64,000 bases of DNA, taken from NCBI GenBank assembly GCA_041652475.1, contig JBAZHG010000001.1, positions 8,161 through 72,160 of the forward strand. Reading direction: 5' to 3'. This document shows positions 1 through 64,000 of this stretch, piece by piece (the stretch's first letter is position 1; each line of letters starts with the position of its first letter). Under the pieces are notes generated by a model. The model had not been told where the DNA came from, ran no database searches, and saw nothing but the letters and a program-made list of their open reading frames with translations. A program made the translations under genes and the position numbers. This stretch comes from Bacilli bacterium. GTDB lineage: Bacteria; Bacillota_I; Bacilli_A; RFN20; CAG-826.

Positions 1-1182
1 GATGATGCCCAAAATCCCGAGGCCGGCGAAAATCCAACCCCAGTAATAAGACCACAGGTTATCCATGATGTAGTTGGGATCGCGGAGCGGTTCCATGACG
101 ACGCGGGTCAATCCGTACCAAATCGGGTATACGAGCGCCAAATCGCCGGGAATGATATATTTCTTCAATCCCTTGCCGATGGCGAAGCGGATCACGAGGT
201 AGCCCAAGATGTTGATAATGCTTTCGATTAGGAATAGTGGAACGCGGAATTGCCCGGCGATGGTCATCTGCTCTTTGATGAAAGTCGGCAGGAACGACCA
301 ATCGGCGACGTTGGCCACGGCGCCGTAAACCTCTTGGTTGAAAAAGTTGCCCCAACGCCCAATCCCCTGGGCGACCAGGATGACGGGCACCCCGATGTCG
401 GCCGCGTGCCGCAGGGTAATATCCTTCCGCCTGAAGACGATGAAGAGGATGCCGGCCAAAGCCCCGAACAAGGCCCCGCCCATGATAGCCAAACCGCCTT
501 CCCAGGTGGCGAACACCTTCCAAAACGGCTCTCCGGCGAATTCAGTTTCCCATTGGCCGATGACATACCATATCCGGGCTCCGATGACGCCGGCCGGAAA
601 GGCGACGTAAAAGATGTTTTCAGCATAACCTTTGCGGTAACCTTCGCTTTGAAGCTGGAGGTCGGCCATGAAATAGACGAGCACGGCTCCCGACAGGATG
701 AACAGAGCATAGAACGTCACGATCGGATCATCGAAAGGTATCCCTTTCGGCAGCGGGAAGGTCGTGATGGGGACCAAACCTTCGGTCATCACCCAGAAGG
801 CCACGATCAGCGGCAGAATCGAAAAGAGCATCGAAACCAAAACCAGCGGCTTGTAGCGCGGGTCGAGGTCTTTTTTGTAGTTATAAAGGGCAAAGGAGGA
901 ATAAATCCATTCAAAGAAGAATAAGGTCAAGAAACCGCCAAAGGCGGCTTGAAGAACCGGTTCGGCGTCCAGGGCCGGGACATGGTTCAAGGTCGCCCCC
1001 AGCAGGCAGAGGGCCAACCCGAGTGAGCCAAGGCCCATCCAACCGAGGTGGCTCAATAGGATCTTCTTGTAATTTTGGGTCACCTTCAAATCCAATTTGA
1101 GGAAGCGGCTGACCGAGCGGATGAACATCACGAGTCCGCCGAGGGCGACGAGGGCCCCGATATAGACAAAAGCTAAGAACAT
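1..1182 (-). CDS. lgt: Prolipoprotein diacylglyceryl transferase (Lgt) with an extra N-terminal membrane domain. The 3' partial gene runs off the window start.
   Basis: Manual minus-strand translation from ATG 1180-1182 (SD AAAGGAGAA upstream) gives MFLAFVYIGALVALGGLVMFIRSV... The Lgt signature G-R-W-G-N-F-F-N-Q-E lies in frame around 337-372. The frame is open to position 1. The ORF is absent from the ORF track because it has no in-window end. Confidence 0.8.
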   Translation of the reverse strand, partial: MFLAFVYIGALVALGGLVMFIRSVSRFLKLDLKVTQNYKKILLSHLGWMGLGSLGLALCLLGATLNHVPALDAEPVLQAAFGGFLTLFFFEWIYSSFALYNYKKDLDPRYKPLVLVSMLFSILPLIVAFWVMTEGLVPITTFPLPKGIPFDDPIVTFYALFILSGAVLVYFMADLQLQSEGYRKGYAENIFYVAFPAGVIGARIWYVIGQWETEFAGEPFWKVFATWEGGLAIMGGALFGALAGILFIVFRRKDITLRHAADIGVPVILVAQGIGRWGNFFNQEVYGAVANVADWSFLPTFIKEQMTIAGQFRVPLFLIESIINILGYLVIRFAIGKGLKKYIIPGDLALVYPIWYGLTRVVMEPLRDPNYIMDNLWSYYWGWIFAGLGILGII

Positions 1183-1196
1183 GGGTTGATTCTCCT

Positions 1197-4052
1197 TTAT
1201 GAATTGGTTTTCTTGCGACGGCAATCGAGTTCTAGGACCGGCTTAAGGTAGCGACCGGTATACGACTTCTCGACTTTGACGATGTCTTCCGGGGTCCCGG
1301 TGGCGACGATGGTGCCGCCCCGATGGCCGCCTTCAGGGCCTAAATCGATGATATAATCGGCCACTTTGATGACATCGAGGTTGTGTTCGATCACGATGAC
1401 GCTGTCGCCGTGGTTGACGATTGACCGGAGGACGTCCAACAAATGGGCGACGTCGTCGGTATGAAGACCGGTGGTCGGCTCGTCAAGGATGTAAAGCGTC
1501 TTGCCGGTGGCCCGTTTTTGCAGTTCAAACGCCAATTTGACCCGTTGGGCCTCGCCCCCGGAGATGGTCGTGGCCGGTTGCCCCAGCTTCATGTAGCCCA
1601 AACCGACGTTGAAGAGCGTTTGGAGCTTCCGTTTCAGCCTGGGCCGATTTTCGAAAAAGCCCAGGGCTTCTTCAACCGTCATCTCAAGCACGTCGTGGAT
1701 GTTTTTCCCTTTATAGGTGACTTGAAGCGTTTCTTCGTTATAGCGCTTGCCGTCGCATTCCTCGCATTTGACGTAGACGTCGGGCAGGAAATTCATCGGG
1801 ATGCGCTTGACCCCGTCGCCCTGGCAGTGTTCGCAGCGCCCGCCCGGGATGTTGAACGAAAAACGGCTCTTGGAAAAGCCGCGCGACTTGGCTTCGATCG
1901 TCTCCGAAAAGAGGTCGCGGATGTCGTCGAAGACCTTGGTGTAGGTGGCTGGGTTGCTGCGCGGAGTCCGGCCGATCGGATCTTGGGAAATGTCGATGCA
2001 TTTATCGATATTCTCAAGGCCTTTGATGGCGTCATGAGCCCCGGGATAGGTCGCCGTCTTCTTGAATTGCTGTTCGATGGCTTTGAACAAAATCTCGGTG
2101 ATGAGCGACGATTTTCCGGATCCGGACACCCCGGTCACGGCCACGAATAGACCGAGGGGGATCTTCACGTCGATGTTTTTGAGGTTGTTGCAGCGGGCTC
2201 CGAATATCTCGATGAACATTCCGTTGCCCTTGAGGCGCGCCGGCGGGCACGATATGTATTTGCGGCCGGCCAGGTAATCGCCGGTGATCGAGCGCGGGCT
2301 CGCGATGATGTCTTCCAGTTGGCCGACGGCGACGACTTCCCCGCCGTGCTGGCCGGCCCCCGGGCCGATGTCGACGATGTAGTCGGCCGAACGAATCGTT
2401 TCTTCGTCATGTTCGACCACGATCAGGGTGTTACCGATGTCGCGCATCTGGCGCAGGGTTTCGATCAGGCGGCGGTTGTCGCGCTGATGGAGGCCGATGC
2501 TCGGTTCGTCGAGAACGTACAAAACGCCGCTTAGCTGCGAGCCGATCTGGGTGGCCAGCCGGATCCGTTGGGCTTCCCCGCCGGACAAGGTCATGGCCAG
2601 GCGCGATAAAGTCAAATAATCCAAGCCGACGTTGATGAGGAATTCGGCGCGATGCTGGATTTCCTTAAGGACCATTCGGCCGATTTCTTGCTCGGAAGCG
2701 GTCAATTTGCCCGGCAAGGCGACAATCCAATCCCGGAGTTCGGTGATCGGGGCGGCAGTCACTTCGTAAATGTTGTGTCCGTCGATCAAAACGGCTAAAG
2801 CCTTGGGGTTGAGCCGGGCGCCGCCGCAGGTGGTGCAAATGGTGTCGCGGAGGAATTTTTCATAGTATTCGCGCATGAAGTCGCTCGTCGTCTCCCGGTA
2901 GAGCCGTTCGACCCGTTTTTTGACGCCTTCGATGAAATTGTAGCGATGGTTGAGATTGCCCGAGGACGATTTAAGGACGTAACGGTGCATCTTCGGGGAT
3001 CCTTCGAAAAGAATCGTCCGTTGTTCGGCGGTCAATTCCTTGAAAGGAACGTTCAGCGGGATATCGTACTCATGGCACAGGTAAGCGAAATCCTGCCATT
3101 CGAGGTTGGTGGTCCCGACCGTGTTCTTGTAGTATTCGATTGCCCCTTGGTTAATGGATAGATCCTGATTGGGTACCAGAAGGTCGGGATCGGCCTCGCG
3201 TTTGAACCCAAGCCCGTTGCAATCGGGGCAATACCCAAGCGGGGCGTTGAAGGAAAAGAGCCGCGGTTCCAATTTCGGGACCGAAAAACCGCAATACTTG
3301 CAGGAATGATGTTGGCTGAAGAGCCGCTCGGCGTCGTTGATCAAGATGGTGACATAGCCGTGGCCCCAGTCAAGCGCCAGTTCAAGGGCGTCGAAAAGAC
3401 GTGACCGGACATCGTCTTTTAAAACGATTCGGTCAATCACGATGTCGAGGCGATGTTTCTTGTTCTTGTCGAGCTCGCCCACCTCCTCGATGCGGAGTTG
3501 GCTCCCGTCGACCCGCAGGCGCTCGAAGCCTTGGGTTTTGATCTTGGCGATGGTGTCCTTATGGGTCCCTTTCTCGTCGCTGACGACCGGGGCCAACACC
3601 TGAATGCGGCTGTTGGGTTCCGCTTCTAGGATGATGGAGGCCATCTGCGAGGGCGAAAAGGCGATGATCGGTTCGTGGTGGATCGGGCAGTAGGGGACGC
3701 CGACCCGGGCGAAGAGCAGCCTCAGGTAATCATATATTTCGGTCACCGTGCCGACGGTGGACCGGGGATTGTGCGAGGTCGTTTTTTGGTCGATGGAAAT
3801 GGCCGGCGACAAACCTTCGATCGATTCGACGTCGGGTTTTTCAAAGTTGCCCAAAAACTGCCGCGCGTAACTCGACAGCGATTCGACGTAACGGCGTTGC
3901 CCTTCCATGTAGATGGTGTCGAAGGCCAGGGTCGTCTTGCCGCTTCCGGAGAGACCGGTAAAGACGATTAATTGGTCTTTGGGCAGCTCGACGTCGATGT
4001 TCTTCAGGTTGTTCTCGCGGGCGCCTTTGATGACGATTTTCTTATTGTCCAA
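1197..4052 (-). CDS. uvrA: Excinuclease ABC subunit A
   Basis: 951 aa with two ABC ATPase modules (GLSGSGKT/GVSGSGKS Walker A, LSGGEAQR signatures) and zinc-finger cysteines. The start codon appears to be TTG (plus-strand complement at 4050-4052). Confidence 0.95.
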   Translation of the reverse strand: MDNKKIVIKGARENNLKNIDVELPKDQLIVFTGLSGSGKTTLAFDTIYMEGQRRYVESLSSYARQFLGNFEKPDVESIEGLSPAISIDQKTTSHNPRSTVGTVTEIYDYLRLLFARVGVPYCPIHHEPIIAFSPSQMASIILEAEPNSRIQVLAPVVSDEKGTHKDTIAKIKTQGFERLRVDGSQLRIEEVGELDKNKKHRLDIVIDRIVLKDDVRSRLFDALELALDWGHGYVTILINDAERLFSQHHSCKYCGFSVPKLEPRLFSFNAPLGYCPDCNGLGFKREADPDLLVPNQDLSINQGAIEYYKNTVGTTNLEWQDFAYLCHEYDIPLNVPFKELTAEQRTILFEGSPKMHRYVLKSSSGNLNHRYNFIEGVKKRVERLYRETTSDFMREYYEKFLRDTICTTCGGARLNPKALAVLIDGHNIYEVTAAPITELRDWIVALPGKLTASEQEIGRMVLKEIQHRAEFLINVGLDYLTLSRLAMTLSGGEAQRIRLATQIGSQLSGVLYVLDEPSIGLHQRDNRRLIETLRQMRDIGNTLIVVEHDEETIRSADYIVDIGPGAGQHGGEVVAVGQLEDIIASPRSITGDYLAGRKYISCPPARLKGNGMFIEIFGARCNNLKNIDVKIPLGLFVAVTGVSGSGKSSLITEILFKAIEQQFKKTATYPGAHDAIKGLENIDKCIDISQDPIGRTPRSNPATYTKVFDDIRDLFSETIEAKSRGFSKSRFSFNIPGGRCEHCQGDGVKRIPMNFLPDVYVKCEECDGKRYNEETLQVTYKGKNIHDVLEMTVEEALGFFENRPRLKRKLQTLFNVGLGYMKLGQPATTISGGEAQRVKLAFELQKRATGKTLYILDEPTTGLHTDDVAHLLDVLRSIVNHGDSVIVIEHNLDVIKVADYIIDLGPEGGHRGGTIVATGTPEDIVKVEKSYTGRYLKPVLELDCRRKKTNS

Positions 4053-4054
4053 TT

Positions 4055-4098
4055 AAAAAACCTCAGGTTATCATTATATGATAATTGAGGTTCTTTTT
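4055..4098. terminator. Bidirectional rho-independent terminator between the anti-sigma gene and uvrA
   Basis: Imperfect inverted repeat cctcaggttatcat..atgataattgagg, flanked by an A-run on one side and a T-run on the other. Confidence 0.6.
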
Positions 4099-4116
4099 GT
4101 AGGTTGTCGCTTATTA

Positions 4117-6204
4117 TTAGTCAATCAGGATCGGCAGCGGGTCGACCATCAAGTCGACCGAAGCCACCTGGGCATAATCTTCATCCATGTCATGGGCGGT
4201 GACCGCCATGTCGCTGACGGCGAAGAGATACGATCCGATGTAGACCGCTCGGGTGATGCTGGCCGACCAGTAAGAGAAGTAACCGTACCGATCGACGAGT
4301 TCGTCTTGATGCTCGATCGCGAAGCCGCTGTGGCTGATCACGGCCTCAATCGTAATCGGGGTCTCCGAGCTCGGATCGACGTTGAAGACATAGTAATTGT
4401 CAAGATAGATCCAATCATAAGCCACGCCATAGTAGTAGCTGGAAATGCTGAATCCGAGCAACCCGAGTTCGATGTCGACCAGCAGGGCCTTGTGGTTATA
4501 TAACGCCTCGCTCCACTGCCAGCCGTAATCTTCGTTCCACAACACGAGCGGTTCCCCGACGACGACGGGATTTTCTAAATCGCTGACGTCGAACAAGGTG
4601 AGTTTGAGCCCGAAGACATCGTTACCTTCGGATTCATAGCCTATCCCCAAAATCAAATTGGGCGCCCACACGTGTTGATAGGTGGCATAGCCGCTGACCT
4701 TAAGTCCGGCTTCGATCGTCGGATGGAGCGGATCGGACAAATCGACCGTGTACAACGGGTCGGTGATTTCGTAGGTCACAATCGTGGCCGCGTCTTCGTT
4801 GAAGCGGACCGACCTCACCGTTTCGCCCGGTTCTCCAATCCCTTCGTCGATGAGGGCGACTTGAGTCAGAAAACGTTTTTCATCAATGGTTTGGCGCTCG
4901 TAGACATAGAGGCGGTTCTTGGCGGAACTGCCCCAGCCATCGGTGGTCACCATCCGGAGATAGCCGTCGTATTCGTCGATGGCAAATTGATTCAAGACCC
5001 AGCCTTTATAGGTGCCGGCCCCGCCGAAGGTGACCGTCCCGTCTTCTTCAAAGAGGTACGACATCAAGAGGCCGTTATAGCCGTAGCTGTCCCCGATGAC
5101 GCTGTAATAGTAATAATAGCTGGCCAGGTAGATGGCTTGATGGCTCACGTAAACGATGCCCCAACTGGCGTTTCCAAGGAAGATGTCGAGCCCCAAGGCT
5201 TCCGAATTGATTTCTTGGTCCAGGAAGATCGTCGCGATGATAGTGAAGGTTTCGGTCGGGAGCGATTCCATGTACTTGATGTCGGAAAACTCCGGCACGA
5301 TCACTTCTTCGTCGACGCGGAAAACCGGCCGCGGATCATCGTCTTCGTCGACGAAATAGGGTTGATGGTTCGAGATGATATACAAGCGTTCACCAATCAT
5401 CCGGGTGGTGAGATAGTAGCCGTTAAGTTCAATCTCATGGGCTAGTTCCAAATCGTCGAGATTATACAAATAAACCATGGTCTGGGGGATGCCCCAGTAG
5501 TAGCATAGGCAATCGATCGCGGCTTCGCCGTCTTGGTATTCGTAGGTGAAGATCTCGTAACGTTGCCCGATGACCACCAAATAGTCTTCACTTAAGTAAA
5601 TGTCCGAAAAATAGGTATAGCTCCCTTCGTCTCGAAGCGAGTCCATCGATTGATCGAGGATGACTTCCATCTGTCCTTCCTCGAGGACGTCGATAACTTG
5701 GAGACGGTTATAGGAAATCTTGTAGATGCGGTCGTCGTCGACTTTGATGATGTCGCCCTCGTCGACGCCCTCGACTTGGACGTTGGTCTCCGAGTGGCCC
5801 GAACCTTCATTATCCCCCTGATCGTCGGCCGGGCTTTCAGTGGTCGCGAGAGAACTACCGTCGGTGTTATACCCGACTTCGGGGACGCCGCTCCGCCACG
5901 AGTAACTGTCAATCAAATCGCGGAGCTGATCGACGTCTTGGACTTGGGCTAAGCCGTAATCATTTGGGTTGCGGTTGTCCTTGTAGTCGGATATGATCAC
6001 CGCGCCGATGGCAAGCGAAGCCGCCAGGGCGGTCAAAAGGCTCCCGCCTTTCCAAACAAGCGGCCGCCATTTCGGGGTCCGTTTGGGACTGGGGGTGCCC
6101 GTCGGGGTCGTGAAAACGAGTTTGTTTGAGAAATCGAAATCCGGGGTTCGATCTTGGAAATAGGCGCGACCTTGCTCTTTGATTTCTTTCTTGAAGTTCT
6201 TCAT
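4117..6204 (-). CDS. Membrane-anchored anti-sigma factor with a large extracytoplasmic beta-propeller-type domain (Beta_propel/PF09826-like)
   Basis: 695 aa. A short cytoplasmic N-terminus is followed by a single TM (LLTALAASLAIGAVIIS) and a long aromatic/Tyr-rich repetitive ectodomain (YYYYYS, GYYL, YGW...). The gene starts 2 nt after the ECF sigma stop and has an AGGAGG SD. Confidence 0.7.
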   Translation of the reverse strand: MKNFKKEIKEQGRAYFQDRTPDFDFSNKLVFTTPTGTPSPKRTPKWRPLVWKGGSLLTALAASLAIGAVIISDYKDNRNPNDYGLAQVQDVDQLRDLIDSYSWRSGVPEVGYNTDGSSLATTESPADDQGDNEGSGHSETNVQVEGVDEGDIIKVDDDRIYKISYNRLQVIDVLEEGQMEVILDQSMDSLRDEGSYTYFSDIYLSEDYLVVIGQRYEIFTYEYQDGEAAIDCLCYYWGIPQTMVYLYNLDDLELAHEIELNGYYLTTRMIGERLYIISNHQPYFVDEDDDPRPVFRVDEEVIVPEFSDIKYMESLPTETFTIIATIFLDQEINSEALGLDIFLGNASWGIVYVSHQAIYLASYYYYYSVIGDSYGYNGLLMSYLFEEDGTVTFGGAGTYKGWVLNQFAIDEYDGYLRMVTTDGWGSSAKNRLYVYERQTIDEKRFLTQVALIDEGIGEPGETVRSVRFNEDAATIVTYEITDPLYTVDLSDPLHPTIEAGLKVSGYATYQHVWAPNLILGIGYESEGNDVFGLKLTLFDVSDLENPVVVGEPLVLWNEDYGWQWSEALYNHKALLVDIELGLLGFSISSYYYGVAYDWIYLDNYYVFNVDPSSETPITIEAVISHSGFAIEHQDELVDRYGYFSYWSASITRAVYIGSYLFAVSDMAVTAHDMDEDYAQVASVDLMVDPLPILID

Positions 6205-6205
6205 G

Positions 6206-6724
6206 TCATTGTCCTCCGCTCTGGTTGTACCAGGCTTTTAATGTCTTGAGGGCTTCGCGGTAATCGCGGTGGACGCTGGTCAAGGGTTCTTGAAGCAGCG
6301 CGGCGATTTCCTTGAAGGTCAACTCATAGACAAGGCGGTAGGCGATGACGAGGTTTTCTTTCTCGCTGAGGCAGCTTTGCCACAGGCTGATGAAGTTCGT
6401 CGGGACATCACTTTTTCCAATTTGGTCCCAGGCTTCCGGATCAAGCGTCGTCTCGGGCGGTTGTTTGAGGCGGTTTATGGCCCCGTTGCGCGCGATACGG
6501 ATAATCCAACCATGGAAGGCACTCGGATTTCGGAGCGACTTTGCTTCGGTGAATACCTTGATGAAGGTGTCCTGAAGCAGGTCTTCGCTCGTCTGGGGAT
6601 GCTTCGTGATCGAGAAGACGATCACGTAGAGCAGATCCCGGTAGTGATGATAGACTTCATTGAAAGCCGTCTCATCGCCCGCTTGAAGGTTGAAGATTGT
6701 CGAATCCGGCAGACGTTTGAACAT
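6206..6724 (-). CDS. ECF-type RNA polymerase sigma-70 factor
   Basis: 172 aa with sigma region 2 (YRDLLYVIVFSITKH..DLLQDTFIKVF) and region 4 HTH (LTFKEIAALLQEPLTSVHRDYREAL). Confidence 0.9.
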   Translation of the reverse strand: MFKRLPDSTIFNLQAGDETAFNEVYHHYRDLLYVIVFSITKHPQTSEDLLQDTFIKVFTEAKSLRNPSAFHGWIIRIARNGAINRLKQPPETTLDPEAWDQIGKSDVPTNFISLWQSCLSEKENLVIAYRLVYELTFKEIAALLQEPLTSVHRDYREALKTLKAWYNQSGGQ

Positions 6725-6752
6725 CGAGATTCCTTTCGACCTTCACTAATAA

Positions 6753-6779
6753 AGACAAATGAAGGGCTGCATTTTTTCC
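6753..6779 (-). promoter_or_regulatory. Possible autoregulated ECF-type promoter (GGAAAA-N17-GTCT) upstream of the sigma/anti-sigma operon
   Basis: Minus-strand reading shows GGAAAA(6779-6774)-17 nt-GTCT(6756-6753), about 25 nt upstream of the ATG at 6724. Identified by motif resemblance only. Confidence 0.3.
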
Positions 6780-6849
6780 AAATCACGTGAATATTTCTAT
6801 TATAGTTTCTTTGTCCACCGATGGGCAAGGCAACCGGGACTCGATTATC

Positions 6850-6878
6850 TTGCAAAAATGCTTCATATCGCTATAATT
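6850..6878 (+). promoter_or_regulatory. Sigma-70 promoter for tRNA-Pro (TTGCAA-17-TATAAT)
   Basis: The -35 TTGCAA sits at 6850-6855 and the -10 TATAAT at 6873-6878. The tRNA 5' end lies about 10 nt downstream. Confidence 0.6.
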
Positions 6879-6887
6879 AATACGAGT

Positions 6888-6964
6888 CGGGACGTAGCAC
6901 AGCTTGGTAGTGCACTACCTTGGGGTGGTAGGGGTCATGAGTTCAAATCTCATCGTTCCGACCA
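6888..6964 (+). tRNA. tRNA-Pro (anticodon GGG), CCA encoded
   Basis: Manual cloverleaf. Acceptor CGGGACG/CGTTCCG (one G-U pair); D arm GCAC-AGCTTGGTA-GTGC; anticodon stem CTACC/GGTAG with loop TTGGGGT (anticodon GGG); T arm ATGAG-TTCAAAT-CTCAT; discriminator A followed by CCA. Confidence 0.85.
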
Positions 6965-6976
6965 TGATGTAAATTC

Positions 6977-7000
6977 AGCCCTTTCGAGGGCTTTTTGTTT
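6977..7000 (+). terminator. Rho-independent terminator after tRNA-Pro
   Basis: Hairpin agccct-ttcg-agggct followed by TTTTTGTTT. Confidence 0.7.
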
Positions 7001-7043
7001 GCGAGTCTTTTCATTAATTGATTAATGACGATATAATGACTTT

Positions 7044-7397
7044 ATGAATAATGTGAAACCCATAATAAATCGAAGAAAGAAACGCGAATTCGAAGACCGA
7101 TTAATCAAACTGGTGGCCATTACTTTGGTTTATTTGACCGGAATTGGCCTATTGATATGGGCCATTATCGCCAATGATTTTTGGTTGTGGTTGCTTCTTG
7201 TGCCTTTGGCTTTTGTTTTCTCGACTTTCTTTCCCGTCTTGTGGATTAAAACCTTGAAACGATCGTTGACTTCAAATGATCTCATTAACGTCATCTTGAT
7301 GATCTTTGGCACAATCGTGATGCCCTTTGTGATTGTAATCGAGTTTGTTCGTTTAAAACAGGATTATGACGATTATAAGGTCACGCTCCAGGAATAA
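7044..7397 (+). CDS. Small 3-TM membrane protein of unknown function, in a locally AT-rich segment
   Basis: 117 aa, hydrophobic (LVAITLVYLTGIGLLIWAIIAN.., LLLVPLAFVFSTFFPVLWI, VILMIFGTIVMPFVIVIEF). It is one of only three real plus-strand genes in the window. A TATAAT -10 sits 6 nt before the ATG with no SD. Confidence 0.6.
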   Translation: MNNVKPIINRRKKREFEDRLIKLVAITLVYLTGIGLLIWAIIANDFWLWLLLVPLAFVFSTFFPVLWIKTLKRSLTSNDLINVILMIFGTIVMPFVIVIEFVRLKQDYDDYKVTLQE

Positions 7398-7403
7398 ATA
7401 AAG

Positions 7404-7441
7404 AAAAAACCGTGAAATGCTCGGCAAATCGCGGTTTTTTT
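7404..7441. terminator. Bidirectional terminator between the convergent small membrane gene and nifJ
   Basis: aaaaaaccg..(loop)..cggttttttt, with an A-run on one side and a T-run on the other. Confidence 0.55.
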
Positions 7442-7456
7442 GTAATTGGGTAAGTA

Positions 7457-11006
<3,550 letters not shown>

Positions 11007-11082
11007 AAAACCTTCATTAGTATAACTAATACTAATGGCTTTCTCAATATTGGGTTTTGGCTATCGACCATGCGGTCGGGGG

Positions 11083-11523
11083 TTATTTCTTCTTGCGGGC
11101 CAGCCGGCGGATGCGCAGTTCCTCGGCGGCGATGCGTTTAAGAAGCCGCAAGTCGGGGTCGGATAGCACGTGGGACTTGTCGACGATGCCGTCGAAGGTC
11201 ATCTTGTCATAGACGAATTCGACGACGTTGGCGTATGGAAGCGGCTTTTTGGTCGCTTCGGTATTTTTCTTCTCATTGACGCTTTTGCCGGCGCCTTTCA
11301 AGAAGGTTTCAAGATCGGGAAGCAATTCCTTGAGATCGAAGGAATAGTCCATGGTGGCAATCGGGTTGAAAAAGGCGGCCGCCTCCTGGATCGTTTCCGG
11401 CAGGAGGCCGATTTGGTGCGAAAGGGCCTCGGCCGTCAAATACTTGGCTTTGCTGCCTTTGATGCCCGCGTAGAGTTTTTGAATCGTCTTCAAAGAAGGT
11501 TTGTTCATCCTAAACATAATCAT
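11083..11523 (-). CDS. Hypothetical protein (about 146 aa)
   Basis: ORF with an SD-like GGCGGTGA upstream. A possible HTH-like segment (LTAEALSHQIGLLPETIQEAAAFF) and a basic C-terminus (RIRRLARKKK). No family recognised. Confidence 0.5.
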   Translation of the reverse strand: MIMFRMNKPSLKTIQKLYAGIKGSKAKYLTAEALSHQIGLLPETIQEAAAFFNPIATMDYSFDLKELLPDLETFLKGAGKSVNEKKNTEATKKPLPYANVVEFVYDKMTFDGIVDKSHVLSDPDLRLLKRIAAEELRIRRLARKKK

Positions 11524-11552
11524 AACATCACCGCCTTCATTTACAATACGTA

Positions 11553-11579
11553 AAGAAAAACCTCCCGCATGGGGAGGCG
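11553..11579 (-). terminator. Rho-independent terminator downstream of tRNA-Lys
   Basis: Hairpin cctccc-gcat-gggagg, followed on the minus strand by TTTTTCTTT. Confidence 0.7.
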
Positions 11580-11589
11580 TCGATCGAAC

Positions 11590-11665
<76 letters not shown>

Positions 11666-11676
11666 ACGCGCCGATT

Positions 11677-11705
11677 AGTTTACAACAAACTGGCCCCGGT
11701 ATCAA
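11677..11705 (-). promoter_or_regulatory. Sigma-70 promoter for tRNA-Lys (TTGATA-17-TAAACT)
   Basis: The minus strand reads TTGATAccggggccagtttgttgTAAACT about 10 nt upstream of the tRNA 5' end. Confidence 0.5.
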
Positions 11706-11724
11706 GGATTAACCGCGCAATGGC

Positions 11725-11751
11725 AAAGAAAAGCCCGTCATTCGACGGGCT
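11725..11751 (-). terminator. Rho-independent terminator after the lipoprotein gene
   Basis: Hairpin agcccgtc-attc-gacgggct, followed on the minus strand by TTTTCTTT. Confidence 0.7.
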
Positions 11752-11771
11752 GATCAGTTTGATGCTGTGCT

Positions 11772-12920
11772 TTATGGCGCTGGGACGAGAGTCAACTCTT
11801 CTGGAAGAATCGGGAGCAGCTGCGCTCCGTTGTACCAACCAAGGACTCCTTCGAAGGTGACCGTGGCCCCATCGACGGCGGCTTGGAACGTATCAAGGAT
11901 GTATTGGCGGCGGTCGGCCTTTCCCGGCTCGTCATTGTGGTAATTCAAGTAAACGGGAATGGTGGTCGCGCCTAATTTCATGTAAATGGTGGCGTGCGTG
12001 CCCAGACTGACTTCTCCGGTGGCCGTGGCATCGTAGGTCAAGCCTTCGACGCGGATCAGGCCTCCGTCTTGGCCGCTGACGAGCGTCGCCCAATCGGTTT
12101 CGGTCACGACGGTCGCGACCGGATCAAGGGCGGTTTCATCAATCGGCGCCGGGCTGATGCGGGTGATATACGATAATTGGCGCGAGCCGGCGTACAAGGC
12201 GAATGAAGCCATGACTTCAACATAATCACCGATGGTGACGAGCGCCAATAGATCGGGCGACCAATCCAAGTGGTACAAATTGATGCCGGCGGTCCCGTTG
12301 TGGATGAAGGCCGAATTCCAGTCAACCATGTTACGGGTCAAATATCCGCGCATCCGCACCAGATAGGCGCCATATGCATCTTTCGGACCATCGGCCGGAG
12401 GCGTGACCGTGTCCAGCGGCAAGAGCGGAATCAATGACAAATCGGTCGTTTCGGGCAAAATCGTAATCGGGAATTCCTTGGACACGGACTTTTCGTTCAA
12501 GGTGGCCGTGGCAATGACCGAGGTCTCCGCGTTCGGGGAGCCAAAATCGGGTCGGATGGGATTGGCTAGATACACGTTGGTATTGTCAACCAAACCCGGA
12601 ATCGAGGTTTTTTCGCGGAAGGGGCTCCAATGAGCCTCGGTGCCTTCCTTGACCGTCCAAGAGATTGGAATCGTGTGTTCGATTTCGGTTTCCTCGTCAT
12701 AGACCTTGGCTTCCCTCAATAGGAACAAGGCCCCGTCGATTTCTTCGGTTTCGCCTTCATAGAATTCAAGCGATTGGCCGTTGCTCTTGATGGCCAAGGT
12801 CGGGGTCGCCAACGCCTGTTCCATTAAGACCATGTCGGGATCGGTGCCGCAGCTTCCCATGGCGAAAACCGAAAGCAGTAGACCGAGTCCGAGCGTGGCG
12901 AGTTTAATCTTTTGATACAT
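11772..12920 (-). CDS. Lipoprotein of unknown function
   Basis: 382 aa. The signal peptide ends in a lipobox (LLLSVFAMGSCG). Last gene of the nuclease/ABC cluster. Confidence 0.7.
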   Translation of the reverse strand: MYQKIKLATLGLGLLLSVFAMGSCGTDPDMVLMEQALATPTLAIKSNGQSLEFYEGETEEIDGALFLLREAKVYDEETEIEHTIPISWTVKEGTEAHWSPFREKTSIPGLVDNTNVYLANPIRPDFGSPNAETSVIATATLNEKSVSKEFPITILPETTDLSLIPLLPLDTVTPPADGPKDAYGAYLVRMRGYLTRNMVDWNSAFIHNGTAGINLYHLDWSPDLLALVTIGDYVEVMASFALYAGSRQLSYITRISPAPIDETALDPVATVVTETDWATLVSGQDGGLIRVEGLTYDATATGEVSLGTHATIYMKLGATTIPVYLNYHNDEPGKADRRQYILDTFQAAVDGATVTFEGVLGWYNGAQLLPILPEELTLVPAP

Positions 12921-12937
12921 ATAATCGTCTCCTTTCC

Positions 12938-14386
12938 CTAGGCCAAAGCGGTGATGGCCACATCATTGAGCAATTGTAATTGGTAATTTTCGTAGAACTG
13001 GGCGATGTAACCGCTGACTTCATAACTCGCTCCGAGTTCGAACCAATCGTAGTCGACATACGGGAATAGACCTCCGTCAATCCGGAGATTGAAGGAAATG
13101 TCGGTCCCGAAGAAATGGGCATAAATCGTCATGTTGTCGCTGCCGTCTTTGCGCCAGTAATCCCCATAGGTGTAACTGGGGTCGTCTTCTTCGTCGAAGG
13201 TGACTTGGCGGATGGTGACGTTGGCGGTGACGTAAAACCCGTTATAAGGGGCGAAATCGGTCTTGTCGTCGACTTCCAGCCCGGTGAAATCGAGCGGATC
13301 GGCGTTCGCCGCTTCCGGGGCGATGCCGTAAGTGGCGATTAATTCAGAAAAATTCTCCGCTTCCCCGGGCACTAATTTGACAAATGGATACTTTTGTGAG
13401 TAAGTGGTTAGTTCCGGGTCGGTGAATTGAAATGAATTGGTGGCTGCAAATACCGTCGCCTTGCAGTAGAATTCGATGATGTCGCCGGCTTTGGTCGCCA
13501 GCGGGACGCCGCGGTACTGCGTGAAGACGAAAACCGTCGCATAATAGCCGTCTTCGTCGGGGTTGTAGACATCGCGGATCACCATGTTGTTGCCGATCGA
13601 GCCGAGGAACATCGCCCGGACCCGGATCTTGGTCGAATCGTAAAGGGTAATCATGACCGGATCTTCGTTCTCGTCAAAGACGAGATTGCCTTCGCGATCT
13701 TGAAGTTGCACCGTTTCGCCATAGGCGGCCCGAGCAAAGCGGATCGAGATGTCGTAGACTTGGTCGGTATAGTCGAAGGTCGGATCGTCCTCGCCGTAAA
13801 TGCGGGCTCCGGTGGCCGAGGCGTGGGCGCCGGCCCGGGAGAAAGCGTCAAAGTAATCGCATACGGTCGATTGGTCGAACAAAAGGTTTTCGGTATAGGC
13901 CTGCTCGACGAGCTCGAGGTTTAATAGCCGATAGCGGGCGTTCAAGGCCGGTTGGTACCAGACAAAACCCAAATAGCGGCCGCCCGAGCTGTCGGTGACC
14001 CCAAACAAATTACGGTCGTTGATCAAGATGATGCTGGTGGCCGTCGTCAGCTTTTCCTTGGTGAATTCGCTGGCGGCCTTGCCCCACGGTTGGATCTTGC
14101 CGGTCGATTCCGGGGTGTTGATGCCGAGGAAGCGCACCGGGACGTTGGTGCTCCCAACGTTGAAGCGGGCCGTATCCCCGTCGGTCGACGAGCGCAGCGT
14201 CGCCAGACCGATTCCGTCGGTCAAGAAATCCTTGCCCGAGTAATCGCCGACGAAAGTCAAGGCGTCCGTCTCGGCGGTGTTCAAATCGTCCGGTGTCAAA
14301 GACACCGGTTCCGAGGAAGAACCGCATCCGGAGAGGACTGTGGCCAGAAAGGCCAATATAGGAATGATAAATTGTCGAACTCTCAT
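12938..14386 (-). CDS. Lipoprotein with a staphylococcal-nuclease (SNase/thermonuclease) domain plus a C-terminal extension
   Basis: 482 aa. Lipobox LATVLSGCGS. SNase core motifs: DGDTARFNVG..VPVRFLGINTPES..WGKAASEFTKEKL...GRYLGFVWY. Confidence 0.8.
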   Translation of the reverse strand: MRVRQFIIPILAFLATVLSGCGSSSEPVSLTPDDLNTAETDALTFVGDYSGKDFLTDGIGLATLRSSTDGDTARFNVGSTNVPVRFLGINTPESTGKIQPWGKAASEFTKEKLTTATSIILINDRNLFGVTDSSGGRYLGFVWYQPALNARYRLLNLELVEQAYTENLLFDQSTVCDYFDAFSRAGAHASATGARIYGEDDPTFDYTDQVYDISIRFARAAYGETVQLQDREGNLVFDENEDPVMITLYDSTKIRVRAMFLGSIGNNMVIRDVYNPDEDGYYATVFVFTQYRGVPLATKAGDIIEFYCKATVFAATNSFQFTDPELTTYSQKYPFVKLVPGEAENFSELIATYGIAPEAANADPLDFTGLEVDDKTDFAPYNGFYVTANVTIRQVTFDEEDDPSYTYGDYWRKDGSDNMTIYAHFFGTDISFNLRIDGGLFPYVDYDWFELGASYEVSGYIAQFYENYQLQLLNDVAITALA

Positions 14387-14396
14387 AAACGCTCCA

Positions 14397-15977
14397 CTAT
14401 TCGGTCGGTTCGATGTAGCGGGATAATGATGTGTAACTGTAATCGATGATTTCTTGCGAGGTCATCGGGATGCCGTCTTTGCCGTAGAAAAGCATCGGGA
14501 AGATGGTGCCGATCTGCTCGCGGATATCGGAACTCCCGACGAAGCCGGGGTCGACGAATTTATGCCAATTGGCGGCGGCGGCGCCGTAGACCTCGGCGTT
14601 GACCTTGGCGGCGTTGATCTTGCTCATGTTGTATTCGCTGTCACCGGTCGTGCCGATGTAGTTTTGGTAGAAGGTGCTGTTAAGGCCGGATTCGGTCACC
14701 GGATAATAACCGGTGTTCAAGGCGAATTCGGCATTGGCGGTCGTCGTCAGGTAACGGACAAAGAGCCAAGAAGCCAGGACTTTCTCTTCATCGCGGTTCT
14801 TGAACATGGCCAAGTTCGTGCCTTGGGAAATGACGTATTTGTGATCGGCGTCTTTGCCGACGATTGGATTAATCGAAACTTTGAAGGCGTTGCCGACCGG
14901 GACGTTGTTGTAAACGCCGGCCGAAGAGGAAACGGTCATCACCGATTTCAACGAGACGAACGGGACCGAGTTATAGCTGGATTCGCCGAAGGAAGTCGGA
15001 ATGGCGAAAATCTGGTCGGCGTGGAGTTCGCGGAAGAAATCGAGCATGGCGAGGGTCGAGGCGGAGTTGTATTGGAGATAACCCTTGGTGATGTTTTCGC
15101 CCATCTTGGTGTATTGGCCGCCCCATTGGCGCACCATCGTGATGAAAAGGTTGCTAGTCGAGTCGTAAGAGAAGGGACGGAATTCATCGGCGGTGACGGC
15201 GGAGAAATCCAATAAAAGTCTCGGATGTCCGAGTTTACCGGCATTGTCGTTAACGTTGCCGTCGACGTCGATCTTATGGCCAAAGGCGCCAATGCGGCCC
15301 ATGGCGGCCAGGATTTGCTCGCCGGAGGTGCGGACTTCGTCCCACGTGGTCGGAATCACGATCCGGTTGTCCTTGGTGACGATCCAATCCATGAAGGTTT
15401 GGTTGACGACCATGACTTCCGTCGATTTGTTAAACGGCAAGCCGAGGGTGTAGGGATCGGTCTTTTCTTCGTCCTTGAATTGGAAGGACCTGTTTTCGAT
15501 CATGTAGTCGGCCACGTAATCGTCGACGTCGACCCCGATGTCAGGATCGGTCGATTCGAGGAAGGGGTCGAGGGCATATTGAATCGAGGAGCGGATGTAG
15601 CTCGCAAAGTGATCCGGGTAGCCGACGGCGACTTGCGGATAGGAGTTTGATGTAATCGACAGGTTGATGGCTTTGAGCAGGTTGTCGTAGCCGCCCTTGG
15701 AGGTGTGGTTCACCTTGATGAACGGATATTCGGTTTCAAAAGCCTCGATGGCCGGGAGGATGCCCGTCGAAGTGACGGCGCCACCGAAACCGGTCCAAAA
15801 GTCGATTTCAAGCGGGGATGCAGCCGAATAATTGGTTTCGAGTTGGTCGACCGTCAAAGCCGCGGCTTCGGTTGGAAGCTGCACTTCATAGGTGGCGACG
15901 TTACTGCATCCGGCCGCCAAGACGACGGCGACGGCGGCGGCAATGCCGGTCATTCCGTATTTGAATAGTTTCTTCAT
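14397..15977 (-). CDS. ABC transporter substrate-binding lipoprotein (extracellular solute-binding family 1, sugar/CUT1-type)
   Basis: 526 aa. Lipobox VVLAAGCSNV. Large periplasmic-binding-protein-like sequence. Sits next to the CUT1-type permeases. Confidence 0.75.
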   Translation of the reverse strand: MKKLFKYGMTGIAAAVAVVLAAGCSNVATYEVQLPTEAAALTVDQLETNYSAASPLEIDFWTGFGGAVTSTGILPAIEAFETEYPFIKVNHTSKGGYDNLLKAINLSITSNSYPQVAVGYPDHFASYIRSSIQYALDPFLESTDPDIGVDVDDYVADYMIENRSFQFKDEEKTDPYTLGLPFNKSTEVMVVNQTFMDWIVTKDNRIVIPTTWDEVRTSGEQILAAMGRIGAFGHKIDVDGNVNDNAGKLGHPRLLLDFSAVTADEFRPFSYDSTSNLFITMVRQWGGQYTKMGENITKGYLQYNSASTLAMLDFFRELHADQIFAIPTSFGESSYNSVPFVSLKSVMTVSSSAGVYNNVPVGNAFKVSINPIVGKDADHKYVISQGTNLAMFKNRDEEKVLASWLFVRYLTTTANAEFALNTGYYPVTESGLNSTFYQNYIGTTGDSEYNMSKINAAKVNAEVYGAAAANWHKFVDPGFVGSSDIREQIGTIFPMLFYGKDGIPMTSQEIIDYSYTSLSRYIEPTE

Positions 15978-16008
15978 ATATTGTCTCCTTTGTTTCTTGT
16001 CTTTTTTT

Positions 16009-16036
16009 ATTATACACCCTATGGGTGCGTTGACAA
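16009..16036 (-). promoter_or_regulatory. Strong internal sigma-70 promoter (TTGTCA-16-TATAAT) driving the substrate-binding lipoprotein gene
   Basis: The minus strand reads TTGTCAacgcacccatagggtgTATAAT. About 30 nt downstream are the SD AAAGGAG and the ATG. Confidence 0.6.
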
Positions 16037-16038
16037 AC

Positions 16039-16944
16039 TTAGCCTTTGATGCCGCTGCGCGAGACGCCGCGCATGATGTACTTCTTGAAGATGAGGAAGA
16101 AAGCCAACAGCGGCGTGGTGACGACGACCGAAGCCGCCAGTTTGATGTTGCTCCACTGCGAGTACTCGGCCGATTGGAAAATGCTCATCAAGCCGTTGGC
16201 AACCAACTGCATCGAATCGCTTTCGGTGACGAGGGCCGGCCAAATGTAGGCGTTCCAAGAGCCCATGATCTGCAAGATGACGACGGTGACGATCGAAGGC
16301 AGGGCGATCGGGATCATCACTTTCCAGAGGTAGGCGAAATCCCCATAGCCGTCGACCTTGCTGGCCAGATAGAGCTCATTGGGAATCTGTTGGAAAGTCT
16401 GGCGCAGGTAGAAGGTGTAGAACACGCTGACCGAGAATGGGAAGATCAAGGCCATGAAGGTATCGCGCCATTGAAAGACGGAAATGGTTTGGTAGTTGGT
16501 GATGACCATCATTTCGCCCGGAATCATCATGGTGGCCAACAAAAGCGTGAATAGGGCTTCTTTGCCCTTGAAGTTCAAGCGGGCAAAGGCGAACGCCGCC
16601 AAGACGGTGGTCACCACCGAAATGGAGGTCGTGGCCAAAGCCACGATGATGGTGTTCAAATAGTAGCGCCCGAAGTTGACTTGGGCCGAGCGCCCGAACA
16701 CGATCACGAAGTTGGCGAAGGTGACCTCGCTCGGAAAGAAATTCAAGACGCCGGAAATCCGTTCGGATTCCAAAACGGCGTTGCTTTTGAGCGAGGTGAT
16801 GATCATCCAATAGAACGGAATCAAAATGAAGAGCGCCAGCAAGGTCAAAAAGCCGTACATCAAGAAATTGCTGAAGAATCGGGCGACCTTGTAACGACGC
16901 ATCGCGTTGGCGTCGGCAAAGTATAATTCGCGGTCGATTGCCAT
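16039..16944 (-). CDS. ABC transporter permease (MalG/UgpE-like, CUT1 family)
   Basis: 301 aa polytopic. EAA-like loop region (..LASKVDGYGDFAYLWKVMIPIALPSI..). Confidence 0.85.
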   Translation of the reverse strand: MAIDRELYFADANAMRRYKVARFFSNFLMYGFLTLLALFILIPFYWMIITSLKSNAVLESERISGVLNFFPSEVTFANFVIVFGRSAQVNFGRYYLNTIIVALATTSISVVTTVLAAFAFARLNFKGKEALFTLLLATMMIPGEMMVITNYQTISVFQWRDTFMALIFPFSVSVFYTFYLRQTFQQIPNELYLASKVDGYGDFAYLWKVMIPIALPSIVTVVILQIMGSWNAYIWPALVTESDSMQLVANGLMSIFQSAEYSQWSNIKLAASVVVTTPLLAFFLIFKKYIMRGVSRSGIKG

Positions 16945-16959
16945 AATCTCGCCTCCTTC

Positions 16960-17895
16960 CTAATAGTGGATCCGCTTCTTGGAAGCCAAGAATTGGATGC
17001 CGGTGATGACTAAGATGATCAAAAGCAAGAGGATGCTCCCGGCCGCGGCTTTGCCGGTGTCGGTGCGCATCACTTTGTAAACATAGCCGACGATGGTGAT
17101 CCAGGTGTTGCCGTCGCTGCCGCCGAAGTTGAAGGGGCCGGCTCCGAATATCGAGATGACCGAAGTATACATCTTGAAGGCCCCAATAAATGAGGTAATC
17201 GTGATGTAGAAGATTTGAGGAGAAAGCAGCGGCACCGTGATTTTGGAGAAAATGCGGGCCTTCGAGGATCCGTCGATCCGGGCCGCGTCATAGTATTGCT
17301 TGTCGATGCTGGCGAGCCCGGCCATGAAGACCAAGACCTTGAAGGCGAGGCCGTTCCAAAGCGAGGAAGTCACGAGGACGACCGCCATGTTGAATTTGGT
17401 GGCCCCGTCGGCCCCGACCCAGTTCTGGGCCGTAAGCCCGAACCAGGACAAAAGCTGGTTCATGAGGCCGCTATCGTATTTTGAAAACATGACGTTGAAC
17501 ACCATGCCAAGGGCAATCGAGTTCGTCACATAGGGCAGGAAGAAAATCGTTTGATACAAACCTTTGAGGAATTTGACGTTGTGGAGGGCGACCGCCAAAA
17601 GGAGCGAGACCACGATCGTAAGCGGGACGCTGACGACCACGAGGATGGCCGTGTTGATGACCGCGTCGAGGAAAATCGGGTCGGCGAGCACCGAGAGGTA
17701 GTTGCCTAACGAGGGGAAGGCGTCAAAGGTATTGCCGAATAGCCACAGCCCGGCGCCGGGCCACCAAGCAAAGTTGTCCATGAAGGACAATAGGAACGTG
17801 TTGACGATTGGGAAAAAGATGAAAAGGGTCAAAACCACCATGGCCGGAGCCAAGGCGATGAATGCCTTCCAACCGTCGCGCTTGCCTTCAAACAT
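16960..17895 (-). CDS. ABC transporter permease (MalF/UgpA-like, CUT1 family)
   Basis: 311 aa polytopic. EAA motif region (DAARIDGSSKARIFSKITVPLLSP). Confidence 0.85.
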   Translation of the reverse strand: MFEGKRDGWKAFIALAPAMVVLTLFIFFPIVNTFLLSFMDNFAWWPGAGLWLFGNTFDAFPSLGNYLSVLADPIFLDAVINTAILVVVSVPLTIVVSLLLAVALHNVKFLKGLYQTIFFLPYVTNSIALGMVFNVMFSKYDSGLMNQLLSWFGLTAQNWVGADGATKFNMAVVLVTSSLWNGLAFKVLVFMAGLASIDKQYYDAARIDGSSKARIFSKITVPLLSPQIFYITITSFIGAFKMYTSVISIFGAGPFNFGGSDGNTWITIVGYVYKVMRTDTGKAAAGSILLLLIILVITGIQFLASKKRIHY

Positions 17896-19244
17896 TATTT
17901 GATCCTCGCGCCATCGGTTTCAAAGACGTAGAACCGCTTGGCCGCCAATTTCATGATGCCGGGAGATACTTTTTCGGACAATTCGCTCGGGATGATGATG
18001 CGCATCTTGGCGTTCGAGCCGACGGCTTTCCCGACCAGGGAGATGTCGCGTCCGATGTGTTCGATGAATTCGACGTTGACGGAGAATTTGGCCGAAGCCG
18101 CTTCTTCGATGCTGAAGGCTTCGGGACGAATCCCGATCACGACCTTGCGGTTTTTCTTCAAGGCGACCTTCATCTTGGTCAAGGCGGCGACGAATTTCTT
18201 CTCGTCGTCTTTATAGCCTTTCGCACGGGCATGGGCCAAGACGTTAGGAATCGTCAACTCGAAGGGCACCGTGACCGGCGTCCCGTTTTCGTCGCGGGTT
18301 TGGGTTTGATGCAAAGCCAGGTAATAGTCTTCAAACGAAAGGGTATAGCCCGAGGCGGACAATAGGCCATGGACTTCTTGTCCGTCCAAGGCCAAGTCGC
18401 CTTTGGCGTCGTAACCTTTGTCGAAAATCTTGCCGTCGAGGAGGAGCTTGCCGTCTTTCAGTTCGCCGTCGACGATGTTGATGGCCGGCGAGCCGAGGAA
18501 TTTAGCCACGAAGAGGTTGATCGGTTCGTTATAGACCCTCTGGGGTTCGTCGACTTGTTGGACGATGCCTTTGTCCATGACGACGATGAAATCGGAAATC
18601 GACATCGCTTCTTCTTGGTCATGGGTGACGAAGATGGTGGTGATGCCGGTTTCCCGTTGGATCCGTTTGATTTCTTCGCGGGTTTGAAGCCGGAGCCGGG
18701 CGTCGAGGTTGCTGAGCGGTTCGTCGAGCAGAAGGACGCGGGGCCGTTTGGCCAAGGCGCGGGCGATGGCCACCCGTTGCTGCTGGCCGCCCGAGAGTTG
18801 TTTCGGTTTCCGTTCGAGGTAGGGCTTGATGTCGACGAGTTCGGCCATGCTTTCGGCGATGGCGTTCATCTCAGCCTTGGTGTAGCGACGCGGTTTGCCG
18901 GTTTCCGGATCGGAATAATCACGGACGTTTTCAAGCGGGAAAAGGATGTTCCCCCGGACCGTGAAGTGCGGATAAAGGGCATAATTTTGGAACACGAGGC
19001 CGATGCCGCGCTTTTCCGGCGGGACGTTGGTGACCTCGGATTCGCCGAAGTAGATCGAACCTTCGGTCGGTTTGTGCAAGCCGGCGATCAGATAAAGCGT
19101 CGTCGATTTGCCGCAGCCCGAAGGACCTAACAGTCCGACTAATTTGCCATCCGGGATCGTGATCGACATATTGTCGACGGCGCGGGTTTCATCACCCTTT
19201 TTGCCTACGAAGACCTTTGATAGCTTTTCCAGTTTTACTTCCAT
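17895..19244 (-). CDS. ABC transporter ATP-binding protein (MalK/UgpC-like) with an enlarged C-terminal regulatory domain
   Basis: 449 aa. Walker [10 protein letters not shown], signature [15 protein letters not shown], Walker [12 protein letters not shown]. It is the first gene of the cluster, which is atypical. Confidence 0.9.
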
Positions 19245-19330
19245 GCTTGTTCCTCCGAAAGTGTCATTGGTAATTATAATTTATCACAACCGCCCGCCTC
19301 AGGTATCGACGCGCGGCCGTAAATCGCTTT

Positions 19331-20377
19331 TTAGGAGTCGGATTTGTCTTCGGGATTTTCCTCACTGGGAATCTTCGATTCGGTTTCCAGAGTTGGCGTG
19401 GCCGGGGTCATGTCTTGATAGGCCTGGCGCTTGGCCGATTGATAGGCTTCCTCGGCGGCCAACTTCTTTTCGTAGGCGGCGGCGTCCTCGGCGTTGGCGA
19501 AAATGAGCGATTCCTTCAAATTGACGACCCTCGTCTGGGCGACGAAGTCATGGGCTGAGCGGTTGCCCTTGGTGAAAATCATCAAGGTGTAGCTGATCAA
19601 GAACGCCCCCATGATGGTGTAAACCGACAAGACGATTTCGGCCGCGAACATCAAAAACCGGACCAGGAGCTGCCAAGCTTTTAACTTGTAGCCCTGCTTG
19701 CCGATGACGCCCAAGTTGAACAGTTTCTTGGCCAAGGTTTGCCCGTTTTTGAAAATAAGCGGCAGCAACAAATAGAAAATAAGCACGGTCACCGATCCGG
19801 AAATGGCCAATATTTGTAGCGAATAGGAACTGATCTGGGCCGCCAGTTCGGCGTAAGGTCCGTAGTCGTTTAGGTCCAGTTGGGCCGATTGGTATGCGGC
19901 TTGGTAGAAGGTACCCAGTTGCTCTTCGGTGGCGTCGGTCTTGGGAACCCCGCGGAGCGAGGGGTCGGGCACTTCGAATTCGTCAAGATCATATTCGAAA
20001 TAGACCGTGATCGTCGCGTCGCTCGTCCCGATGTTTAAAATGTTGGAGTTGTACCATTCGTTGGTGAAGGCGAACGGGGTCGCCTCGTCGGCGTAGGTCT
20101 TGCCGACTTTGAATTCAGAATAGTAGGCGTAGACGGCGTCGGGGATATCCTCGTCGCTACGATAGGTGATGACCTTGGTCTCGGTGTCCTCTACGTAAAG
20201 ATGGGTCGCTAGTTGAATGGCGATGTAATCGTCTTGGATCGCCCGGGTCCCGAAAACCTGGTTGTAGATTGGGCTGACGGCGTAGGTGATGAGGGCCAGC
20301 CACACGAGGACCGCCAATAAAAAATCCAGGATCGCGGCGCCCGAGCGTTTGGCCAAGTTGGCTGGTGCAATGTTCAT
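19331..20377 (-). CDS. RDD-family-like membrane protein with an acidic C-terminal tail
   Basis: The N-terminal region (KRSGAAILDFLLAVLVWLALITYAV) is RDD-like. The alternative upstream ATG at 20437 would add an AT-rich, promoter-like 20 codons, so the start is placed at the ATG at 20377. The ATG is preceded by an AT-rich -10-like sequence and no SD. Confidence 0.55.
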   Translation of the reverse strand: MNIAPANLAKRSGAAILDFLLAVLVWLALITYAVSPIYNQVFGTRAIQDDYIAIQLATHLYVEDTETKVITYRSDEDIPDAVYAYYSEFKVGKTYADEATPFAFTNEWYNSNILNIGTSDATITVYFEYDLDEFEVPDPSLRGVPKTDATEEQLGTFYQAAYQSAQLDLNDYGPYAELAAQISSYSLQILAISGSVTVLIFYLLLPLIFKNGQTLAKKLFNLGVIGKQGYKLKAWQLLVRFLMFAAEIVLSVYTIMGAFLISYTLMIFTKGNRSAHDFVAQTRVVNLKESLIFANAEDAAAYEKKLAAEEAYQSAKRQAYQDMTPATPTLETESKIPSEENPEDKSDS

Positions 20378-20454
20378 ATAAATATTATTTATAAACCAAT
20401 TAATATTATTAATGAGAGCGCTTTTAAAAGCAATCAAAAGATATTATTCGCAAT

Positions 20455-20480
20455 AAAAAAGGCCTAGTTAACTAGGCCTT
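20455..20480 (-). terminator. Rho-independent terminator of the str operon (after tuf)
   Basis: Near-perfect palindrome aggcctagt-taa-actaggcct, followed on the minus strand by TTTTTT. Confidence 0.85.
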
Positions 20481-20498
20481 CTCAAGACGGGAGGACGT

Positions 20499-21686
20499 TT
20501 ACTTCAAGATTTCGATGACGGTGCCGGCGCCGACGGTGCGGCCGCCTTCGCGAATCGAGAACTTGGTGCCCTTTTCAACCGCGATCGGGTGAATCAATTC
20601 GACGGTGAAAGTGACTTGGTCGCCCGGCATGACCATCTTCACGTTGTCGGGAAGGGTGATGACGCCGGTGATGTCGGTGGTCCGGAAGTAGAATTGGGGA
20701 CGATAGTTGCTCAAGAACGAGGTATGGCGTCCGCCTTCTTCCTTGGTCAAGACGTAAACGGTCGCCGTGAACTTGGTGTGCGGGGTGACCGAGCCGGGCT
20801 TGGCCAGGACTTGGCCGCGTTCGACTTGTTCGCGGTTGACGCCGCGGAGCAAGACGCCGACGTTGTCGCCCGATTGGGCGAAGTCCAAGAGTTTGCGGAA
20901 CATTTCGATGCCGGTGACGATCGATTTGATGGTCGGCTTGATGCCGATGATTTCGACTTCTTCGTTGAGCTTCAGCATGCCGCGTTCGACACGGCCGGTG
21001 ACGACGGTGCCGCGTCCGGTGATCGTCAAGACGTCTTCGATGGCAAGCAACAACGGTTTATCGTTGTCGCGAACCGGGTTCGGGACGTAGCTGTCGACGG
21101 CTTCCATCAATTCGATGATGCACTTTTCAGCGCCGGGTTTGCCTTCGAGGGCATCGCGGGCGGAACCGCGGATGACCGGGATGTCATCGCCCGGGAAGTT
21201 GAATTTGGACAGCGTTTCGCGGATGTCCATTTCGACGATGTCCACCAATTCGGGGTCATCGACGGCGTCGACTTTGTTCAAGAAGACGACGATGTAGGGA
21301 ACGCCGACTTGGCGCGCCAATAGGATGTGTTCGCGAGTTTGGGCCATGACGCCGTCATTGGCGGCGACGACCAGGATGGCGCCATCCATCTGCGCGGCGC
21401 CGGTAATCATGTTCTTGACGTAGTCGGCGTGCCCAGGGCAGTCGACGTGGGCGTAGTGCCGGGTGGCGGTTTGATACTCGATGTGACTGGTATTGATCGT
21501 AATACCGCGAGCCTTTTCTTCGGGAGACGCGTCGATTTCGTCGTATGCTTTGACGATGGTCCCGCCGACGGTTTTGGCCAAAACCTTGGTGATCGCCGCG
21601 GTCAAAGTCGTTTTGCCGTGGTCAACGTGACCAATGGTACCAATATTGACATGAACCTTGCTTCGATCAAATTTTTCTTTTGCCAT
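20499..21686 (-). CDS. tuf: Elongation factor Tu
   Basis: GHVDHGKTT and DCPGHADY motifs. The start is placed at MAKEKFDR, with an AGGAGG SD 10 nt upstream. The ORF-track upstream ATG was not used. Confidence 0.97.
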
Positions 21687-21763
21687 TTTAGAATTTTCCT
21701 CCTGTTGATTCAACGTTCATATTATAGCAAATATAGTTTTAAATCAATACAAGTATTGACTAA

Positions 21764-23842
21764 CTACCGATTTGTGGCTCCCGATTTCTTGATGATCTCG
21801 TCGGCGACGTATCGGGGGGCCTCGCCGTAGTACCCAAACTGCATCGTGTAGTTGCCGCGTCCTTGGGTAATCGAACGCAAGTCGGTCACGTAGCCGAACA
21901 TTTCCGAAAGGGGCACGTCGGCGTCAATCACCTTGGCGTTGCCACGTTGCGATTCGCCGGTCATTTGGCCGCGGCGGCGCGACAAATCGCCGATGACGTC
22001 GCCGTAATATTGGTCGGGGACCGTCACTTCGATTTTCATGATCGGCTCGAGGATGGTCGGGTCGCATTTGCGGGCCGCTTCCCGAAGGGCGAGGCTCGCC
22101 GCGATGCGGTAAGCCGCTTCCGAGGAGTCGACTTCGTGGTAGCTGCCGTCGAAGAGGGTCGCTTTGACGTCGATGACCGGATAACCGGCCACCAAACCGC
22201 GCTCGAGCGCTTCCTTGAGGCCTTCCATCGTCGGTTTGATGTATTCGCGCGGGACGACGCCGCCGACGATAGCGTCGACGAATTCGAAACCATGGTTCGG
22301 GTTCGGTTCGAAGCGGAGCCAGACGTGGCCGTACTGGCCGCGGCCGCCGCTTTGGCGGATGTATTTGCCTTCGCACTCGCCGCTGGCTTTGATCGTTTCG
22401 CGATAGCCGACCTGCGGGGCGCCGACGTTGACTTGGACGTTGTATTCGCGCCGCATCCGGTCGACGATGATGTCGAGGTGCAGCTCGCCGACGCCGGCGA
22501 TGATCGTCTGGCCGGTTTCGGGATTGGTATGGACCTTGAAGGTCGGGTCTTCTTCGGCCAGCTTCATCAAGGCGACGGCCATCTTCTCTTGGTCGTTTTT
22601 GGTTTTCGGTTCGACCGCCTGTTCGATGACCGGGGTCGGGAATTCCATTTTTTCAAGCAGAATCTGATTCTTTTCGTCGGCGATGGTATCGCCGGTGGTC
22701 GTCGATTTGAAACCGACGACGGCGCCGATGTCGCCGGCATGGAGCTCGTCGACTTCCTGACGGTGGTTGGCGTGCATCAAGACCAGGCGTCCGATCCGTT
22801 CTTTGACGCCTTTAGTCGTATTCATGACATAGGAACCCGATTTCAGGGTCCCGGTATAGATGCGGACATAAGCTAGGCGCCCAATGAAGGGGTCGGCGGC
22901 GATTTTGAAGGCCAAGGCGGCCATTGGGGCATCATCGCTTGGAATCACATCAATGACGGTCCCGTCGGGTTTGGTCGCTTTGGCGTGGGGAATCTCGTTC
23001 GGGCTCGGGAGATAATCGATGACGGCATCCAAAAGCAGCTGCACGCCTTTGTTCTTATAAGCGGAACCGCACAGGACCGGGAAGAATTCCCCCGTCAAGA
23101 CGGCTTTGCGAATCACGGCTTTGATTTCGGCGACGGTCGGCTCCTCGCCTTCGAGCACTTTCAGCATGAATTCGTCGTCGTAATGGGCGATGTTTTCAAT
23201 CAGGCTTTGGCGCAGGGCGGCGATCTTCTCGCGATAAGCGGGGTCGATCGGGTTTGGCTGCGGCCGTTCGTCGCGGTTGGCGCTGTAGTTGTATTGGACT
23301 TGGCCGATGATGTCGATGATGCCGTTGAAATGGCTTTCGGCCCCGACCGGGTATTGCACCGGGGCGGCATTGGCCGCCAGGCGCGAATGGAGCGTCTCCA
23401 CGCACATGTCGAAATCGGCCCCGATCGCGTCGAGTTTATTGACGAAAACGATGCGCGGGACGCCGTATTTGCTCCCTTGGCGCCAGACGGTTTCCGTCTG
23501 TGGTTCGACGCCGTTTTTCCCGTCGAGGACGGTAATCGCCCCGTCGAGGACCCGCAAGGAGCGTTCGACTTCGACCGTGAAGTCGACGTGCCCGGGCGTG
23601 TCGATGATGTTGATGCGGTGGCCATTCCAAAAAGCGGTCGTGGCCGCACTGGTAATCGTGATGCCGCGTTCCTGTTCTTGGATCATCCAATCCATCGTCG
23701 CCGTGCCTTCATGGACTTCGCCCGTCTTGTAAATCCTGCCGGTATAGTAGAGGATCCGTTCGGTCGTCGTCGTCTTGCCGGCGTCGATGTGGGCCATGAC
23801 GCCAATGTTTCTTGTATGGGCTAGATCATAATCGCGAGGCAT
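21764..23842 (-). CDS. fusA: Elongation factor G
   Basis: 692 aa. [12 protein letters not shown] and DTPGHVDF motifs. Confidence 0.97.
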
Positions 23843-23854
23843 AAAGGATCGCTT

Positions 23855-24325
23855 CTACCACCGGTAATGGGCATAAGCCTTGTTGGCTTCGGCCATCTTG
23901 TGGGTGTCTTCCCGTTTTTTGACGGAGGCGCCGGTCTTGTTGGCGGCGTCGATGATTTCATTGGCGAGTTTGTCTTCCATCGTCTTCTCGTTGCGAAGGC
24001 GGGCGTAGCTGACGAGCCACCGGAGTCCGAGCGTGATCTTGCGTTCGGCGCTGACTTCGACCGGGACTTGGAGGTTCGAGGCGCCGACGCGGCGGCCTTT
24101 AAGCTCGACTTCGGGCATGATGTTGTTGATCGCCGTGGCGAAAACGTCCATGGCCGGGGTGCCGGATTTCTCTTCGATCTTCCGGAAGGCGGTGTAAAGA
24201 ATCGTTTGGGCGGTGCCCCGTTTACCACCAAGCATGATCTTGTTGATTAAGCGGGTGACCAGTTTCGAATTGTAAAGCGGATCGGGTAAAACGTCGCGCT
24301 TGCTGACTTGTCCTTTGCGTGGCAT
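23855..24325 (-). CDS. rpsG: 30S ribosomal protein S7
   Basis: 156 aa. S7 sequence ([20 protein letters not shown]...). Confidence 0.95.
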
Positions 24326-24343
24326 GGTGTTGGTCTCCTTTGG

Positions 24344-24763
24344 TTATTCGTTGCCTTTTGGCTTCTTGGTGCCGTATTGGCTGCGACCTTGACGCCGTTT
24401 TTCAATGCCGGCGCAGTCGAGCGTTCCGCGGATGATGTGGTAGCGGACGCCCGGCAAATCCTTGACGCGGCCGCCGCGGATGATGACGGTCGAGTGTTCT
24501 TGCAGGTTGTGGCCTTCCCCGCCGATGTAGGCGGTGACTTCGTATCCGTTCGACAAACGGACACGGGCGTATTTCCGAAGGGCCGAGTTCGGTTTTTTCG
24601 GGGTCATGGTGCCGACCCGGGTGCAGACGCCGCGCTTCTGGGCCGAGTTCTGGCTGCTGGAGCGTTTTTTAAGCGAGTTCCAGCGCTTTCCAAGCGCCGG
24701 CGACTTCGTCTTGAATTCGGATTTGGTGCGTCCCGAGCGGACTAACTGATTGATGGTGGGCAT
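24344..24763 (-). CDS. rpsL: 30S ribosomal protein S12
   Basis: 139 aa. MPTINQLVR...[10 protein letters not shown]. Confidence 0.97.
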
Positions 24764-24829
24764 AAATTCACTCCTTAGATTCTTTGTGCATTACGGTACA
24801 CAATACCCGGTGTATCAACCTCCGTCTTT

Positions 24830-24856
24830 TTAAAATGACCGTCGCCGGTCACCAGA
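24830..24856 (-). terminator. Short GC hairpin with a T-tract, lying inside the rpsL 5' leader. Likely terminator of the upstream protease genes and/or a leader attenuator.
   Basis: The minus strand reads GGTGACCG-GCGA-CGGTCAtttTAAAAAG: a 6-bp stem followed by only a 4-T tract. Confidence 0.4.
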
Positions 24857-24878
24857 TGGAGATTTTTGGTCCTTAGTA

Positions 24879-24907
24879 AGTATAGCGACCGTCAAAACCG
24901 TTTGCAA
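24879..24907 (-). promoter_or_regulatory. Candidate str-operon promoter (TTGCAA-17-TATACT)
   Basis: The minus strand reads TTGCAAacggttttgacggtcgcTATACT, about 115 nt upstream of the rpsL ATG. Confidence 0.5.
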
Positions 24908-24917
24908 TAAAAATTTG

Positions 24918-26486
24918 TCAAATCGCCACGAAGGAAAGCGTCGCCTCGTAGCGGTCCAGCGCTTCGACGGTAAACGCCCACGGAAGCGGGGTCCCGTCAT
25001 TGAAAGTGAAAGTTTGATATGATCCGATTCCAAAGGAGTCGCCTTCATTCAATAAGATGTCGTTGGTGGCCATCGACCCGGTCAAGAAGGTCGTCGAGCC
25101 GCCTTTTTCAAGCAGGCGGTAGATGAGGTTTTCGTTGACGGTGGTCGCGTAGGTGTTCGTATGGGCCACTTGCCGATAATAGGCTCCCGAGGCGAAAACG
25201 TCGCTCGGGAGGTCGAGTTCCGGACCTTGGTCTTCGTAGGCGATGAAGGCGTCCCCGGCGCTCCGGTGATAACTGGCCCGGGCGTCGACGTGGTACACCT
25301 TGATGCCGAAATGGCCCATTAAGTGGGCCGAGTCGTGACCATAAGCCCGTTCCGAATCGACGTAGTTGAGTTTGGTCGGGGCGTAGAATTCGATGGCCAG
25401 GTACTCGTCGAAAGCCTTGCCGGACCAGTCGGGGGCGACGATGATCGCCTCCCCGGAGGAAACTAGGGGGGCAATGTCGATTTTCCCGGGTCCGGTCACC
25501 ACGTAGGGCCGCACCCAATCGAGGAGCATCTTGCTCAAGACGGTATGGTCGCCGATCGAATAGTCCATCATGTCGACTTTTCCAGTCGGGCCGTAGGTGT
25601 ATTGGTAGCGTTTGTAGATGGAATCGCTCGGCGAGAAATCGGGGAAGGTGCTTGGAAGTGCCGAAGTATTGTAATAATCGGTCAGTCCCAGCAAATGCCC
25701 GAATTCATGGATGAAGGTATGGGGATCGCCTTTTTGGCGGTAGACGTTCAAAAAATGATAGCTGGCCCACACGTAGGCGTTTCCGATCGGATTGCCGAGG
25801 TAATTGGCCCCGTCGAGCCCGGTGTCAAACGAGGTAAAGGCCCAGAAAACCGACTCGTTGTTGCGGTAGGGGGCGGCGTAAACGAGGAAGACGGAATCGA
25901 GGTAGCCGTCGCCGTCTTGGTCGTAATCGCCGGCGTCGGAGTAGTTTCCCTTATACCAAGTGACCGCCGCTTTCAAGATGCGCTCGGTCGCCACGGTCTT
26001 GCTCCCGGAACTGATTAAATCGGCGACCGATTCCGGGCTCGAATACCATTGGCTGACACGTCCGGATAGTTCCAGTTGGCCGTAACTCGATTTGTGGTAA
26101 AAACTGGCCACCGATTCCCACTGGGTCGTCTCCGGGCGGCCGAAAAAGGCGTTTTGAATGATCAATCGGCTGGCGGTTTCCCCCTCGTCGAGGCGATCGG
26201 CCCGGTAATCGGCGAAATCGACCGGGATCACCAGCACTTTCTGGGCTCCGCGGCTTGACATCGGCACCCGGCGCTGGCTGGCGACGGGATGGGTTCTTAG
26301 CATCGAATTGTAATCGTCGGAGTAAGCCTCCGGCCGATAGTAGTTTTCCTGGACGACTCCCGATTGCTCAAAGGCGATCGGCGCGAAACCATACGGCAAA
26401 AAGGCGACCGAGCCAAGCGCGCAGCCCGACAAGGCGGCGACGGCCCCCAGGGTGATGGCCATCCGGGCGTAGAGGCGCTTCTTCAT
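24918..26486 (-). CDS. Secreted zinc metalloprotease lipoprotein, M6/InhA-like HExxH zincin (paralog 1)
   Basis: 522 aa. Lipobox AALSGCALG. Motifs HEFGHLLGLTDYYN and MMDYSIGDH. Paralogous to the adjacent gene. Confidence 0.7.
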   Translation of the reverse strand: MKKRLYARMAITLGAVAALSGCALGSVAFLPYGFAPIAFEQSGVVQENYYRPEAYSDDYNSMLRTHPVASQRRVPMSSRGAQKVLVIPVDFADYRADRLDEGETASRLIIQNAFFGRPETTQWESVASFYHKSSYGQLELSGRVSQWYSSPESVADLISSGSKTVATERILKAAVTWYKGNYSDAGDYDQDGDGYLDSVFLVYAAPYRNNESVFWAFTSFDTGLDGANYLGNPIGNAYVWASYHFLNVYRQKGDPHTFIHEFGHLLGLTDYYNTSALPSTFPDFSPSDSIYKRYQYTYGPTGKVDMMDYSIGDHTVLSKMLLDWVRPYVVTGPGKIDIAPLVSSGEAIIVAPDWSGKAFDEYLAIEFYAPTKLNYVDSERAYGHDSAHLMGHFGIKVYHVDARASYHRSAGDAFIAYEDQGPELDLPSDVFASGAYYRQVAHTNTYATTVNENLIYRLLEKGGSTTFLTGSMATNDILLNEGDSFGIGSYQTFTFNDGTPLPWAFTVEALDRYEATLSFVAI

Positions 26487-28049
26487 GAATGAGCCTCCCG
26501 GAGGGCGACGGTGATCGTCGCCTCGTGACCGTCAACCGCATCGATGGTTATCGTGTATGGGAACAAGTCCCCATCATTGAAGGAAAAATTCGGATAGTTG
26601 CCCTCGTCGAAGGCCTCCCCGGCTTCGAATAAGGACCCGTTCGTGGCCACGTAGCCGTGCTTGAGGGAATTCCGTCCGTTTGGCTCCAACAGCTGGATCA
26701 ATTTGTGGTAGGGGACCCCGCTCCGGCCGGCGCTGTTGCTGTTGGCCAGTCCGTAATAGACACTCGCAGTCCGGTTTTCCACCCGGTCGACGTAGTCTTG
26801 GAAACGCCACTGACCAGCGCGTTGGACGAAGCGGCCGGGCCGGGCGTCGATGTGGTAAAGCTTGATTCCGGCTTGGCTGAACTGGCGCGGGTAATAGCCG
26901 GCGAATGGTTGGGCCGCGTCCTTTTGATTCAAAGAATCAGGGCGATAGTATTCGATGAGCAGATACTCGTCGAGCAGCCGCTCGTCGTAATGGATCGGGA
27001 CGATGGCCGCCTCGGGCTCGGCCACCGACGGGGCGAGGCTGAAAGTCGCTTCGCCGTTGATGACCTTGGGCTGTAGCCAACCCAGGAGGGCTTTGGAAAA
27101 AGCCCCGTGGTCGCCGACGTTATAATCCATCATGTCGAGGGCCCCGCACGGACCCCAGTCGCCGCGATCGGCGTCGTAGGAATAATAATCGACCAAACCG
27201 AGAAAATGGCCGATTTCATGGATGTAGGTGTGGGCGTCAATCAGGAGTTTCCCGTATTCGTCGGTCCAGGGATGAAAGACCAGTTCGTCATTCTCATCGC
27301 GGAGCAAGCGGCCTTGCTCGTCGCGGTCGTAATAGCCGTCTTTGTACATGAAGTCGTAGCTGGACCACCCGTAATGGTAGACCCCGGGCCGGTTGACGTC
27401 GGCCACGCCGGCGTTATCGAAGCTCGTGTAGGCCCAAAACACCCGTTCCTCGTCGAGGAAAACTTCATCGTGGTCGTGGGCCGGGACCGAATAAACGAAG
27501 TACAAGGCGTCGATATAGCCGTCGCCGTCGCCATCAAAACGGGTCATGTCGTCAAGGTGATGCTCGCGGTACCAAGTCACGGCCGGGCGCATGATTTCCG
27601 CGGCGACCGAGTGTTCGTTCCGGAGCAAGAGGCTCATGGCCGGGACTTCGGCCTCGTACCACTCGCTGACTTCGCCTTCGAATTCGAGTTGCCCGTAGCT
27701 CGATAAGCCGTAGAACGAGCTGACCGAATGCCAGCCGGTTTCGGCGGGTTCCCCGAAGAAGGCCGCTTCGATGTCGGAACGCACCCCGGCGCACCCGCCG
27801 GTCAAGACGCGGCACGGATAATCGGAAAAAGTCACCGGGATGACCAAAATCGGGACGTTCCCGGTCGCCGGCGTCGCCGAGGCATAACCCTGGGCGCGTC
27901 GTAGGGTTTGGTAATCAAGTCGATACGCGGTCGGAGTCATGACGTCCGGGAGGCTCGTCGTTTCGCTCGAAACCGGCTCCGAAACCGAAGCGCAGCCCGA
28001 TATAACGACCATCGCCATGACATAAAAAAGGTTCTTCTTCATGTTCATT
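26483..28049 (-). CDS. Secreted zinc metalloprotease lipoprotein, M6/InhA-like HExxH zincin (paralog 2)
   Basis: The true start is MNMKKNLFYVMAMVVISGCAS. Its ATG overlaps the transporter stop (ATGA). Motifs HEIGHFLGLVDYYS and MMDYNVGDH. The ORF-track N-terminal 207 aa (Arg/Gly-rich) is an unstopped high-GC artefact. Confidence 0.7.
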
Positions 28050-29430
28050 CGACCAAACGGGGGAAAAGGAGATTCAAAACGAACGCCAACAGGATGATGA
28101 TCAAATAACTCGGAATCGGGGTGGTCCCGATCATGATTCGCAAAGAGGTATTGCCGAGGAAGTCGGAGATGAATTCCATCGTCGTCATCAAGATGCCGGC
28201 CCCGAGCACGACCATGGCCAAAGCCGTCGCCTGGGGGTGGAGATCGTCGTGGATCCGTTCGGTCACCCGCCCGAATCCGCGCACGGCTTGATAACCGGCC
28301 CAAGCCACGAGCACCCCGCCGACGGCCGGAAGCGGGATCAAGTCGAACGCCCGGGCAATCGGCAGATAAGCACTGAGACCGATGGTGAATAGCGCTAGAA
28401 GGACCAATACGAGCGGTCGGGCTTTCGGGAGCCGGGTCCCGATGGCGACCGTGTCCTCGTTGAAAGTGAGCGGGACCCCGGATACCATCCCCCCGACTAA
28501 AACGGCCACCCCTTCGATTAGGATGGTCTTGTCGGCGTGAGGGCTCTCTTCCGGGTTGGGGGCCGCCAAAGCGTAACGGGTGAGCGAGGCCATGTGCTCG
28601 GACACGGTCACCAAAACGAGCGGCACGAATAGAAGCAGGCTTTCCCAATCGAAGTGGAGATACTGCCAAAAGCCGAAGTAGGCTTCAAGGTTATGGAGCG
28701 GGGTCGGGGCCGTCTCGGCGAAGAACGAGGCGTTCATGAATCCAATCATCAGCGTTTCGTCGAGCGATTTCGATATCCACAGGAGCTCGACGGCGTCGAG
28801 CAGTAACCCCATGGCGACGCCACCGGCCAGGCCGATCAGTATTGCACTAGCCGGTTGCTGCCCGACTTTTTTGCTTAAGGAAGTGGTGATGAAATAGCCC
28901 ACGAAGGCGGCGACGGCCACCAGGACGTATTTATAAGCCGGGCCGCCCGATGCCAGGAGCGGCTCATAGTAGGCAAAGCTAAAAATCCGCGGCAAGAGCG
29001 ACAAGGCCAACAGGACCATCAAGGCCCCGCTGAAGGCCGGCGAAAAGACGCGGCGCATCCGCCGGACGCCGATGTAGCGCGCCAACGTCGCCAAAAGGAT
29101 GTACAAAAGCCCGCTGATCCATAGGGAAACTAGGAGGCCGCCGAGGCGGAAATTCCAAGCCGGGGTCCCGATTTCGAGCGTTTCGAGCGAGCGCCCGTAG
29201 ATGACGAGCCCGGCTAAAAAGACAAACGAAGGCGCGGCCCAAAGCGGGAAGCGGCGACCGCCCATGATCAAGACGACGAGCCCGGCCAGGCCGATCGAAA
29301 GCCAAATCGAAGAGAGGCCGACGTTGGCCCCCACGGCGACGACGAGCGACCATCCGAAAACGGCCAGCCATTGGCGCCAGCCGTTGGCCCATCCCTGCGG
29401 GACGCGGGTTTTCGTTCGGGTTTCGGTCAT
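28045..29430 (-). CDS. Polytopic membrane transporter-like protein (family not assignable by eye; possibly a nucleobase or solute permease)
   Basis: 461 aa with about 12 hydrophobic segments. Leaderless-type start (TATCAT -10, 7 nt before the ATG, no SD). Confidence 0.45.
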   Translation of the reverse strand: MTETRTKTRVPQGWANGWRQWLAVFGWSLVVAVGANVGLSSIWLSIGLAGLVVLIMGGRRFPLWAAPSFVFLAGLVIYGRSLETLEIGTPAWNFRLGGLLVSLWISGLLYILLATLARYIGVRRMRRVFSPAFSGALMVLLALSLLPRIFSFAYYEPLLASGGPAYKYVLVAVAAFVGYFITTSLSKKVGQQPASAILIGLAGGVAMGLLLDAVELLWISKSLDETLMIGFMNASFFAETAPTPLHNLEAYFGFWQYLHFDWESLLLFVPLVLVTVSEHMASLTRYALAAPNPEESPHADKTILIEGVAVLVGGMVSGVPLTFNEDTVAIGTRLPKARPLVLVLLALFTIGLSAYLPIARAFDLIPLPAVGGVLVAWAGYQAVRGFGRVTERIHDDLHPQATALAMVVLGAGILMTTMEFISDFLGNTSLRIMIGTTPIPSYLIIILLAFVLNLLFPRLVE

Positions 29431-29463
29431 AGTTTAATGATACAACAATTAAGGATTGGACTT

Positions 29464-29490
29464 TTAAAAAAAGCGTGGTCTCCCACGCTT
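29464..29490 (-). terminator. Strong rho-independent terminator after rpoC
   Basis: Hairpin aagcgtgg-tctc-ccacgctt (8 bp), followed on the minus strand by TTTTTTT. Confidence 0.85.
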
Positions 29491-29501
29491 TGGTTCATCG
29501 G

Positions 29502-33395
<3,894 letters not shown>

Positions 33396-33410
33396 GTAAT
33401 GGCCTCCTCG

Positions 33411-36400
33411 TTAATCTTCGTAGCTGTCGTCAACGACGGCGTTTTCGTTCAAATCGACGACGGTTTCGCTCGTCATGGCGCGAATCGAGGAATTGATCTT
33501 GCGTTCCTCGGCCAAGGCTTCCTTGGCCAGGGCTTCCATATCGATTTCCTGGTTGTTTTGATCGTACATACGAACGTCGATGGCCAGGGATTGGAGTTCC
33601 TTGGTCAAGACCTTGAACGACTCGGGAATGCCGGGACGCGGGATGTCGCGGCCCTTGATGATGGCTTCATAGGTTTTCCGGCGGCCGACGCGGTCATCGG
33701 ATTTGATTGTCAAAATTTCTTGCAGCGTATGGGCGGCCCCATAGGCTTCGAGGGCCCAGACTTCCATTTCGCCGAAACGCTGTCCGCCGTTTTGGGCTTT
33801 GCCGCCGAGCGGCTGTTGGGTCACGAGTGAATAAGGTCCCGTCGCCCGGGCGTGCAGTTTGTCGTCGACCATGTGCACGAGTTTGATCATGTACATAACC
33901 CCGACCGAAATGCGTTCGTCGAAGGCTTCGCCGGTGCGCCCGTCGTGGAGGATGGTCTTGCCGTCCTCGGGGACGCCGGCTTGTTTCATGAGGTCGAGGA
34001 TCTCGTCGTTGGAGATGCCGTCGAAAACCGGGGTGGCGATTTTGAGACCGAGTTTTTTGGCGGCCATGCCGAGGTGGATTTCAAGGATTTGGCCGATGTT
34101 CATCCGGCTGGGGACGCCCAGTGGGTTGAGCATGATGTCAATCGGGGTGCCGTCTGGCAAAAAGGGCATGTCTTCGACCGGAAGAATCCGGGAAATGACG
34201 CCTTTGTTGCCGTGGCGGCCGGACATCTTGTCGCCTTCGGAGATTTTGCGTTTTTGGACGATGTAGACGCGGACGACTTCATTGACGCCGGGCGGCAGCT
34301 CGTCGCCCTTCTTGCGCGAAAACACCTTGACGTCGAGCACGATGCCGGCGCCGCCATGAGGAACCCGCAAGGACGAATCCTTGCCTTCCTTGGTCTTCTC
34401 GGAGAAGATGGCCCGCAAGAGTTTTTCCTCGGCCGTCGGTTCGGTTTGACCCTTAGGGGTCACTTTGCCGACCAGGATGTCGTTTTCCTTGACTTCGGCC
34501 CCGGGCACGATGATGCCGCGGTCGTCGAGGAAGGCTTTGGCGTCCTCGTTGATGTTGGGGACGTCGCGGGTGATTTCCTCGTTGCCAAGCTTGGTCGCCC
34601 GGCATTCAAGGGTATGTTCCTCGATGTGGATTGAGGTATAGACGTCTTCTTTGACGAGCCGTTCCGACATGATGACGGCGTCTTCATAGTTATAGCCGTT
34701 CCAGGTCATGAAGGCGATGGTGACGTTTTGGCCCAAAGCCAATTCGCCTTGGCTCATGGCCGGCCCGTCGGCGATGATGGTGCCCTTTTCGACGTGGGCG
34801 CCCGGTTTGACGATGGCCACCTGGTTGATGCAGGTGCCTTGGTTCGAACGGTTGAATTTTTGGAGCCGGTAAATGTGGGGGCCTTTTTCTTCATCGACCA
34901 CGACTTGGCGCGAGTCGACGTAGCTGACGGTTCCCGGGGCCTGGGCGACGACGGCGAGGCCGGAGTCGCGGGCGATGGTCGATTCGATCCCGGTGCCGAC
35001 GAACGGCGCCGAAGGACGGAGTAACGGCAAGGCTTGCCGCTGCATGTTGGCGCCCATCAAAGCCCGGGTCGTATCGTCGTTTTCCAGGAAGGGGATGCAA
35101 GCCGAAGCCACCGAAACGACTTGTTTCGGGGAGACGTCGATATAATCGACTTCATGGACGTCGGCCATGATGTTGTCGCCGTCGGCGCGGGCGATGACCG
35201 TATCGTCGAGGAAATATCCCTCGGCGTCGATGCGGTCGGTCGCTTGGGCGATGATGAAGGGCCGTTCTTGTTCGGCCGAGAGGTAGACGGTTTCGTCGAG
35301 GACGCGGCCTTTTTGCTTGTCGACGCGCCGGTAAGGCGTTTCAATGAAACCGTAATTGTTGACTTTGGCGTAGGTGGCCAAGTTGGTGATCAACCCGATG
35401 TTTTGGCCTTCAGGGGTCTCGATCGGACAGATGCGGCCATAGTGCGAATAATGGACGTCGCGCACGTCGAAGCTGGCCCGGTCGCGCTTGATGCCGCCGG
35501 AACCGAGGGCCGAAATGCGGCGCTTGTTGGTGAGCTCGGCCAGCGGGTTGGTTTGATCCATGAACTGGGAGAGCGGGTCGGTCGAGAAGAATTCTTTGAT
35601 TTGGGAAGTGAGCGGCTTGATGTTGACGAGGCTTTGCGGGGTCACGTTGGTGATGTCGGAAATCGACATCTTCTCGCGGATGGATTTGCCCATCTTCGAA
35701 AGGCCGACCCGGAAGCGGTTTTGGATCAGTTCGCCGACGCTGTGGATGCGGCGGTTGCCCAAATGGTCGATGTCGTCTTTTTGGCCGAAGCCGTCCATCA
35801 GGTTCATGAAACTCGAGAAGGTGGCGATCATGTCCGGAATCGTGACCGTGTTCATGGTTAAGTTCAAATCGGTGCCGACGATCGGCGAGACGATTTCTTT
35901 TTTCTCGTTGTTGTAGACGTGGACGATATTGACCTTGTCATGGGGATCCAAACGGGCGAAAATCGGGAGCGAAACTTCGTGGGCGCCTTTTTCGAAGAAG
36001 CGCTCGGAGCGGAGTTCGTCGACCAGCTCCTTGGTCATCAAGGTGTTTTTCTTAACGCGAATCTTCTTGTTGGTGCCGACGAGGTCCTCGGCCAGGATCA
36101 TCCCGACCAAGCGGCTATAAACACCGAGTTTCTTGGCGTATTTGTAACGTCCGGCCACGCCGAGGTTGTAGCGTTTCGGATCGAAGAATTTTTGGTAAAT
36201 GAAATTGACGATGCCTTCAGGGGTCCGCGGTTCGCCCGGCTTCATCTTGCTGAAGATTTGGACGAGTCCGTCGGTGATCGACTTGGTGTCGGCGTCTTTC
36301 TCCAAGGTGTTGCGAAGGGCTTCGCGATCGCCAAAGAGATCGAGGATTTGCTGCGGGTCTTCGAGGCCGATGGCTTTCAGGAAGATGGTCGCGTACATTT

Positions 36401-36968
36401 TCCGTTGCCGGTCGATTCGGACCGTGAGGACGTCTTTGATGTCGCTTTCGAATTCAAGCCACGTGCCCCGCATCGGGATGAGGTCGGCTTTGTAGAGCAG
36501 TTTGCCGGTCTTGTCCATCGTTTCCGAAAGGTAGGCTCCCGGCGAGCGGCGGATCTGCGAGACGATGACTTTTTCGACGCCGTTGATGATGAAGGTGCCA
36601 CTTTCGGTCATCATCGGGAAATCGCCCAAGAAGACTTCGGCGTCGTTGATGACGGAAGTCTCTTTGAAGATCAATCTCAAGGTGACGCGCAAAGGGGCAC
36701 TGTAGGTCATGTCGCGCTCTTTGCATTCAAGGTAGGTATAAGTCGGTTCGTCGAACCGGAATTTTAAATACTGGAGTTCGAGGTTGTCGGCATAGTTCGT
36801 GATTGGGAAAACGTCTTTCAGGGCTTCGTCGAGGCCGGCTTCGATCAGCCATTTGTACGATTCGGTCTGTACTTCGACCAAATTGGGCAAAGGCAGAGTG
36901 CCGCTAATTTTGCTGTAATCGCGACGGGAATTGCCGAGTAATTTGAATTCTTTTTTGCTTTTTTCCAT
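33411..36968 (-). CDS. rpoB: DNA-directed RNA polymerase subunit beta
   Basis: The start is placed at MEKSKKEFK, with an AAGGAG SD 7 nt upstream. The ORF-track start at 36992 is an upstream extension. Confidence 0.97.
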
Positions 36969-36991
36969 AAAGACGCTCCTTGGTATTTGCA

Positions 36992-37606
36992 TTAATCGTG
37001 AGCCTGGTAGACGTGGTAGCCGGCCGCCCGGGCAATCCGGGTGACGTGGCGATATAGGGTTTGAAGGTAAGCGTTTGTCGAGGCCGCTCCTTGGGCTTTG
37101 CGGATGACGATATAGAGCTTTCCGCCCGGTTTGAGATGGTTTTTGGCTTCGGCGTAGAAGCGGTAGACGACTTCTTTGCCGGCCCGGATCGGGGGATTGG
37201 TGACGATGGTATCGTAGCAGTCCCGCACTTCCGCATAACCGTCGCTGACGAGGGCGATGACGCGCGCGTCAAGGCGTCGGGTGGCAATGTTCTTTTTGGC
37301 GAGGTCGATCGACCGTCGGTTGACGTCGACCATCGTGACCCTGAGGGCCGGAAACTGATCGGCCAGGACGATGCCAATCGGTCCGTAGCCACAGCCAAGA
37401 TCGAGCAAGTCGGTCCCCAAATCTTCACCCAAGAGGGCTTCGGTCAGGATCCGGGTCCCGTCATCGATGCGGCGGGCCGAGAAAACGCCCCGGTCGGCGA
37501 GGAAGGTATACGCGCGCCCGGCGAAACTCGCCTCGAGGGCGCGCGGTTGACTCGTGAGATTCTGGTCATTTTCGAAGTAATGCGACAGAATTGAGCACCT
37601 CCTCAT
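36992..37606 (-). CDS. Class I SAM-dependent methyltransferase (ybxB/RsmC-like), in the conserved rplL-rpoB slot
   Basis: 204 aa. The [14 protein letters not shown] motif and a TNPP motif. Confidence 0.8.
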
Positions 37607-37663
37607 AAAAGCCCAAAAACCCGCCGTGAGACAGGTTTTGGTATTGGTTGGGGTTAGGCTTGG

Positions 37664-38044
37664 TTATTTAATTTCAACTTCGGCTCCGGCGGCGACGAGA
37701 GCTTTCTTGTGTTCTTCGGCTTCGACCGGGGAGATCTTTTCCTTGATGGCGACAGGGGCGCCGTCAACGAGCTTCTTGGCATCCATGAGGCCGAGACCGG
37801 TGATCGCTTGGACCGCCTTGATGACGGCGACTTTGGATTGGCCGACGGCTTTCAGGAACAGGCTGACGTCGACTGGTCCTTTGGGAGCGGCTTCTTCTTC
37901 TTCAACCGCGGAAGCGGCAACGGCCACGGGGGCGGCGGCGGTGACTCCGAATTCGGTTTCGACGGCTTTAACGAGATCGTTGAGTTCGAGCAAGGTCATT
38001 TCCTTCAACGAGGCAATGATTTCTGAGATGGTGAGCTTTGCCAT
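37664..38044 (-). CDS. rplL: 50S ribosomal protein L7/L12
   Basis: 126 aa. [29 protein letters not shown]... Confidence 0.97.
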
Positions 38045-38071
38045 TTTGTTTTCCTCCTAATTGGCATTGAT

Positions 38072-38557
38072 TTAATTTTTTTCGCTGACGGCCTTCAAGG
38101 TCGCGGCGAAGGAACGGATCGGCGATTGGATGCAGGACAGGAACATCGATATCAGTCCTGTCTTGCCGGGCAGCATGGCGACGGTTTTCACGCCGTTGCT
38201 GTCGAGCACGCGGCCGTCGACGACGCCGCCTTTGATGCTCATGATGCCGGTGCGGCGCGCGAATTTGACCAAGGCTTTCGGGCCTTCGATCGGATCGGGG
38301 CAGAACACCAGGGCGTTGGGGCCGGTCAAATGGTCGGCCAAGCCGTGGTAATTGAGCTTGTCGCTGGCCCGTCGGACCATCGTGTTCTTGTAGACGGCCA
38401 CTTGGGCGTTCAATCCACGCATGAGACGACGGAGTTCGCCGATTTGAGTCACGTTCATGCCGCGGTACTCGACTAAGACGAGGGCGGCTGCCTTTTTGGC
38501 GCGAGCGACGACTTCGTCGACGACGGCTTCTTTTTGCTTTAAGATAGCTTGATTCAC
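38072..38557 (-). CDS. rplJ: 50S ribosomal protein L10
   Basis: 161 aa. Confidence 0.95.
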   Translation of the reverse strand: MNQAILKQKEAVVDEVVARAKKAAALVLVEYRGMNVTQIGELRRLMRGLNAQVAVYKNTMVRRASDKLNYHGLADHLTGPNALVFCPDPIEGPKALVKFARRTGIMSIKGGVVDGRVLDSNGVKTVAMLPGKTGLISMFLSCIQSPIRSFAATLKAVSEKN

Positions 38558-38710
38558 TATTTACACCTCCTGTTTTAGATTTTTTATTGAGGCTTCAATA
38601 TCCAATTAGTAATGTCAATGGCTACTTGGGTTTTGATCCATTACCTCGGCAACATGATTAAGCGCGAGCCGTTGCTGTCTTGGGCCTATTGATGCGATCA
38701 AACGAATTGA
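38558..38710 (-). ncRNA. Probable ribosomal protein L10 leader (autoregulatory 5' UTR of rplJL)
   Basis: About 150-nt untranslated gap between rplA and rplJ in the conserved position of the Firmicutes L10 leader. Structure not modelled. Confidence 0.45.
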
Positions 38711-39394
38711 TTAGCGACCGGCGAACGTGATTTTGATGGCCGGACCCATGGTCGTGTGGATGACGGCGTTGCGGATGAAGGTCCCCTTGACCGCGGACGG
38801 GCGGGCTTTGACGAGCGTTTCCGTAAGGGCGGTCAGGTTGTCGATGATCTTTTGATCGTCGAAGCTGATGCGGGCGATCGAGACGTGGATGTTGGCTTCC
38901 TTGTCGATCCGGTATTCGACCTTGCCGGCTTTGATCTCTTGGATCGCCTTGGCGATGTCGACGGCGACGGTGCCCGTTTTCGGGTTGGGCATCAAGCCTT
39001 TGGGGCCGAGGACCCGGCCCAACTTGCCGATCTCGCCCATCATGTCCGGAGTGGCCACGATGACGTCGAAGTCGAACCAGTTTTCCTTTTGGATCTTCTC
39101 GAGCATCTCTTTGCCGCCGATTAAATCGGCGCCGGCGTTTTTGGCTTCCTCGACTTTTTGGGTGATGGCCAAGACGCGTTTGGTTTTGCCATTCCCGTGC
39201 GGGAGCACCATGGTGCCGCGGATTTGCTGATCGGCCTTCTTCGGGTCGATGTTGAGGTTGAACGAGACGTCGATGGTGGCGTCGAATTTGGTGGTGTTCG
39301 TCTGTTTGAGAAGCGGAATCGCTTCTTCGAACGTATAGAGTTTCTTATGGTCGATCAGCGCGGTGGCTGTCCGATATTTTTTGCCGTGTTTCAT
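38711..39394 (-). CDS. rplA: 50S ribosomal protein L1
   Basis: 227 aa. Confidence 0.97.
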
Positions 39395-39444
39395 TGGATT
39401 GTATCCTTTCTGGTGGTGCTAACGGGGTAGACCCTTCCACGCGA

Positions 39445-39861
39445 TCAGTCTTCGACCTTGACGCCCATGGCGAGACATGAACCTTCGACGATTTTCATCG
39501 CCGCTTCGAGATCGTAGCAGTTCAAGTCGACCATTTTGTATTCGGCGATCTTCTTCAAATCGGCGCGCGAAATCTTGCCGACCTTGGTCGCTTTGGGATT
39601 TCCGGAACCCTTCTCGATCCCGGCCGCTTTCTTGATTAATCCGGCCACGGGGGTCGTTTTAATGACGTAATCGAACGATTTGTCTTCATATGCCGTGATG
39701 ATGACGGGGACGACTTCGCCGCGGCGATCCGCGGTTTTGGCGTTGAAATCCGTGCAGAATTTCGGCATGACGATACCCGCCGAAGCGAGTTTTGGTCCTG
39801 GTTTGGCTTCGCCACCAGGCAGTTCCATCTTAAGAACTTTAGCGATTCTTTTGCTCACGCG
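39445..39861 (-). CDS. rplK: 50S ribosomal protein L11
   Basis: The start is placed at the GTG (VSKRIAKVLKMELPGGEAKPG), 9 nt after an AGGAGG SD. The ORF-track ATG at 39867 lies only about 3 nt from the SD. Confidence 0.93.
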   Translation of the reverse strand, partial: RVSKRIAKVLKMELPGGEAKPGPKLASAGIVMPKFCTDFNAKTADRRGEVVPVIITAYEDKSFDYVIKTTPVAGLIKKAAGIEKGSGNPKATKVGKISRADLKKIAEYKMVDLNCYDLEAAMKIVEGSCLAMGVKVED

Positions 39862-40004
39862 ACACACCTCCTGTTAATGTGTTGAGTCCGTGCTGTGGTC
39901 AATGGACGAATCACGTCCTTCCACGCTTAGGCATCAGTTCGAATTCGGTCTCCCGAGATGAACCTATGCGTTAAGTATTATACTATGTATATTTTGTATA
40001 GCAA
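39862..40004 (-). promoter_or_regulatory. rplKA promoter (TTGCTA-16-TATAAT) plus an approximately 110-nt leader, likely the L1-binding autoregulatory leader
   Basis: The minus strand reads TTGCTAtacaaaatatacatagTATAAT (40004-39977). The leader contains ctcgggagacc. In this genome the rplKA pair is uncoupled from nusG by the ktrBA insertion. Confidence 0.5.
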
Positions 40005-40092
40005 GGAAAATTTGCCATTAATTTGAGGGAACCGCCATTTGGGACATAAATCTCCCATTTAGCCAATATTGGACAGCCACTCCCATAAGTAA

Positions 40093-40104
40093 TATAATCT
40101 TTCC
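40093..40104 (+). promoter_or_regulatory. ktrB -10 element (TATAAT), 6 nt upstream of the ATG. Leaderless-type promoter.
   Basis: TTGGAC-18-TATAAT-ctttcc-ATG with no SD. Confidence 0.45.
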
Positions 40105-41484
40105 ATGGTTCGCGTCTCGCGCGAACCTGAGGCATTTCCCTTGCTTACCAAACGAAAAGTATCGCCCTACCTGCTCGTCTTTCTGAGTTTCGCGGCCTTG
40201 GTCTTCCTCGGCACCGCCCTTTTCGCGTTGCCGTTCTCCCATCGCGACGGCCAATGGGGCGGCTTCGTCGATTCCTTGTTCCTGTCGGTTTCGGCCGTGT
40301 GCGTGACCGGTCTCTCGCCTTATGCCAGTTTGATTCAAGAATTCACTTTATTCGGCCAGTTGGCCTTGTTGGTGCTTATTTCCGTCGGCGGCCTCGGTTT
40401 CATCACCGTCTTCACCTTCGTCGTCACGCTGTCGGGGCGGCGCATCGGCATCATCGATCGCTACATCATCAAGGAAGCCTTGAACTTATCCTCGATGAAG
40501 GGCGTCATCAACTTCGTCCGCAAGGTCATATTCATCACCTTGATCATCGAAGGGGTCGGGACGATTCCCTACCTCTTCGTGATGGTGCCCCGCTATGGTT
40601 TCTGGGAAGGGCTTTTCCAATCGGCCTTCCTGGCGGTTTCTTCGTTCAACAACGCCGGGTTCGATCTCTTGGGGAGCACCAGCCTTCAGGCTTATGCTTC
40701 TAACGCCATCGTCAACATCACGACCATGGTCCTGATCGTTTCAGGCGGCATCGGATTCCTGGTCTGGATCGATTTGCTGTCGCGGCGGCCGGCCCGCACC
40801 TGGTCGGCTTACACCAAAGTGGTCTTGACGATGACCGCCATCTTGATCCCATTTGGGATGGTGACCTTGATGTTCACCGAAATGAACCAGAGCAACGACT
40901 TGACCTGGCTTCAAGCCCTCTTCCACAGCGTCACGGCCCGCACCGCCGGTTTCTCGACCATCGACGTGAACCGCATTTCTTTGGCGGGACGGCTCTTCCT
41001 CATGATCTTGATGTTCATCGGCGCCAGCCCGATTTCGACCGGCGGCGGCATCAAGACGACGACCATCTTCATTATCGTGGTGGCGATCGTATCCTTCATC
41101 CGGGGCAAGCCGGTCCATGCCTTCAAACGATCGTTTTCGAACACGACCGTCATCAAGGCCATGTCCTTGACCTTCATCGCCGCGGTCTTGGTCTTCATCT
41201 CGATCATCGCCATCGAGCGGATTGAATCCGTCAATGGGGCTTATCCCCCGGGAATGTTCGACGCCAGCGCCTTCATGTTCGAAGCCTTCTCGGCCTTCGG
41301 CACCGTCGGCTTAAGCCAAGGGGTTACCCCATACCTGGCCGATGGTAGTAAAATAATTTTATCGTTATTAATGTTCTTGGGCCGCACCGGCCCGATGACC
41401 CTGTTCTCGATCGTGTCCGAATCGATGAACCAAACCGACAACGCCCATTACAGCCATATCGAAGCCACGATTCCAATCGGATAA
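40105..41484 (+). CDS. ktrB: Potassium uptake protein, membrane subunit KtrB/TrkH family
   Basis: 459 aa polytopic. Selectivity-filter-like glycine motifs (..SVGGLGFI.., ..GASPISTGGGIKTTT..). Confidence 0.85.
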   Translation: MVRVSREPEAFPLLTKRKVSPYLLVFLSFAALVFLGTALFALPFSHRDGQWGGFVDSLFLSVSAVCVTGLSPYASLIQEFTLFGQLALLVLISVGGLGFITVFTFVVTLSGRRIGIIDRYIIKEALNLSSMKGVINFVRKVIFITLIIEGVGTIPYLFVMVPRYGFWEGLFQSAFLAVSSFNNAGFDLLGSTSLQAYASNAIVNITTMVLIVSGGIGFLVWIDLLSRRPARTWSAYTKVVLTMTAILIPFGMVTLMFTEMNQSNDLTWLQALFHSVTARTAGFSTIDVNRISLAGRLFLMILMFIGASPISTGGGIKTTTIFIIVVAIVSFIRGKPVHAFKRSFSNTTVIKAMSLTFIAAVLVFISIIAIERIESVNGAYPPGMFDASAFMFEAFSAFGTVGLSQGVTPYLADGSKIILSLLMFLGRTGPMTLFSIVSESMNQTDNAHYSHIEATIPIG

Positions 41485-41496
41485 GGAGAAATCACC

Positions 41497-42162
41497 ATGA
41501 GCAAAAAATCATTCGCCGTCATCGGCCTCGGCCAATTCGGTCTCGCCATCGTCGGCGAGCTGGCCGCCATCGGGGCCGACGTCATCGCCATCGACCGCGA
41601 CGAAGCCAGCGTCCGCAAAGCCGGCCTCCACGTGCCAACGGCCTTCATCGCCGACGCCACCGACGAGAAAGCCCTGCGCGACCTCGACGTCCACCACGTC
41701 ACCCACGCCATCGTCGCCTTTGGCGACAACATCCAAGCCTCGATTTTGACGACCGTCATCCTGGCGAACATGAACATCCCGCACATCGTCGTCCGGGTCG
41801 ATGACGATTATTACGTTCCCATTATTAAAAAACTCGGCGCCACCGAGATCATCATGCCGCAACGACTGGCCGGTCACGGCCTGGCCAATCGGCTCGACGA
41901 TGAGGATTTCCTCGATTACTATTCATTGGGCGACAATTTTTCAGTCGTCAAGATCACGGTCGGGGCATCCTTCGTTCCCCAAACGATTTTGGCCATGGAC
42001 CCGCGCAACAAATACAACGTCAACTTGATCCTCCTGACCAAAAACCAAGCGACCTCGATTCCCCGAGCCGCCGATTTAATCGAACCGGGCGACAGCGTCT
42101 TCGTGGTCGGCAAGCGACGCGAGCTGCGGGCCTTTGGAAACTTCCTCCAAGGCGAAGAATAG
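41497..42162 (+). CDS. ktrA: Potassium uptake regulatory subunit KtrA/TrkA (RCK domain)
   Basis: 221 aa. TrkA-N Rossmann motif FAVIGLGQFGLAIVGEL and an RCK_C-like C-terminus. Confidence 0.85.
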   Translation: MSKKSFAVIGLGQFGLAIVGELAAIGADVIAIDRDEASVRKAGLHVPTAFIADATDEKALRDLDVHHVTHAIVAFGDNIQASILTTVILANMNIPHIVVRVDDDYYVPIIKKLGATEIIMPQRLAGHGLANRLDDEDFLDYYSLGDNFSVVKITVGASFVPQTILAMDPRNKYNVNLILLTKNQATSIPRAADLIEPGDSVFVVGKRRELRAFGNFLQGEE

Positions 42163-42195
42163 GCAAACGAAAAGGCCGGGCGACCGGCCTTTATT
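42163..42195. terminator. Bidirectional terminator between convergent ktrA and nusG
   Basis: Hairpin aggccgg-gcga-ccggcct, flanked by AAAA and TTTATTTT. Confidence 0.75.
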
Positions 42196-42753
42196 TTAGA
42201 TTTTTTCGATTTCCCCGAAGTCGACTTCAACCGAGGTCGCCCTTCCGAAGAAGACCGTTTCCACTTTGACGACGCCGGTTTCTTTGTCAATGGCTTGGAT
42301 CGTGCCCTCGGTTCCCTCAAGCGGGCCGTGGATGACTTTGATCAAGTCGCCGACGTTGTAGCGGTCGTACATGCCTTGGTCGACCATGCCCATCCGCTTC
42401 AGGATCGGTTCCATCTGCTCGGGTGGGACCGGGATCGGCTTGGTGCCGCCGCCGGACGAACCGACGAAACCGGTGACCCCCGGGGTATTCCGGACCATGT
42501 ACCACGACTCGTCGGTCATAATCATTTCAATGAAGACGTAGCCGGGATAGGAATTTTTCATTTTGGTTTTCCCGGTCGGGACCCCGTCCTTGAAGACTTG
42601 CTCTTCTTGTTCGACGACGAGAATCCGGGACACGTAATCCTTCAAGTTCATGGAATCAATGCGGCGCCGCAGATTTTCGGCCACCTTGTTTTCATGGCTC
42701 GAGTAGGTGCTGACGATATACCATTGCTTTTCGACTAAGATATCATTGGCCAT
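42196..42753 (-). CDS. nusG: Transcription termination/antitermination factor NusG
   Basis: 185 aa with NGN and KOW regions (..WYIVSTYSSHENKV.., GDLIKVIHGPLEG..). Confidence 0.95.
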   Translation of the reverse strand: MANDILVEKQWYIVSTYSSHENKVAENLRRRIDSMNLKDYVSRILVVEQEEQVFKDGVPTGKTKMKNSYPGYVFIEMIMTDESWYMVRNTPGVTGFVGSSGGGTKPIPVPPEQMEPILKRMGMVDQGMYDRYNVGDLIKVIHGPLEGTEGTIQAIDKETGVVKVETVFFGRATSVEVDFGEIEKI

Positions 42754-42760
42754 GATGCAA

Positions 42761-42958
42761 TTACCTCAAGGACTCGAAGGCGTTGCGGAGCTGTTTCAAC
42801 AGTTCTCCGACCAAAAGGTCTTCGAGACTCAATATCAAAGCGGCGAAAACGGCGATCGAGACCACGACGATGATCGACGGGACTAAGACTTCCCGTTTCG
42901 GCCAGCGGACCCGTTTGCTTTCGCGCACGACTTCGGCGGAATATTTTTTGATGTTCAT
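42761..42958 (-). CDS. secE: Preprotein translocase subunit SecE
   Basis: 65 aa, single TM. Conserved position upstream of nusG. Confidence 0.85.
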   Translation of the reverse strand: MNIKKYSAEVVRESKRVRWPKREVLVPSIIVVVSIAVFAALILSLEDLLVGELLKQLRNAFESLR

Positions 42959-42969
42959 GGACGAACCTC

Positions 42970-43119
42970 CTAGCGGCTTTCTTTGTGGACGGTGGCCTTG
43001 TTGCAGCGCGGACAGTACTTCTTGGTTTCAAACCGCGAGCCGGAGGCCCCGACGCGTTTGGTCGTCTCATAGTTGCGAGCCAAACACTCCGAGCAAATTA
43101 AAATGATTTTTTCACGCAT
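42970..43119 (-). CDS. rpmG: 50S ribosomal protein L33
   Basis: Manual translation: [49 protein letters not shown], a zinc ribbon (CxxC...CxxC). The 49-aa gene is below the 60-aa ORF-track threshold. Confidence 0.9.
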
Positions 43120-43201
43120 AATTCATACCATAATATTTAATCATTTTAGCGTAAAAAATATACCACGCCGGTCCCCTTAAGTCAAATGATTTATCATCGG
43201 G

Positions 43202-43798
43202 TTATTCTTGAAACTTGCCGCCGTGCGATTGGTTGATCTTGTCGACGATGCGCGAGATCTGCCGGTAGCTCTTCTTGTAGATGCGCCCGATTTCGCTGAA
43301 CGAATACCCGAGCATCCGATAAGCGACGATGGCTTTTTCAAGCGGAGTCAAACCCGAATGGACGTCTTCGGCCAATTCGAGGATGTGGCCCGAGTTGACG
43401 GCCCCAATCTTTTCATCAATCGCTCCAATGACGTCGTAGAGATTCCCGCCTTCGCCGAGCGGTTCGTCAAAGGACAAGGCCGTGTTCAATAGCGTTTGGT
43501 TAAAGGTGTTGAATTTTTTGATTTCGTTGACGAGGTCCCGTTCCAGAAGCAGATGATAATAGGCGTCGAAGACCGCCTTGCGGCCATCGTAGGAATCGAT
43601 GGCGTGATACAGGGATTGGATGGCAATCGTCTTGAGATCGCCCGGCTCAAGCCCGCTGTAGCGATTGTCTTTCAAAAGCCGATAGATCATCCGATCTTGC
43701 TTGGGACGCATCCTTTCGAACAAGGCCCGTTCGGCCTCGCGATTGTGTTGGCGCGCCAAAAAAACTAGTTCGTCGTCGCTGACGTCTTCATAGGTCAT
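43202..43798 (-). CDS. sigH: Sigma-70 family sigma factor in the canonical sigH position (rlmB-sigH-rpmG-secE-nusG)
   Basis: 198 aa. Region 2-like sequence (LVFLARQHNREAERALFERMRPKQDRMIYRLL) and a region 4 HTH (LTPLEKAIVAYRMLGYSFSEIGRIYKKSYRQISRIV). Synteny as in Bacillus. Confidence 0.7.
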   Translation of the reverse strand: MTYEDVSDDELVFLARQHNREAERALFERMRPKQDRMIYRLLKDNRYSGLEPGDLKTIAIQSLYHAIDSYDGRKAVFDAYYHLLLERDLVNEIKKFNTFNQTLLNTALSFDEPLGEGGNLYDVIGAIDEKIGAVNSGHILELAEDVHSGLTPLEKAIVAYRMLGYSFSEIGRIYKKSYRQISRIVDKINQSHGGKFQE

Positions 43799-43807
43799 GG
43801 TTTCCTC

Positions 43808-44536
43808 CTAACGAGGAAAACGTTGTGATTGGATCTCGGCCAACAAGACGGCTGTCGCCGCCGAGGCGTTGATGGAATTGATCTTTCCCGTCATCGGGAT
43901 CTTGACGACGACGTCGCTGTTGCGCCGAACCAATTCGGCGATGCCATCCCCTTCGGATCCAACAATGAGGGCGATTTTGCGGCGATAATCGAAGTTTCGA
44001 TAATCGATTGCCTCTTGAAGGGCCGAACTGACGATCCAGTAACCGGCCGTTTTCAATTGCTTAATCAGCTGGGAAAGGTTGGTCACTTGGGCGACGGGGA
44101 CGTGGGCGATGGCGCCTGACGAGACTTTGACCACGACATTCGTCAATCCGACCTGGCGGTCCTTTTTCACGACGAGGCCGTGGGCTCCGAAAGCGTCGGC
44201 GTTGCGGATGATGGCCCCGAAGTTTTGGGGATCTTGGATCGAATCCAAGACCACAAGCAGCGGATAGGGGGCTTGGTCGGCTTGTTTGAGAATGGCCTCC
44301 AAGGGCGTGAATTCATAGGCCTTGATCAAGGCGGCGATTCCTTGGTGGCGCGGGCCGACCCGCGCGGCGATCCAATCGTTTTCCTTCCGTTCGATGGCAA
44401 CGCCTTGCTTCGTCAAGCGGGCGACCAGGTCAGTTCCCGAAAAAGACGGCGTTAGAAAAACCTTGAGGACCCGACCGGTTTCCAGCGATTCGAGAACGGC
44501 GTTGCGACCGTAAATGTATTGTGTCAGGTTTCCCAT
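43808..44536 (-). CDS. rlmB: TrmH/SpoU-family 23S rRNA 2'-O-methyltransferase (RlmB/YacO-like)
   Basis: 242 aa. SpoU-methylase motifs (LVVLDSIQDPQNFGAIIRNA, VVKIPMTGKINSINAS). Confidence 0.85.
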   Translation of the reverse strand: MGNLTQYIYGRNAVLESLETGRVLKVFLTPSFSGTDLVARLTKQGVAIERKENDWIAARVGPRHQGIAALIKAYEFTPLEAILKQADQAPYPLLVVLDSIQDPQNFGAIIRNADAFGAHGLVVKKDRQVGLTNVVVKVSSGAIAHVPVAQVTNLSQLIKQLKTAGYWIVSSALQEAIDYRNFDYRRKIALIVGSEGDGIAELVRRNSDVVVKIPMTGKINSINASAATAVLLAEIQSQRFPR

Positions 44537-44580
44537 GGGTCAGATTTCAAATATGGGTCTAATTAATCCCAGTTTAGTTC

Positions 44581-45327
44581 CTAGTATTCGGTCGAAATGC
44601 GAATTTCAATCGGATTGATGGTGGTTTTCAGTTCCTCGACCAAAGCCGCTGAGGTGGCTGTGCTCATGTAGGCGATGCGCAGGGAGACGCGCAGGAACAC
44701 TTGTCCGCTGACGTTGACGATCTGCGATTGGAAATCCTTGACCGAGACCCCGAGGCGCGAGGCCACGAAATGGATTTGCTTTAAAATGGGGGTTTCCGTC
44801 GGAACCACCAGGGTGATTTTTGGCGATTTGCGGGAGGCATAATGCTCAACCCGCCGCAGGATGATAAGGGTAATCAAGGCGATGGCCGTGGTCACGAGCG
44901 CAATGACGAAACGTCCGGAACCGGCCGCCAAGCCGATTGCCATCGTCAACCACAAAGTGGTTGCCGTCGTCAAACCCTTGATGTCGGTGCCCGTTTGGAT
45001 GATGGTTCCGGCACCGATGAAACCGATGCCGCTCACGACTTGGGCTGCCAAGCGGGCCGGATCGCGATTCGGGTAGGTGGACCCGAAGCCGTAGATGGAG
45101 ATGATCATAATGAGGGCCGATCCAACCCCGACGAGAATATGGGTCCTTAGTCCGGCCGAGTGCCCGTGGTATTCGCGTTCATAGCCGATGGCTCCCGAGA
45201 ATATCGCCGCAAGGAAAAGCGACAAAATAATCAAGAGAATGTTGCCGAACGCGCCTAAGCCGTTCAACCAGTCAATCAAGTATTGGTCAATAGTGCTCGT
45301 CATCGCCGATGGGGCCGAAAATAACAT
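44581..45327 (-). CDS. mgtC: MgtC/SapB family membrane protein
   Basis: 248 aa. N-terminal MgtC membrane domain (EREYHGHSAGLRTHILVGVGSALIMII) and a C-terminal soluble ACT-like domain. Confidence 0.8.
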   Translation of the reverse strand: MLFSAPSAMTSTIDQYLIDWLNGLGAFGNILLIILSLFLAAIFSGAIGYEREYHGHSAGLRTHILVGVGSALIMIISIYGFGSTYPNRDPARLAAQVVSGIGFIGAGTIIQTGTDIKGLTTATTLWLTMAIGLAAGSGRFVIALVTTAIALITLIILRRVEHYASRKSPKITLVVPTETPILKQIHFVASRLGVSVKDFQSQIVNVSGQVFLRVSLRIAYMSTATSAALVEELKTTINPIEIRISTEY

Positions 45328-45343
45328 AAAAATTCATCCCTTC

Positions 45344-46693
45344 CTATAAAATATTGCGCCGTATGAGTTCCGTCCTCAAGGGATCGGAACCTTCATAATC
45401 CCGGGCGGCTTTCTTTGCTTGATAACGCTCGAATAGCGAGCGATCGTCTTCGGTCAGCCGTGGGTAATTAATATCTAGTCCAAGTATATGGAACATTGTC
45501 TTCAAAGTAAAGAAATAGGAGCCCATCCGCTCATAATCGGGCTTGTTTTCCCGCAACGACCGATGGGCGAGCTTGATCAAATCATAAACGGAGGTCAAGG
45601 CGTTGCTGGTATTCAAATCGTCGGCCAGGGCTTTGATAAAGTCGTCAATCAAAAGCGGATACCGGCCTTCGATGTCGCGACCGGCCAACTGAAGGGTGAC
45701 CGCCAACTGTTTGATGGCCGCGGTCATCTTGTTAACCTCGGCTCGGGCCGTCTCCAAGAACGACTGGTTGAAATTGACCGGAAGGCGATAATGGGTCGAC
45801 AAGAGCATCAAGCGGAGGGCCGGGCCCCCGATTGTCGCCAGGGCGTCTTTGGCCGTCAGAATATTGCCGGTCGACTTCGACATCTTGTCGTCGTTGAGGT
45901 TGATGAAGCCATTATGCATCCAGATATTGGCCAGGCGGGTTCCGTGTTGGGCCAAGCTTTGGGCAATCTCGTTGTCGTGATGGGGAAATTTCAAATCGAA
46001 GCCGCCCCCATGGATGTCGATGATCTTTTCTTTAAAAATCGAGTCGATCATGACGGCGCACTCGGTGTGCCAGCCGGGCCGCCCCTTACCCCAGGGACTG
46101 TCGAAGGAGAGGCCTTTCTCGGTTTTCTTCCAAAGGAAGAAGTCAAGTGGAGATTTCTTTTTGCCGGATTCCTCGACCCGGGCTCCGACGATTAAATCGT
46201 CGGTCTTCATGTGGGACAGATGCCCATAATCGGGGATTGAGGAAACTTGGAAGAAGACCTCGCCATCGACGACGTAGGCGGCACCTTTGTCCACCAATCC
46301 TTTGATGTAGGCGACGATTTCTGAGACGAACTCGGTCACCCGCGGGGTCGCCGTCGGAAGTTTGGAATTGATTCGATTGACGTTATCTTCGTAAGCGGTG
46401 ATGAAAAACTCGGCCACTTCGCGTTCGCTTCTATGTTCGGACATGGCCTTGGCGATGATTTTGTCGTCGATGTCAGTGTAATTGCTGACGTAGGTCACCT
46501 GATAACCAAGGTATTCGAAGAGGCGCCTAAGCACGTCAAAGACGACCACCGGACGCATGTTCCCGATGTGGACGAAATCATAAACGGTCGGCCCGCAGAC
46601 GTACAGGCTGACCTGTCCCGGTTGAATCGGGGTGAAGCTTTCAATTTGATCAGACCAGCTGTTGAAAAGGCGAATTTCCATCGGCAACCTCAT
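45344..46693 (-). CDS. cysS: Cysteine--tRNA ligase
   Basis: 449 aa. The HIGN (HIGH-type) and KMSKS motifs are present. Confidence 0.97.
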   Translation of the reverse strand: MRLPMEIRLFNSWSDQIESFTPIQPGQVSLYVCGPTVYDFVHIGNMRPVVVFDVLRRLFEYLGYQVTYVSNYTDIDDKIIAKAMSEHRSEREVAEFFITAYEDNVNRINSKLPTATPRVTEFVSEIVAYIKGLVDKGAAYVVDGEVFFQVSSIPDYGHLSHMKTDDLIVGARVEESGKKKSPLDFFLWKKTEKGLSFDSPWGKGRPGWHTECAVMIDSIFKEKIIDIHGGGFDLKFPHHDNEIAQSLAQHGTRLANIWMHNGFINLNDDKMSKSTGNILTAKDALATIGGPALRLMLLSTHYRLPVNFNQSFLETARAEVNKMTAAIKQLAVTLQLAGRDIEGRYPLLIDDFIKALADDLNTSNALTSVYDLIKLAHRSLRENKPDYERMGSYFFTLKTMFHILGLDINYPRLTEDDRSLFERYQAKKAARDYEGSDPLRTELIRRNIL

Positions 46694-46757
46694 TAGTGAT
46701 ATTACTTTAGCATATTATCGCGATTTTGCTCCTAATCGCGCGAAAAACGATGTTCGA

Positions 46758-48071
46758 TTACTTGATCGTCCAGCGATCGACATATTCGTCAACCCCGAAC
46801 TTGCGTTTGAGCCCGGCCATGTTCATGTAGCGGACGGTCCCGAAGACCGCTCGTTCGCCCCATGGACGGTCGTGGACGCCCCCAAGGGCCCAGGCGATGC
46901 CGACGTAACCATTGGGATCGCGTCCGTCCAGTTGATACTTGTCATTCAAATACAACGCCGTTTTGAAGGCTTCTTCCGGACTTGGAATCCATTCGAGGAT
47001 TTTTTTGGCCCAATACATGCGCATATATCCGTGCATGTAATTCGTTTTGGTCAATTGGGTTTGGGCGGCGTTCCAGGCCGGGTCGTGGGTCTTGGCGTAT
47101 TCAAGTTCTTCCAAAGTATAAATATATGGACGCGGGTCGTTCCGATGGGCGTCAAGGCTTCGCTTGGCCCAATCGGGAAAACCGGAGATCGAATCATAGT
47201 TCTGATTGTAATGGCAAAAATTGTCCGCTAGTTCGCGCCGGACGATCATCTCTTCGAGGAATTCTTCGCTCGGATGGCGGCTTTGCTGCACTTCTAGGGC
47301 TAGGCGGTTGGCGCTCAGGTTGCCGAAGTGGAGGTAAGCCGAGAGCCTCGAGGTCACGTCCAAGTTTGGATTGTTGCGGAAATGGTAATCGGTCAATCTT
47401 TCATCGATGAAGCTTCGCATGGCCGCTTCCGGGGTCGGCAGCGGCGGCAAGCCATCGAGCCAGGCTGCCAGGCTTTGATCAACATGGATTTGCGCCGTCC
47501 CGAGGAATTTCACTTCGGGAATCGAAAGAAGATAGTTAGGTAAAAGACGCTGGATTTTCGGACGCAGGGTGTAAGCTCCCCATTCGGCTTTATTCGAGGC
47601 CATCCATACCGGGATGACGTTATGGGCGTCCACTTCGAGAAAACGGATGTCGATTGCCTCATTGACGTGATCTTTTATCGCTTGAATTTCCTTCAAGGGT
47701 GAAAAATCGCTCATCAAGACCCCGGCCCGTTCCCGTTTTATCAACGCCGGAATCACTTCAATCGGGTTACCCCGTTCGATTGAGAAGTCGATGCCGAGTC
47801 GGCGGGCTTCGTCGAGAACGTGTCTGAGCCCTTGCCCGAGTCGAACGTAAATCGGATTCGATTGATTGAAAACCAAGGAGCTAAAACCATCGAACATCAC
47901 GAAGACGACCGCCAAGGGCCGATTCGTCTTTTGGGCCAAATCGGCGGCGGCCACCAGGGCCCAATTGTCGACCAAACGTTGGTCGCGATTCATCCAATAG
48001 ATGATTTTGCCGGGGCCGTAGGGTTTGTCATTGCGAGCACTGATCCGGTTTTCAAGCAAGAGACGGCTCAC
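46758..48071 (-). CDS. phr: Deoxyribodipyrimidine photolyase (class II CPD photolyase-like)
   Basis: 437 aa. The C-terminal FAD-binding region carries MHGYMRMYWAKKILEW, as I recall for class II photolyases. Confidence 0.75.
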   Translation of the reverse strand: MSRLLLENRISARNDKPYGPGKIIYWMNRDQRLVDNWALVAAADLAQKTNRPLAVVFVMFDGFSSLVFNQSNPIYVRLGQGLRHVLDEARRLGIDFSIERGNPIEVIPALIKRERAGVLMSDFSPLKEIQAIKDHVNEAIDIRFLEVDAHNVIPVWMASNKAEWGAYTLRPKIQRLLPNYLLSIPEVKFLGTAQIHVDQSLAAWLDGLPPLPTPEAAMRSFIDERLTDYHFRNNPNLDVTSRLSAYLHFGNLSANRLALEVQQSRHPSEEFLEEMIVRRELADNFCHYNQNYDSISGFPDWAKRSLDAHRNDPRPYIYTLEELEYAKTHDPAWNAAQTQLTKTNYMHGYMRMYWAKKILEWIPSPEEAFKTALYLNDKYQLDGRDPNGYVGIAWALGGVHDRPWGERAVFGTVRYMNMAGLKRKFGVDEYVDRWTIK

Positions 48072-48733
48072 GGTTGGCTTTCCTCATTGATGACCGCCTG
48101 CAGCAATTGCCCGGGTCGGTCGATGATAAAGGCGGGTTGGGCTTCCAGCAAACGTTCTCGAGGGACATATCCCCAAGTGACCGCGGCCGCCCTCATGCCC
48201 AAGGCTGCGGCGGTCTTGATGTCCACGAGCGAGTCGCCGACGTAAACCGAGGTCTGCGGATCGACGCCATATTTTTCAAGGATGGGCAAAAACGGGGCGA
48301 CATTGGGTTTAGGAGCATGTCCGGGCTGCTGCCCGATTACGGCTTCAAAGGCGCCCGGGAACCGGGCTTCGATTAGCTTGACGGCAAATGGATGGGGCTT
48401 GTTCGAATAAACGAATAGACGCATGCCCCGATTGATCAAATCATTGATTAAAGCCAACACGCCGGGAAAAGGCCGGGTGGCTTCAAGTTGATAGACGATT
48501 TGCCGTTTCATGTAGGCGTCTTTGAACGATTGGTAGGTCTCCTGGTCCAAAATCGCCCCCTTCAAGGCGTGGCGGAGCAAATGCTCGGTTCCGTGCCCAA
48601 GAAACGATTTGCCTTCGGCCACCGTAATCTCCGGCAAGCTGAAATCAATCAAGGTTTCGTTCAAGGCCTTGGTGATTTCCTCAATGGTGTCCAAGAGGGT
48701 CCCGTCGAGGTCAAAAACAAGATTTTTAATCAT
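48068..48733 (-). CDS. HAD-superfamily phosphatase (phosphoglycolate phosphatase/beta-PGM-like)
   Basis: 221 aa. DLDGTLLDT motif I and a ..VGDSLVDIKTA.. motif IV. Leaderless-type start with the shared 16-mer. Confidence 0.85.
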   Translation of the reverse strand: MIKNLVFDLDGTLLDTIEEITKALNETLIDFSLPEITVAEGKSFLGHGTEHLLRHALKGAILDQETYQSFKDAYMKRQIVYQLEATRPFPGVLALINDLINRGMRLFVYSNKPHPFAVKLIEARFPGAFEAVIGQQPGHAPKPNVAPFLPILEKYGVDPQTSVYVGDSLVDIKTAAALGMRAAAVTWGYVPRERLLEAQPAFIIDRPGQLLQAVINEESQP

Positions 48734-48787
48734 GATTTAATGATACAACAAAATCGATTCCAAATGATTCGGCATGAGCGAATCTAG

Positions 48788-48810
48788 AAAAAAACCCTGC
48801 TAAGCAGGGC
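48788..48810 (-). terminator. Rho-independent terminator after rplQ (end of the alpha operon)
   Basis: Hairpin ccctgc-taa-gcaggg, followed on the minus strand by TTTTTTT. Confidence 0.8.
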
Positions 48811-48819
48811 TATTTTCGG

Positions 48820-49224
48820 TTATTGAACGAAGGCGATGAGATAAACCGGGGCGTTGTCGCCGCGCCGGCTCTTTAGCCGCAGGGCCCGGGTGTAACCGCC
48901 GGAACGCTCCTTGTAGCGGGGACCGATCGTCTCGAACAGCTTGTCGAGGGCGACGAGGCCTTTTTTCTCATCGGCGATGTAATCGCGGACCACGCTCGCG
49001 GCCAAGCGGCGCGAATGGAGGTCGCCGGTCTTCGCGTAGGTGACGAGGCGGTCGGCCAATTTGATCAAATCGGAAACCATGCCGCCGGTGACGGTGACTT
49101 TTTCCTCGACGATCAAGGTCGAGACGAGGTTGCGAAGCTGCGATTTATGTTTGCTGGAAGTATAGGGCGCCTTGAAGCGGACCCCACCTTTACCGTGTAC
49201 GTTGGTACGTCCTTGTGTTGCCAT
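48820..49224 (-). CDS. rplQ: 50S ribosomal protein L17
   Basis: 134 aa. Confidence 0.95.
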   Translation of the reverse strand: MATQGRTNVHGKGGVRFKAPYTSSKHKSQLRNLVSTLIVEEKVTVTGGMVSDLIKLADRLVTYAKTGDLHSRRLAASVVRDYIADEKKGLVALDKLFETIGPRYKERSGGYTRALRLKSRRGDNAPVYLIAFVQ

Positions 49225-49236
49225 GGGTAACTCCTT

Positions 49237-50202
49237 CTAATTCTCACGGAAAGAAAGGCCGATCGCGTTGAGCTTTTCTTTGACTTCTTTGAGCGATTTC
49301 TTGCCGAGGTTGCGGACTTTCATCATTTCTTCTTCGGTCTTCTGGGTCAATTCATAGACGGTCTCGATCCCGGCGCGGCGAAGGCAGTTGTAGGAACGGA
49401 CCGAGAGGTCGAGGTCGACGATGGTCATGTTCGAATACTTGTCTTCGCTTTGTTCGGTCGGTTCCTTCATGATGTTGACGTCATAGGTGGCTTGTTCGAG
49501 GTCGATGAAACCTTCGAAGTGGGCCATCAGGATCCGCGAAGCCAAAGAAAGGGCTTCTTGGGGTTTTAAACTGCCGTTCGTCCAAATTTCGAGCGTCAGC
49601 TTGTCGTAGCGCGAATCGTGCCCGACCCGGGTCGGATCGATGTTGTAGCTGACCTTGGTGACCGGCGAGTAGTTGCTGTCGGTGGCGATGGTGCCGAGCT
49701 TGGCGGTATAGCGGTTGGCTTTGTTGCCTTCGCTCGTGACGTAGCCGCGGCCGTTGCGGGCGTAGACGCGCATTTTCAGCTTGCCGCCTTCAGTCACGTT
49801 GGCGAGAACCAGCCCCGGATTGATGACGGTGACCCCGTAGGGCAAGACGAAATCGGCGGCGGTGACCACTTTCGGGCCGACCGCTTCGAGTTCGAGCACT
49901 TTGGCGTCGATCCCTTCTTCTTCAATCTTCAAGACGAGGTCTTTCAGGTTCAAGATGATGGCGGTCACGTCTTCGACGACCCCTTCCAGGGCTGAGAATT
50001 CATGACGGGCCCCTTCGACTTCGACCGCGAAGACGGAGGCTCCCGGAAGGCTCGAAAGCAGGACCCGGCGCAAGGCGTTGCCGAGCGTGAGGCCGAAGCC
50101 GCGTTCGAGCGGCTCGAGGACGAACCGTCCGTAGTTGTGGGTGCTGTCAAAGAGCTTTTTGGTGAAAATCGGCTTCTCGAATTGTTTGGCAATGAAACTC
50201 AT
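49237..50202 (-). CDS. rpoA: DNA-directed RNA polymerase subunit alpha
   Basis: 321 aa. Confidence 0.97.
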   Translation of the reverse strand: MSFIAKQFEKPIFTKKLFDSTHNYGRFVLEPLERGFGLTLGNALRRVLLSSLPGASVFAVEVEGARHEFSALEGVVEDVTAIILNLKDLVLKIEEEGIDAKVLELEAVGPKVVTAADFVLPYGVTVINPGLVLANVTEGGKLKMRVYARNGRGYVTSEGNKANRYTAKLGTIATDSNYSPVTKVSYNIDPTRVGHDSRYDKLTLEIWTNGSLKPQEALSLASRILMAHFEGFIDLEQATYDVNIMKEPTEQSEDKYSNMTIVDLDLSVRSYNCLRRAGIETVYELTQKTEEEMMKVRNLGKKSLKEVKEKLNAIGLSFREN

Positions 50203-50223
50203 AGTTCGTTTCCTCCTATCGCC

Positions 50224-50616
50224 TTAACCACGAGGCTTCTTGGGCGGGCGGCAGCCATTGTGAGGAATGGGTGTCGTGTCCGTGATCATGTTGATGGCGA
50301 GACCGGCGGCTTGCAGGCTGCGGACGGCGGCTTCGCGGCCGGGTCCCGGCCCCTTGACGTTGACGTCGACGGTCTTGATGCCTTGGTCGATGGCGGCTTT
50401 GGCGCAGGCTTCGGCGGCCATTCCGGCGGCGAAGGGCGTCGATTTGCGCGCTCCTTTGTAGCCGAGGGCTCCCGGAGTGCTCCAGGCGATGGCGTTGCCG
50501 TCGTCATCGGTGATCGTCACGATCGTGTTGTTAAACGTGGCGTGGATGTGGGCGGTGCCTTTGGTAAACGTGCGTTTGATTTTTTTCTTACGCGTGGTGG
50601 TTGTTTTGGTAGCCAT
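50224..50616 (-). CDS. rpsK: 30S ribosomal protein S11
   Basis: 130 aa. Confidence 0.95.
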
Positions 50617-50634
50617 GAGGTGCGACTCCTTTCA

Positions 50635-51012
50635 TTAACCTTGCGTCGCCATCTTCTTGTTGGCGATGGTTTTGCGCGGGCCTTTGCGGGTCCGGGCGTT
50701 GGTCCGGGTTCGTTGGCCGCGGACGGGTAGGCCCTTGCGGTGCCGGATGCCGCGATAGCATCCGATTTCCTGGAGCCGTTTGATGTTGAGGGCGACTTCG
50801 CGACGCAGGTCGCCTTCGAGCTTGTATTTGGCGACTTGGTTGCGGATGGCCAATAATTGCTCATCCGTCAGGTTTTTGACGCGGATGTCTTGACTGACTT
50901 CGGCGTCTTTTAAAATTTTCTCGGCGGTCGAGAGCCCGATGCCAAAAATGTAGGTCAGGGCAATCACGACGCGTTTTTCATTGGGGATGTCGACTCCGAC
51001 GATACGTGCCAT
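50635..51012 (-). CDS. rpsM: 30S ribosomal protein S13
   Basis: 125 aa. [15 protein letters not shown]. Confidence 0.95.
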
Positions 51013-51029
51013 AGTTGTGGTACTCCTTT

Positions 51030-51144
51030 TTTAACCTTGTCTTTGCTTGTGCTTCGGGTTGTCGCAGATGACGGTGACGACGCCTTTGCGGCGGATGACC
51101 TTGCACTTGTCGCAGATTGGTTTGACTGATGTTCTTACTTTCAT
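51030..51144 (-). pseudogene. rpmJ: 50S ribosomal protein L36 with an apparent +1 frameshift in a T4/A4 homopolymer
   Basis: Manual translation gives MKVRTSVK, then after a 1-nt skip [29 protein letters not shown] (C-x2-C...C-x4-H zinc ribbon). The ATG-to-stop span is 115 nt, which is not a multiple of 3. The extra base lies in the ggTTTTgac run at 51120-51123. Confidence 0.7.
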
Positions 51145-51168
51145 GTGTTTTCTTTGCTCCTTAGGTAC

Positions 51169-51387
51169 TTACTTGTACCTGAACGTGATGCGGCCCCGTG
51201 TTAAGTCGTAGGGGGAGATTTGAACCGTAACTCGATCACCTGGTAAAATGCGGATGTAGTGCATGCGGATTTTACCAGAAACGTGGGCCAGAATTACGTG
51301 ACCGTTTTCAAGGCGGACCCGGAACATGGTGTTCGGGAGCGTTTCGACCACGGTCGCCTCCATTTCAATTACGTCTGTTTTTGCCAT
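51169..51387 (-). CDS. infA: Translation initiation factor IF-1
   Basis: 72 aa. [30 protein letters not shown]. Confidence 0.97.
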
Positions 51388-51399
51388 AATACTCCTCCT

Positions 51400-52146
51400 T
51401 CATCGTAGGGTCAGGATTTCATATCCCGATTCGGTGACGACGATCGTATTTTCGTAGTGCGCGCACAGCTTGCCGTCGATTGTCTTGACGGTCCAGCCGT
51501 CGGCGAGCACTTTCGTCTCGTGGCGTCCGGCGTTGACCATCGGCTCGATGGCCAAGGTCATCCCGGGACGTAATAGCGGCCCTTGGTGGGCCGGCCCGAA
51601 GTTCGGGATCGGCGGATCTTCGTGGAGATCGCGCCCGATGCCGTGTCCGGTGTAGTCGCGCGGCAACGAGAAGCCGCGGCTTTCGACATAGGTTTGGATC
51701 GCGTGGCTGAGGTCCGAGAGATGGATTCCCGGCCGCACGATCTTGAGGGCTTCAAAGAAGCTCTCTTTGGTGACTTGGGCCAAGCGGCGCGCCAAGGCGC
51801 TGCCAAACCCGACGATGAAGGTTCGCGCGGCGTCGCCGTGATAACCTTTGTAGTTGGCGCCAACGTCGATTTTGACGAGATCGCCTTCCTTGAGGCGGTA
51901 ACCCGAGGGGATCCCGTGAATCAAGGTGTCGTTGACCGAGGCGCAGATGGCGCTTGGAAAGCCGCCGTAACCTTTGAACGAGGGGACGGCCCCCCGCTCG
52001 CGGATAATCGTTTCGGCCAATTCGTCCAATTCCCGGGTGGTCACTCCGGGGAGGCACCGTTCGCCGACCGTTTCGAGCACTTCGGCCACGATGGCCCCGG
52101 CGCTCCGCATCAAGTCGATTTCCCGCGGCGATTTGACGATGATCAC
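51400..52146 (-). CDS. map: Methionine aminopeptidase type I
   Basis: 248 aa. Confidence 0.95.
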   Translation of the reverse strand: MIIVKSPREIDLMRSAGAIVAEVLETVGERCLPGVTTRELDELAETIIRERGAVPSFKGYGGFPSAICASVNDTLIHGIPSGYRLKEGDLVKIDVGANYKGYHGDAARTFIVGFGSALARRLAQVTKESFFEALKIVRPGIHLSDLSHAIQTYVESRGFSLPRDYTGHGIGRDLHEDPPIPNFGPAHQGPLLRPGMTLAIEPMVNAGRHETKVLADGWTVKTIDGKLCAHYENTIVVTESGYEILTLR

Positions 52147-52802
52147 GCCGATTCGACCTCGGCGAAGATCTTTTTCACGACTTCGAACAGTTCGTCGTAG
52201 CCCATCAGTCCGTCAACGCGCCGCAAGAGCCCCTGCTTTTCGTAAAAGGATATCAAGGGTTTGGTCGACACTTCGTAGTGGTCGAGTCGGACCGTCAGCG
52301 CTTCGAGGTTGTCGTCCTTGCGTTGCATCAAGGACCCGCCGCACACGTCGCAGACGCCGTCTTTTTTCGGTTTCATGGTATCGACGTGGTAAGGGGCGCC
52401 GCAGACGGAACAAACGCGCCGTCCGGTGATGCGCCGGATCAGTTCGCCGCGCGCGGCCGTGAAGTCGATTACGGCGTTGACCGGGCGGCCGATTTCCTTG
52501 GCGAGGACGTCAAGGGCTTCGGCTTGCGGGAGCGTCCGCGGGAAGCCGTCGAGGAGATAACCCCGTTGGCAATCCGGTTGCGCCAGCCGTTCGCGGACGA
52601 GGCCGATCGTCACCTGGTCGGGAACGAGGTCGCCTTTATTGATGTAGGCGGCCGCGAGTTTGCCCAAGGCGGTGCCGGCCTTGATCGCTTCCCGGAACAT
52701 GTCCCCGGTCGAAATGTGGGGAATGTCATAGGCGGCGATGATCTTTTTGGCCTGGGTGCCTTTTCCGGCTCCGGGCGGCCCCATCAAGATGATGTTCAGC
52801 AT
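52143..52802 (-). CDS. adk: Adenylate kinase (zinc-binding lid CxxC...CxxC)
   Basis: 219 aa. GPPGAGKGT P-loop. Lid motifs CSVCG...CDVCG. Confidence 0.97.
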   Translation of the reverse strand: MLNIILMGPPGAGKGTQAKKIIAAYDIPHISTGDMFREAIKAGTALGKLAAAYINKGDLVPDQVTIGLVRERLAQPDCQRGYLLDGFPRTLPQAEALDVLAKEIGRPVNAVIDFTAARGELIRRITGRRVCSVCGAPYHVDTMKPKKDGVCDVCGGSLMQRKDDNLEALTVRLDHYEVSTKPLISFYEKQGLLRRVDGLMGYDELFEVVKKIFAEVESA

Positions 52803-54151
52803 CAGGCGCCGCCTCCTTGAGTCACTTCGTCAAAGCTCTTGCCGGCCAGAAGCCCATCGATCTGGCTGTTGATTTCGATGGCTACGCCGACGACGATGAT
52901 GAGGCCGGTGCCGCCAAAGGCCAGCGATTGGTCAGGGACAATTTTGAGCAAGACGAGCACGATCGGCAAGGCGGCGATGAAGGCCAAGGCCGCGGCGCCG
53001 ATGACGGTGACCCGATTGACGACTTTCTTGACATAGCGTTCCGTTTCATTGCCGGGACGGATGCCCGGGATGTAGGAGCCGTTCTTTTGGAAGTTTTCGG
53101 CCAATTGGGGCGGATTGATCTGCAAGTTGGAATAAAAGAAGGTGAAGAGGACCGTCAAGGTCAGATAGATGAGGAGGCCCCAGGGGAACTTCCAGGTTTC
53201 GTTGTTGAACCAGGGCATGGTCACCAGCTCGCTGCTCGAGAAGACCTTGAGCCATTCGGCGTTGGTGTCGGCGCCGCTGATGAAGCTGATGATGACGCTC
53301 GGGGCCATCATGATCGAACTGGCGAAGATGACCGGGATCACGCCCGCCGAATTGATTTTAATCGGCAGGAAGCTGGCTTGGCTGTACTTTTTCCCGGCGC
53401 CGCTTTTTCCGGCGTGTTGGACCGGAATCTTGCGTTTGCTTTGCTCAACAAAGGTCACAAAGGCGATGATGAGCAGGAAGGCGAGGATGTAGACCGCGAA
53501 CTGGAAGATGCCTTTGAGGAAGACCGGGGTGTCGAGGCCGACCGTCATGGCCACCCAATTGTTATAGGCACCCTGGATTTGGATTGGCAGGCTCCGGACA
53601 ATCCCGGCGAAAATGATGACCGAGATGCCGTTTCCGAGCCCTTTGACCGAGATTTGGTCGCCGAGCCACATGACGAGCATCGCCCCGGCCACGAGAATGG
53701 TGACGATGTAGGCGTAATTCCAGAACGAGGTGTCGGTGATGCTGATGTAGCTGGTCGTTTCCATCGTTTTCACGATGCCGTAGGCTTGGACCGACCCGAG
53801 AAGCAGAGTGAGATAACGGGTGGTCATCTCTTTCTTCTTGCGGCCGTATTGGCCTTGTTTGCTCAACTCGGTGAGGGCCGGCAGGACGTCGGTCGAGAGT
53901 AGCTGGGTGATGATGCTCGCCGTGATGTAGGGCGAGACGCCGAGGGCGAAGACCGAGAAGCTTTGCAAGGCTCCGCCTCCCAAAAGGTTCATGAGCGCGA
54001 GGGCGCTGTTTTGGTTTAGATCGAGATCCTTGACCGTGACACCGGGGACGGTGATTGCCGCTCCGATGCGGAAGACAAATAAAATGATGACCGTGAAGAA
54101 TATGCGGTTGACTATTTCTTTGTTCTTGAAGATATCAACGATCTTTTTCAT
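52802..54151 (-). CDS. secY: Preprotein translocase subunit SecY
   Basis: 449 aa polytopic. Confidence 0.97.
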   Translation of the reverse strand: MKKIVDIFKNKEIVNRIFFTVIILFVFRIGAAITVPGVTVKDLDLNQNSALALMNLLGGGALQSFSVFALGVSPYITASIITQLLSTDVLPALTELSKQGQYGRKKKEMTTRYLTLLLGSVQAYGIVKTMETTSYISITDTSFWNYAYIVTILVAGAMLVMWLGDQISVKGLGNGISVIIFAGIVRSLPIQIQGAYNNWVAMTVGLDTPVFLKGIFQFAVYILAFLLIIAFVTFVEQSKRKIPVQHAGKSGAGKKYSQASFLPIKINSAGVIPVIFASSIMMAPSVIISFISGADTNAEWLKVFSSSELVTMPWFNNETWKFPWGLLIYLTLTVLFTFFYSNLQINPPQLAENFQKNGSYIPGIRPGNETERYVKKVVNRVTVIGAAALAFIAALPIVLVLLKIVPDQSLAFGGTGLIIVVGVAIEINSQIDGLLAGKSFDEVTQGGGA

Positions 54152-54153
54152 GA

Positions 54154-54594
54154 TTAGACGACCTCAACGCGACCGCCGGCGGCCACGATGGCCGTTTCCG
54201 CCGTCTTGGAGAACTTGTGGGCGTATACGGTCAGTTTTTTGGTTAGTTTGCCGGAGCCGAGCACTTTGACGAGTTCATAATCGGGGCGGACCAAACCGGC
54301 CTCGACGAGCATCGTCGGGTTGATTTCGGTTCCATCCTCGAATCGTTCGAGGGCGTCGACGTTGACCACTTCGTAAACCGTGCTCTTGAAGTTGCGGAAA
54401 CCGCGTTTCGGCAAGCGCCGGTAGATCGGGTTTTGGCCTCCTTCGAAGCCGGGGCGGACGCCGCCGCCGCTTCGGGCGTTTTGCCCTTTATGGCCTTTGC
54501 CAGCCGTTTTGCCGTTGCCGGACCCGATGCCGCGGCCCTTGCGGAACGCGTCTTGGCGGGATCCCGGTTGTGGTTTCAAATTGTGTAATTCCAT
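54154..54594 (-). CDS. rplO: 50S ribosomal protein L15
   Basis: 146 aa. Confidence 0.95.
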
Positions 54595-54609
54595 AAACGT
54601 ATCCTCCTT

Positions 54610-55200
54610 CTATTTGCCGCGGAGGGCTTTGAATGTCTCGTAGGTTTTCAAGCTTTGAAGCCCGGCGTGGGTCGCCCGAATGATGTTGATCGGAGCCCGG
54701 CTGCCGTAGACTTTAGAATAGACGTTTTTGAGCCCGGCCAATTCGAGGACGGCCCGCACGGGACCGCCGGCGATGATGCCGGTGCCGGCCGGAGCCGGTT
54801 TCAGGAAGACGCTGCAAGCACCATACTGTCCGATGATTTCATGGGCGATGGTGTCGGCTTTGACGAGATCGACTTTAAAAGTCGCTTTCTTGGCTTCTTC
54901 CAGGGCTTTCTTGATGGCGTCGGGGACTTCCCCGGCTTTGCCGGTTCCAAATCCATAGGTGCCTTTGCCGTTTCCGATGACGACGAGCGCGGTAAACCGC
55001 ATGTGCTTGCCGCCTTTGACGACTTTGGTGACCCGATTGATGGCCACGGTCCGCTCTTCGTATTCCTTGGGAGCCGTTTCCCGGCGCGGACGCCGATCGT
55101 TGCTCCGGGGTCTCCGGTCGCGGTCAAAACGCCGTGGACCTTTGCTTTCGGTCGGGGTTTCGGTTTTTTGCGGGACGACTGTTACGTTGTTTTCAACCAT
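54610..55200 (-). CDS. rpsE: 30S ribosomal protein S5 with an N-terminal Arg/Pro/Glu-rich extension of about 45 aa
   Basis: 196 aa. The S5 core runs from ..[16 protein letters not shown].. Confidence 0.93.
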
Positions 55201-55211
55201 AAGGGCTCCTC

Positions 55212-55568
55212 CTAGAACTTGAGGCCGGCTGCACGGGCAGCTTCGGCCAGGGCTTTGACGCGCCCGTGGTACAGGTAACCACTGCGGTCGAAGACAATGA
55301 CGCTATAGCCTTTGGCTAGCGCCTTTTCGGCCAGATCGGCGCCGACTTTGGCGGCCGCGGCCGCGTTACCGCCGTTAGCAAGCTTGAGGGCTTGGGAACT
55401 GGAAGCAGCCAGGGTCACCCCTTTGACGTCGTCGATAAGTTGCGCGGAGATGTTGGCGTTGGAACGGTAGACCGAGAGACGCGGACACTCGTTGGTGCCG
55501 CTGATTTTGGCCCGGATACGGACGTGACGCCGCAGCCGAATCACATTTTTATCGATTATTTTGATCAT
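55212..55568 (-). CDS. rplR: 50S ribosomal protein L18
   Basis: 118 aa. Confidence 0.95.
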
Positions 55569-55582
55569 TTGGTTATCCTCTG

Positions 55583-56128
55583 TTACTTCTTACCGGCCCG
55601 TTTGCCTTCTTTGCGAATGATGTGTTCGCCGGCATACTTGATGCCCTTGCCTTGGTAAGGTTCGGGTTCGCGGACCGCCCGGATATTGGCCGCCGTCTCG
55701 CCGACGGCTTGCCGATCGATGCCGGTCACGATCACGTGGGTGGCGTCGGTCGCCGTGATCTTGACGCCGGGGCGCGGGGTGATGACCACTTGATGGGAAT
55801 AGCCGATGTTGAGGCGCAGGCTGCCGTCGGGGTCGATGGCGGCCTTATAGCCGATTCCGACGATTTCCAACCGCTTTTCATAGCCTTGGGACACGCCGAC
55901 GATGGCGTTGTGGATCAGGGCGCGGGTGGTGCCGTGGTTTTGTTTGTAGTGCTTGCTGTCGTCGGGGCGGGCCAAGATGGCCTGGGCGGCATCCGCTTTA
56001 ATGTCGATGCCTTCCGGAATCGCAATCGTCAGCGTGCCTTTCGGCCCTTTGACTTCGACTTCGCGACCGGTTACCTTGAGGGTGACGCCCTCCGGGAAGG
56101 TTAAAGGTTTATATCCGATTCGTGACAT
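55583..56128 (-). CDS. rplF: 50S ribosomal protein L6
   Basis: 181 aa. Confidence 0.95.
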
Positions 56129-56137
56129 AAGCGCCTC

Positions 56138-56533
56138 CTACCACACGTACGCCAGGACTTCGCCGCCGATGCCGAGCGTGCGCGCTTGGCGATCGGTCAT
56201 GAGACCTTGCGAGGTGGAGATGATGGCGACCCCGAGTCCTTTTAGGACGCGCGGGAGCTTGTCGGCGCTCGCGGTGACGCGAAGGCCGGGCTTGCTGATG
56301 CGCTTGAGGCCGTTGATGACGCGAATGTTGCCTTCGGCGTATTTAAGGGCGATGGAAAGTTGCTTCTTGGTGTCGCCAGACAGGGAAAAATCCACGATGA
56401 AACCTTCGTCTTTCAAGATTTTGGCGATGCGGACTTTCAAAGTATTGGCGGGCATAACGACAGTGGCGTTACGCATCGTATTGGCGTTGCGGATACGGGT
56501 CAGCATATCGGCAATCGGATCAGTCATGACCAT
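56138..56533 (-). CDS. rpsH: 30S ribosomal protein S8
   Basis: 131 aa. Confidence 0.95.
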
Positions 56534-56543
56534 AAGTAACCTC

Positions 56544-56729
56544 CTACCAACTGGCCTTCTTCATCCCGGGAATCTCGCCTTTGTAGGCCAGTTCGCGGAG
56601 ACAAATGCGGCAGAGTTTGAATTTCGTATAGACGGAGTGGGGACGGCCACAGCGTTCGCAGCGTGTATAAGCGCGCACCGGGAATTTCTGTTTCCGGGCA
56701 CACCGGATTTTAAGTGATGTCTTTGCCAT
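56544..56729 (-). CDS. rpsZ: 30S ribosomal protein S14 type Z (zinc-binding, 61 aa)
   Basis: C-x2-C...C-x2-C ([20 protein letters not shown]). Confidence 0.95.
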
Positions 56730-56739
56730 GGTGCTCCTC

Positions 56740-57372
56740 CTATTTCTGGAACGGCATGCCGAGTTCGCTCAGCAGGGCGAACGCTTCGGCATCGCTGGAC
56801 GCGGTCGTCACGATGATGATGTCCATGCCGCGGATTTTGTTGACCCGGTCAAAGTTGATTTCCGGGAAGATGAGTTGTTCCTTGACGCCGAGGGTGAAGT
56901 TACCCCGGCCGTCGAAGGCGTTCTTGCTGACGCCGCGGAAGTCGCGGACGCGCGGCAAGGCGATCGAGACCAACTTGTCATAGAAGTGGTACATCCGTTG
57001 GCCGCGTAATGTCACCTTGCAGCCGATGGCTTGGCCTTCGCGCAGTTTGAAGTTGGCGATGGATGTCTTGGCTTTGGTGATGACCGGCTTTTGGCCGGTG
57101 ATTTCGCTGAGTTCGCGGACCGAGTCTTCGAGAAGCTTGGCGTTGGTGATTGCGTCGCCGACGCCGATGTTGATGACGATCTTGTGGAGGGCCGGCACTT
57201 GCATGACCGACTTGTAATCGAATTTCTTCATCAATGACGGGACGACGGTTTGGCGATATTTTTCTTGGAGGCGGGCCGCGATCTTCTCGACGACGGCTTT
57301 GGCGGCTTTCGCCGTTTCCTTGGGGGCGGCGCTTTTAGGAGCGGCGGCCGGTTTCTTGGTTTCTGTAGCCAT
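56740..57372 (-). CDS. rplE: 50S ribosomal protein L5 with an Ala/Lys/Pro-rich N-terminal extension of about 30 aa
   Basis: 210 aa. The extension is [26 protein letters not shown].. Confidence 0.93.
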
Positions 57373-57381
57373 AATGCCTCC

Positions 57382-57690
57382 TTAATCCAATTGGCTTCCG
57401 CTCGCCTTGGTGACGCGGACTTTCTTGTCCTTAACGACCTTGATGGCGACGCGGGTGGCCTTTTTCGTCTTGGGATCGACCAGAGCGACGTTGCTGGCGT
57501 CGATCGGGGCGTAGATCTCGACGATGCTGCCTTCGGGATTGTTTTGCTTCGGCTTGCGGTGTTTCTTGTGGGTGTTGACGCCCTCGATGACGACGCGATT
57601 CAGTTTCGCGTAGACCTTTTGGACGGTGCCGGTCTTGCCTTTGTCGGCGCCGGCGATGACGATGACTTTGTCACCTTTTTTGATTTTCAT
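57382..57690 (-). CDS. rplX: 50S ribosomal protein L24
   Basis: 102 aa. MKIKKGDKVIVIAGADKGKTG. Confidence 0.95.
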   Translation of the reverse strand: MKIKKGDKVIVIAGADKGKTGTVQKVYAKLNRVVIEGVNTHKKHRKPKQNNPEGSIVEIYAPIDASNVALVDPKTKKATRVAIKVVKDKKVRVTKASGSQLD

Positions 57691-57700
57691 GGGTGGCCTC

Positions 57701-58075
57701 CTACAGGACCTCGGGCGCCAGTGAGATGATTTTCATCGCCCCTTCGCCCTTGTCGCGCAACTCGCGGGCCACCGGTCCGAAGACGCGGGTGCCGCGTGGG
57801 GTGCCATCGTCGTTGATGAGGACGACGGCGTTGTCGTCGAAGCTGACGGTCGATCCGTCGGCCCGAGCCACGGCTTTCTTGGTCCGGACGATAATGCCCT
57901 TGACGATTTCGCCTTTTTTGATTTTGCCATTGGGGATGGCGTCTTTGACGGCGCACAAGACGATGTCGCCGATGGTCGAATTCGAGCGGTAGGAACCGCC
58001 GTACAGCCGGAAGATGCGGACTTTCCGCGCTCCGGAGTTGTCGGCCACGACTAGATTGGTTTCTACTTGGACCAT
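57701..58075 (-). CDS. rplN: 50S ribosomal protein L14
   Basis: 124 aa. [16 protein letters not shown]. Confidence 0.97.
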
Positions 58076-58076
58076 A

Positions 58077-58361
58077 TTACTCGACCTCCTTGACTTCGAC
58101 GTGTTCTTCGCCTTTGGTCAAGATCTTGATAAGGCGGTAGCGCTTGGTGGCGCTTAACGGCCGCGTTTCCATGATTTCGACGAGGTCGCCGACGTGGGCG
58201 ACGTTGTCTTCGTCATGGGTGACGAATTTCTTGGTGTAAAGTACCCGCTTGGAATATTTGGGGTGCTTGCGGTAGGTTTGCACGCGCACGACGATCGTCT
58301 TATCCGTTTTATCGGAAACGACGATGCCGGTGAAAGTCCGACGTGATGTTCTGTTTTCCAT
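58077..58361 (-). CDS. rpsQ: 30S ribosomal protein S17
   Basis: 94 aa. Confidence 0.93.
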
Positions 58362-58375
58362 CGTTTCGTTTCTCC

Positions 58376-58576
58376 TTATTTAATCCCGAGCTCGCGCTCG
58401 CGGATGACCGTATAAATGCGCGCGATGTCTTTTCTGATGGTGGTGATGGTGGCGCCTTTTTCGAGCTGGCCGACGGCCTGCTTGCGCCGGAGATTGAAGA
58501 GCTCTTCTTTGAGGCTGTAGGCTTTTTGTTTCAATTCGGTGACGTTCATTTCCCGAATTTCTTTGAGTTTAAGCAT
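58376..58576 (-). CDS. rpmC: 50S ribosomal protein L29
   Basis: 66 aa. Confidence 0.93.
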
Positions 58577-58995
58577 TATTCCGAGCTCCTTTCCTTAATG
58601 ATGACCCGCGATTTGATCGGCAGTTTGTACGAGGCGAGGCGCAGGGCTTCGCGAGCGGTCGCTTCCGGGACGCCGCCGATTTCGAACATGACGCGGTTCT
58701 GCTTTACGACGGCCACCCATAGTTCGGGGGCCCCTTTGCCGGAACCCATCCGGACTTCGGCCGGTTTCTTGGTCTTGGCTAAATGCGGATAGATGCGAAT
58801 CCAAATGTGGCCGCTGCGTTTGGTGTAGCTGGCCAGCACGATACGGGCGGCTTCGATTTGCCGGGCCGAGACCCAGTTTCCGGAGGTGGCTTGGAGGCCG
58901 AATTCCCCGAAGGATACTTCATTGCCGGCTTTCGAAAGGCCTTCGTACTTGATGCCGTGGGGACGGCGGTACTTGACGCGTTTTGGCTGTAACAT
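58576..58995 (-). CDS. rplP: 50S ribosomal protein L16
   Basis: 139 aa. Confidence 0.95.
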
Positions 58996-59000
58996 GTGAC

Positions 59001-59675
59001 TTACTCTCCCTTACCGCGGTTTTCTTCCGTCTCCGGGCGGTAATCGCCCCGGCAGATCCACACTTTGACGCCGAGGCGTCCATAGGTGGTGTGGGCTTCG
59101 ACTTGGGCGTAATCGATGTCGCTCCGCAAGGTGTGAAGCGGGATGGTCCCGTCTTTGTAACCTTCGCTGCGGGCGATTTCGGCGCCGCCGAGACGGCCGG
59201 ACACGAGGGTGCGGACGCCTTTGGCCCCGGCTTTGCGGACCCGTTGGATCGCCCGTTTTTGAGCGATACGGAAACTAGCCCGTTCTTCGAGTTGTTTGGC
59301 GATGCTCAAGGCCACGAGTTTGGCGTTGAGATCGGGCGATTTCACTTCCAGCACGTCGATCTTGAGGTTGCCGGAATGGACAATCTTTTCAAGGTCTTTT
59401 TTGATTTGGTTGACGCGGGCCCCGTCTTGTCCGATGACGACGCCGGGGCGTCCGACGTAGATGATGACGGTGACGTTGGTTCCCTTGTCGGTCTTCACCC
59501 GTTCGATTTCGGTGTGCGACAGGAGGGCGTCTTTGAGGTTCTTGTCCAGGTAGGCCCGGATCTTGAGGTCCTCGTTCAGGAAGGTCGCATAATCGTTTTT
59601 GTCGGCGAACCAGCGCGAATTCCAATCACGGTAAATGCCGATGCGCATGCCGACCGGATTAACTTTTTGTCCCAT
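59001..59675 (-). CDS. rpsC: 30S ribosomal protein S3
   Basis: 224 aa. Confidence 0.97.
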
Positions 59676-59686
59676 GGTTATGCTCC

Positions 59687-60028
59687 TTATCTCTCTTTGA
59701 CGACGCAGGTCAGGTGCGACGTCCGTTTCAAAATGGCTGAGGCCGATCCTTTGGCGCGCGGCAGGAACCGTTTGAGGCGGGGGCCGTCGTTGGCGTAGAT
59801 TTCGGCGATGTAGAGCTTGCTTTCATCCATTTCGTGGTTGTTTTTGGCGTTGGCGGCCGCGCTCTTGATCAGTTTGACGATCGGTTCGGTCGACGACTTG
59901 TTGACGTTGGCCAGGATGCCGAGGGCTTCCTTGACCGATTTGCCGCGGACCAGGTCGATGACGAGCCGAGCTTTGCGCGGAGTCACGCGGACGGAGGTGG
60001 CCAGGGCTTGGGCTTGAGTTGCTTTCAT
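59687..60028 (-). CDS. rplV: 50S ribosomal protein L22
   Basis: 113 aa. Confidence 0.95.
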   Translation of the reverse strand: MKATQAQALATSVRVTPRKARLVIDLVRGKSVKEALGILANVNKSSTEPIVKLIKSAAANAKNNHEMDESKLYIAEIYANDGPRLKRFLPRAKGSASAILKRTSHLTCVVKER

Positions 60029-60039
60029 GGTGCTCCTTC

Positions 60040-60345
60040 CTACTTATTGGACGGCGACGACGCCGAGGCGGCTTTGTCTTCGGCCGTATGGCCGGTGTGG
60101 CCGCGATAAGTGCGGGTCGGGGCGAATTCGCCGAGCTTGTGGCCGACCATATCTTCCGTCACGTAGACGGTGATGTGCTCACGGCCGTTATAGACGGCGA
60201 AGGTGTGTTCGATGAATTGCGGGAAGATGGTCGAACGGCGGGACCAAGTCTTGATGATTTCTTTTTTGTGGTTTTGGTTCAGTTTCTCGACGCGCTTCAG
60301 TAAGTACGCGTCGCAGAAGGGACCTTTTTTTAAACTGCGAGCCAT
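60040..60345 (-). CDS. rpsS: 30S ribosomal protein S19 (with a short C-terminal extension)
   Basis: 101 aa. Confidence 0.95.
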
Positions 60346-60360
60346 ATGTTTTCCTCCCTA

Positions 60361-61194
60361 TTACTTGTCGTTGCGACGTCTCACGATGAGTTGCGTCGAA
60401 GCTAGCTTATGACGGCGCGTCTTCACGCCGAGGGCTTTCTTGCCCCATGGTGTCCGCGGAGCATCGAGCCCGACCGGGCACTTGCCCTCGCCGCCACCGT
60501 GCGGGTGGTCGACCGGGTTCATGACCGAGCCGCGGACGGTCGGCCGGACGCCATACCACCGGTTCTTGCCGGCTTTTCCGTAGTTGATCAGATTGAAGTC
60601 TTCGTTTCCGACGACGCCGATGGTGGCCCGGCAAGTTTCGAGGACTTTGCGGACTTCGCCGCTGGCGAGGCGCAAGGTGACGTATTTGCCTTCCTTGGCC
60701 AGGACTTGGGCGCTGGCGCCGGCCGCGCGGCACATTTGCCCGCCGGCGTTCGGCTTCAGTTCGATGTTGTGGATGACGGTGCCTTCAGGGATGTTCTTCA
60801 AGATCATGGCGTTGCCGTTCTTGATGTCGACGCTTTCCCCGGAGATGATCGAGTCGCCGACCTTGAGGTCTTTAGGCGCCAAGATGTAGCGCTTTTCGCC
60901 ATCGGCATAGTTGACGAGGCAGATGTTGGCGTTGCGATTGGGGTCGTATTCGACGGTGGCCACCTTGGCCGGGATCCCGTCTTTGTTGCGTTTGAAGTCG
61001 ATGATCCGATACCGCGTTTTGTGACCGCCGCCGATGTGACGGGTGGTGATCACGCCTTGGTTGTTGCGTCCACCGGTTTTCACCAGGTTGACTAACAAGC
61101 TTTTCTCAGGAGTGCGGGTGGTGATTTCTTCAAATGTCGAGTTGGTCATCGCGCGACGGCTGGGCGTCGTCGGGCGGTAGGTTCTTATTGACAT
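60361..61194 (-). CDS. rplB: 50S ribosomal protein L2
   Basis: 277 aa. Confidence 0.97.
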
Positions 61195-61229
61195 GTTGCT
61201 TCTCCTATATTTGAGCCGTTATCGAGGGC

Positions 61230-61580
61230 TTACTCTTTGAACAAGTCCAAGGCTTGGCCTTCTTTGAGCGTCACGATGGCTTTCTTGTAGCCGGGGACGC
61301 GGCCTTGGAACCGTCCGCCTCGCCGCGTGGAATGGGGCAAGACGTTGGAAATGTGGACTTTGGCGACCTTGACCTTGTAGATGGCCTCGAAGGCCTTCTT
61401 GATTTCGGTCCGGTTGCTGCTCGGATTGACTTTGACCGTCACTTGGTTGTGGTTTTGGATCAAGGCCATGGTTTTTTCGGTGATCACCGGTTGGCCGATG
61501 GCGTTGAAAATCTGGGTGTCGGTGCTCGTCACCGTTGGGGTGACTGGCTCCGGCGTGGTTGTTTTCTTTGCGCGTGCCAT
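61230..61580 (-). CDS. rplW: 50S ribosomal protein L23 (N-terminal Thr/Pro-rich extension of about 20 aa)
   Basis: 116 aa. Confidence 0.9.
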   Translation of the reverse strand: MARAKKTTTPEPVTPTVTSTDTQIFNAIGQPVITEKTMALIQNHNQVTVKVNPSSNRTEIKKAFEAIYKVKVAKVHISNVLPHSTRRGGRFQGRVPGYKKAIVTLKEGQALDLFKE

Positions 61581-62227
61581 TATTGAAGCACCTCCTCGAG
61601 ATAAGCGATGACCGGCTTCGAGACGATGACGGTGTCGCTATTGAGCAAATCATAGACACTGACGTTGGCTTGGTCGACGAGGATCAACTTTTCGAGATTG
61701 CGCACGCTGGCGTAAGTGGTCAATTCGAGTTCGGGTACGACTGCGAGGACTTTGCCTTCCGCTTTGAGGGCGGCCAGGGCGGCGACCGCCGTCTTGGTCT
61801 TGAAGGCCTCGAACTTGAATTCGTCGACGACGATCAATTTCTTGCCGGACACTTTAAGCGACAGGGCTGAGCGAAGCGCCAAGCGATGTTCGGATTTGTT
61901 TTGGGACAACTTGAAGGTTTGGATCCCGGTGGGACCGAAGACTTTGCCGCCGCCGACCCAGATGGGCGATCGGCTGCTGCCGGCCCGGGCGCGCCCGGTG
62001 CCTTTTTGCCGCCAAGGCTTTTTGCCGCCGCCGCTGACCTCGTCCCGTTTCTTGGTTTTGGCCGTGGCTTGCCGCAAATTGGCTTGGTAGACTTGGACCG
62101 CGTCGAACATGGCCGGTTCATGGGGTTCGACCCCGAAGACGGATGGGTTCAACTTCACGGTGCCGGTTTTTTCCCCGGCGAGGTTCAGCACATCAACTGC
62201 CAGTGCTTTGGCTTTCTTTTCTGCCAT
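61580..62227 (-). CDS. rplD: 50S ribosomal protein L4
   Basis: 215 aa. Confidence 0.95.
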
Positions 62228-62239
62228 TGATGGTTCCTC

Positions 62240-62947
62240 CTATTCGGCCGTTTCGGCTTTCGGCTCGTCTTTGACGACCGCGTGGAGCGGCTTCACTTCG
62301 AAGGCGTGGCCGAGTTGTTGTTTGATGGCGCTTCTGATGGTCAGCAAACCCAACTTGGGACCGGGCACGCCGCCGCGAACGACTAAGGCGTTCTTGCCGA
62401 GGTCGGTGCTCAAGACGACGAGATTCAGGATCGTGGCTTGTTGGTGGCCGTGATGGCCGGCCATTTTCTTGCCGGGATGGATCCGGTTGTTGGTCCGTCC
62501 GACCGTGGCCATGGAACCGGCGCCCCGGTGCGGATAGCCGCCGCCGTGGCCTTTGGCCCCGATTTTGTAGTGCCACCGTTTGATGGCGCCGCTGAAGCCT
62601 TTGCCCTTGCTGACGCCGATGACGTCAACGACGTCACCCGGCTGGAAGATCGAGACGTCGATCTTGTCGCCGACTTTATATTGGGTCACGTCGACGACCG
62701 GAATTTCGAATAAGTTTTGCTTGGGAGTGGTGCCGGCCTTGGCAAAGATGCCTTTTTCCGGTTGGTTGGCGCGGCTCTCCTTCAGTTCTTCGTAGCCTAC
62801 TTGGACGGCGTCATAACCGTCGGTGGCCACGGTTTTGATTTGGGTAATGACGTTGGGCAGGACTTCAATCACGGTCACCGAATGGGCTTTGCCATCGTTG
62901 GTGAACAGCTGGGTCATGCCGATTTTGCGTCCGACAATCGCTTTCAT
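62240..62947 (-). CDS. rplC: 50S ribosomal protein L3 (C-terminal extension)
   Basis: 235 aa. Confidence 0.95.
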   Translation of the reverse strand: MKAIVGRKIGMTQLFTNDGKAHSVTVIEVLPNVITQIKTVATDGYDAVQVGYEELKESRANQPEKGIFAKAGTTPKQNLFEIPVVDVTQYKVGDKIDVSIFQPGDVVDVIGVSKGKGFSGAIKRWHYKIGAKGHGGGYPHRGAGSMATVGRTNNRIHPGKKMAGHHGHQQATILNLVVLSTDLGKNALVVRGGVPGPKLGLLTIRSAIKQQLGHAFEVKPLHAVVKDEPKAETAE

Positions 62948-62960
62948 GAATCAGGCCTCC

Positions 62961-63275
62961 TTATAACTTGATGTCGATGTCGACGCCATTGGGCAGATCC
63001 AATTGGCGCAGCGCATCGACCGTCTGTTTGTTGTGGTCGGTAATGTCGATCAGACGCTTGTGGGTGCGGATTTCGAATTGCTCCCGGGCATCCTTGTACT
63101 TGTGGACCGCGCGCAAGAGTGTGTAGACTTGCTTTTCGGTCGGTAGCGGGATCGGACCGACGACGGTCGCTCCCGTGCGCAAGACGGCGGCGATGATCTT
63201 CTCGATGCTGTGATCGAGAATCTTGTGATCGTAAGCTTGGAGTCGTACGCGGATCTTCTGTTTCTTAGCCATGAA
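62961..63275 (-). CDS. rpsJ: 30S ribosomal protein S10
   Basis: The start is placed at [11 protein letters not shown], with an AGGAGG SD 9 nt upstream. The 139-aa ORF-track product is an unstopped upstream extension. Confidence 0.95.
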
Positions 63276-63400
63276 TTTTTTCCTCCTATGAATATCAGGC
63301 CATACCGGTGCTCGATGCGAATTCCCTGACTGCCGATTCATGACAACGCCTGTCGGTGTGTCAGCAACCTCGCACTTCAATGCGGCCGATAACCTTCAAA

Positions 63401-63429
63401 AATATACTAGACAAGGTCGGTCAAGTCAA
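63401..63429 (-). promoter_or_regulatory. S10-operon promoter (TTGACT-17-TATATT) with an approximately 125-nt leader
   Basis: The minus strand reads TTGACTtgaccgaccttgtctagTATATT. Confidence 0.55.
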
Positions 63430-63470
63430 GGTTTTTATATATAAAGGACTGATTATTTACGAGTACAAAT

Positions 63471-64000
63471 TTAAACGTCGGGGCGGTCGTCGCCCGCCAT
63501 CATGGCCGCATAACTGTAGCGGCAACCGCAATACGCCTGCCGGTAAAGACAATATTTAAGGCACATTTTCCCGGCTTCCAGGAACCCATCTTCCTTTTTG
63601 AAATCGGAATGGAAATAGGAAACCGACGGGTATCGGGCTTGAATCTCGCGGCCAATCGAATTGATGATTTGGGAATCTTTGTGAGGCGAGATCGTCATCA
63701 CCGTGGTGAAAAACTCGTAACCGTGCCGGGCGGCATAGGCCATCGATTCCTCCATGCGAATCCGATAACAGATTCGGCAGCGGGCCCCGCCTTCGGGTTC
63801 GTTTTTGTAGGGTTCGAGGTGCTGATTGAATTGTTCCGGTTCATACGGCGTCTTCACGACCTCGACCCGAGCCCCGCAATCAGCGTTGAACCGCGTGATG
63901 AACTCAAGTAAAACCCGATAGCGACGTTCATATTCGGATTGAGGATAAATGTTCGAATTGTGATAAATCACGGTGAGGTCGAAATACTGATGAAGCCATT
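63471..64000 (-). CDS. queH: Epoxyqueuosine reductase QueH (DUF208). The 5' partial gene runs off the window end.
   Basis: C-terminal YRQAYCGCRYS and upstream FYNPNI-like (..YHNSNIYPQSEYERRYR..) motifs. The same frame stays open from 63971 to the window edge (..WLHQYFDLTVIYHNS..), so the ORF-track start at 63971 is only an internal GTG. Confidence 0.75.
   Translation of the reverse strand, partial: WLHQYFDLTVIYHNSNIYPQSEYERRYRVLLEFITRFNADCGARVEVVKTPYEPEQFNQHLEPYKNEPEGGARCRICYRIRMEESMAYAARHGYEFFTTVMTISPHKDSQIINSIGREIQARYPSVSYFHSDFKKEDGFLEAGKMCLKYCLYRQAYCGCRYSYAAMMAGDDRPDV

Follow-up and report, generated by a model that had tools for sequence, protein, structure and literature searches.

A putative operon for capture, cleavage and import of nucleic-acid fragments in uncultured Bacilli related to Mollicutes

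Six co-oriented genes in the window (the whole 64,000-nucleotide stretch of DNA analysed here) join a CUT1-type ABC importer to a substrate-binding lipoprotein, an SNase-domain lipoprotein and a further lipoprotein of 382 aa (Lp382), and they probably form a system that captures extracellular DNA or RNA at the cell surface, cuts it, binds the products and imports them. The operon appears to go back to the ancestor of a large clade of uncultured Bacilli related to Mollicutes. Such a system is known in outline from mycoplasmas; here it proves to be conserved in hundreds of uncultured relatives, in a form to which OB-fold domains have been added. The joining of transporter, nuclease and second lipoprotein had been proposed in an earlier note on this DNA and is supported here: all six open reading frames were found where it had placed them, on the minus strand from 19244 to 11772, in the order ATPase, permease, permease, internal promoter, substrate-binding lipoprotein, SNase lipoprotein and Lp382. 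The features are as follows.

19331..20437, minus strand: RDD-family membrane protein, upstream neighbour (368 aa; PF06271, 2.6e-14)
17895..19244, minus strand: ABC ATPase of MalK/UgpC type (449 aa) with a C-terminal MalK-OB regulatory domain
16960..17895, minus strand: ABC permease 1, UgpA/MalF-like (311 aa; BPD_transp_1, 5.7e-15)
16039..16944, minus strand: ABC permease 2, UgpE/MalG-like (301 aa; BPD_transp_1, 5.1e-17)
16009..16036, minus strand: putative internal sigma-70-type promoter, TTGTCA-16-TATAAT (11/12 consensus)
14397..15977, minus strand: substrate-binding lipoprotein, UgpB / U3G-binding subgroup of CUT1 (526 aa; SBP_bac_8, 3.5e-20)
12938..14386, minus strand: SNase lipoprotein (482 aa; lipobox C21, SNase domain and C-terminal module)
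13787..14224, minus strand: SNase catalytic domain (residues ~55-200)
12941..13774, minus strand: C-terminal module of the nuclease, two beta-rich domains (residues ~205-482)
11772..12920, minus strand: lipoprotein Lp382 (382 aa; lipobox C24, Ig-like domain and tandem OB folds)
12456-12803, minus strand: N-terminal Ig-like beta-sandwich of Lp382 (residues ~40-155)
11775-12440, minus strand: tandem OB-fold module of Lp382 (residues ~161-382)
11732..11751, minus strand: terminator-like hairpin of 8 pairs (6 G-C) with the T-run TTTCTTT, immediately past the last gene, the putative operon end

In all three extracytoplasmic proteins the signal peptide ends at a lipobox cysteine (C24 in the binding protein, C21 in the nuclease and C24 in Lp382), which is invariant within each protein's own family alignment. 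The nuclease scores 37.1 bits on the Pfam SNase family PF00565, whose gathering score is 21, so the SNase assignment stands at profile level; the same family is matched by all 50 aligned members of the nuclease family, and the motif from which the domain had originally been recognized, DGDT...RFLGINTPES...WGKAASEFTK, is present. The AF2 model (pLDDT 92.4) superimposes on staphylococcal nuclease in Foldseek with TM scores of 0.83-0.89, mostly 0.85-0.89, and an rmsd of 2.2-2.6 Å for most matches. Residues D71, R85, T91, E93 and R137, equivalent to SNase D21, R35, T41, E43 and R87, are invariant across 50 divergent sequences, a pattern that implies selection for catalysis. The position of the Ca2+ ligand D40 is occupied by Asn (N90) in at least 90% of the family, whereas the characterised mycoplasma SNase enzymes keep Asp there (PMC12115388).

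The C-terminal module of the nuclease turned out to be related to that of Lp382. A weak similarity between the two lipoprotein C-termini, previously judged by eye, proved to be real remote homology: hhalign aligned nuclease residues 210-474 to Lp382 residues 161-372 with a probability of 97.7% (E 1.6e-12), so that the homologous stretches cover the C-terminal ~270 aa of the former and ~210 aa of the latter. The Lp382 HMM also matches the C-terminal region of the nuclease open reading frames in many loci, and in the nuclease model this region consists of two runs of five or six strands each. Lp382 itself has no match in Pfam or NCBIfam and no catalytic domain; its AF2 model (pLDDT 91.8) shows the C-terminus as tandem OB folds, and Foldseek matches include the OB fold of RPA with ssDNA, the HIN-200 tandem OB of IFI16, RMI, the anticodon-binding OB of LysRS and SSB. 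None of the window's own proteins reaches the Pfam threshold for any OB family; in 19 large proteins that are distant relatives of the module, tRNA_anti OB or DUF5689 coincides with it above the Pfam thresholds. Distant copies of the module sit in secreted proteins, fused to Endonuclease_1 (Endonuclease I) in two of these 19, to a 5'-nucleotidase/metallophosphatase in one and to LTD in three. The OB modules are acidic in both families, with net charges between -1 and -15 for relatives of Lp382 and between -4 and -28 for the nuclease C-termini, unlike typical non-specific DNA binders, so any binding would need aromatic stacking or divalent-cation bridges.

The profile of the binding-protein family scores best against the PDB 7c0x/7c0f series (8e-36), about nine orders of magnitude ahead of UgpB (1.7e-26), and against sugar binders at 8e-14 or weaker. 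We take 7c0f/7c0x to be the Thermus thermophilus U3G (uridylyl-3'-5'-phosphoguanosine) binding protein of CUT1 subcluster D-I that Chandravanshi et al. described in 2021, although the depositors' name is 'sugar ABC transporter'; if so, among proteins of solved structure it is the closest to the one here, which is lipid-anchored, about 120 aa longer and aligned with it in three segments only. NCBIfam UgpB is matched by 36 of 40 family members and the mycoplasma family lipo_P68 by 30 of the 40. The phosphate tetrad Tyr/Ser/Ser/Tyr defined for UgpB (PMC12718374), together with Arg, is invariant in all 40 (Y97, S185, S351, Y424 and R486), and the tetrad is common to the Thermus protein as well. 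The Trp clamp that holds glycerol in UgpB (W169/W172) is absent from the 40-member alignment, and the Thermus protein has a larger pocket that also lacks it (PMC12718374). An invariant Asp, D122, lies beside the site at which UgpB has its glycerol-binding Glu, so recognition of diols may persist, and the phosphate site with its Arg would accommodate GPC and other glycerophosphodiesters no less than nucleotides. Placement in a sugar-specific clade, together with nuclease genes unlinked in relatives, had been named as what would tell against the scavenging reading; judged by profile, the protein is closest to phosphate-ester binders and not to sugar binders.

The remaining transporter components are likewise Ugp-like in their best matches. 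The ATPase matches Pfam ABC_tran (2e-36) and OB_MalK (2.2e-07), and its best NCBIfam match, UgpC, scores 325 bits, below the cutoff of 432; the best match of permease 1 is UgpA, at 86 far below the cutoff of 335, and that of permease 2 is UgpE. The MalK-OB domain of the ATPase carries a variable insertion of ~80 aa (residues ~287-363), at which the tblastn matches in several relatives are split.

Homologues of the nuclease number 731 in the protein database, and among uncultured Bacilli 487 species-level genomes, many labelled Mollicutes, Acholeplasmataceae or Erysipelotrichaceae, encode relatives. Linkage was counted in 80 species genomes, each component being scored only in relatives with enough flanking sequence. 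The binding protein is encoded directly upstream of the nuclease in 75 of 75 relatives (and its gene is duplicated in 30 of 70), both permeases and the ATPase lie upstream in 63 of 63, and a member of the Lp382 family follows directly downstream in 68 of 78. Nuclease and transporter are thus linked in every scorable relative, down to 29% nuclease identity. The module often occupies the same neighbourhood, downstream of tuf, and so looks vertically inherited; given its wide spread, its presence in this chromosome is not the surprise that it had first seemed. The GC content of the region (0.53-0.55) is the same as that of the surroundings. Nor can a host-associated lifestyle be read from it: the relatives come, by record titles only, from rumen, gut and apparently also non-host sources, and the window also encodes a photolyase-like gene. 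An RDD-family gene lies upstream of the ATPase gene in 51 of 60 relatives; membership of its product in the system is uncertain.

The proposed system would work in four steps. Lipid-anchored Lp382, built of an Ig-like spacer followed by two OB folds, would hold extracellular DNA or RNA at the membrane, a role suggested by its folds and by the domain fusions of its distant relatives. The lipid-anchored SNase with its homologous tandem module is predicted, from its catalytic residues and fold, to cleave the captured nucleic acid, and the chemistry of the SNase family (EC 3.1.31.1) would yield short 3'-phosphorylated mono-, di- and oligonucleotides. The binding protein, a lipid-anchored member of the phosphate-ester branch of CUT1 beside UgpB and the Thermus dinucleotide binder, would take these products through its conserved phosphate site, in a pocket free of the UgpB glycerol clamp, and the two UgpA/E-like permeases and the MalK/UgpC-like ATPase would move them into the cell. 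Nucleotide import is an inference here, as it is in mycoplasmas; a literature search found no experiment on any protein of the families described here.

In function, the operon would correspond to the 'nucleotide transporter' operon of mycoplasmas (P80/P81/MslA, SNase, ABC), represented by MAG_5030-5070 of M. agalactiae (P80, SNase, ATPase, two permeases), MBOVPG45_0307-0311 of M. bovis (P81), MslA/MGA_0676 of M. gallisepticum, mhp379 of M. hyopneumoniae, MPN133 of M. pneumoniae and MG_186 of M. genitalium. The nuclease, P80 and ABC genes of mycoplasmas are cotranscribed, and import of nucleotide precursors has been proposed for them (PMC3585158). The claim that our locus mirrors this arrangement holds for gene content (PMC3585158, PMC4045577) but not for gene order, which in mycoplasmas is lipoprotein, nuclease, ATPase, permease, permease. 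To go by the published descriptions of the mycoplasma side, both have one co-oriented cluster with a lipid-anchored SNase-domain nuclease that retains the catalytic Arg/Glu/Arg, a large SBP-like lipoprotein, a CUT1-type ATPase longer than MalK or UgpC, and two permeases, and the same role has been proposed, digestion of external nucleic acid and import of the products (PMC3585158, PMC4045577, PMC9740415). [quoted passage not shown] The operon here, by contrast, has a separate Ig-plus-tandem-OB lipoprotein. Likewise, the nuclease here has 482 aa with its C-terminal tandem-OB module as against 250-390 aa in characterised mycoplasma SNases, and, unlike in mycoplasmas, GC is ~55% and the six open reading frames are uninterrupted under table 11, the standard bacterial code.

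Other known systems share parts of this design. UgpBAEC of E. coli and Mycobacterium, which imports glycerol-3-phosphate and glycerophosphodiesters, has the same transporter architecture but is not accompanied by a nuclease and an OB lipoprotein as here. For the Thermus U3G-binding protein we know of no linkage to a nuclease; a secondary ('moonlighting') function is reportedly attributed to it by Chandravanshi and colleagues in FEBS J. Bacillus subtilis YhcR, the ExeM/NucH-type enzymes and the Endonuclease I fusions combine nuclease or nucleotidase domains with surface OB-fold, LTD or DUF5689 modules, and multidomain extracellular nucleases of this kind also harbour distant relatives of the Lp382 module. 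All of these are giant single polypeptides anchored through a sortase or type IX secretion, whereas the module here is distributed over two lipoproteins, and to our knowledge they are not tied to a dedicated ABC importer. Ca. Izemoplasmataceae, wall-less relatives within the Bacilli, have clustered genes for secreted SNase-type nucleases and uptake that have been read as evidence of DNA foraging (Wasmund et al. 2021, PMC8289736). The SNase domain here shares 42-48% identity with theirs; the locus that we inspected encodes three SNase paralogues, a giant aBig_2 protein, two DHH/DHHA1 phosphoesterases and a Na/Pi cotransporter but, unlike here, no CUT1 ABC importer.

Among other explanations, the transporter could be of Ugp type and bring in glycerophosphodiesters or glycerol phosphate as a source of lipid precursors and phosphate, with the nuclease and OB lipoprotein co-regulated in a general organophosphate-scavenging operon and their products not transported; for example, phosphate could be freed from nucleotides outside the cell and enter by another route. 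We consider this unlikely, even though each of the four transporter parts finds its best NCBIfam match in a Ugp protein, the phosphate tetrad and Arg are common to G3P- and GPC-binding proteins, D122 could act as the glycerol-binding acidic residue and the Thermus protein, according to a title cited in PMC12001685, was first predicted as a GPC binder. The scores lie far under the equivalog cutoffs, both clamp Trp residues are missing, the 7c0x series outranks UgpB, no GlpQ/UgpQ phosphodiesterase gene is found in the operon, and the tie between transporter and nuclease would be left unexplained.

A non-nutritional role, in which nuclease and OB lipoprotein clear extracellular DNA (biofilm matrix, traps), adhere to DNA-rich matrices or exclude foreign DNA while the ABC transporter takes up some solute unconnected with them, for instance an oligosaccharide, appears still less probable. 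It would accord with the implication of mycoplasma homologues in degradation of neutrophil extracellular traps and in cytotoxicity (PMC9740415), with the annotation of the M. bovis transporter genes, as of many others, as 'oligosaccharide ABC transporter' (PMC4045577) and with the arabinanase with Ig-like domains among Lp382's best Foldseek matches. Against this, the exceptionless linkage is hard to explain without functional coupling, sugar binders rank far behind phosphate-ester binders in score, the ligands of the phosphate do not vary, and immune traps would be irrelevant to the relatives whose record titles suggest non-host sources. It is least probable of all that the SNase-like protein is catalytically impaired and, with its OB domains and Lp382, only a surface receptor through which short oligonucleotides, produced by other nucleases, reach the transporter uncut. 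The replacement of D40 by Asn and the shared binding-type module in both lipoproteins would fit such a receptor, but the other catalytic residues are invariant, and substitutions of D40 in SNase lower activity without abolishing it, the Asn side-chain oxygen still being able to ligate metal.

Expression of the capture-and-import operon may itself be graded. The strong internal promoter described earlier is present as a consensus match, the top promoter-like site of the 9.7 kb scanned, lying in the 61-nt gap between permease 2 and the binding-protein gene and followed by an AAGGAG ribosome-binding site; placed before the three lipoprotein genes, it would probably let the surface components be made in larger amounts than the membrane channel. 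Within its spacer, directly against the -10 element, is the palindrome CACCC-ATA-GGGTG (16015-16027), a candidate operator with no second copy in the window. The -10 element and the palindrome are kept in relatives L001, L002, L003 and L006, and the change seen in L006 is symmetric.

The scavenging locus proposed in the earlier note comprises six co-oriented genes on the minus strand, running from 19244 down to 11772 with gaps of 0–61 nt, and both the reading frames and their Pfam families agree with the layout described there:

17895–19244, minus strand: ATPase, 449 aa; Pfam ABC_tran and MalK OB domain; closest NCBIfam family UgpC
16960–17895, minus strand: permease 1, 311 aa; BPD_transp_1; closest NCBIfam family UgpA
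16039–16944, minus strand: permease 2, 301 aa; BPD_transp_1; closest NCBIfam family UgpE
14397–15977, minus strand: substrate-binding lipoprotein (the binding protein), 526 aa; SBP_bac_8; closest NCBIfam family UgpB
12938–14386, minus strand: SNase lipoprotein (the nuclease), 482 aa; SNase PF00565
11772–12920, minus strand: Lp382 lipoprotein, 382 aa

All three extracytoplasmic proteins carry a signal peptide and a lipobox Cys, which is invariant in each family alignment. The MalK-type ATPase with its C-terminal OB domain, the two BPD_transp_1 permeases and the cluster-D binding protein are those of a CUT1 transporter (TC 3.A.1.1). Since the NCBIfam Ugp scores of all four transporter parts are far under the equivalog cutoffs, the importer is of the CUT1 type and not a Ugp equivalog. 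The ATPase exceeds MalK/UgpC in length by ~80 aa, which are contributed by a variable insertion into its regulatory domain at the C-terminus (residues ~287–363), where tblastn matches in relatives split; the M. bovis counterpart is reported to be longer still, at about 700 aa.

A scan of one genome per species detected a relative of the nuclease in 487 genomes, and the best 80 loci were studied. These all come from uncultured Bacilli, labelled Mollicutes, Acholeplasmataceae, Erysipelotrichaceae or Bacilli; some labels (Staphylococcaceae, Bacteroidaceae) are plainly unreliable. Among the loci with enough flanking sequence, the binding-protein gene lies directly upstream of the nuclease in 75/75 and both permeases and the ATPase lie upstream in 63/63, so the nuclease, which the earlier note allowed might prove unlinked in relatives, is linked throughout. 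An RDD-family membrane protein precedes the ATPase in 51/60 loci, tuf is found further upstream in 25/56, and a gene of the Lp382 family begins no more than 400 nt downstream of the nuclease gene in 68/78, as detected with the family HMM (single-sequence tblastn had found it in just 18/70). Because the linkage persists down to 29% nuclease identity, the operon appears, on comparative grounds, to be a core, vertically inherited feature of the clade and not an acquisition. Horizontal acquisition was rejected: the base composition of the operon is unremarkable and the tuf-RDD-operon neighbourhood is common to distant relatives. On the same evidence, the module is not the unexpected presence in this genome that it had been taken for. 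The pairing of nuclease and transporter is ancient: the clade comprises at least 487 species, and all scoreable relatives among the 80 examined have it.

To our knowledge, nucleotide synthesis is absent from Mollicutes and from their uncultured relatives. Their surface nucleases are presumed to supply an ABC importer, and we know of no identification of the transported molecule; for the mycoplasma transporter, the substrate has been guessed at since 2007. The idea of a nuclease coupled to an ABC transporter is itself already established for mycoplasmas, in which an SNase lipoprotein is encoded beside a large lipoprotein (P80/P81/MslA), an ATPase and two permeases. In M. agalactiae, the nuclease, P80 and ABC genes form one transcript, modelling of P80 gives a solute-binding protein, and the nuclease was proposed to supply nucleotide precursors to the transporter (PMC3585158). 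The corresponding M. bovis cluster has been named a putative nucleotide transporter operon.

The mycoplasma analogy drawn in the earlier note is right in gene content, and the proposed logic is the same. The SNase lipoprotein gene is co-oriented with those for the ATPase and both permeases in either system, a linkage kept in all 63 scoreable relatives. An SBP lipoprotein stands beside the nuclease here and in all 75 scoreable relatives, and may correspond to the P80/P81/MslA of mycoplasmas. The gene order, however, is not mirrored: the mycoplasma operon reads lipoprotein, nuclease, ATPase, permease, permease (PMC3585158), whereas here the ATPase gene comes first, followed by those for the two permeases, the binding protein, the nuclease and the OB lipoprotein. 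Unlike the mycoplasma system, this operon also has OB modules on the nuclease, a separate OB lipoprotein and an Asn at the position of staphylococcal nuclease D40. The mycoplasma family lipo_P68 is matched by 30/40 binding-protein members (best 3.2e-18, far under the 200-bit cutoff), which relates the binding protein to a mycoplasma surface lipoprotein family. Because M. hyopneumoniae P68 is mhp390, which does not adjoin mhp379, this match was set aside as proof of P80/MslA orthology. Free-living Izemoplasmataceae are known DNA degraders (PMC8289736). The homologous SNase of a Ca. Izemoplasmataceae genome lies in a different nucleic-acid degradation locus (L082; 1–10629, GCA_046541015.1), where three SNase paralogues are accompanied by an aBig_2 protein of 1123 aa, a pair of DHH/DHHA1 phosphoesterases and a PhoU-domain Na/Pi cotransporter but, unlike in the present operon, by no CUT1 importer.

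The SNase assignment of the nuclease (staphylococcal nuclease/thermonuclease, EC 3.1.31.1) stands at profile level: it scores 37.1 bits with PF00565, whose gathering score is 21, and 50/50 family members match. An alignment of 50 relatives, with identity down to 31%, was the source for an AlphaFold (AF2) model of mean pLDDT 92.4. The predicted structure contains the OB-like β-barrel fold of SNase: in Foldseek comparisons, residues ~55–200 superpose on staphylococcal nuclease with target-normalised TM scores of 0.83–0.89, mostly 0.85–0.89, and an rmsd of 2.2–2.6 Å for most matches over about 140 columns. HMMER alignment to the S. aureus enzyme identified the catalytic trio as R85 (=R35), E93 (=E43) and R137 (=R87), all invariant in the 50 sequences, as are the Ca2+ ligands D71 (=D21) and T91 (=T41). 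Because its catalytic residues do not vary, we regard the nuclease as probably active. The SNase domain has a pI of 5.1; S. aureus nuclease is basic. At the position of the third Ca2+ ligand, D40, at least 90% of the family have an Asn (N90 here), whereas the characterised mycoplasma SNase enzymes retain Asp at this position (PMC12115388). Given N90, the metal preference of the nuclease may deviate from that of SNase.

The C-terminal regions of the nuclease and Lp382 had been noted as weakly similar by eye. BLASTP between the two proteins gave nothing significant (best E 1.9), but profile-profile comparison aligned nuclease residues 210–474 with Lp382 residues 161–372 at an hhalign probability of 97.7% and E 1.6e-12, so the resemblance reflects a homologous module; among the methods tried, only profile-profile comparison made it visible. 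The Lp382-family HMM also matches the C-terminal part of nuclease ORFs in many relatives. Close homologues of Lp382 are few, with 10 found by word search. A profile run against 1.84 billion representative proteins recovered 225 sequences, 41 of which were used to build the structural model (pLDDT 91.8). In this model, an N-terminal β-sandwich (~40–155), which matches Ig-like domains of a secreted arabinanase in Foldseek, is followed by two five-stranded barrels (~186–257 and ~288–369). The barrels match ssDNA-bound Pyrococcus RPA, RMI, the LysRS anticodon domain and SSB, and also the tandem-OB HIN-200 of IFI16 over about 205 columns; Foldseek probabilities were 0.98–1.00 for RPA, HIN-200, RMI and most LysRS, and 0.33–0.92 for SSB and some LysRS chains. 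The Lp382 copy of the module is thus a pair of OB barrels, and the nuclease C-terminus is tied to it by hhalign. A Foldseek search with the whole nuclease model returned staphylococcal nuclease entries for all of the top 50 matches and is silent on the C-terminal module.

These two homologous OB-fold modules were earlier unassigned, and no Pfam family covers them at threshold: neither the nuclease nor Lp382 reaches the threshold of an OB family (PF01336 tRNA_anti-codon, PF18942 DUF5689), and weak OB matches are limited to 1–3/41 Lp382-family and 2/50 nuclease-family members. In large distant relatives the module coincides with above-threshold tRNA_anti-codon OB and DUF5689 domains, and its fusion partners there are Endonuclease I (two proteins), a 5'-nucleotidase/metallophosphatase (one protein) and domains of the LTD, Big_2/aBig_2 and type IX secretion kinds. 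The above-threshold matches and nuclease fusions mark the module as a divergent OB/DUF5689-type domain pair, one that recurs in secreted nucleic-acid-degrading proteins. Its net charge is negative in every family member (–1 to –15 and –4 to –28 for the two module sets). If such acidic modules do bind nucleic acid, simple electrostatics cannot account for it.

Strong acidity is seen in all the predicted extracytoplasmic proteins of the window (4117–6204 and 11772–15977): net charges are –26 for the binding protein, –38 for the nuclease and –30 for Lp382, and a 695-aa β-propeller protein reaches –75, with a pI of about 4.1. In several relatives the Lp382-family gene downstream of the nuclease is expanded to 680–960 aa with 2–4 Ig-like/OB repeats (L035, L037, L044, L048, L049, L061, L065, L068, L069, L073–L075, L077 and L078).

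A profile of 40 orthologues of the binding protein was searched against all PDB sequences. The closest relative was the 7c0x/7c0f series (E 8e-36), which we take to be a Thermus thermophilus protein bound to uridylyl-3'-5'-phosphoguanosine (U3G), deposited under a generic name. Chandravanshi et al. reportedly found the T. thermophilus protein with bound U3G in 2021. E. coli-type UgpB followed at E 1.7e-26 and mycobacterial UgpB at ~1e-19, and the sugar binders in the PDB (maltose, arabino-oligosaccharide, trehalose and others) were at 8e-14 or weaker. The nearest relatives are therefore phosphate-ester binders, and the sugar-specific clade that would have spoken against the earlier note's thesis does not account for this protein. 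In the NCBIfam search, the binding protein of the window had no UgpB match at E <= 0.01, and its relatives reached 8e-20 at best.

The U3G-binding protein of T. thermophilus is close to UgpB, and in UgpB, the GPC binder and the U3G binder alike, two Tyr and two Ser coordinate the phosphate; UgpB alone adds a two-Trp glycerol clamp (PMC12718374). When E. coli UgpB (from NC_000913.3) was aligned with the 40 orthologues, the phosphate ligands Y97, S185, S351 and Y424 and the cleft residue R486 were invariant (40/40 members) and corresponded to E. coli Y65, S144, S270, Y346 and R397 (precursor numbering). UgpB and the binding protein thus have the phosphate Tyr/Ser/Ser/Tyr and the Arg in common, but the Trp clamp is confined to UgpB: its columns (E. 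coli W169/W172, mature) hold gaps or variable aliphatic residues in the orthologues. The column of the glycerol-binding Glu of UgpB is an invariant Pro, and since an invariant Asp adjoins it, the binding protein may make an acidic diol contact. On these comparisons, the protein appears to be neither an ordinary sugar binder nor a UgpB specific for G3P. At the level of individual residues, they argue for recognition of a phosphate ester and not of a sugar. This bears on annotation, since metagenome-assembled genomes routinely label such transporters as sugar or glycerol-phosphate importers.

The analysis establishes what the domains are and how they fold, the residues of the catalytic and phosphate sites, the homology of the modules and the linkage. 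From these we propose, as rather likely, a system that captures, cuts, binds and imports nucleic acid. Lp382 and the nuclease's own OB modules would hold the polymer, the SNase domain would release short 3'-phosphorylated products, the binding protein would take these by their phosphate, and the CUT1 channel would import them; the internal promoter may raise the dose of the three surface proteins. We infer a nucleotide-type ligand. The binding-protein data fit a larger phosphate ester and do not separate nucleotides from glycerophosphodiesters. In the main rival reading, the operon would scavenge organophosphates in general and its transporter would import glycerophosphodiesters. The phosphate site shared with the GPC binder would suit such a transporter; the closest solved relative of the binding protein is the presumed U3G binder, and the transporter is linked to a nuclease in every relative that could be scored. 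We consider this rival improbable.

A more specific form of the proposed capture-and-import system, which we put forward tentatively, is that the operon constitutes a self-contained 'nucleic-acid utilisation locus', comparable to a polysaccharide utilisation locus, that imports intact di- or oligonucleotide 3'-phosphates. The OB-fold lipoprotein would capture the polymer, the SNase-OB lipoprotein would cut it, and the intact products would enter through the CUT1 transporter via a binding protein of UgpB/U3G descent that has become specialised for them. If so, the operon would represent the first defined family of oligonucleotide ABC importers and an ancestral, more tractable form of the mycoplasma system. 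The binding-protein gene, single in the window, is tandem-duplicated in 30/70 loci, which suggests two ligand specificities in those species; on the same premise the duplicates would mark a split between, e.g., DNA- and RNA-derived or purine and pyrimidine products. Tandem copies upstream of the nuclease are found at L008, L012–L014, L016–L019, L021, L023–L025 and others. As the proteins are GC-rich in their coding and have uninterrupted ORFs under the standard bacterial code, their expression should be easier than that of the mycoplasma counterparts, which makes the substrate question directly testable. In the literature searched, we found no description of three points: that a large uncultured clade keeps the operon in all relatives examined, that the two lipoproteins share a tandem-OB module, and that individual residues place the binding protein with the phosphate-ester binders.

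Signs that the nuclease may be transcribed together with the transporter are indirect: the short intergenic gaps, one terminator-like hairpin after the last gene and a putative internal promoter. The hairpin, with a T-run, lies at 11751–11732 (minus strand), directly after the Lp382 gene. The 61-nt gap before the binding-protein gene contains a promoter-like TTGTCA-16-TATAAT (16036–16009, minus strand) followed by AAGGAG; no other site in the 9.7 kb scanned fits the consensus as well, which bears out the predicted internal promoter at the level of consensus. A perfect palindrome, CACCC-ATA-GGGTG (16015–16027), present as a single copy in the window, fills the promoter spacer and abuts the –10 element. 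Both palindrome and –10 are kept in the four closest relatives (L001, L002, L003 and L006), although in L006 the two arms have changed symmetrically at one position each (CACCT...AGGTG), and we regard the palindrome as a candidate operator for a regulator. In the intergenic alignment, conservation of the promoter region is limited to the closest relatives. The 86-nt gap before the ATPase gene has a perfect TATAAT with no good –35. In an Rfam scan, the operon matched neither a riboswitch nor any other RNA family, and the whole window gave only two tRNAs.

The RDD-family membrane protein directly upstream of the ATPase (19331–20437, minus strand) has a long N-terminal extension and may be a member of the system or merely part of a conserved gene order. 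On the other side, the putative operon terminator is followed by tRNA-Lys(CTT) (11590–11665, minus strand) and a 146-aa ORF (11083–11523, minus strand) with a basic C-terminus and no family match, which is found within 10 kb downstream of the nuclease in 28/58 relatives. The pyruvate:ferredoxin oxidoreductase gene of the region 7457–11006 (minus strand) is present as two overlapping ORFs (7457–10429 and 10266–11006), indicating a frameshift, a sequencing error or a pseudogene. The host-associated lifestyle suggested earlier is unsupported. The window also encodes a DNA-photolyase-like protein (46758–48071), which hints at a light-exposed, free-living habitat, and a xanthine/uracil-family nucleobase permease (28045–29430), which fits a salvage lifestyle. 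Other neighbours in the window are UvrA (1197–4052) and TrkH/TrkA (40105–42162).

Follow-up and report, generated by a model that had tools for sequence, protein, structure and literature searches.

A probably native, lineage-specific operon with two M6-like metallopeptidase lipoprotein genes between rpoC and rpsL in uncultured Bacilli

In the window, the whole stretch of 64,000 nucleotides analyzed here from a Bacilli bacterium, the gap between rpoC and rpsL on the minus strand holds a permease gene and two lipoprotein genes that are packed like an operon (Table 1). On balance, our results favor a native, lineage-specific three-gene operon that was fixed before a large clade of uncultured small-genome Bacilli diversified, and whose two proteases act at the cell surface, most likely in nutrition. 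The two lipoproteins are called A and B below.

Table 1. Genes and predicted signals at the rpoC-rpsL junction of the window
Feature	Position	Strand	Basis or remark
rpoC, 1297 aa	29502..33395	minus	ORF; upstream anchor of the junction
Intrinsic-terminator-like hairpin AAAGCGUGG-GAGA-CCACGCUUU, 9 bp, with U7	29465..29491	minus	directly after rpoC
-10-like box TATCAT	29437..29442	minus	6 nt before the permease ATG; candidate promoter
Divergent NCS2/NAT-family permease, 461 aa, nucleobase-type	28045..29430	minus	PF00860; ATG 29430, stop 28045
Lipoprotein B, M6-like zinc metallopeptidase, 521 aa, rpoC-proximal lineage	26483..28048	minus	
Lipoprotein A, M6-like zinc metallopeptidase, 522 aa, rpsL-proximal lineage	24918..26486	minus	
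rpsL (str operon) promoter TTGCAA-17-TATACT	24879..24907	minus	consensus scan
GNRA-loop hairpin TGACCG-GCGA-CGGTCA with UUUU	24832..24851	minus	in the rpsL 5' leader
rpsL, first gene of rpsL-rpsG-fusA-tuf	24344..24763	minus	ORF; downstream anchor of the junction

A preliminary description of this DNA had reported a transporter and two lipoproteins of about 520 aa between rpoC and rpsL, and all three were recovered in our analysis. The 4-nt ATGA overlaps that it mentioned were also present, with the start of B lying on the permease stop and the start of A on the stop of B. The open frame of B extends back into the permease gene, and reading B as a 728-aa ORF was rejected; its orthologues begin at the MKK/lipobox position, which gives the 521-aa start.

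Seven homologues, with identities ranging from 80 to 37%, were looked up individually, and every one of them lay between rpoC and rpsL (7/7). A scan of GTDB species representatives gave 317 relatives. Both rpoC and rpsL flanked the M6-like genes in 44 of the 55 loci with both flanks readable, one of the two in 6 and neither in 5, and rpsL was found downstream in 57 of 84 non-redundant loci. The M6-like genes were all co-oriented with rpoC and rpsL. The rpoC orthologues upstream of them were 58-97% identical, and relatives with rpoC only about 58-64% identical had the cassette at the common site. The site was occupied in all five closest genomes (L001, L011-L014) as well as in distant ones, and the distribution was not patchy. 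The cassette had been taken for an accessory insertion, and its being routine in relatives is the very outcome by which the preliminary description would have its proposal rejected. In addition, A and B aligned along their whole length at 34% identity (E 7e-91), and the tree of 160 family members had a split that grouped 48 of the 49 rpoC-adjacent genes with just 3 of the 45 rpsL-adjacent ones. The paralogs represent two old lineages whose order is fixed, with B by rpoC and A by rpsL; this identity and these position-specific lineages speak against the recent diversification proposed earlier. The number of M6-like genes varied from 1 to 4 across loci. A third paralog was present in two sister MAGs, where it immediately follows the gene of an M29 aminopeptidase. 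Synteny extends over the whole region (tuf-RDD-ABC transporter) throughout the clade, and thus a low rate of rearrangement, not selection for this site, may account for the fixed position of the cassette.

In other lineages, the junction holds unrelated genes coding for GGDEF-EAL, LacI, ABC transporter, and other lipoprotein products. Lineage-specific insertions of various genes between otherwise contiguous operons have been reported in Gammaproteobacteria (Brandis, Cao and Hughes, 2019; PMC6735719). The present case is similar in that foreign genes stand between operons that are otherwise contiguous. Unlike those cases, however, it is one insertion in Bacilli, fixed across a deep clade, and it encodes surface enzymes.

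Both lipoproteins carry zincin motifs, HEFGHLLGLTDYY at residues 260-272 of A and HEIGHFLGLVDYY at residues 277-289 of B, within which the zinc-binding motif HExxHxxGxxD reads HEFGHLLGLTD (A 260-270) and HEIGHFLGLVD (B 277-287). H260, E261, H264, G267, D270, Y272, M307, and D308 (A numbering) were invariant in 30 homologues. The signal peptides of A and B satisfied the lipobox pattern [LVI][ASTVI][GAS]C, with LSGC (Cys22) in A and ISGC (Cys19) in B, and the lipobox Cys was at least 90% conserved in the 30 homologues. The TIGR03296 model scored 84.2 bits for A and 95.1 bits for B, under a cut-off of 110.8 (E 1e-23 to 1e-27), while the search with PF05547 gave 29.7 bits for A (cut-off 22) and no match for B. 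The family profile matched InhA in the PDB (E 1.9e-8), and the M6-like lipoproteins have the fold of the InhA catalytic domain. These matches agree with the earlier assignment of both paralogs to M6-like zincin lipoproteins. Homologues were already labeled by depositors as 'M6 family metalloprotease-like' or 'immune inhibitor A domain-containing'.

The likeness to InhA1 and InhA2 of the Bacillus cereus group (MEROPS M6; PDB 4YU5/4YU6) is limited to 18% identity. The InhA crystal chains have 695-756 residues, of which 354 were aligned, whereas A and B have about 520 aa, so part of the InhA chain is without a counterpart in A and B. InhA is released from the cell as a zymogen that has about 700-800 aa and additional C-terminal domains, whereas A and B carry the Cys of a predicted lipobox anchor; neither the full-length InhA-type domain set nor release from the cell was found to apply to them. 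Also unlike InhA, they occur as a fixed pair between rpoC and rpsL. Snapalysin (M7; PDB 1C7K, 1KUH) and the adamalysin/ADAM metzincins show a far weaker likeness than InhA, which is confined to the active-site helix and core, and they differ from A and B in size and domain content.

In the favored nutritional reading, A and B would be exported by their lipoprotein signal peptides and held by a lipid anchor on the lipobox Cys at the external side of the cell membrane. H260, H264, and D270 (A numbering) would bind zinc and E261 would activate water, with the conserved DMMD segment following. Working at the cell surface, the enzymes would cleave extracellular proteins and peptides, and the resulting peptides may feed uptake by transporters encoded elsewhere. 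We infer the lipidation, catalytic activity, and substrates of A and B from these motifs and likenesses, and a role in nutrition is probable; a literature search found neither activity nor expression data for any member of the A/B subfamily. The carrier bacteria would be sortase-poor, often wall-less, and auxotrophic for several amino acids. Carriers were labeled by depositors as Bacilli, Erysipelotrichaceae, Tenericutes/Mollicutes, or Coprobacillus sp. CAG:826, and by these labels they belong among RFN20-type lineages; one relative locus (L058) is from Coprobacillus sp. CAG:826. RFN20 and RF39 have small genomes that are without several amino-acid pathways (PMC7301438). The published RFN20 traits may not be transferable to the genome of the window, which has 55% GC, compared with 30-45% in most carriers.

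Other roles for the proteases were considered. InhA-type enzymes cleave antimicrobial peptides and host proteins and shape the secretome, and InhA was named for its cleavage of insect antibacterial peptides. A defensive or host-interaction role of A and B, directed at antimicrobial peptides, immunoglobulins, mucins, or the surface proteins of competitors, is unlikely but not negligible. It would be in keeping with InhA as the closest characterized relative, matched structurally, and with the many carriers that are gut and rumen MAGs; however, the family is equally conserved in host-free digester, wastewater, and groundwater genomes. The proteases evolve faster than core genes and their copy number is lineage-variable, which fits a changing target, but their dN/dS of 0.12-0.17 indicates purifying, not diversifying, selection and is similar to that of the neighboring RDD gene. 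Both lineages are also kept in nearly every genome, suggesting a core role.

It seems rather improbable that A and B act on the cell's own surface, as a sheddase or maturation protease for its own lipoproteins and secreted proteins. InhA1 is a precedent, because it shapes the secretome of Bacillus anthracis. An own-surface role would explain why such a core-like pair, predicted from the lipobox to be membrane-anchored, is retained in nearly every genome beside housekeeping and growth-related operons. However, no partner substrate gene was found at the locus, and the position may simply reflect the region-wide synteny. We are just as doubtful of a stronger proposal, according to which A and B form an obligatory, possibly heteromeric, clade-defining surface protease machine of sortase-less Bacilli, with its expression tied to the transcription/translation supercluster. 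If this were true, incomplete termination after rpoC and the hairpin in common with the rpsL leader would provide the tie. The supply of nutrients from proteolysis would in that case rise with growth capacity, and an ancestral NCS2-like permease, encoded first in the operon, would add nucleobase supply for RNA synthesis.

The permease matched PF00860 with 92.4 bits (gathering cut-off 27) over profile positions 41-365 of 389, and contained about 13 hydrophobic segments. UraA was matched by its sequence (E 2e-6) and was also the best Foldseek match of its AF2 model (pLDDT 75.7; E 4e-12, TM 0.70/0.78), followed by SVCT1 and UapA. The model suggests that the permease shares the 7+7 transmembrane fold of UraA, a uracil:proton symporter (PDB 3QE7, 5XLS, 8OMZ), to which it is 18-20% identical. 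In its SEH motif, the Glu-His pair lines up with the UraA AEH and does not vary within the window's clade. The permease has a Ser where UraA has the later His of its motif, and the acidic site that corresponds to the Glu of UraA 'GEN' is not invariant in the clade. The permease reached none of the NCBIfam equivalog cut-offs, scoring 59 of 291.8 bits with TIGR00801, 53 of 477 with the PRK10720 uracil permease, and 45.8 of 414 with pbuX, and it was not assigned to a substrate-defined NCS2 subfamily (uracil, xanthine etc.). A word-index search yielded only 13 homologues, all at least 43% identical and all in this clade. Our results indicate a fast-evolving permease that probably imports a nucleobase-like compound.

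The cassette had been described as a module for protein degradation and uptake. We regard it as very improbable that the permease and the proteases are one functional unit in which the permease imports a protease product. The ATGA overlap in the window indicates translational coupling, the permease-protease spacing is tight in the closest relatives, and two distant branches of the rpoC tree have the permease in the same place. However, NCS2 proteins transport ascorbate or nucleobases rather than peptides, and for this reason the locus gives no link of its own between degradation and uptake. The permease is also missing from most loci that keep both proteases, being confined to some sublineages.

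The composition of the cassette was native, with a GC3 of 0.75-0.78 compared with 0.74-0.79 in core genes and an RSCU correlation with core genes of 0.94, which argues against insertion. No integrase or transposase ORFs were found, and there were no flanking repeats, the sole repeats being short patches common to A and B. In model Firmicutes, at most one small gene stands between rpoC and rpsL, and together with the unrelated extra genes at the junction in some other lineages and the variable M6-like copy number this could suggest that the rpoBC-str backbone recently acquired an accessory or mobile cassette, in which the protease gene was then duplicated in tandem, also recently, but such an origin is scarcely credible in view of the shared site in genomes with distant rpoC and in all of the closest sisters, the 34% paralog identity with two position-specific lineages, the native composition, the purifying selection, and the search for mobility genes and flanking repeats that found none.

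The signals at the junction are consistent with separate transcription of the native operon. The preliminary description had given rpoC a terminator of its own, and the hairpin with U7 directly after rpoC supports this (dG -14.3 kcal/mol, z -3.5). Its stems were invariant and its loops variable in the six closest genomes, and a heuristic search without a control found a hairpin and T-run after rpoC in 48 of 52 non-redundant loci. Ahead of the permease, the variants TATCAT, TATTAT, and TATAGT of the -10-like box and their distance to the ATG were conserved in the six genomes, in none of which was a Shine-Dalgarno sequence found upstream of this ATG. The spacing of the box and the missing Shine-Dalgarno sequence fit the leaderless permease proposed earlier but fall short of proof, and the box is best regarded as a putative promoter with leaderless initiation at the permease ATG. 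The operon begins, in the lineage of the window and a few more, with the gene of a UraA-fold NCS2-type permease, whose mRNA is putatively leaderless. Transcription of rpoBC would largely stop at the rpoC terminator, and the cassette would use its own -10 box.

The rpsL promoter begins 11 nt past the stop of A and was invariant or nearly so in the six genomes. The conserved rpsL leader (24878..24764) includes the GNRA-loop hairpin, whose nested fold has a dG of -21.3 kcal/mol (z -3.0). Exact matches of this hairpin occurred in the window's own clade only; covariation was absent, and an Rfam search gave no family. The coordinates bear out the earlier statement that the rpsL promoter precedes the hairpin that follows the cassette. 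This is the only hairpin and U-run after the cassette, and cassette transcripts could be terminated or attenuated there. We infer the behavior of terminators and promoters at the junction from these signals. In the rpoBC-str-S10 supercluster, a terminator and the next promoter are closely packed at operon borders (Brandis, Cao and Hughes, 2019), as they are here. However, the two overlap in that study, whereas the putative cassette terminator lies downstream of the next promoter in the window.

From rpoB to tuf, every gene of the window is encoded on the minus strand, and three of them, coding for a polytopic permease and two paralogous lipoproteins, separate rpoC from rpsL (see table). Lipoprotein B is the rpoC-proximal paralog and lipoprotein A the rpsL-proximal one. 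ATGA overlaps join the stop of the permease to the start of B and the stop of B to the start of A, and the trio is operon-like, with its own upstream terminator. A 728-aa reading of gene B was rejected, as its frame extends back into the permease gene and the orthologues begin at the lipobox-bearing Met. The preliminary description of this sequence was accurate in every detail checked (coordinates, overlaps, motifs, terminator, promoter, and hairpin).

Features of the rpoB-to-str region, its surroundings, and related loci (L numbers) from other genomes
Feature	Coordinates	Strand	Remarks
Small methyltransferase gene (MTS domain)	36992..37606	minus	directly upstream of rpoB; stop adjoins rpoB start
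rpoB	36992..33411	minus
rpoC	33395..29502	minus
Hairpin, 9 bp, U7 tail	29491..29465	minus	directly 3' of rpoC; dG -14.3 kcal/mol, z -3.5
Permease	29430..28045	minus	461-aa polytopic protein
Lipoprotein B	28048..26483	minus	521 aa
Lipoprotein A	26486..24918	minus	522 aa
rpsL promoter	24907..24879	minus	TTGCAA-17-TATACT; begins eleven nucleotides after A stop
rpsL 5' leader	24764..24878	minus	almost invariant in six closest genomes
Hairpin TGACCG-GCGA-CGGTCA + UUUU	24851..24832	minus	inside strongly conserved rpsL leader
rpsL	24763..24344	minus	then rpsG, fusA, tuf
tuf	21713..20499	minus
RDD-family membrane protein	19331..20437	minus
Staphylococcal-nuclease lipoprotein	12938..14386	minus	482 aa; lipobox LSGC; PF00565 37 bits
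Pyruvate:ferredoxin oxidoreductase, split	7457..11006	minus	ORFs 11006..10266 (POR_N) and 10429..7457 (rest)
Extra junction genes, L022	9532..11682
Extra junction genes, L056	11131..13538
Extra junction genes, L061	9484..15088
Extra junction genes, L084	9536..13709
Locus of third M6-like lipoprotein gene, L069	6561..10787		elsewhere in genome
Locus of third M6-like lipoprotein gene, L065	6513..10840		elsewhere in genome

Seven homologues of A (80, 64, 55, 44, 39, 37, and 37% identity) were all located between rpoC and rpsL, each with one to three further M6-like genes alongside. Scanning GTDB with each species represented by one genome gave 317 stretches encoding relatives, and the 79 loci listed among them were all from uncultured MAGs, labeled as Bacilli, Bacillales, Erysipelotrichaceae/Erysipelotrichales, Tenericutes, Mollicutes, or Coprobacillus sp. 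CAG:826, a few of these labels being evidently wrong. Annotation with the window's own proteins gave 84 non-redundant loci, of which 44 had rpoC upstream and rpsL downstream, 9 had rpoC only, 13 had rpsL only, and 5 had neither in readable flanks, the rest being too short to judge. Where both sides were readable (n = 55), both genes were found in 44 loci, one in 6, and neither in 5. Four of the last five hold single extra copies, two of them in MAGs where the junction pair is present as well, and the fifth (L079) holds three tandem genes. Carriers extend down to about 58-64% rpoC identity and fall on both sides of the midpoint-rooted rpoC tree.

The number of M6-like copies varies from 1 to 4 depending on the lineage, and the gene next to rpoC is nearly always B-like and that next to rpsL A-like. 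In a neighbor-joining tree of 160 family members, one split takes 48 of the 49 rpoC-adjacent genes and 3 of the 45 rpsL-adjacent genes, a separation by position that places the A/B duplication before the clade. The cassette has the same GC3 as core genes (0.75-0.78), with an RSCU correlation of 0.94. Compared with the two nearest genomes, it gives a dN/dS of 0.12-0.17, which the neighboring RDD gene equals and which exceeds the 0.00-0.07 of core genes. A and B are under purifying selection and are retained throughout the clade. No mobility genes were present around the cassette among the window's ORFs, and a search for island-border repeats found no flanking repeats, only patches common to the two paralogs.

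These results do not agree with the preliminary description, which had read the cassette as an accessory insertion with recent diversification of the paralogs. The same genes occupy the junction across relatives, the composition is native in the GC3 and codon comparison that it had proposed, and mobility genes and repeats are absent; moreover, the paralogs are only 34% identical over their full length, and the tree separates them by position. The synteny comparison it had also proposed gave a conserved ancestral arrangement, the result it had itself named as speaking against an insertion. Judged from gene order and sequence, the apparent island is an ancient, lineage-wide arrangement. No description of this M6 subfamily or of its fixed rpoC-rpsL position was found in the literature searched, and the undocumented and modestly interesting feature is that an A/B pair is fixed between rpoBC and str across the whole clade.

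A fixed position need not mean selection for the site, since the tuf-RDD-ABC transporter order is also syntenic across the clade. In most of the loci among L001-L089 that reach past tuf, an RDD-family membrane protein (sometimes two) follows, and then an ABC sugar transporter; the rpoB-to-ABC region as a whole is syntenic across the clade, and an MTS-domain gene precedes rpoB in L010 as well. In some lineages the junction also holds GGDEF-EAL (confirmed by Pfam), LacI-type and binding proteins, an ABC transporter, or other lipoproteins, the LacI-type, ABC, and lipoprotein assignments being judged from N-terminal sequences only. The rpoC-rpsL site seems to tolerate additions.

Both lipoproteins carry a lipobox (ISGC in B, LSGC in A) and the motif HExxHxxGxxDYY. 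A passes Pfam Peptidase_M6 (29.7 against 22 bits), and with TIGR03296, the NCBIfam M6 domain model, A scores 84 and B 95 bits, under the cut-off of 110.8 (E 1e-23 to 7e-27). With a profile built from 30 family members, the immune inhibitor A peptidase InhA (4YU5) was the sole significant solved relative (E 1.9e-8), and the next match was the motif region of snapalysin. The AlphaFold model of A (pLDDT 86.6, pTM 0.88) matched InhA2 in Foldseek (E 7e-12). Residues 23-79 may act as a pro-segment. Across 30 homologues, no variation was seen at H260, E261, H264, G267, D270, Y272, M307, or D308, and the lipobox Cys is kept in 90% or more. Taken together, the family scores, the profile and fold matches to InhA, and the invariant residues indicate that A and B are short and distant members of the M6 fold, predicted to be lipid-anchored and to have an intact active site. 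A zincin fold without peptidase function was rejected, as every catalytic residue is invariant. A and B differ from InhA in their 18% identity, length of about 520 aa, predicted membrane anchoring, and scores below the TIGR03296 cut-off; by motif and modeled fold they belong to the M6 family and are not InhA orthologues. The subfamily is large, with 1886 hits at E <= 1e-30, mostly of about 500 aa, in a profile search of 1.84 billion representatives (clusters at 50% identity), and annotation pipelines already call its members M6-like.

The permease clearly belongs to PF00860 (92 against 27 bits) but falls far short of every substrate-level model. Its best PDB sequence match is UraA (E 2e-6), which is also the best fold match of its model (pLDDT 75.7; TM 0.70/0.78). 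Members of this family (NCS2) carry nucleobases, or ascorbate in animals, and are not known to carry peptides or amino acids. All 13 homologues found by word-index search came from the window's own clade. The permease is present in that clade and occurs as well in L007/L016/L017, L009/L025, and L042, three distant lineages, and is missing from most loci keeping both proteases. Two unrelated NCS2 genes might have been recruited independently at the same site. However, the L009 protein gives a full-length alignment with the window permease (23% identity, E 9e-12) and has local motifs in common with it, which favors one old, fast-evolving orthologue lost many times. Under either origin, the pattern of presence indicates that the proteases do not require the permease as a partner.

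The permease gene lacks a Shine-Dalgarno sequence, and a TATCAT box ends 6 nt 5' of its ATG. All six closest genomes conserve this box and its spacing, as well as the stems of the terminator after rpoC, so a leaderless permease mRNA is plausible. A hairpin and T-run occur within about 50 nt downstream of rpoC in 48 of 52 non-redundant loci (a heuristic count without control), suggesting that the M6 genes are generally transcribed as a unit apart from rpoBC. Because the hairpin after A sits within the rpsL leader, transcription of the cassette could run on into rpsL, as proposed earlier. With its GNRA loop, only four U, and a place inside a longer stem that is conserved, this hairpin may chiefly be an element of the leader. 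Similar terminator-promoter packing has been described in Salmonella for neighboring operons of this supercluster (PMC6735719), although here the hairpin lies within the leader. The leader is predicted to fold into a long stem enclosing the GNRA hairpin plus two short hairpins, and may be an uncharacterized regulatory leader of the str operon. Rfam gave one chance-level match and no family for the leader, and only two tRNAs over the whole window. None of its 24 predicted pairs showed a compensatory change, the compared sequences being too similar, and its exact motifs were not found outside the window's own clade.

A and B would be lipid-anchored at the outer side of the cell membrane and would cleave extracellular proteins or peptides. 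Members of RFN20 and RF39 have small genomes without several amino-acid pathways (PMC7301438). Against this published biology of related orders, proteolysis is an obvious need and lipoprotein anchoring an obvious means of enzyme display, and a nutritional role would fit. In two MAGs sister to the window's lineage, the gene for a third paralog comes immediately behind that for an M29 aminopeptidase and is convergent with glnA (glutamine synthetase); this arrangement is a further hint of the same role. A defensive role, in which A and B would cleave antimicrobial peptides, immunoglobulins, or mucins, and a role in self-processing are both live rivals to nutrition. In addition, the gene for the nuclease lipoprotein comes after those for the ABC sugar transporter and its binding protein, and some 14 kb separate it from the NCS2 permease; a surface nuclease at this distance hints at nucleic-acid scavenging.

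An uncultured group that is common in guts, rumen, and anaerobic digesters keeps two M6-like genes at one fixed site in nearly all of its genomes. No new kind of system is revealed; the analysis corrects a tempting misreading, in that what looks like an island within the chromosome's most conserved operon cluster is old and lineage-wide, and it points to a large uncharacterized subfamily of short, putatively lipid-anchored M6 peptidases. The A/B pair is a practical genomic marker for the clade and a reasonable first target for work on expression and activity, to learn how these amino-acid-dependent and often wall-less bacteria feed or protect themselves.

With 55% GC, the window stands out among carriers: apart from its nearest relatives, they range over 30-49%, and most are at 0.30-0.45. 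Within its clade (L004, L012, L002, L013, L001, and L011), GC rises stepwise through 0.38, 0.45, 0.44, and 0.49 to 0.55-0.56, so the organism belongs to a branch that is unusually rich in GC for a low-GC group. Elsewhere in the window, the overlap of the two pyruvate:ferredoxin oxidoreductase ORFs implies a frameshift somewhere in 10266-10429, and either an assembly error or a pseudogene might account for the split.

Follow-up and report, generated by a model that had tools for sequence, protein, structure and literature searches.

Identical 16-mers before two ATG codons probably form −35-less promoter cores of leaderless operons in a Bacilli-affiliated lineage

Leaderless genes in bacteria carry a TANNNT hexamer whose first T lies about 12 nt before the start codon (Zheng et al. 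2011, PMC3160421), and promoters of this type are widespread in Actinobacteria and Deinococcus-Thermus and occur also in some Firmicutes (PMC3160421). In Firmicutes, TG or TRTG serves as an extension of the −10 box (PMC12641261). In mycobacteria and Streptomyces it is established that a −10 hexamer and a G at −14 or −13 suffice as a minimal promoter (Zhu 2017 J Bacteriol, as cited in PMC6344877), and a B. subtilis promoter used for sgRNA expression has the sequence GTGTTG-TACAAT-AAATGT (PMC9324163). Here we compare with these systems two sites in a 64-kb stretch of DNA, referred to as the window, from an uncultured freshwater lineage affiliated with the Bacilli.

The two sites share the 16-mer TTGTTGTATCATTAAA, which is found in two exact copies in the 64-kb window, at 29433-29448 and 48736-48751, both on the minus strand and both before an ATG, as the earlier note on this DNA had observed. 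The start codons, 29430-29428 for a permease and 48733-48731 for a HAD-family phosphatase (both minus strand), follow after exactly 2 nt, CT at the permease and TC at the HAD gene, so that the TATCAT contained in the 16-mer is 6 nt from the ATG at both sites. The position directly before the ATG and the close spacing of TATCAT had thus been described correctly, though not the range of 2-3 nt (CTA/TC) for the first gap or of 6-7 nt for the second. The flanks of the two copies are unrelated and the likeness ends exactly at the edges of the 16-mer. A wider search for the 16-mer and its variants, as proposed in the same note, revealed no third copy in the 64-kb window with up to three mismatches. 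In the related MAG GCA_964495145.1 it revealed a single exact 16-mer followed by NNATG, and no other was present in the clade genomes of the collection. When the 16-mer plus NNATG was sought in the whole genome collection there were 15 matches, of which only that in L004 came from a clade member; the matches in L005 and L007 lie within a gene on the opposite strand. A metagenome scan with the same pattern gave 36 matches, none from the clade, and the site of L018 itself was absent too, so the samples evidently lie outside the collection. The arsR upstream region had no match among plasmid records, and no Rfam family was found upstream of the permease or HAD gene; across the whole window only two tRNAs reach the gathering score.

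Both focal genes head operons rather than being single genes. The xanthine/uracil-family permease gene (28045..29430, minus strand; Pfam PF00860, E 3e-26) has homologues of 458-465 aa, with an alignment that covers 100% of the query, and its ATG would at the same time be the transcription start of a leaderless mRNA. The second gene of the operon encodes a 519-aa predicted lipoprotein (MKKNLFYVMAMVVISGC...; 26483..28042, minus strand), the ATG of which lies 2 nt past the permease stop codon, and all relatives have an orthologous gene of 522-523 aa behind the permease. The product of the third gene (24918..26486, minus strand) is 522 aa long and weakly resembles M6 peptidases (Pfam PF05547, E 5e-7); the gene overlaps the lipoprotein gene by 4 nt and in relatives is conserved ahead of rpsL. 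Upstream of the permease is the intrinsic terminator of rpoC (29466..29491, minus strand), which folds into a hairpin of −14.3 kcal/mol (z −4.0) ahead of a U7 run; its stem and T-run are invariant in five lineages. The 17-19 nt that separate this T-run from the TTGTTG at the start of the 16-mer contain no invariant column in the five lineages, and TTGTTG (29443..29448, minus strand; −18 to −13), the putative upstream extension of the permease promoter, is invariant in 5/5 aligned lineages. It abuts TATCAT, the candidate −10 hexamer (29437..29442, minus strand), for which the orthologues have TATCAT, TATAGT, TATTAT and TATTAT, with T-12, A-11, T-10 and T-7 invariant. The A/T-rich TAAACT that follows (29431..29436, minus strand), the predicted 6-nt discriminator, completes the shared 16-mer with its first 4 nt; its length is kept among the lineages as the sequence varies (TAAACT, AATCAT, ATCGAT, TGAAAT), and −1 is always T. 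No −35 match better than 3/6 was found at spacers of 16-18 nt.

The second copy has the same arrangement in front of the HAD-family phosphatase gene (48068..48733, minus strand; Pfam HAD_2, E 4e-30), which is phosphoglycolate-phosphatase-like and whose ATG is again the proposed transcription start. Its N-terminus, MIKNLVFDLDGT, aligns with the orthologues from residue 1 and the catalytic motif FDLDGT begins at residue 7. A DNA photolyase gene (46758..48071, minus strand; Pfam PF00875) overlaps the HAD stop codon by 4 nt as the second gene of the operon, an adjacency retained in L017, L020 and L030, and cysS, downstream of the photolyase, has its own canonical TRTGn promoter. The rplQ intrinsic terminator (48788..48817, minus strand) precedes the site, with a hairpin of −16.9 kcal/mol (z −5.1) and then U7. 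That each copy lies just after an intrinsic terminator, as the earlier note had it, is correct for both rpoC and rplQ, and where the note speaks of re-initiation of transcription after terminators, this is no more than the usual succession of a terminator and the next promoter. At the HAD site the putative extension TTGTTG (48746..48751, minus strand; −18 to −13) is found in 4/6 lineages and is replaced by TTATTG in L017 and ATGTAG in L030, such that T-17, T-15 and G-13 are invariant among the six. The candidate −10 hexamer (48740..48745, minus strand) is TATCAT in five lineages and TATGAT in L020. The predicted discriminator TAAATC (48734..48739, minus strand), 6 nt long, corresponds in the orthologues to TAAAGC, TAAAGC, TATCAAT (7 nt), TTACGT and AAACTC, always with C or T at −1. 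There is no conserved −35 at the HAD promoter, the best candidate matching at most 3/6 in five lineages and 4/6 in L032.

A GGAGG precedes most genes in the window. No GGAGG-like Shine-Dalgarno run was found within 20 nt of either ATG, in agreement with what had been claimed for both genes. An in-frame TAA is present two codons upstream of both ATGs. Judged from this, from the N-terminal or full-length alignment to homologues and from the position of FDLDGT, the start codons predicted for the permease and the HAD gene are secure. Two further genes look leaderless in the same window: trkH, with TATAAT-N6-ATG and a −35 box, and the ORF at 7044.

By comparing five lineages at the permease site and six at the HAD site, 11 orthologous sites in all drawn from one syntenic block of about 64 kb, we could separate what is retained from what has diverged. 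The permease proteins of these lineages are 46-84% identical and the HAD proteins 47-70%. Between the genes the DNA has diverged except for the terminator and TTGTTG-TATNAT-N6(7)-ATG, which has a pyrimidine at −1 and lacks a −35 box; at the HAD site TTGTTG is variable. Alignment of the rpoC-permease spacer from the five lineages leaves no invariant blocks other than the terminator, TTGTTGTAT, the final T of the hexamer and T-ATG. For the rplQ-HAD spacer, aligned from six lineages, the columns close to the start that never vary are T-17, T-15, G-13, TAT and AT. Across the 11 sites T-12, A-11, T-10 and T-7 are fixed and −9 and −8 vary (TATCAT, TATAGT, TATTAT, TATGAT). The gap between hexamer and ATG is 6 nt at 10/11 sites and 7 nt in L020, although the sequence of the gap changes, and −1 is a pyrimidine in 11/11. 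The best −35 candidate matches at most 3/6 at 10/11 sites, the exception being the 4/6 in L032. The core is kept at both syntenic places even in lineages with 46-57% protein identity. By contrast, C(−9) and the identity of TAAA are common only to the closest relatives. The functionally constrained share of the 16-mer would seem to be about 11-12 of its 16 bases.

It would seem likely from this pattern that both 16-mers are −35-less promoter cores of the sigma-A/sigma-70 type, with transcription starting at the A of the ATG, and that both operons are transcribed as leaderless mRNAs. TATCAT would be the −10 hexamer and the next 6 nt an A/T-rich discriminator ending in a pyrimidine at −1, with the geometry placing the start at the A of the ATG. 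TTGTTG (−18 to −13) would act as an upstream extension of the −10, taking over the role of the missing −35 box, and a sigma-A-type factor would presumably use both promoters. The two sites would then be independent, ancient promoters under selection and not copies of each other. The leaderless geometry that had been proposed for TATCAT is consistent with the fixed T-12, A-11, T-10 and T-7, the gap of 6-7 nt, the pyrimidine at −1 and the lack of a Shine-Dalgarno sequence. The remark that the identity exceeds a bare −10 hexamer holds as well, since the six extra bases TTGTTG are a conserved element. A simple promoter scan returned nothing at either site, because the scan requires a −35 box. Distant relatives have the same core at both places, so this appears to be an ordinary though neat leaderless promoter and neither a mobile cassette nor a novel regulatory system.

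TTGTTG is also found at promoters of a different kind. The tRNA-Lys(CTT) promoter (11677..11705, minus strand) has the −35 TTGATA (11700-11705) and the −10 TAAACT (11677-11682), separated by 17 nt of which the last six are TTGTTG (11683-11688). In L191 and L195 TTGCGA-N17(...TTGTTG)-TAATAT is kept and the rest of the spacer differs. A −35 box is present here, with matches of 5/6 and 4/6; the permease and HAD promoters have none. After the tRNA-Lys terminator, before a 146-aa gene with a leader, TATTG lies flush to a −10-like TAAATG (11538..11548, minus strand), with TGTTG-TAAAAA and TATTG-TAATAA at the same place in relatives; having no T-7, the site has a poor −10 box and is the weakest of the four. 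T[AG]TTGTA has four intergenic matches in the window, each of them shortly before a gene and on its sense strand. Over the four promoter families, T-G/A-T at −17 to −15 and G-13 are each present in 17/17 sequences. The canonical TG at −15/−14 is not present at the focal sites, which have T-15, T-14 and G-13, with the G abutting the hexamer, and the canonical TGn/TRTGn register is used in the same lineage by cysS, an ABC-transporter (ABC ATPase) gene, rpmG and tuf. Since TTGTTG stands outside that register, a role in contacting RNA polymerase is something that we infer. Its occurrence at tRNA-Lys together with a normal −35, and of TRTTG at a fourth gene, makes it look like a general promoter element and not an operator. 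One could go further and propose that TTGTTG flush to the −10 is a distinct element characteristic of the lineage, an alternative register of the −16 region that sigma-A region 3 or a dedicated factor could recognise, and that it defines a class of −35-less promoters, with TATCATTAAA marking two co-regulated operons; in this extended form the proposal is unlikely.

To account for the identity beyond the hexamer, the earlier note had suggested a regulator binding site or a small mobile promoter cassette. In the first case a lineage-specific transcription factor would use TTGTTGTA(TCATTAAA), which overlaps the −10, as its operator and would co-regulate both operons, for example in a nucleotide-salvage, DNA-damage or light regulon, and the mRNA would still be leaderless. 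The 6 nt just upstream of the −10 are indeed more conserved than a typical spacer, the two window sites agree at five positions beyond those called for by the promoter model, and the permease, the phosphoglycolate-phosphatase-like HAD and the photolyase could all touch nucleotide or DNA-damage metabolism. However, no dyad or spaced direct repeat is common to the sites, the flanking partial palindromes differ between lineages, and beyond TTGTTG-TATNAT nothing is conserved in more distant relatives. TTGTTG invariably abuts the −10, which is what one would expect if it were contacted by the polymerase, and it does so in four functionally unrelated units including a tRNA, as the element also occurs at the tRNA-Lys promoter and before the unrelated 146-aa gene. 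No regulator gene adjoins either operon. The suggestion of a binding site is thus not supported and we regard an operator as rather unlikely. The tRNA gene, where translation is irrelevant and a −35 lies 17 nt upstream, also bears on the idea that transcription arrives by read-through or from a distant promoter and that UUGUUGUAUNAU-N6-AUG serves a leadered mRNA as a region for Shine-Dalgarno-independent initiation of translation, as TTGTTG and the hexamer precede that gene too. The absence of a Shine-Dalgarno sequence, the A/U-rich, unstructured region and the fact that terminators are rarely 100% efficient would fit such a region, but the conserved positions are exactly of the −10 type, with A2 and T6 invariant and positions 4-5 free, and both upstream terminators are strong and conserved; this makes the idea very unlikely.

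A duplicated or mobile cassette copied between the sites would readily give 16/16 identity at equal spacing to the ATG in one genome. The claim is largely refuted by the presence of the core at both orthologous positions in all relatives examined: TTGTTG-TATNAT-N6-ATG was already at both sites in lineages of 46-57% protein identity with fully conserved synteny. Neither is there any similarity outside the 16 nt, nor a dispersed family of copies, with no third in the window at up to three mismatches and the 16-mer plus NNATG found once in the related MAG and not in the other clade genomes of the collection, so that a cassette is hardly credible. Limited homogenisation of the discriminator, resembling gene conversion, may nevertheless have occurred in the ancestor of the closest relatives. 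As regards pure chance, a repeated 16-mer alone is unremarkable in 64 kb, the window containing 9 independent repeated pairs against a mean of 2.4 in first-order Markov shuffles, and the bare 16-mer is common in A/T-rich DNA, being carried by at least 120 viral contigs. The significance of this pair comes instead from its position, on the sense strand at an equal distance of 2 nt from genuine starts, for which the probability is estimated at about 1e-6 for a random repeat, and from the conservation of the core across lineages; in the unrelated viral matches listed, NNATG follows in just 2/123, which is the 1/64 chance expectation. Coincidence is accordingly a very remote explanation for the pair as a whole. 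It is refuted for the 11-12-nt core and is the likeliest reading for the last 4-5 identical bases (C, TAAA), which are probably either coincidental or under a weak constraint on an A/T-rich discriminator; their match between the two sites has an estimated chance of ~0.1-0.5% for a given pair and is not required by the promoter model.

Several known motifs were also considered and rejected. At the HAD site of the window TGGAAT-N5-TTGTT resembles a −24/−12 promoter of sigma-54, but there is no GG at the permease site and the spacing of the GG shifts by 2 to >7 nt in L032, L020 and L030. A GGAA about 16 nt upstream of the −10, as for an ECF sigma factor, is present only in the three closest HAD sites. 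None of the LexA/Cheo box, Fur/PerR, Rex, cre, PurR and ArgR operators fits on comparison by eye. The inverted repeat TATCAT-N6-ATGATA of the HAD sites has Met-Ile codons as its right arm and is absent at the permease sites.

The −35-less, leaderless promoter reading has mainly annotation value, in that a lineage with otherwise strong Shine-Dalgarno sequences would have some leaderless operons transcribed from −35-less promoters. It also settles which start codons two genes use and where the operon boundaries lie behind rpoC and rplQ. The conserved TRTTG register of this Firmicute-like lineage, in which the G is at −13, adds slightly to the flexibility known for the extended −10 region, and it opens no new question.

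Extended −10 (TGn) promoters and the TRTGn promoters of the Firmicute '−16 region', reportedly described by Voskuil and Chambliss in 1998 and by Mitchell et al. in 2003, resemble the focal sites in having a T/G-rich element right upstream of the −10 and no −35, and T-17, R-16 and T-15 agree with TRTG. They differ in register: the focal sites read TRTTG|TA, with G at −13 flush with the hexamer, where TRTGn|TA has it at −14 followed by one spacer base. The sgRNA-expression promoter of B. subtilis, which we take to be Pveg, appears from its sequence to share a TGTTG pentamer flush with a TAYNAT −10 and a 6-nt A/T-rich discriminator; unlike the focal sites it has a consensus −35, TTGACA, and a leadered transcript. 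With the leaderless promoters surveyed previously (PMC3160421) the two sites have in common the invariant A-11 and T-7, a hexamer 6-7 nt before the AUG, the lack of a Shine-Dalgarno sequence and a putative +1 at the A. The host, however, is unlike those systems in its 44-58% GC and its otherwise strong GGAGG, only a minority of its units look leaderless, and the 5' ends here are deduced from the sequence. To the minimal promoter of mycobacteria and Streptomyces, as it is cited in PMC6344877, the likeness lies in the absence of a −35, the TANNNT, the adjacent G at −13 and the association with leaderless transcripts that is frequent there; the lineage studied here belongs to another phylum and, in comparison with the single G in that account, conserves the longer TTGTTG.

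The sequence TTGTTGTATCATTAAA occurs twice on the minus strand of the window, at 29433-29448 ahead of a xanthine/uracil-family permease gene and at 48736-48751 ahead of a HAD phosphatase gene. These copies are exact, as an earlier note had reported, and there is no third in the window even with up to three mismatches. The spacing, described there as CTA/TC or 2-3 nt, is 2 nt at both sites (CT and TC, respectively) and TATCAT therefore lies exactly 6 nt, rather than 6-7 nt, from each ATG. The same note's description of the surroundings holds: neither start has a Shine-Dalgarno sequence, while most genes of the window have GGAGG-type sites, and real intrinsic terminators lie upstream of both genes, with hairpins of −14.3 kcal/mol (z −4.0) after rpoC and −16.9 kcal/mol (z −5.1) after rplQ, each followed by a U-run. 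The two start codons are secure; an in-frame TAA lies two codons before each ATG, the HAD protein has an FDLDGT motif from residue 7, and the permease query aligned over its full length with 11 homologues of 458-465 aa.

The repetition by itself is no more than chance. The window holds 9 independent repeated 16-mers (mean 2.4 in first-order Markov shuffles), and TTGTTGTATCATTAAA is frequent in A/T-rich DNA, with a copy in more than 120 viral contigs; NNATG follows in 2 of the 123 unrelated matches listed, the expected 1/64. The non-random features are the shared sense-strand placement of the two copies, at an equal distance from true starts, and the conservation of their core across species. 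Four copies on a 196-kb viral contig (IMGVR_UViG_3300042890_003581; L040 3131, 4580 and 6236, L071 2325) sit in a conserved repeat of >130 nt, apparently tandem paralogous genes, and are unrelated to the window's promoters. Two metagenome contigs of 71% and 60% GC, L167 (627-647, minus strand) and L172 (440-460, plus strand), have the exact 16-mer, NN and ATG ahead of arsR-like genes, the latter heading an arsR-arsD-arsA-ACR3-arsC operon. They share ATTTCAA-N3-TTGTTGTATCATTAAA-NN-ATG, probably an independent leaderless arsR promoter/operator, and no plasmid record matched their arsR upstream region.

The clade comparison is drawn from one syntenic block of ~64 kb, in relatives from freshwater and other metagenomes (GC 44-58%; protein identity 43-84% for the permease and 47-70% for HAD). 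Synteny is fully conserved in rpoB-rpoC-terminator-[permease, ~520-aa lipoprotein, ~520-aa M6-like protein]-rpsL-rpsG-fusA and in rplQ-terminator-[HAD, photolyase]-cysS. The three genes between rpoC and rpsL (24918-29430, minus strand; the third only weakly M6-peptidase-like) are there in every clade lineage examined, an unusual arrangement in which the rpoBC-str junction is stably occupied. The second of them starts, in the window, 2 nt past the permease stop, and its product has a lipoprotein signal peptide. Four lineages share the block TGATACRCCGGGWATTGTGTAYC ahead of rpsL (24790-24830, minus strand), a candidate for the str-operon promoter (with TTGTG abutting TAYCNT) or for a leader element.

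In the aligned rpoC-permease spacers of five lineages, invariance is limited to the terminator stem with its T-run, TTGTTGTAT, the hexamer's final T and T-ATG; from the T-run to TTGTTG, a stretch of 17-19 nt, no column is invariant. The permease site reads TTGTTG-TATCAT-taaact-ATG in both the window and L004, TTGTTG-TATAGT-aatcat-ATG in L022, TTGTTG-TATTAT-atcgat-ATG in L024 and TTGTTG-TATTAT-tgaaat-ATG in L027. The HAD site is TTGTTG-TATCAT-taaatc-ATG in the window, and in the relatives TTATTG-TATCAT-taaagc-ATG (L017), TTGTTG-TATCAT-taaagc-ATG (L018), TTGTTG-TATGAT-tatcaat-ATG (L020), ATGTAG-TATCAT-ttacgt-ATG (L030) and TTGTTG-TATCAT-aaactc-ATG (L032). Across these 11 sites T-12, A-11, T-10 and T-7 are constant and −9/−8 vary, the sequence between hexamer and ATG drifts at a length of 6 nt (once 7 nt), and −1 is a pyrimidine in 11/11. 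At 16-18 nt upstream these sites show no conserved hexamer resembling a −35 box; the best match is ≤3/6 in ten and 4/6 in L032.

With four hexamer positions fixed, a near-constant spacing to the ATG and a pyrimidine at −1, the pattern is that of a −10 hexamer positioned so that transcription would start at the A of the ATG. The proposed leaderless geometry is thereby upheld as a predicted −10 box at 11 orthologous sites, and the pattern agrees with bacterial leaderless genes as described (PMC3160421). On this comparative evidence the 16-mer core is a real, conserved cis-element, and the two sites would be ancient −35-less promoters, predicted to give leaderless mRNAs just past the terminators of rpoC and rplQ. 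Candidate leaderless starts also occur at trkH (40075-40107, plus strand; TATAAT-ctttcc-ATG, with −35 TTGGAC at 18 nt), where the TAATATAATCTT core is kept in four relatives and the ATG is at +7 only in the window and L017, and at 7020-7046 (plus strand; TATAAT-gacttt-ATG), ahead of a 117-aa ORF (7044-7397).

The identity does, as claimed, exceed a bare −10 box, since TTGTTG, which spans −18 to −13 and abuts the hexamer, is second only to it in conservation. Conserved promoter function plausibly accounts for 11 of the 16 identical bases (TTGTTG and T-A-T-.-A-T). The others, C(−9) and TAAA, are common to both sites in the closest relatives only; these positions differ in more distant permease lineages and are partly kept at the HAD site only in L032. 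For any given pair, such agreement has an estimated chance of 0.1-0.5%, before allowing for the reader's repeat-hunting, and coincidence is made likelier by the A/T-richness of all discriminators. We read this identity as coincidence or weak constraint; an additional shared function is possible.

The exact repeat had also suggested a mobile promoter cassette or a regulator binding site. A duplicated cassette is contradicted by the core standing at both orthologous positions in all lineages and by unrelated flanks, similarity stopping exactly at the 16-mer edges. A search of 185,579 species genomes for the 16-mer plus NNATG gave a single clade match, the permease site of GCA_964495145.1 (the metagenome collection scanned for the 16-mer is one without organisms of this clade). 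A regulator site is the less likely reading, as TTGTTG recurs with a hexamer at 11677-11688, upstream of tRNA-Lys(CTT), whose promoter has a good −35 TTGATA exactly 17 nt from its −10 TAAACT. In two relatives (L191 and L195) it reads TTGCGA-N17(...TTGTTG)-TAATAT, with TTGTTG kept and the remaining spacer changed. A gene for a 146-aa protein follows the tRNA terminator directly and has TATTG-TAAATG ahead of it, where relatives have TGTTG-TAAAAA and TATTG-TAATAA. In intergenic DNA of the window T[AG]TTGTA occurs four times, each time in sense orientation and just ahead of a gene (~1 expected, both strands), and no dyad or spaced repeat is common to the sites. Together these points favour a promoter element of general use over an operator; it may act as an RNA polymerase contact. 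A translational enhancer is contradicted by the −10-type conservation and the tRNA promoter, neither conservation nor spacing fits a sigma-54 or an ECF-sigma promoter, and no Rfam family was found at either site.

Several neighbouring loci deserve comment. An ECF-type sigma factor gene (6206-6724, minus strand; Sigma70_r2/r4 in orthologues) has a conserved block TTCAWTTGTCTTTATWAGTGAAGG upstream and is directly followed by a gene for a 695-aa beta-propeller protein (4117-6204, minus strand), a pair kept in relatives. Upstream of uvrA (1197-4052), AACCTCA-[TTATCAT-ATA-ATGATAA]-CCTGAGGTT-TTTTT (4055-4092, minus strand) forms a hairpin with a U-run, nearly identical in L191 and L195. The loop consists of a perfect inverted repeat of 7 bp around TATAAT, ~18 nt ahead of where uvrA starts. 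The structure could combine a terminator with the uvrA promoter/operator, possibly an SOS-type operator of the lineage. Pyruvate:ferredoxin oxidoreductase (7457-11006, minus strand), one protein of 1179-1187 aa in relatives, is apparently split into 990-aa and 246-aa ORFs overlapping around 10266-10429, through either a frameshift or an assembly error.

Over 17 sequences the element has the consensus T-17, R-16, T-15, W-14, G-13. It resembles the Firmicute −16 element TRTGn (PMC12641261) in its first three positions, but places its G one base nearer the hexamer, at −13 instead of −14. In the same lineage cysS, an ABC-ATPase gene, rpmG and tuf use the canonical register, so the TRTTG form is an alternative register and not a replacement. 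At cysS (46681-46714, minus strand) this conserved promoter is TATGC-TAAAGT; the gene probably does not begin at 46693, the ATG of the longest ORF, the relatives starting at ATGGAAATTCG, equivalent to window 46681, with a GAGG Shine-Dalgarno ahead. A similar geometry is seen in a B. subtilis promoter that serves for sgRNA expression and that we take to be Pveg. This reads GTGTTG-TACAAT-AAATGT (PMC9324163), and a G at −13 or −14 beside the −10 box is documented for a mycobacterial minimal promoter and frequent in Streptomyces (Zhu 2017, in PMC6344877). In view of these parallels the TTGTTG geometry is not exotic, and the −10 extension of the permease and HAD promoters is unusual but precedented.
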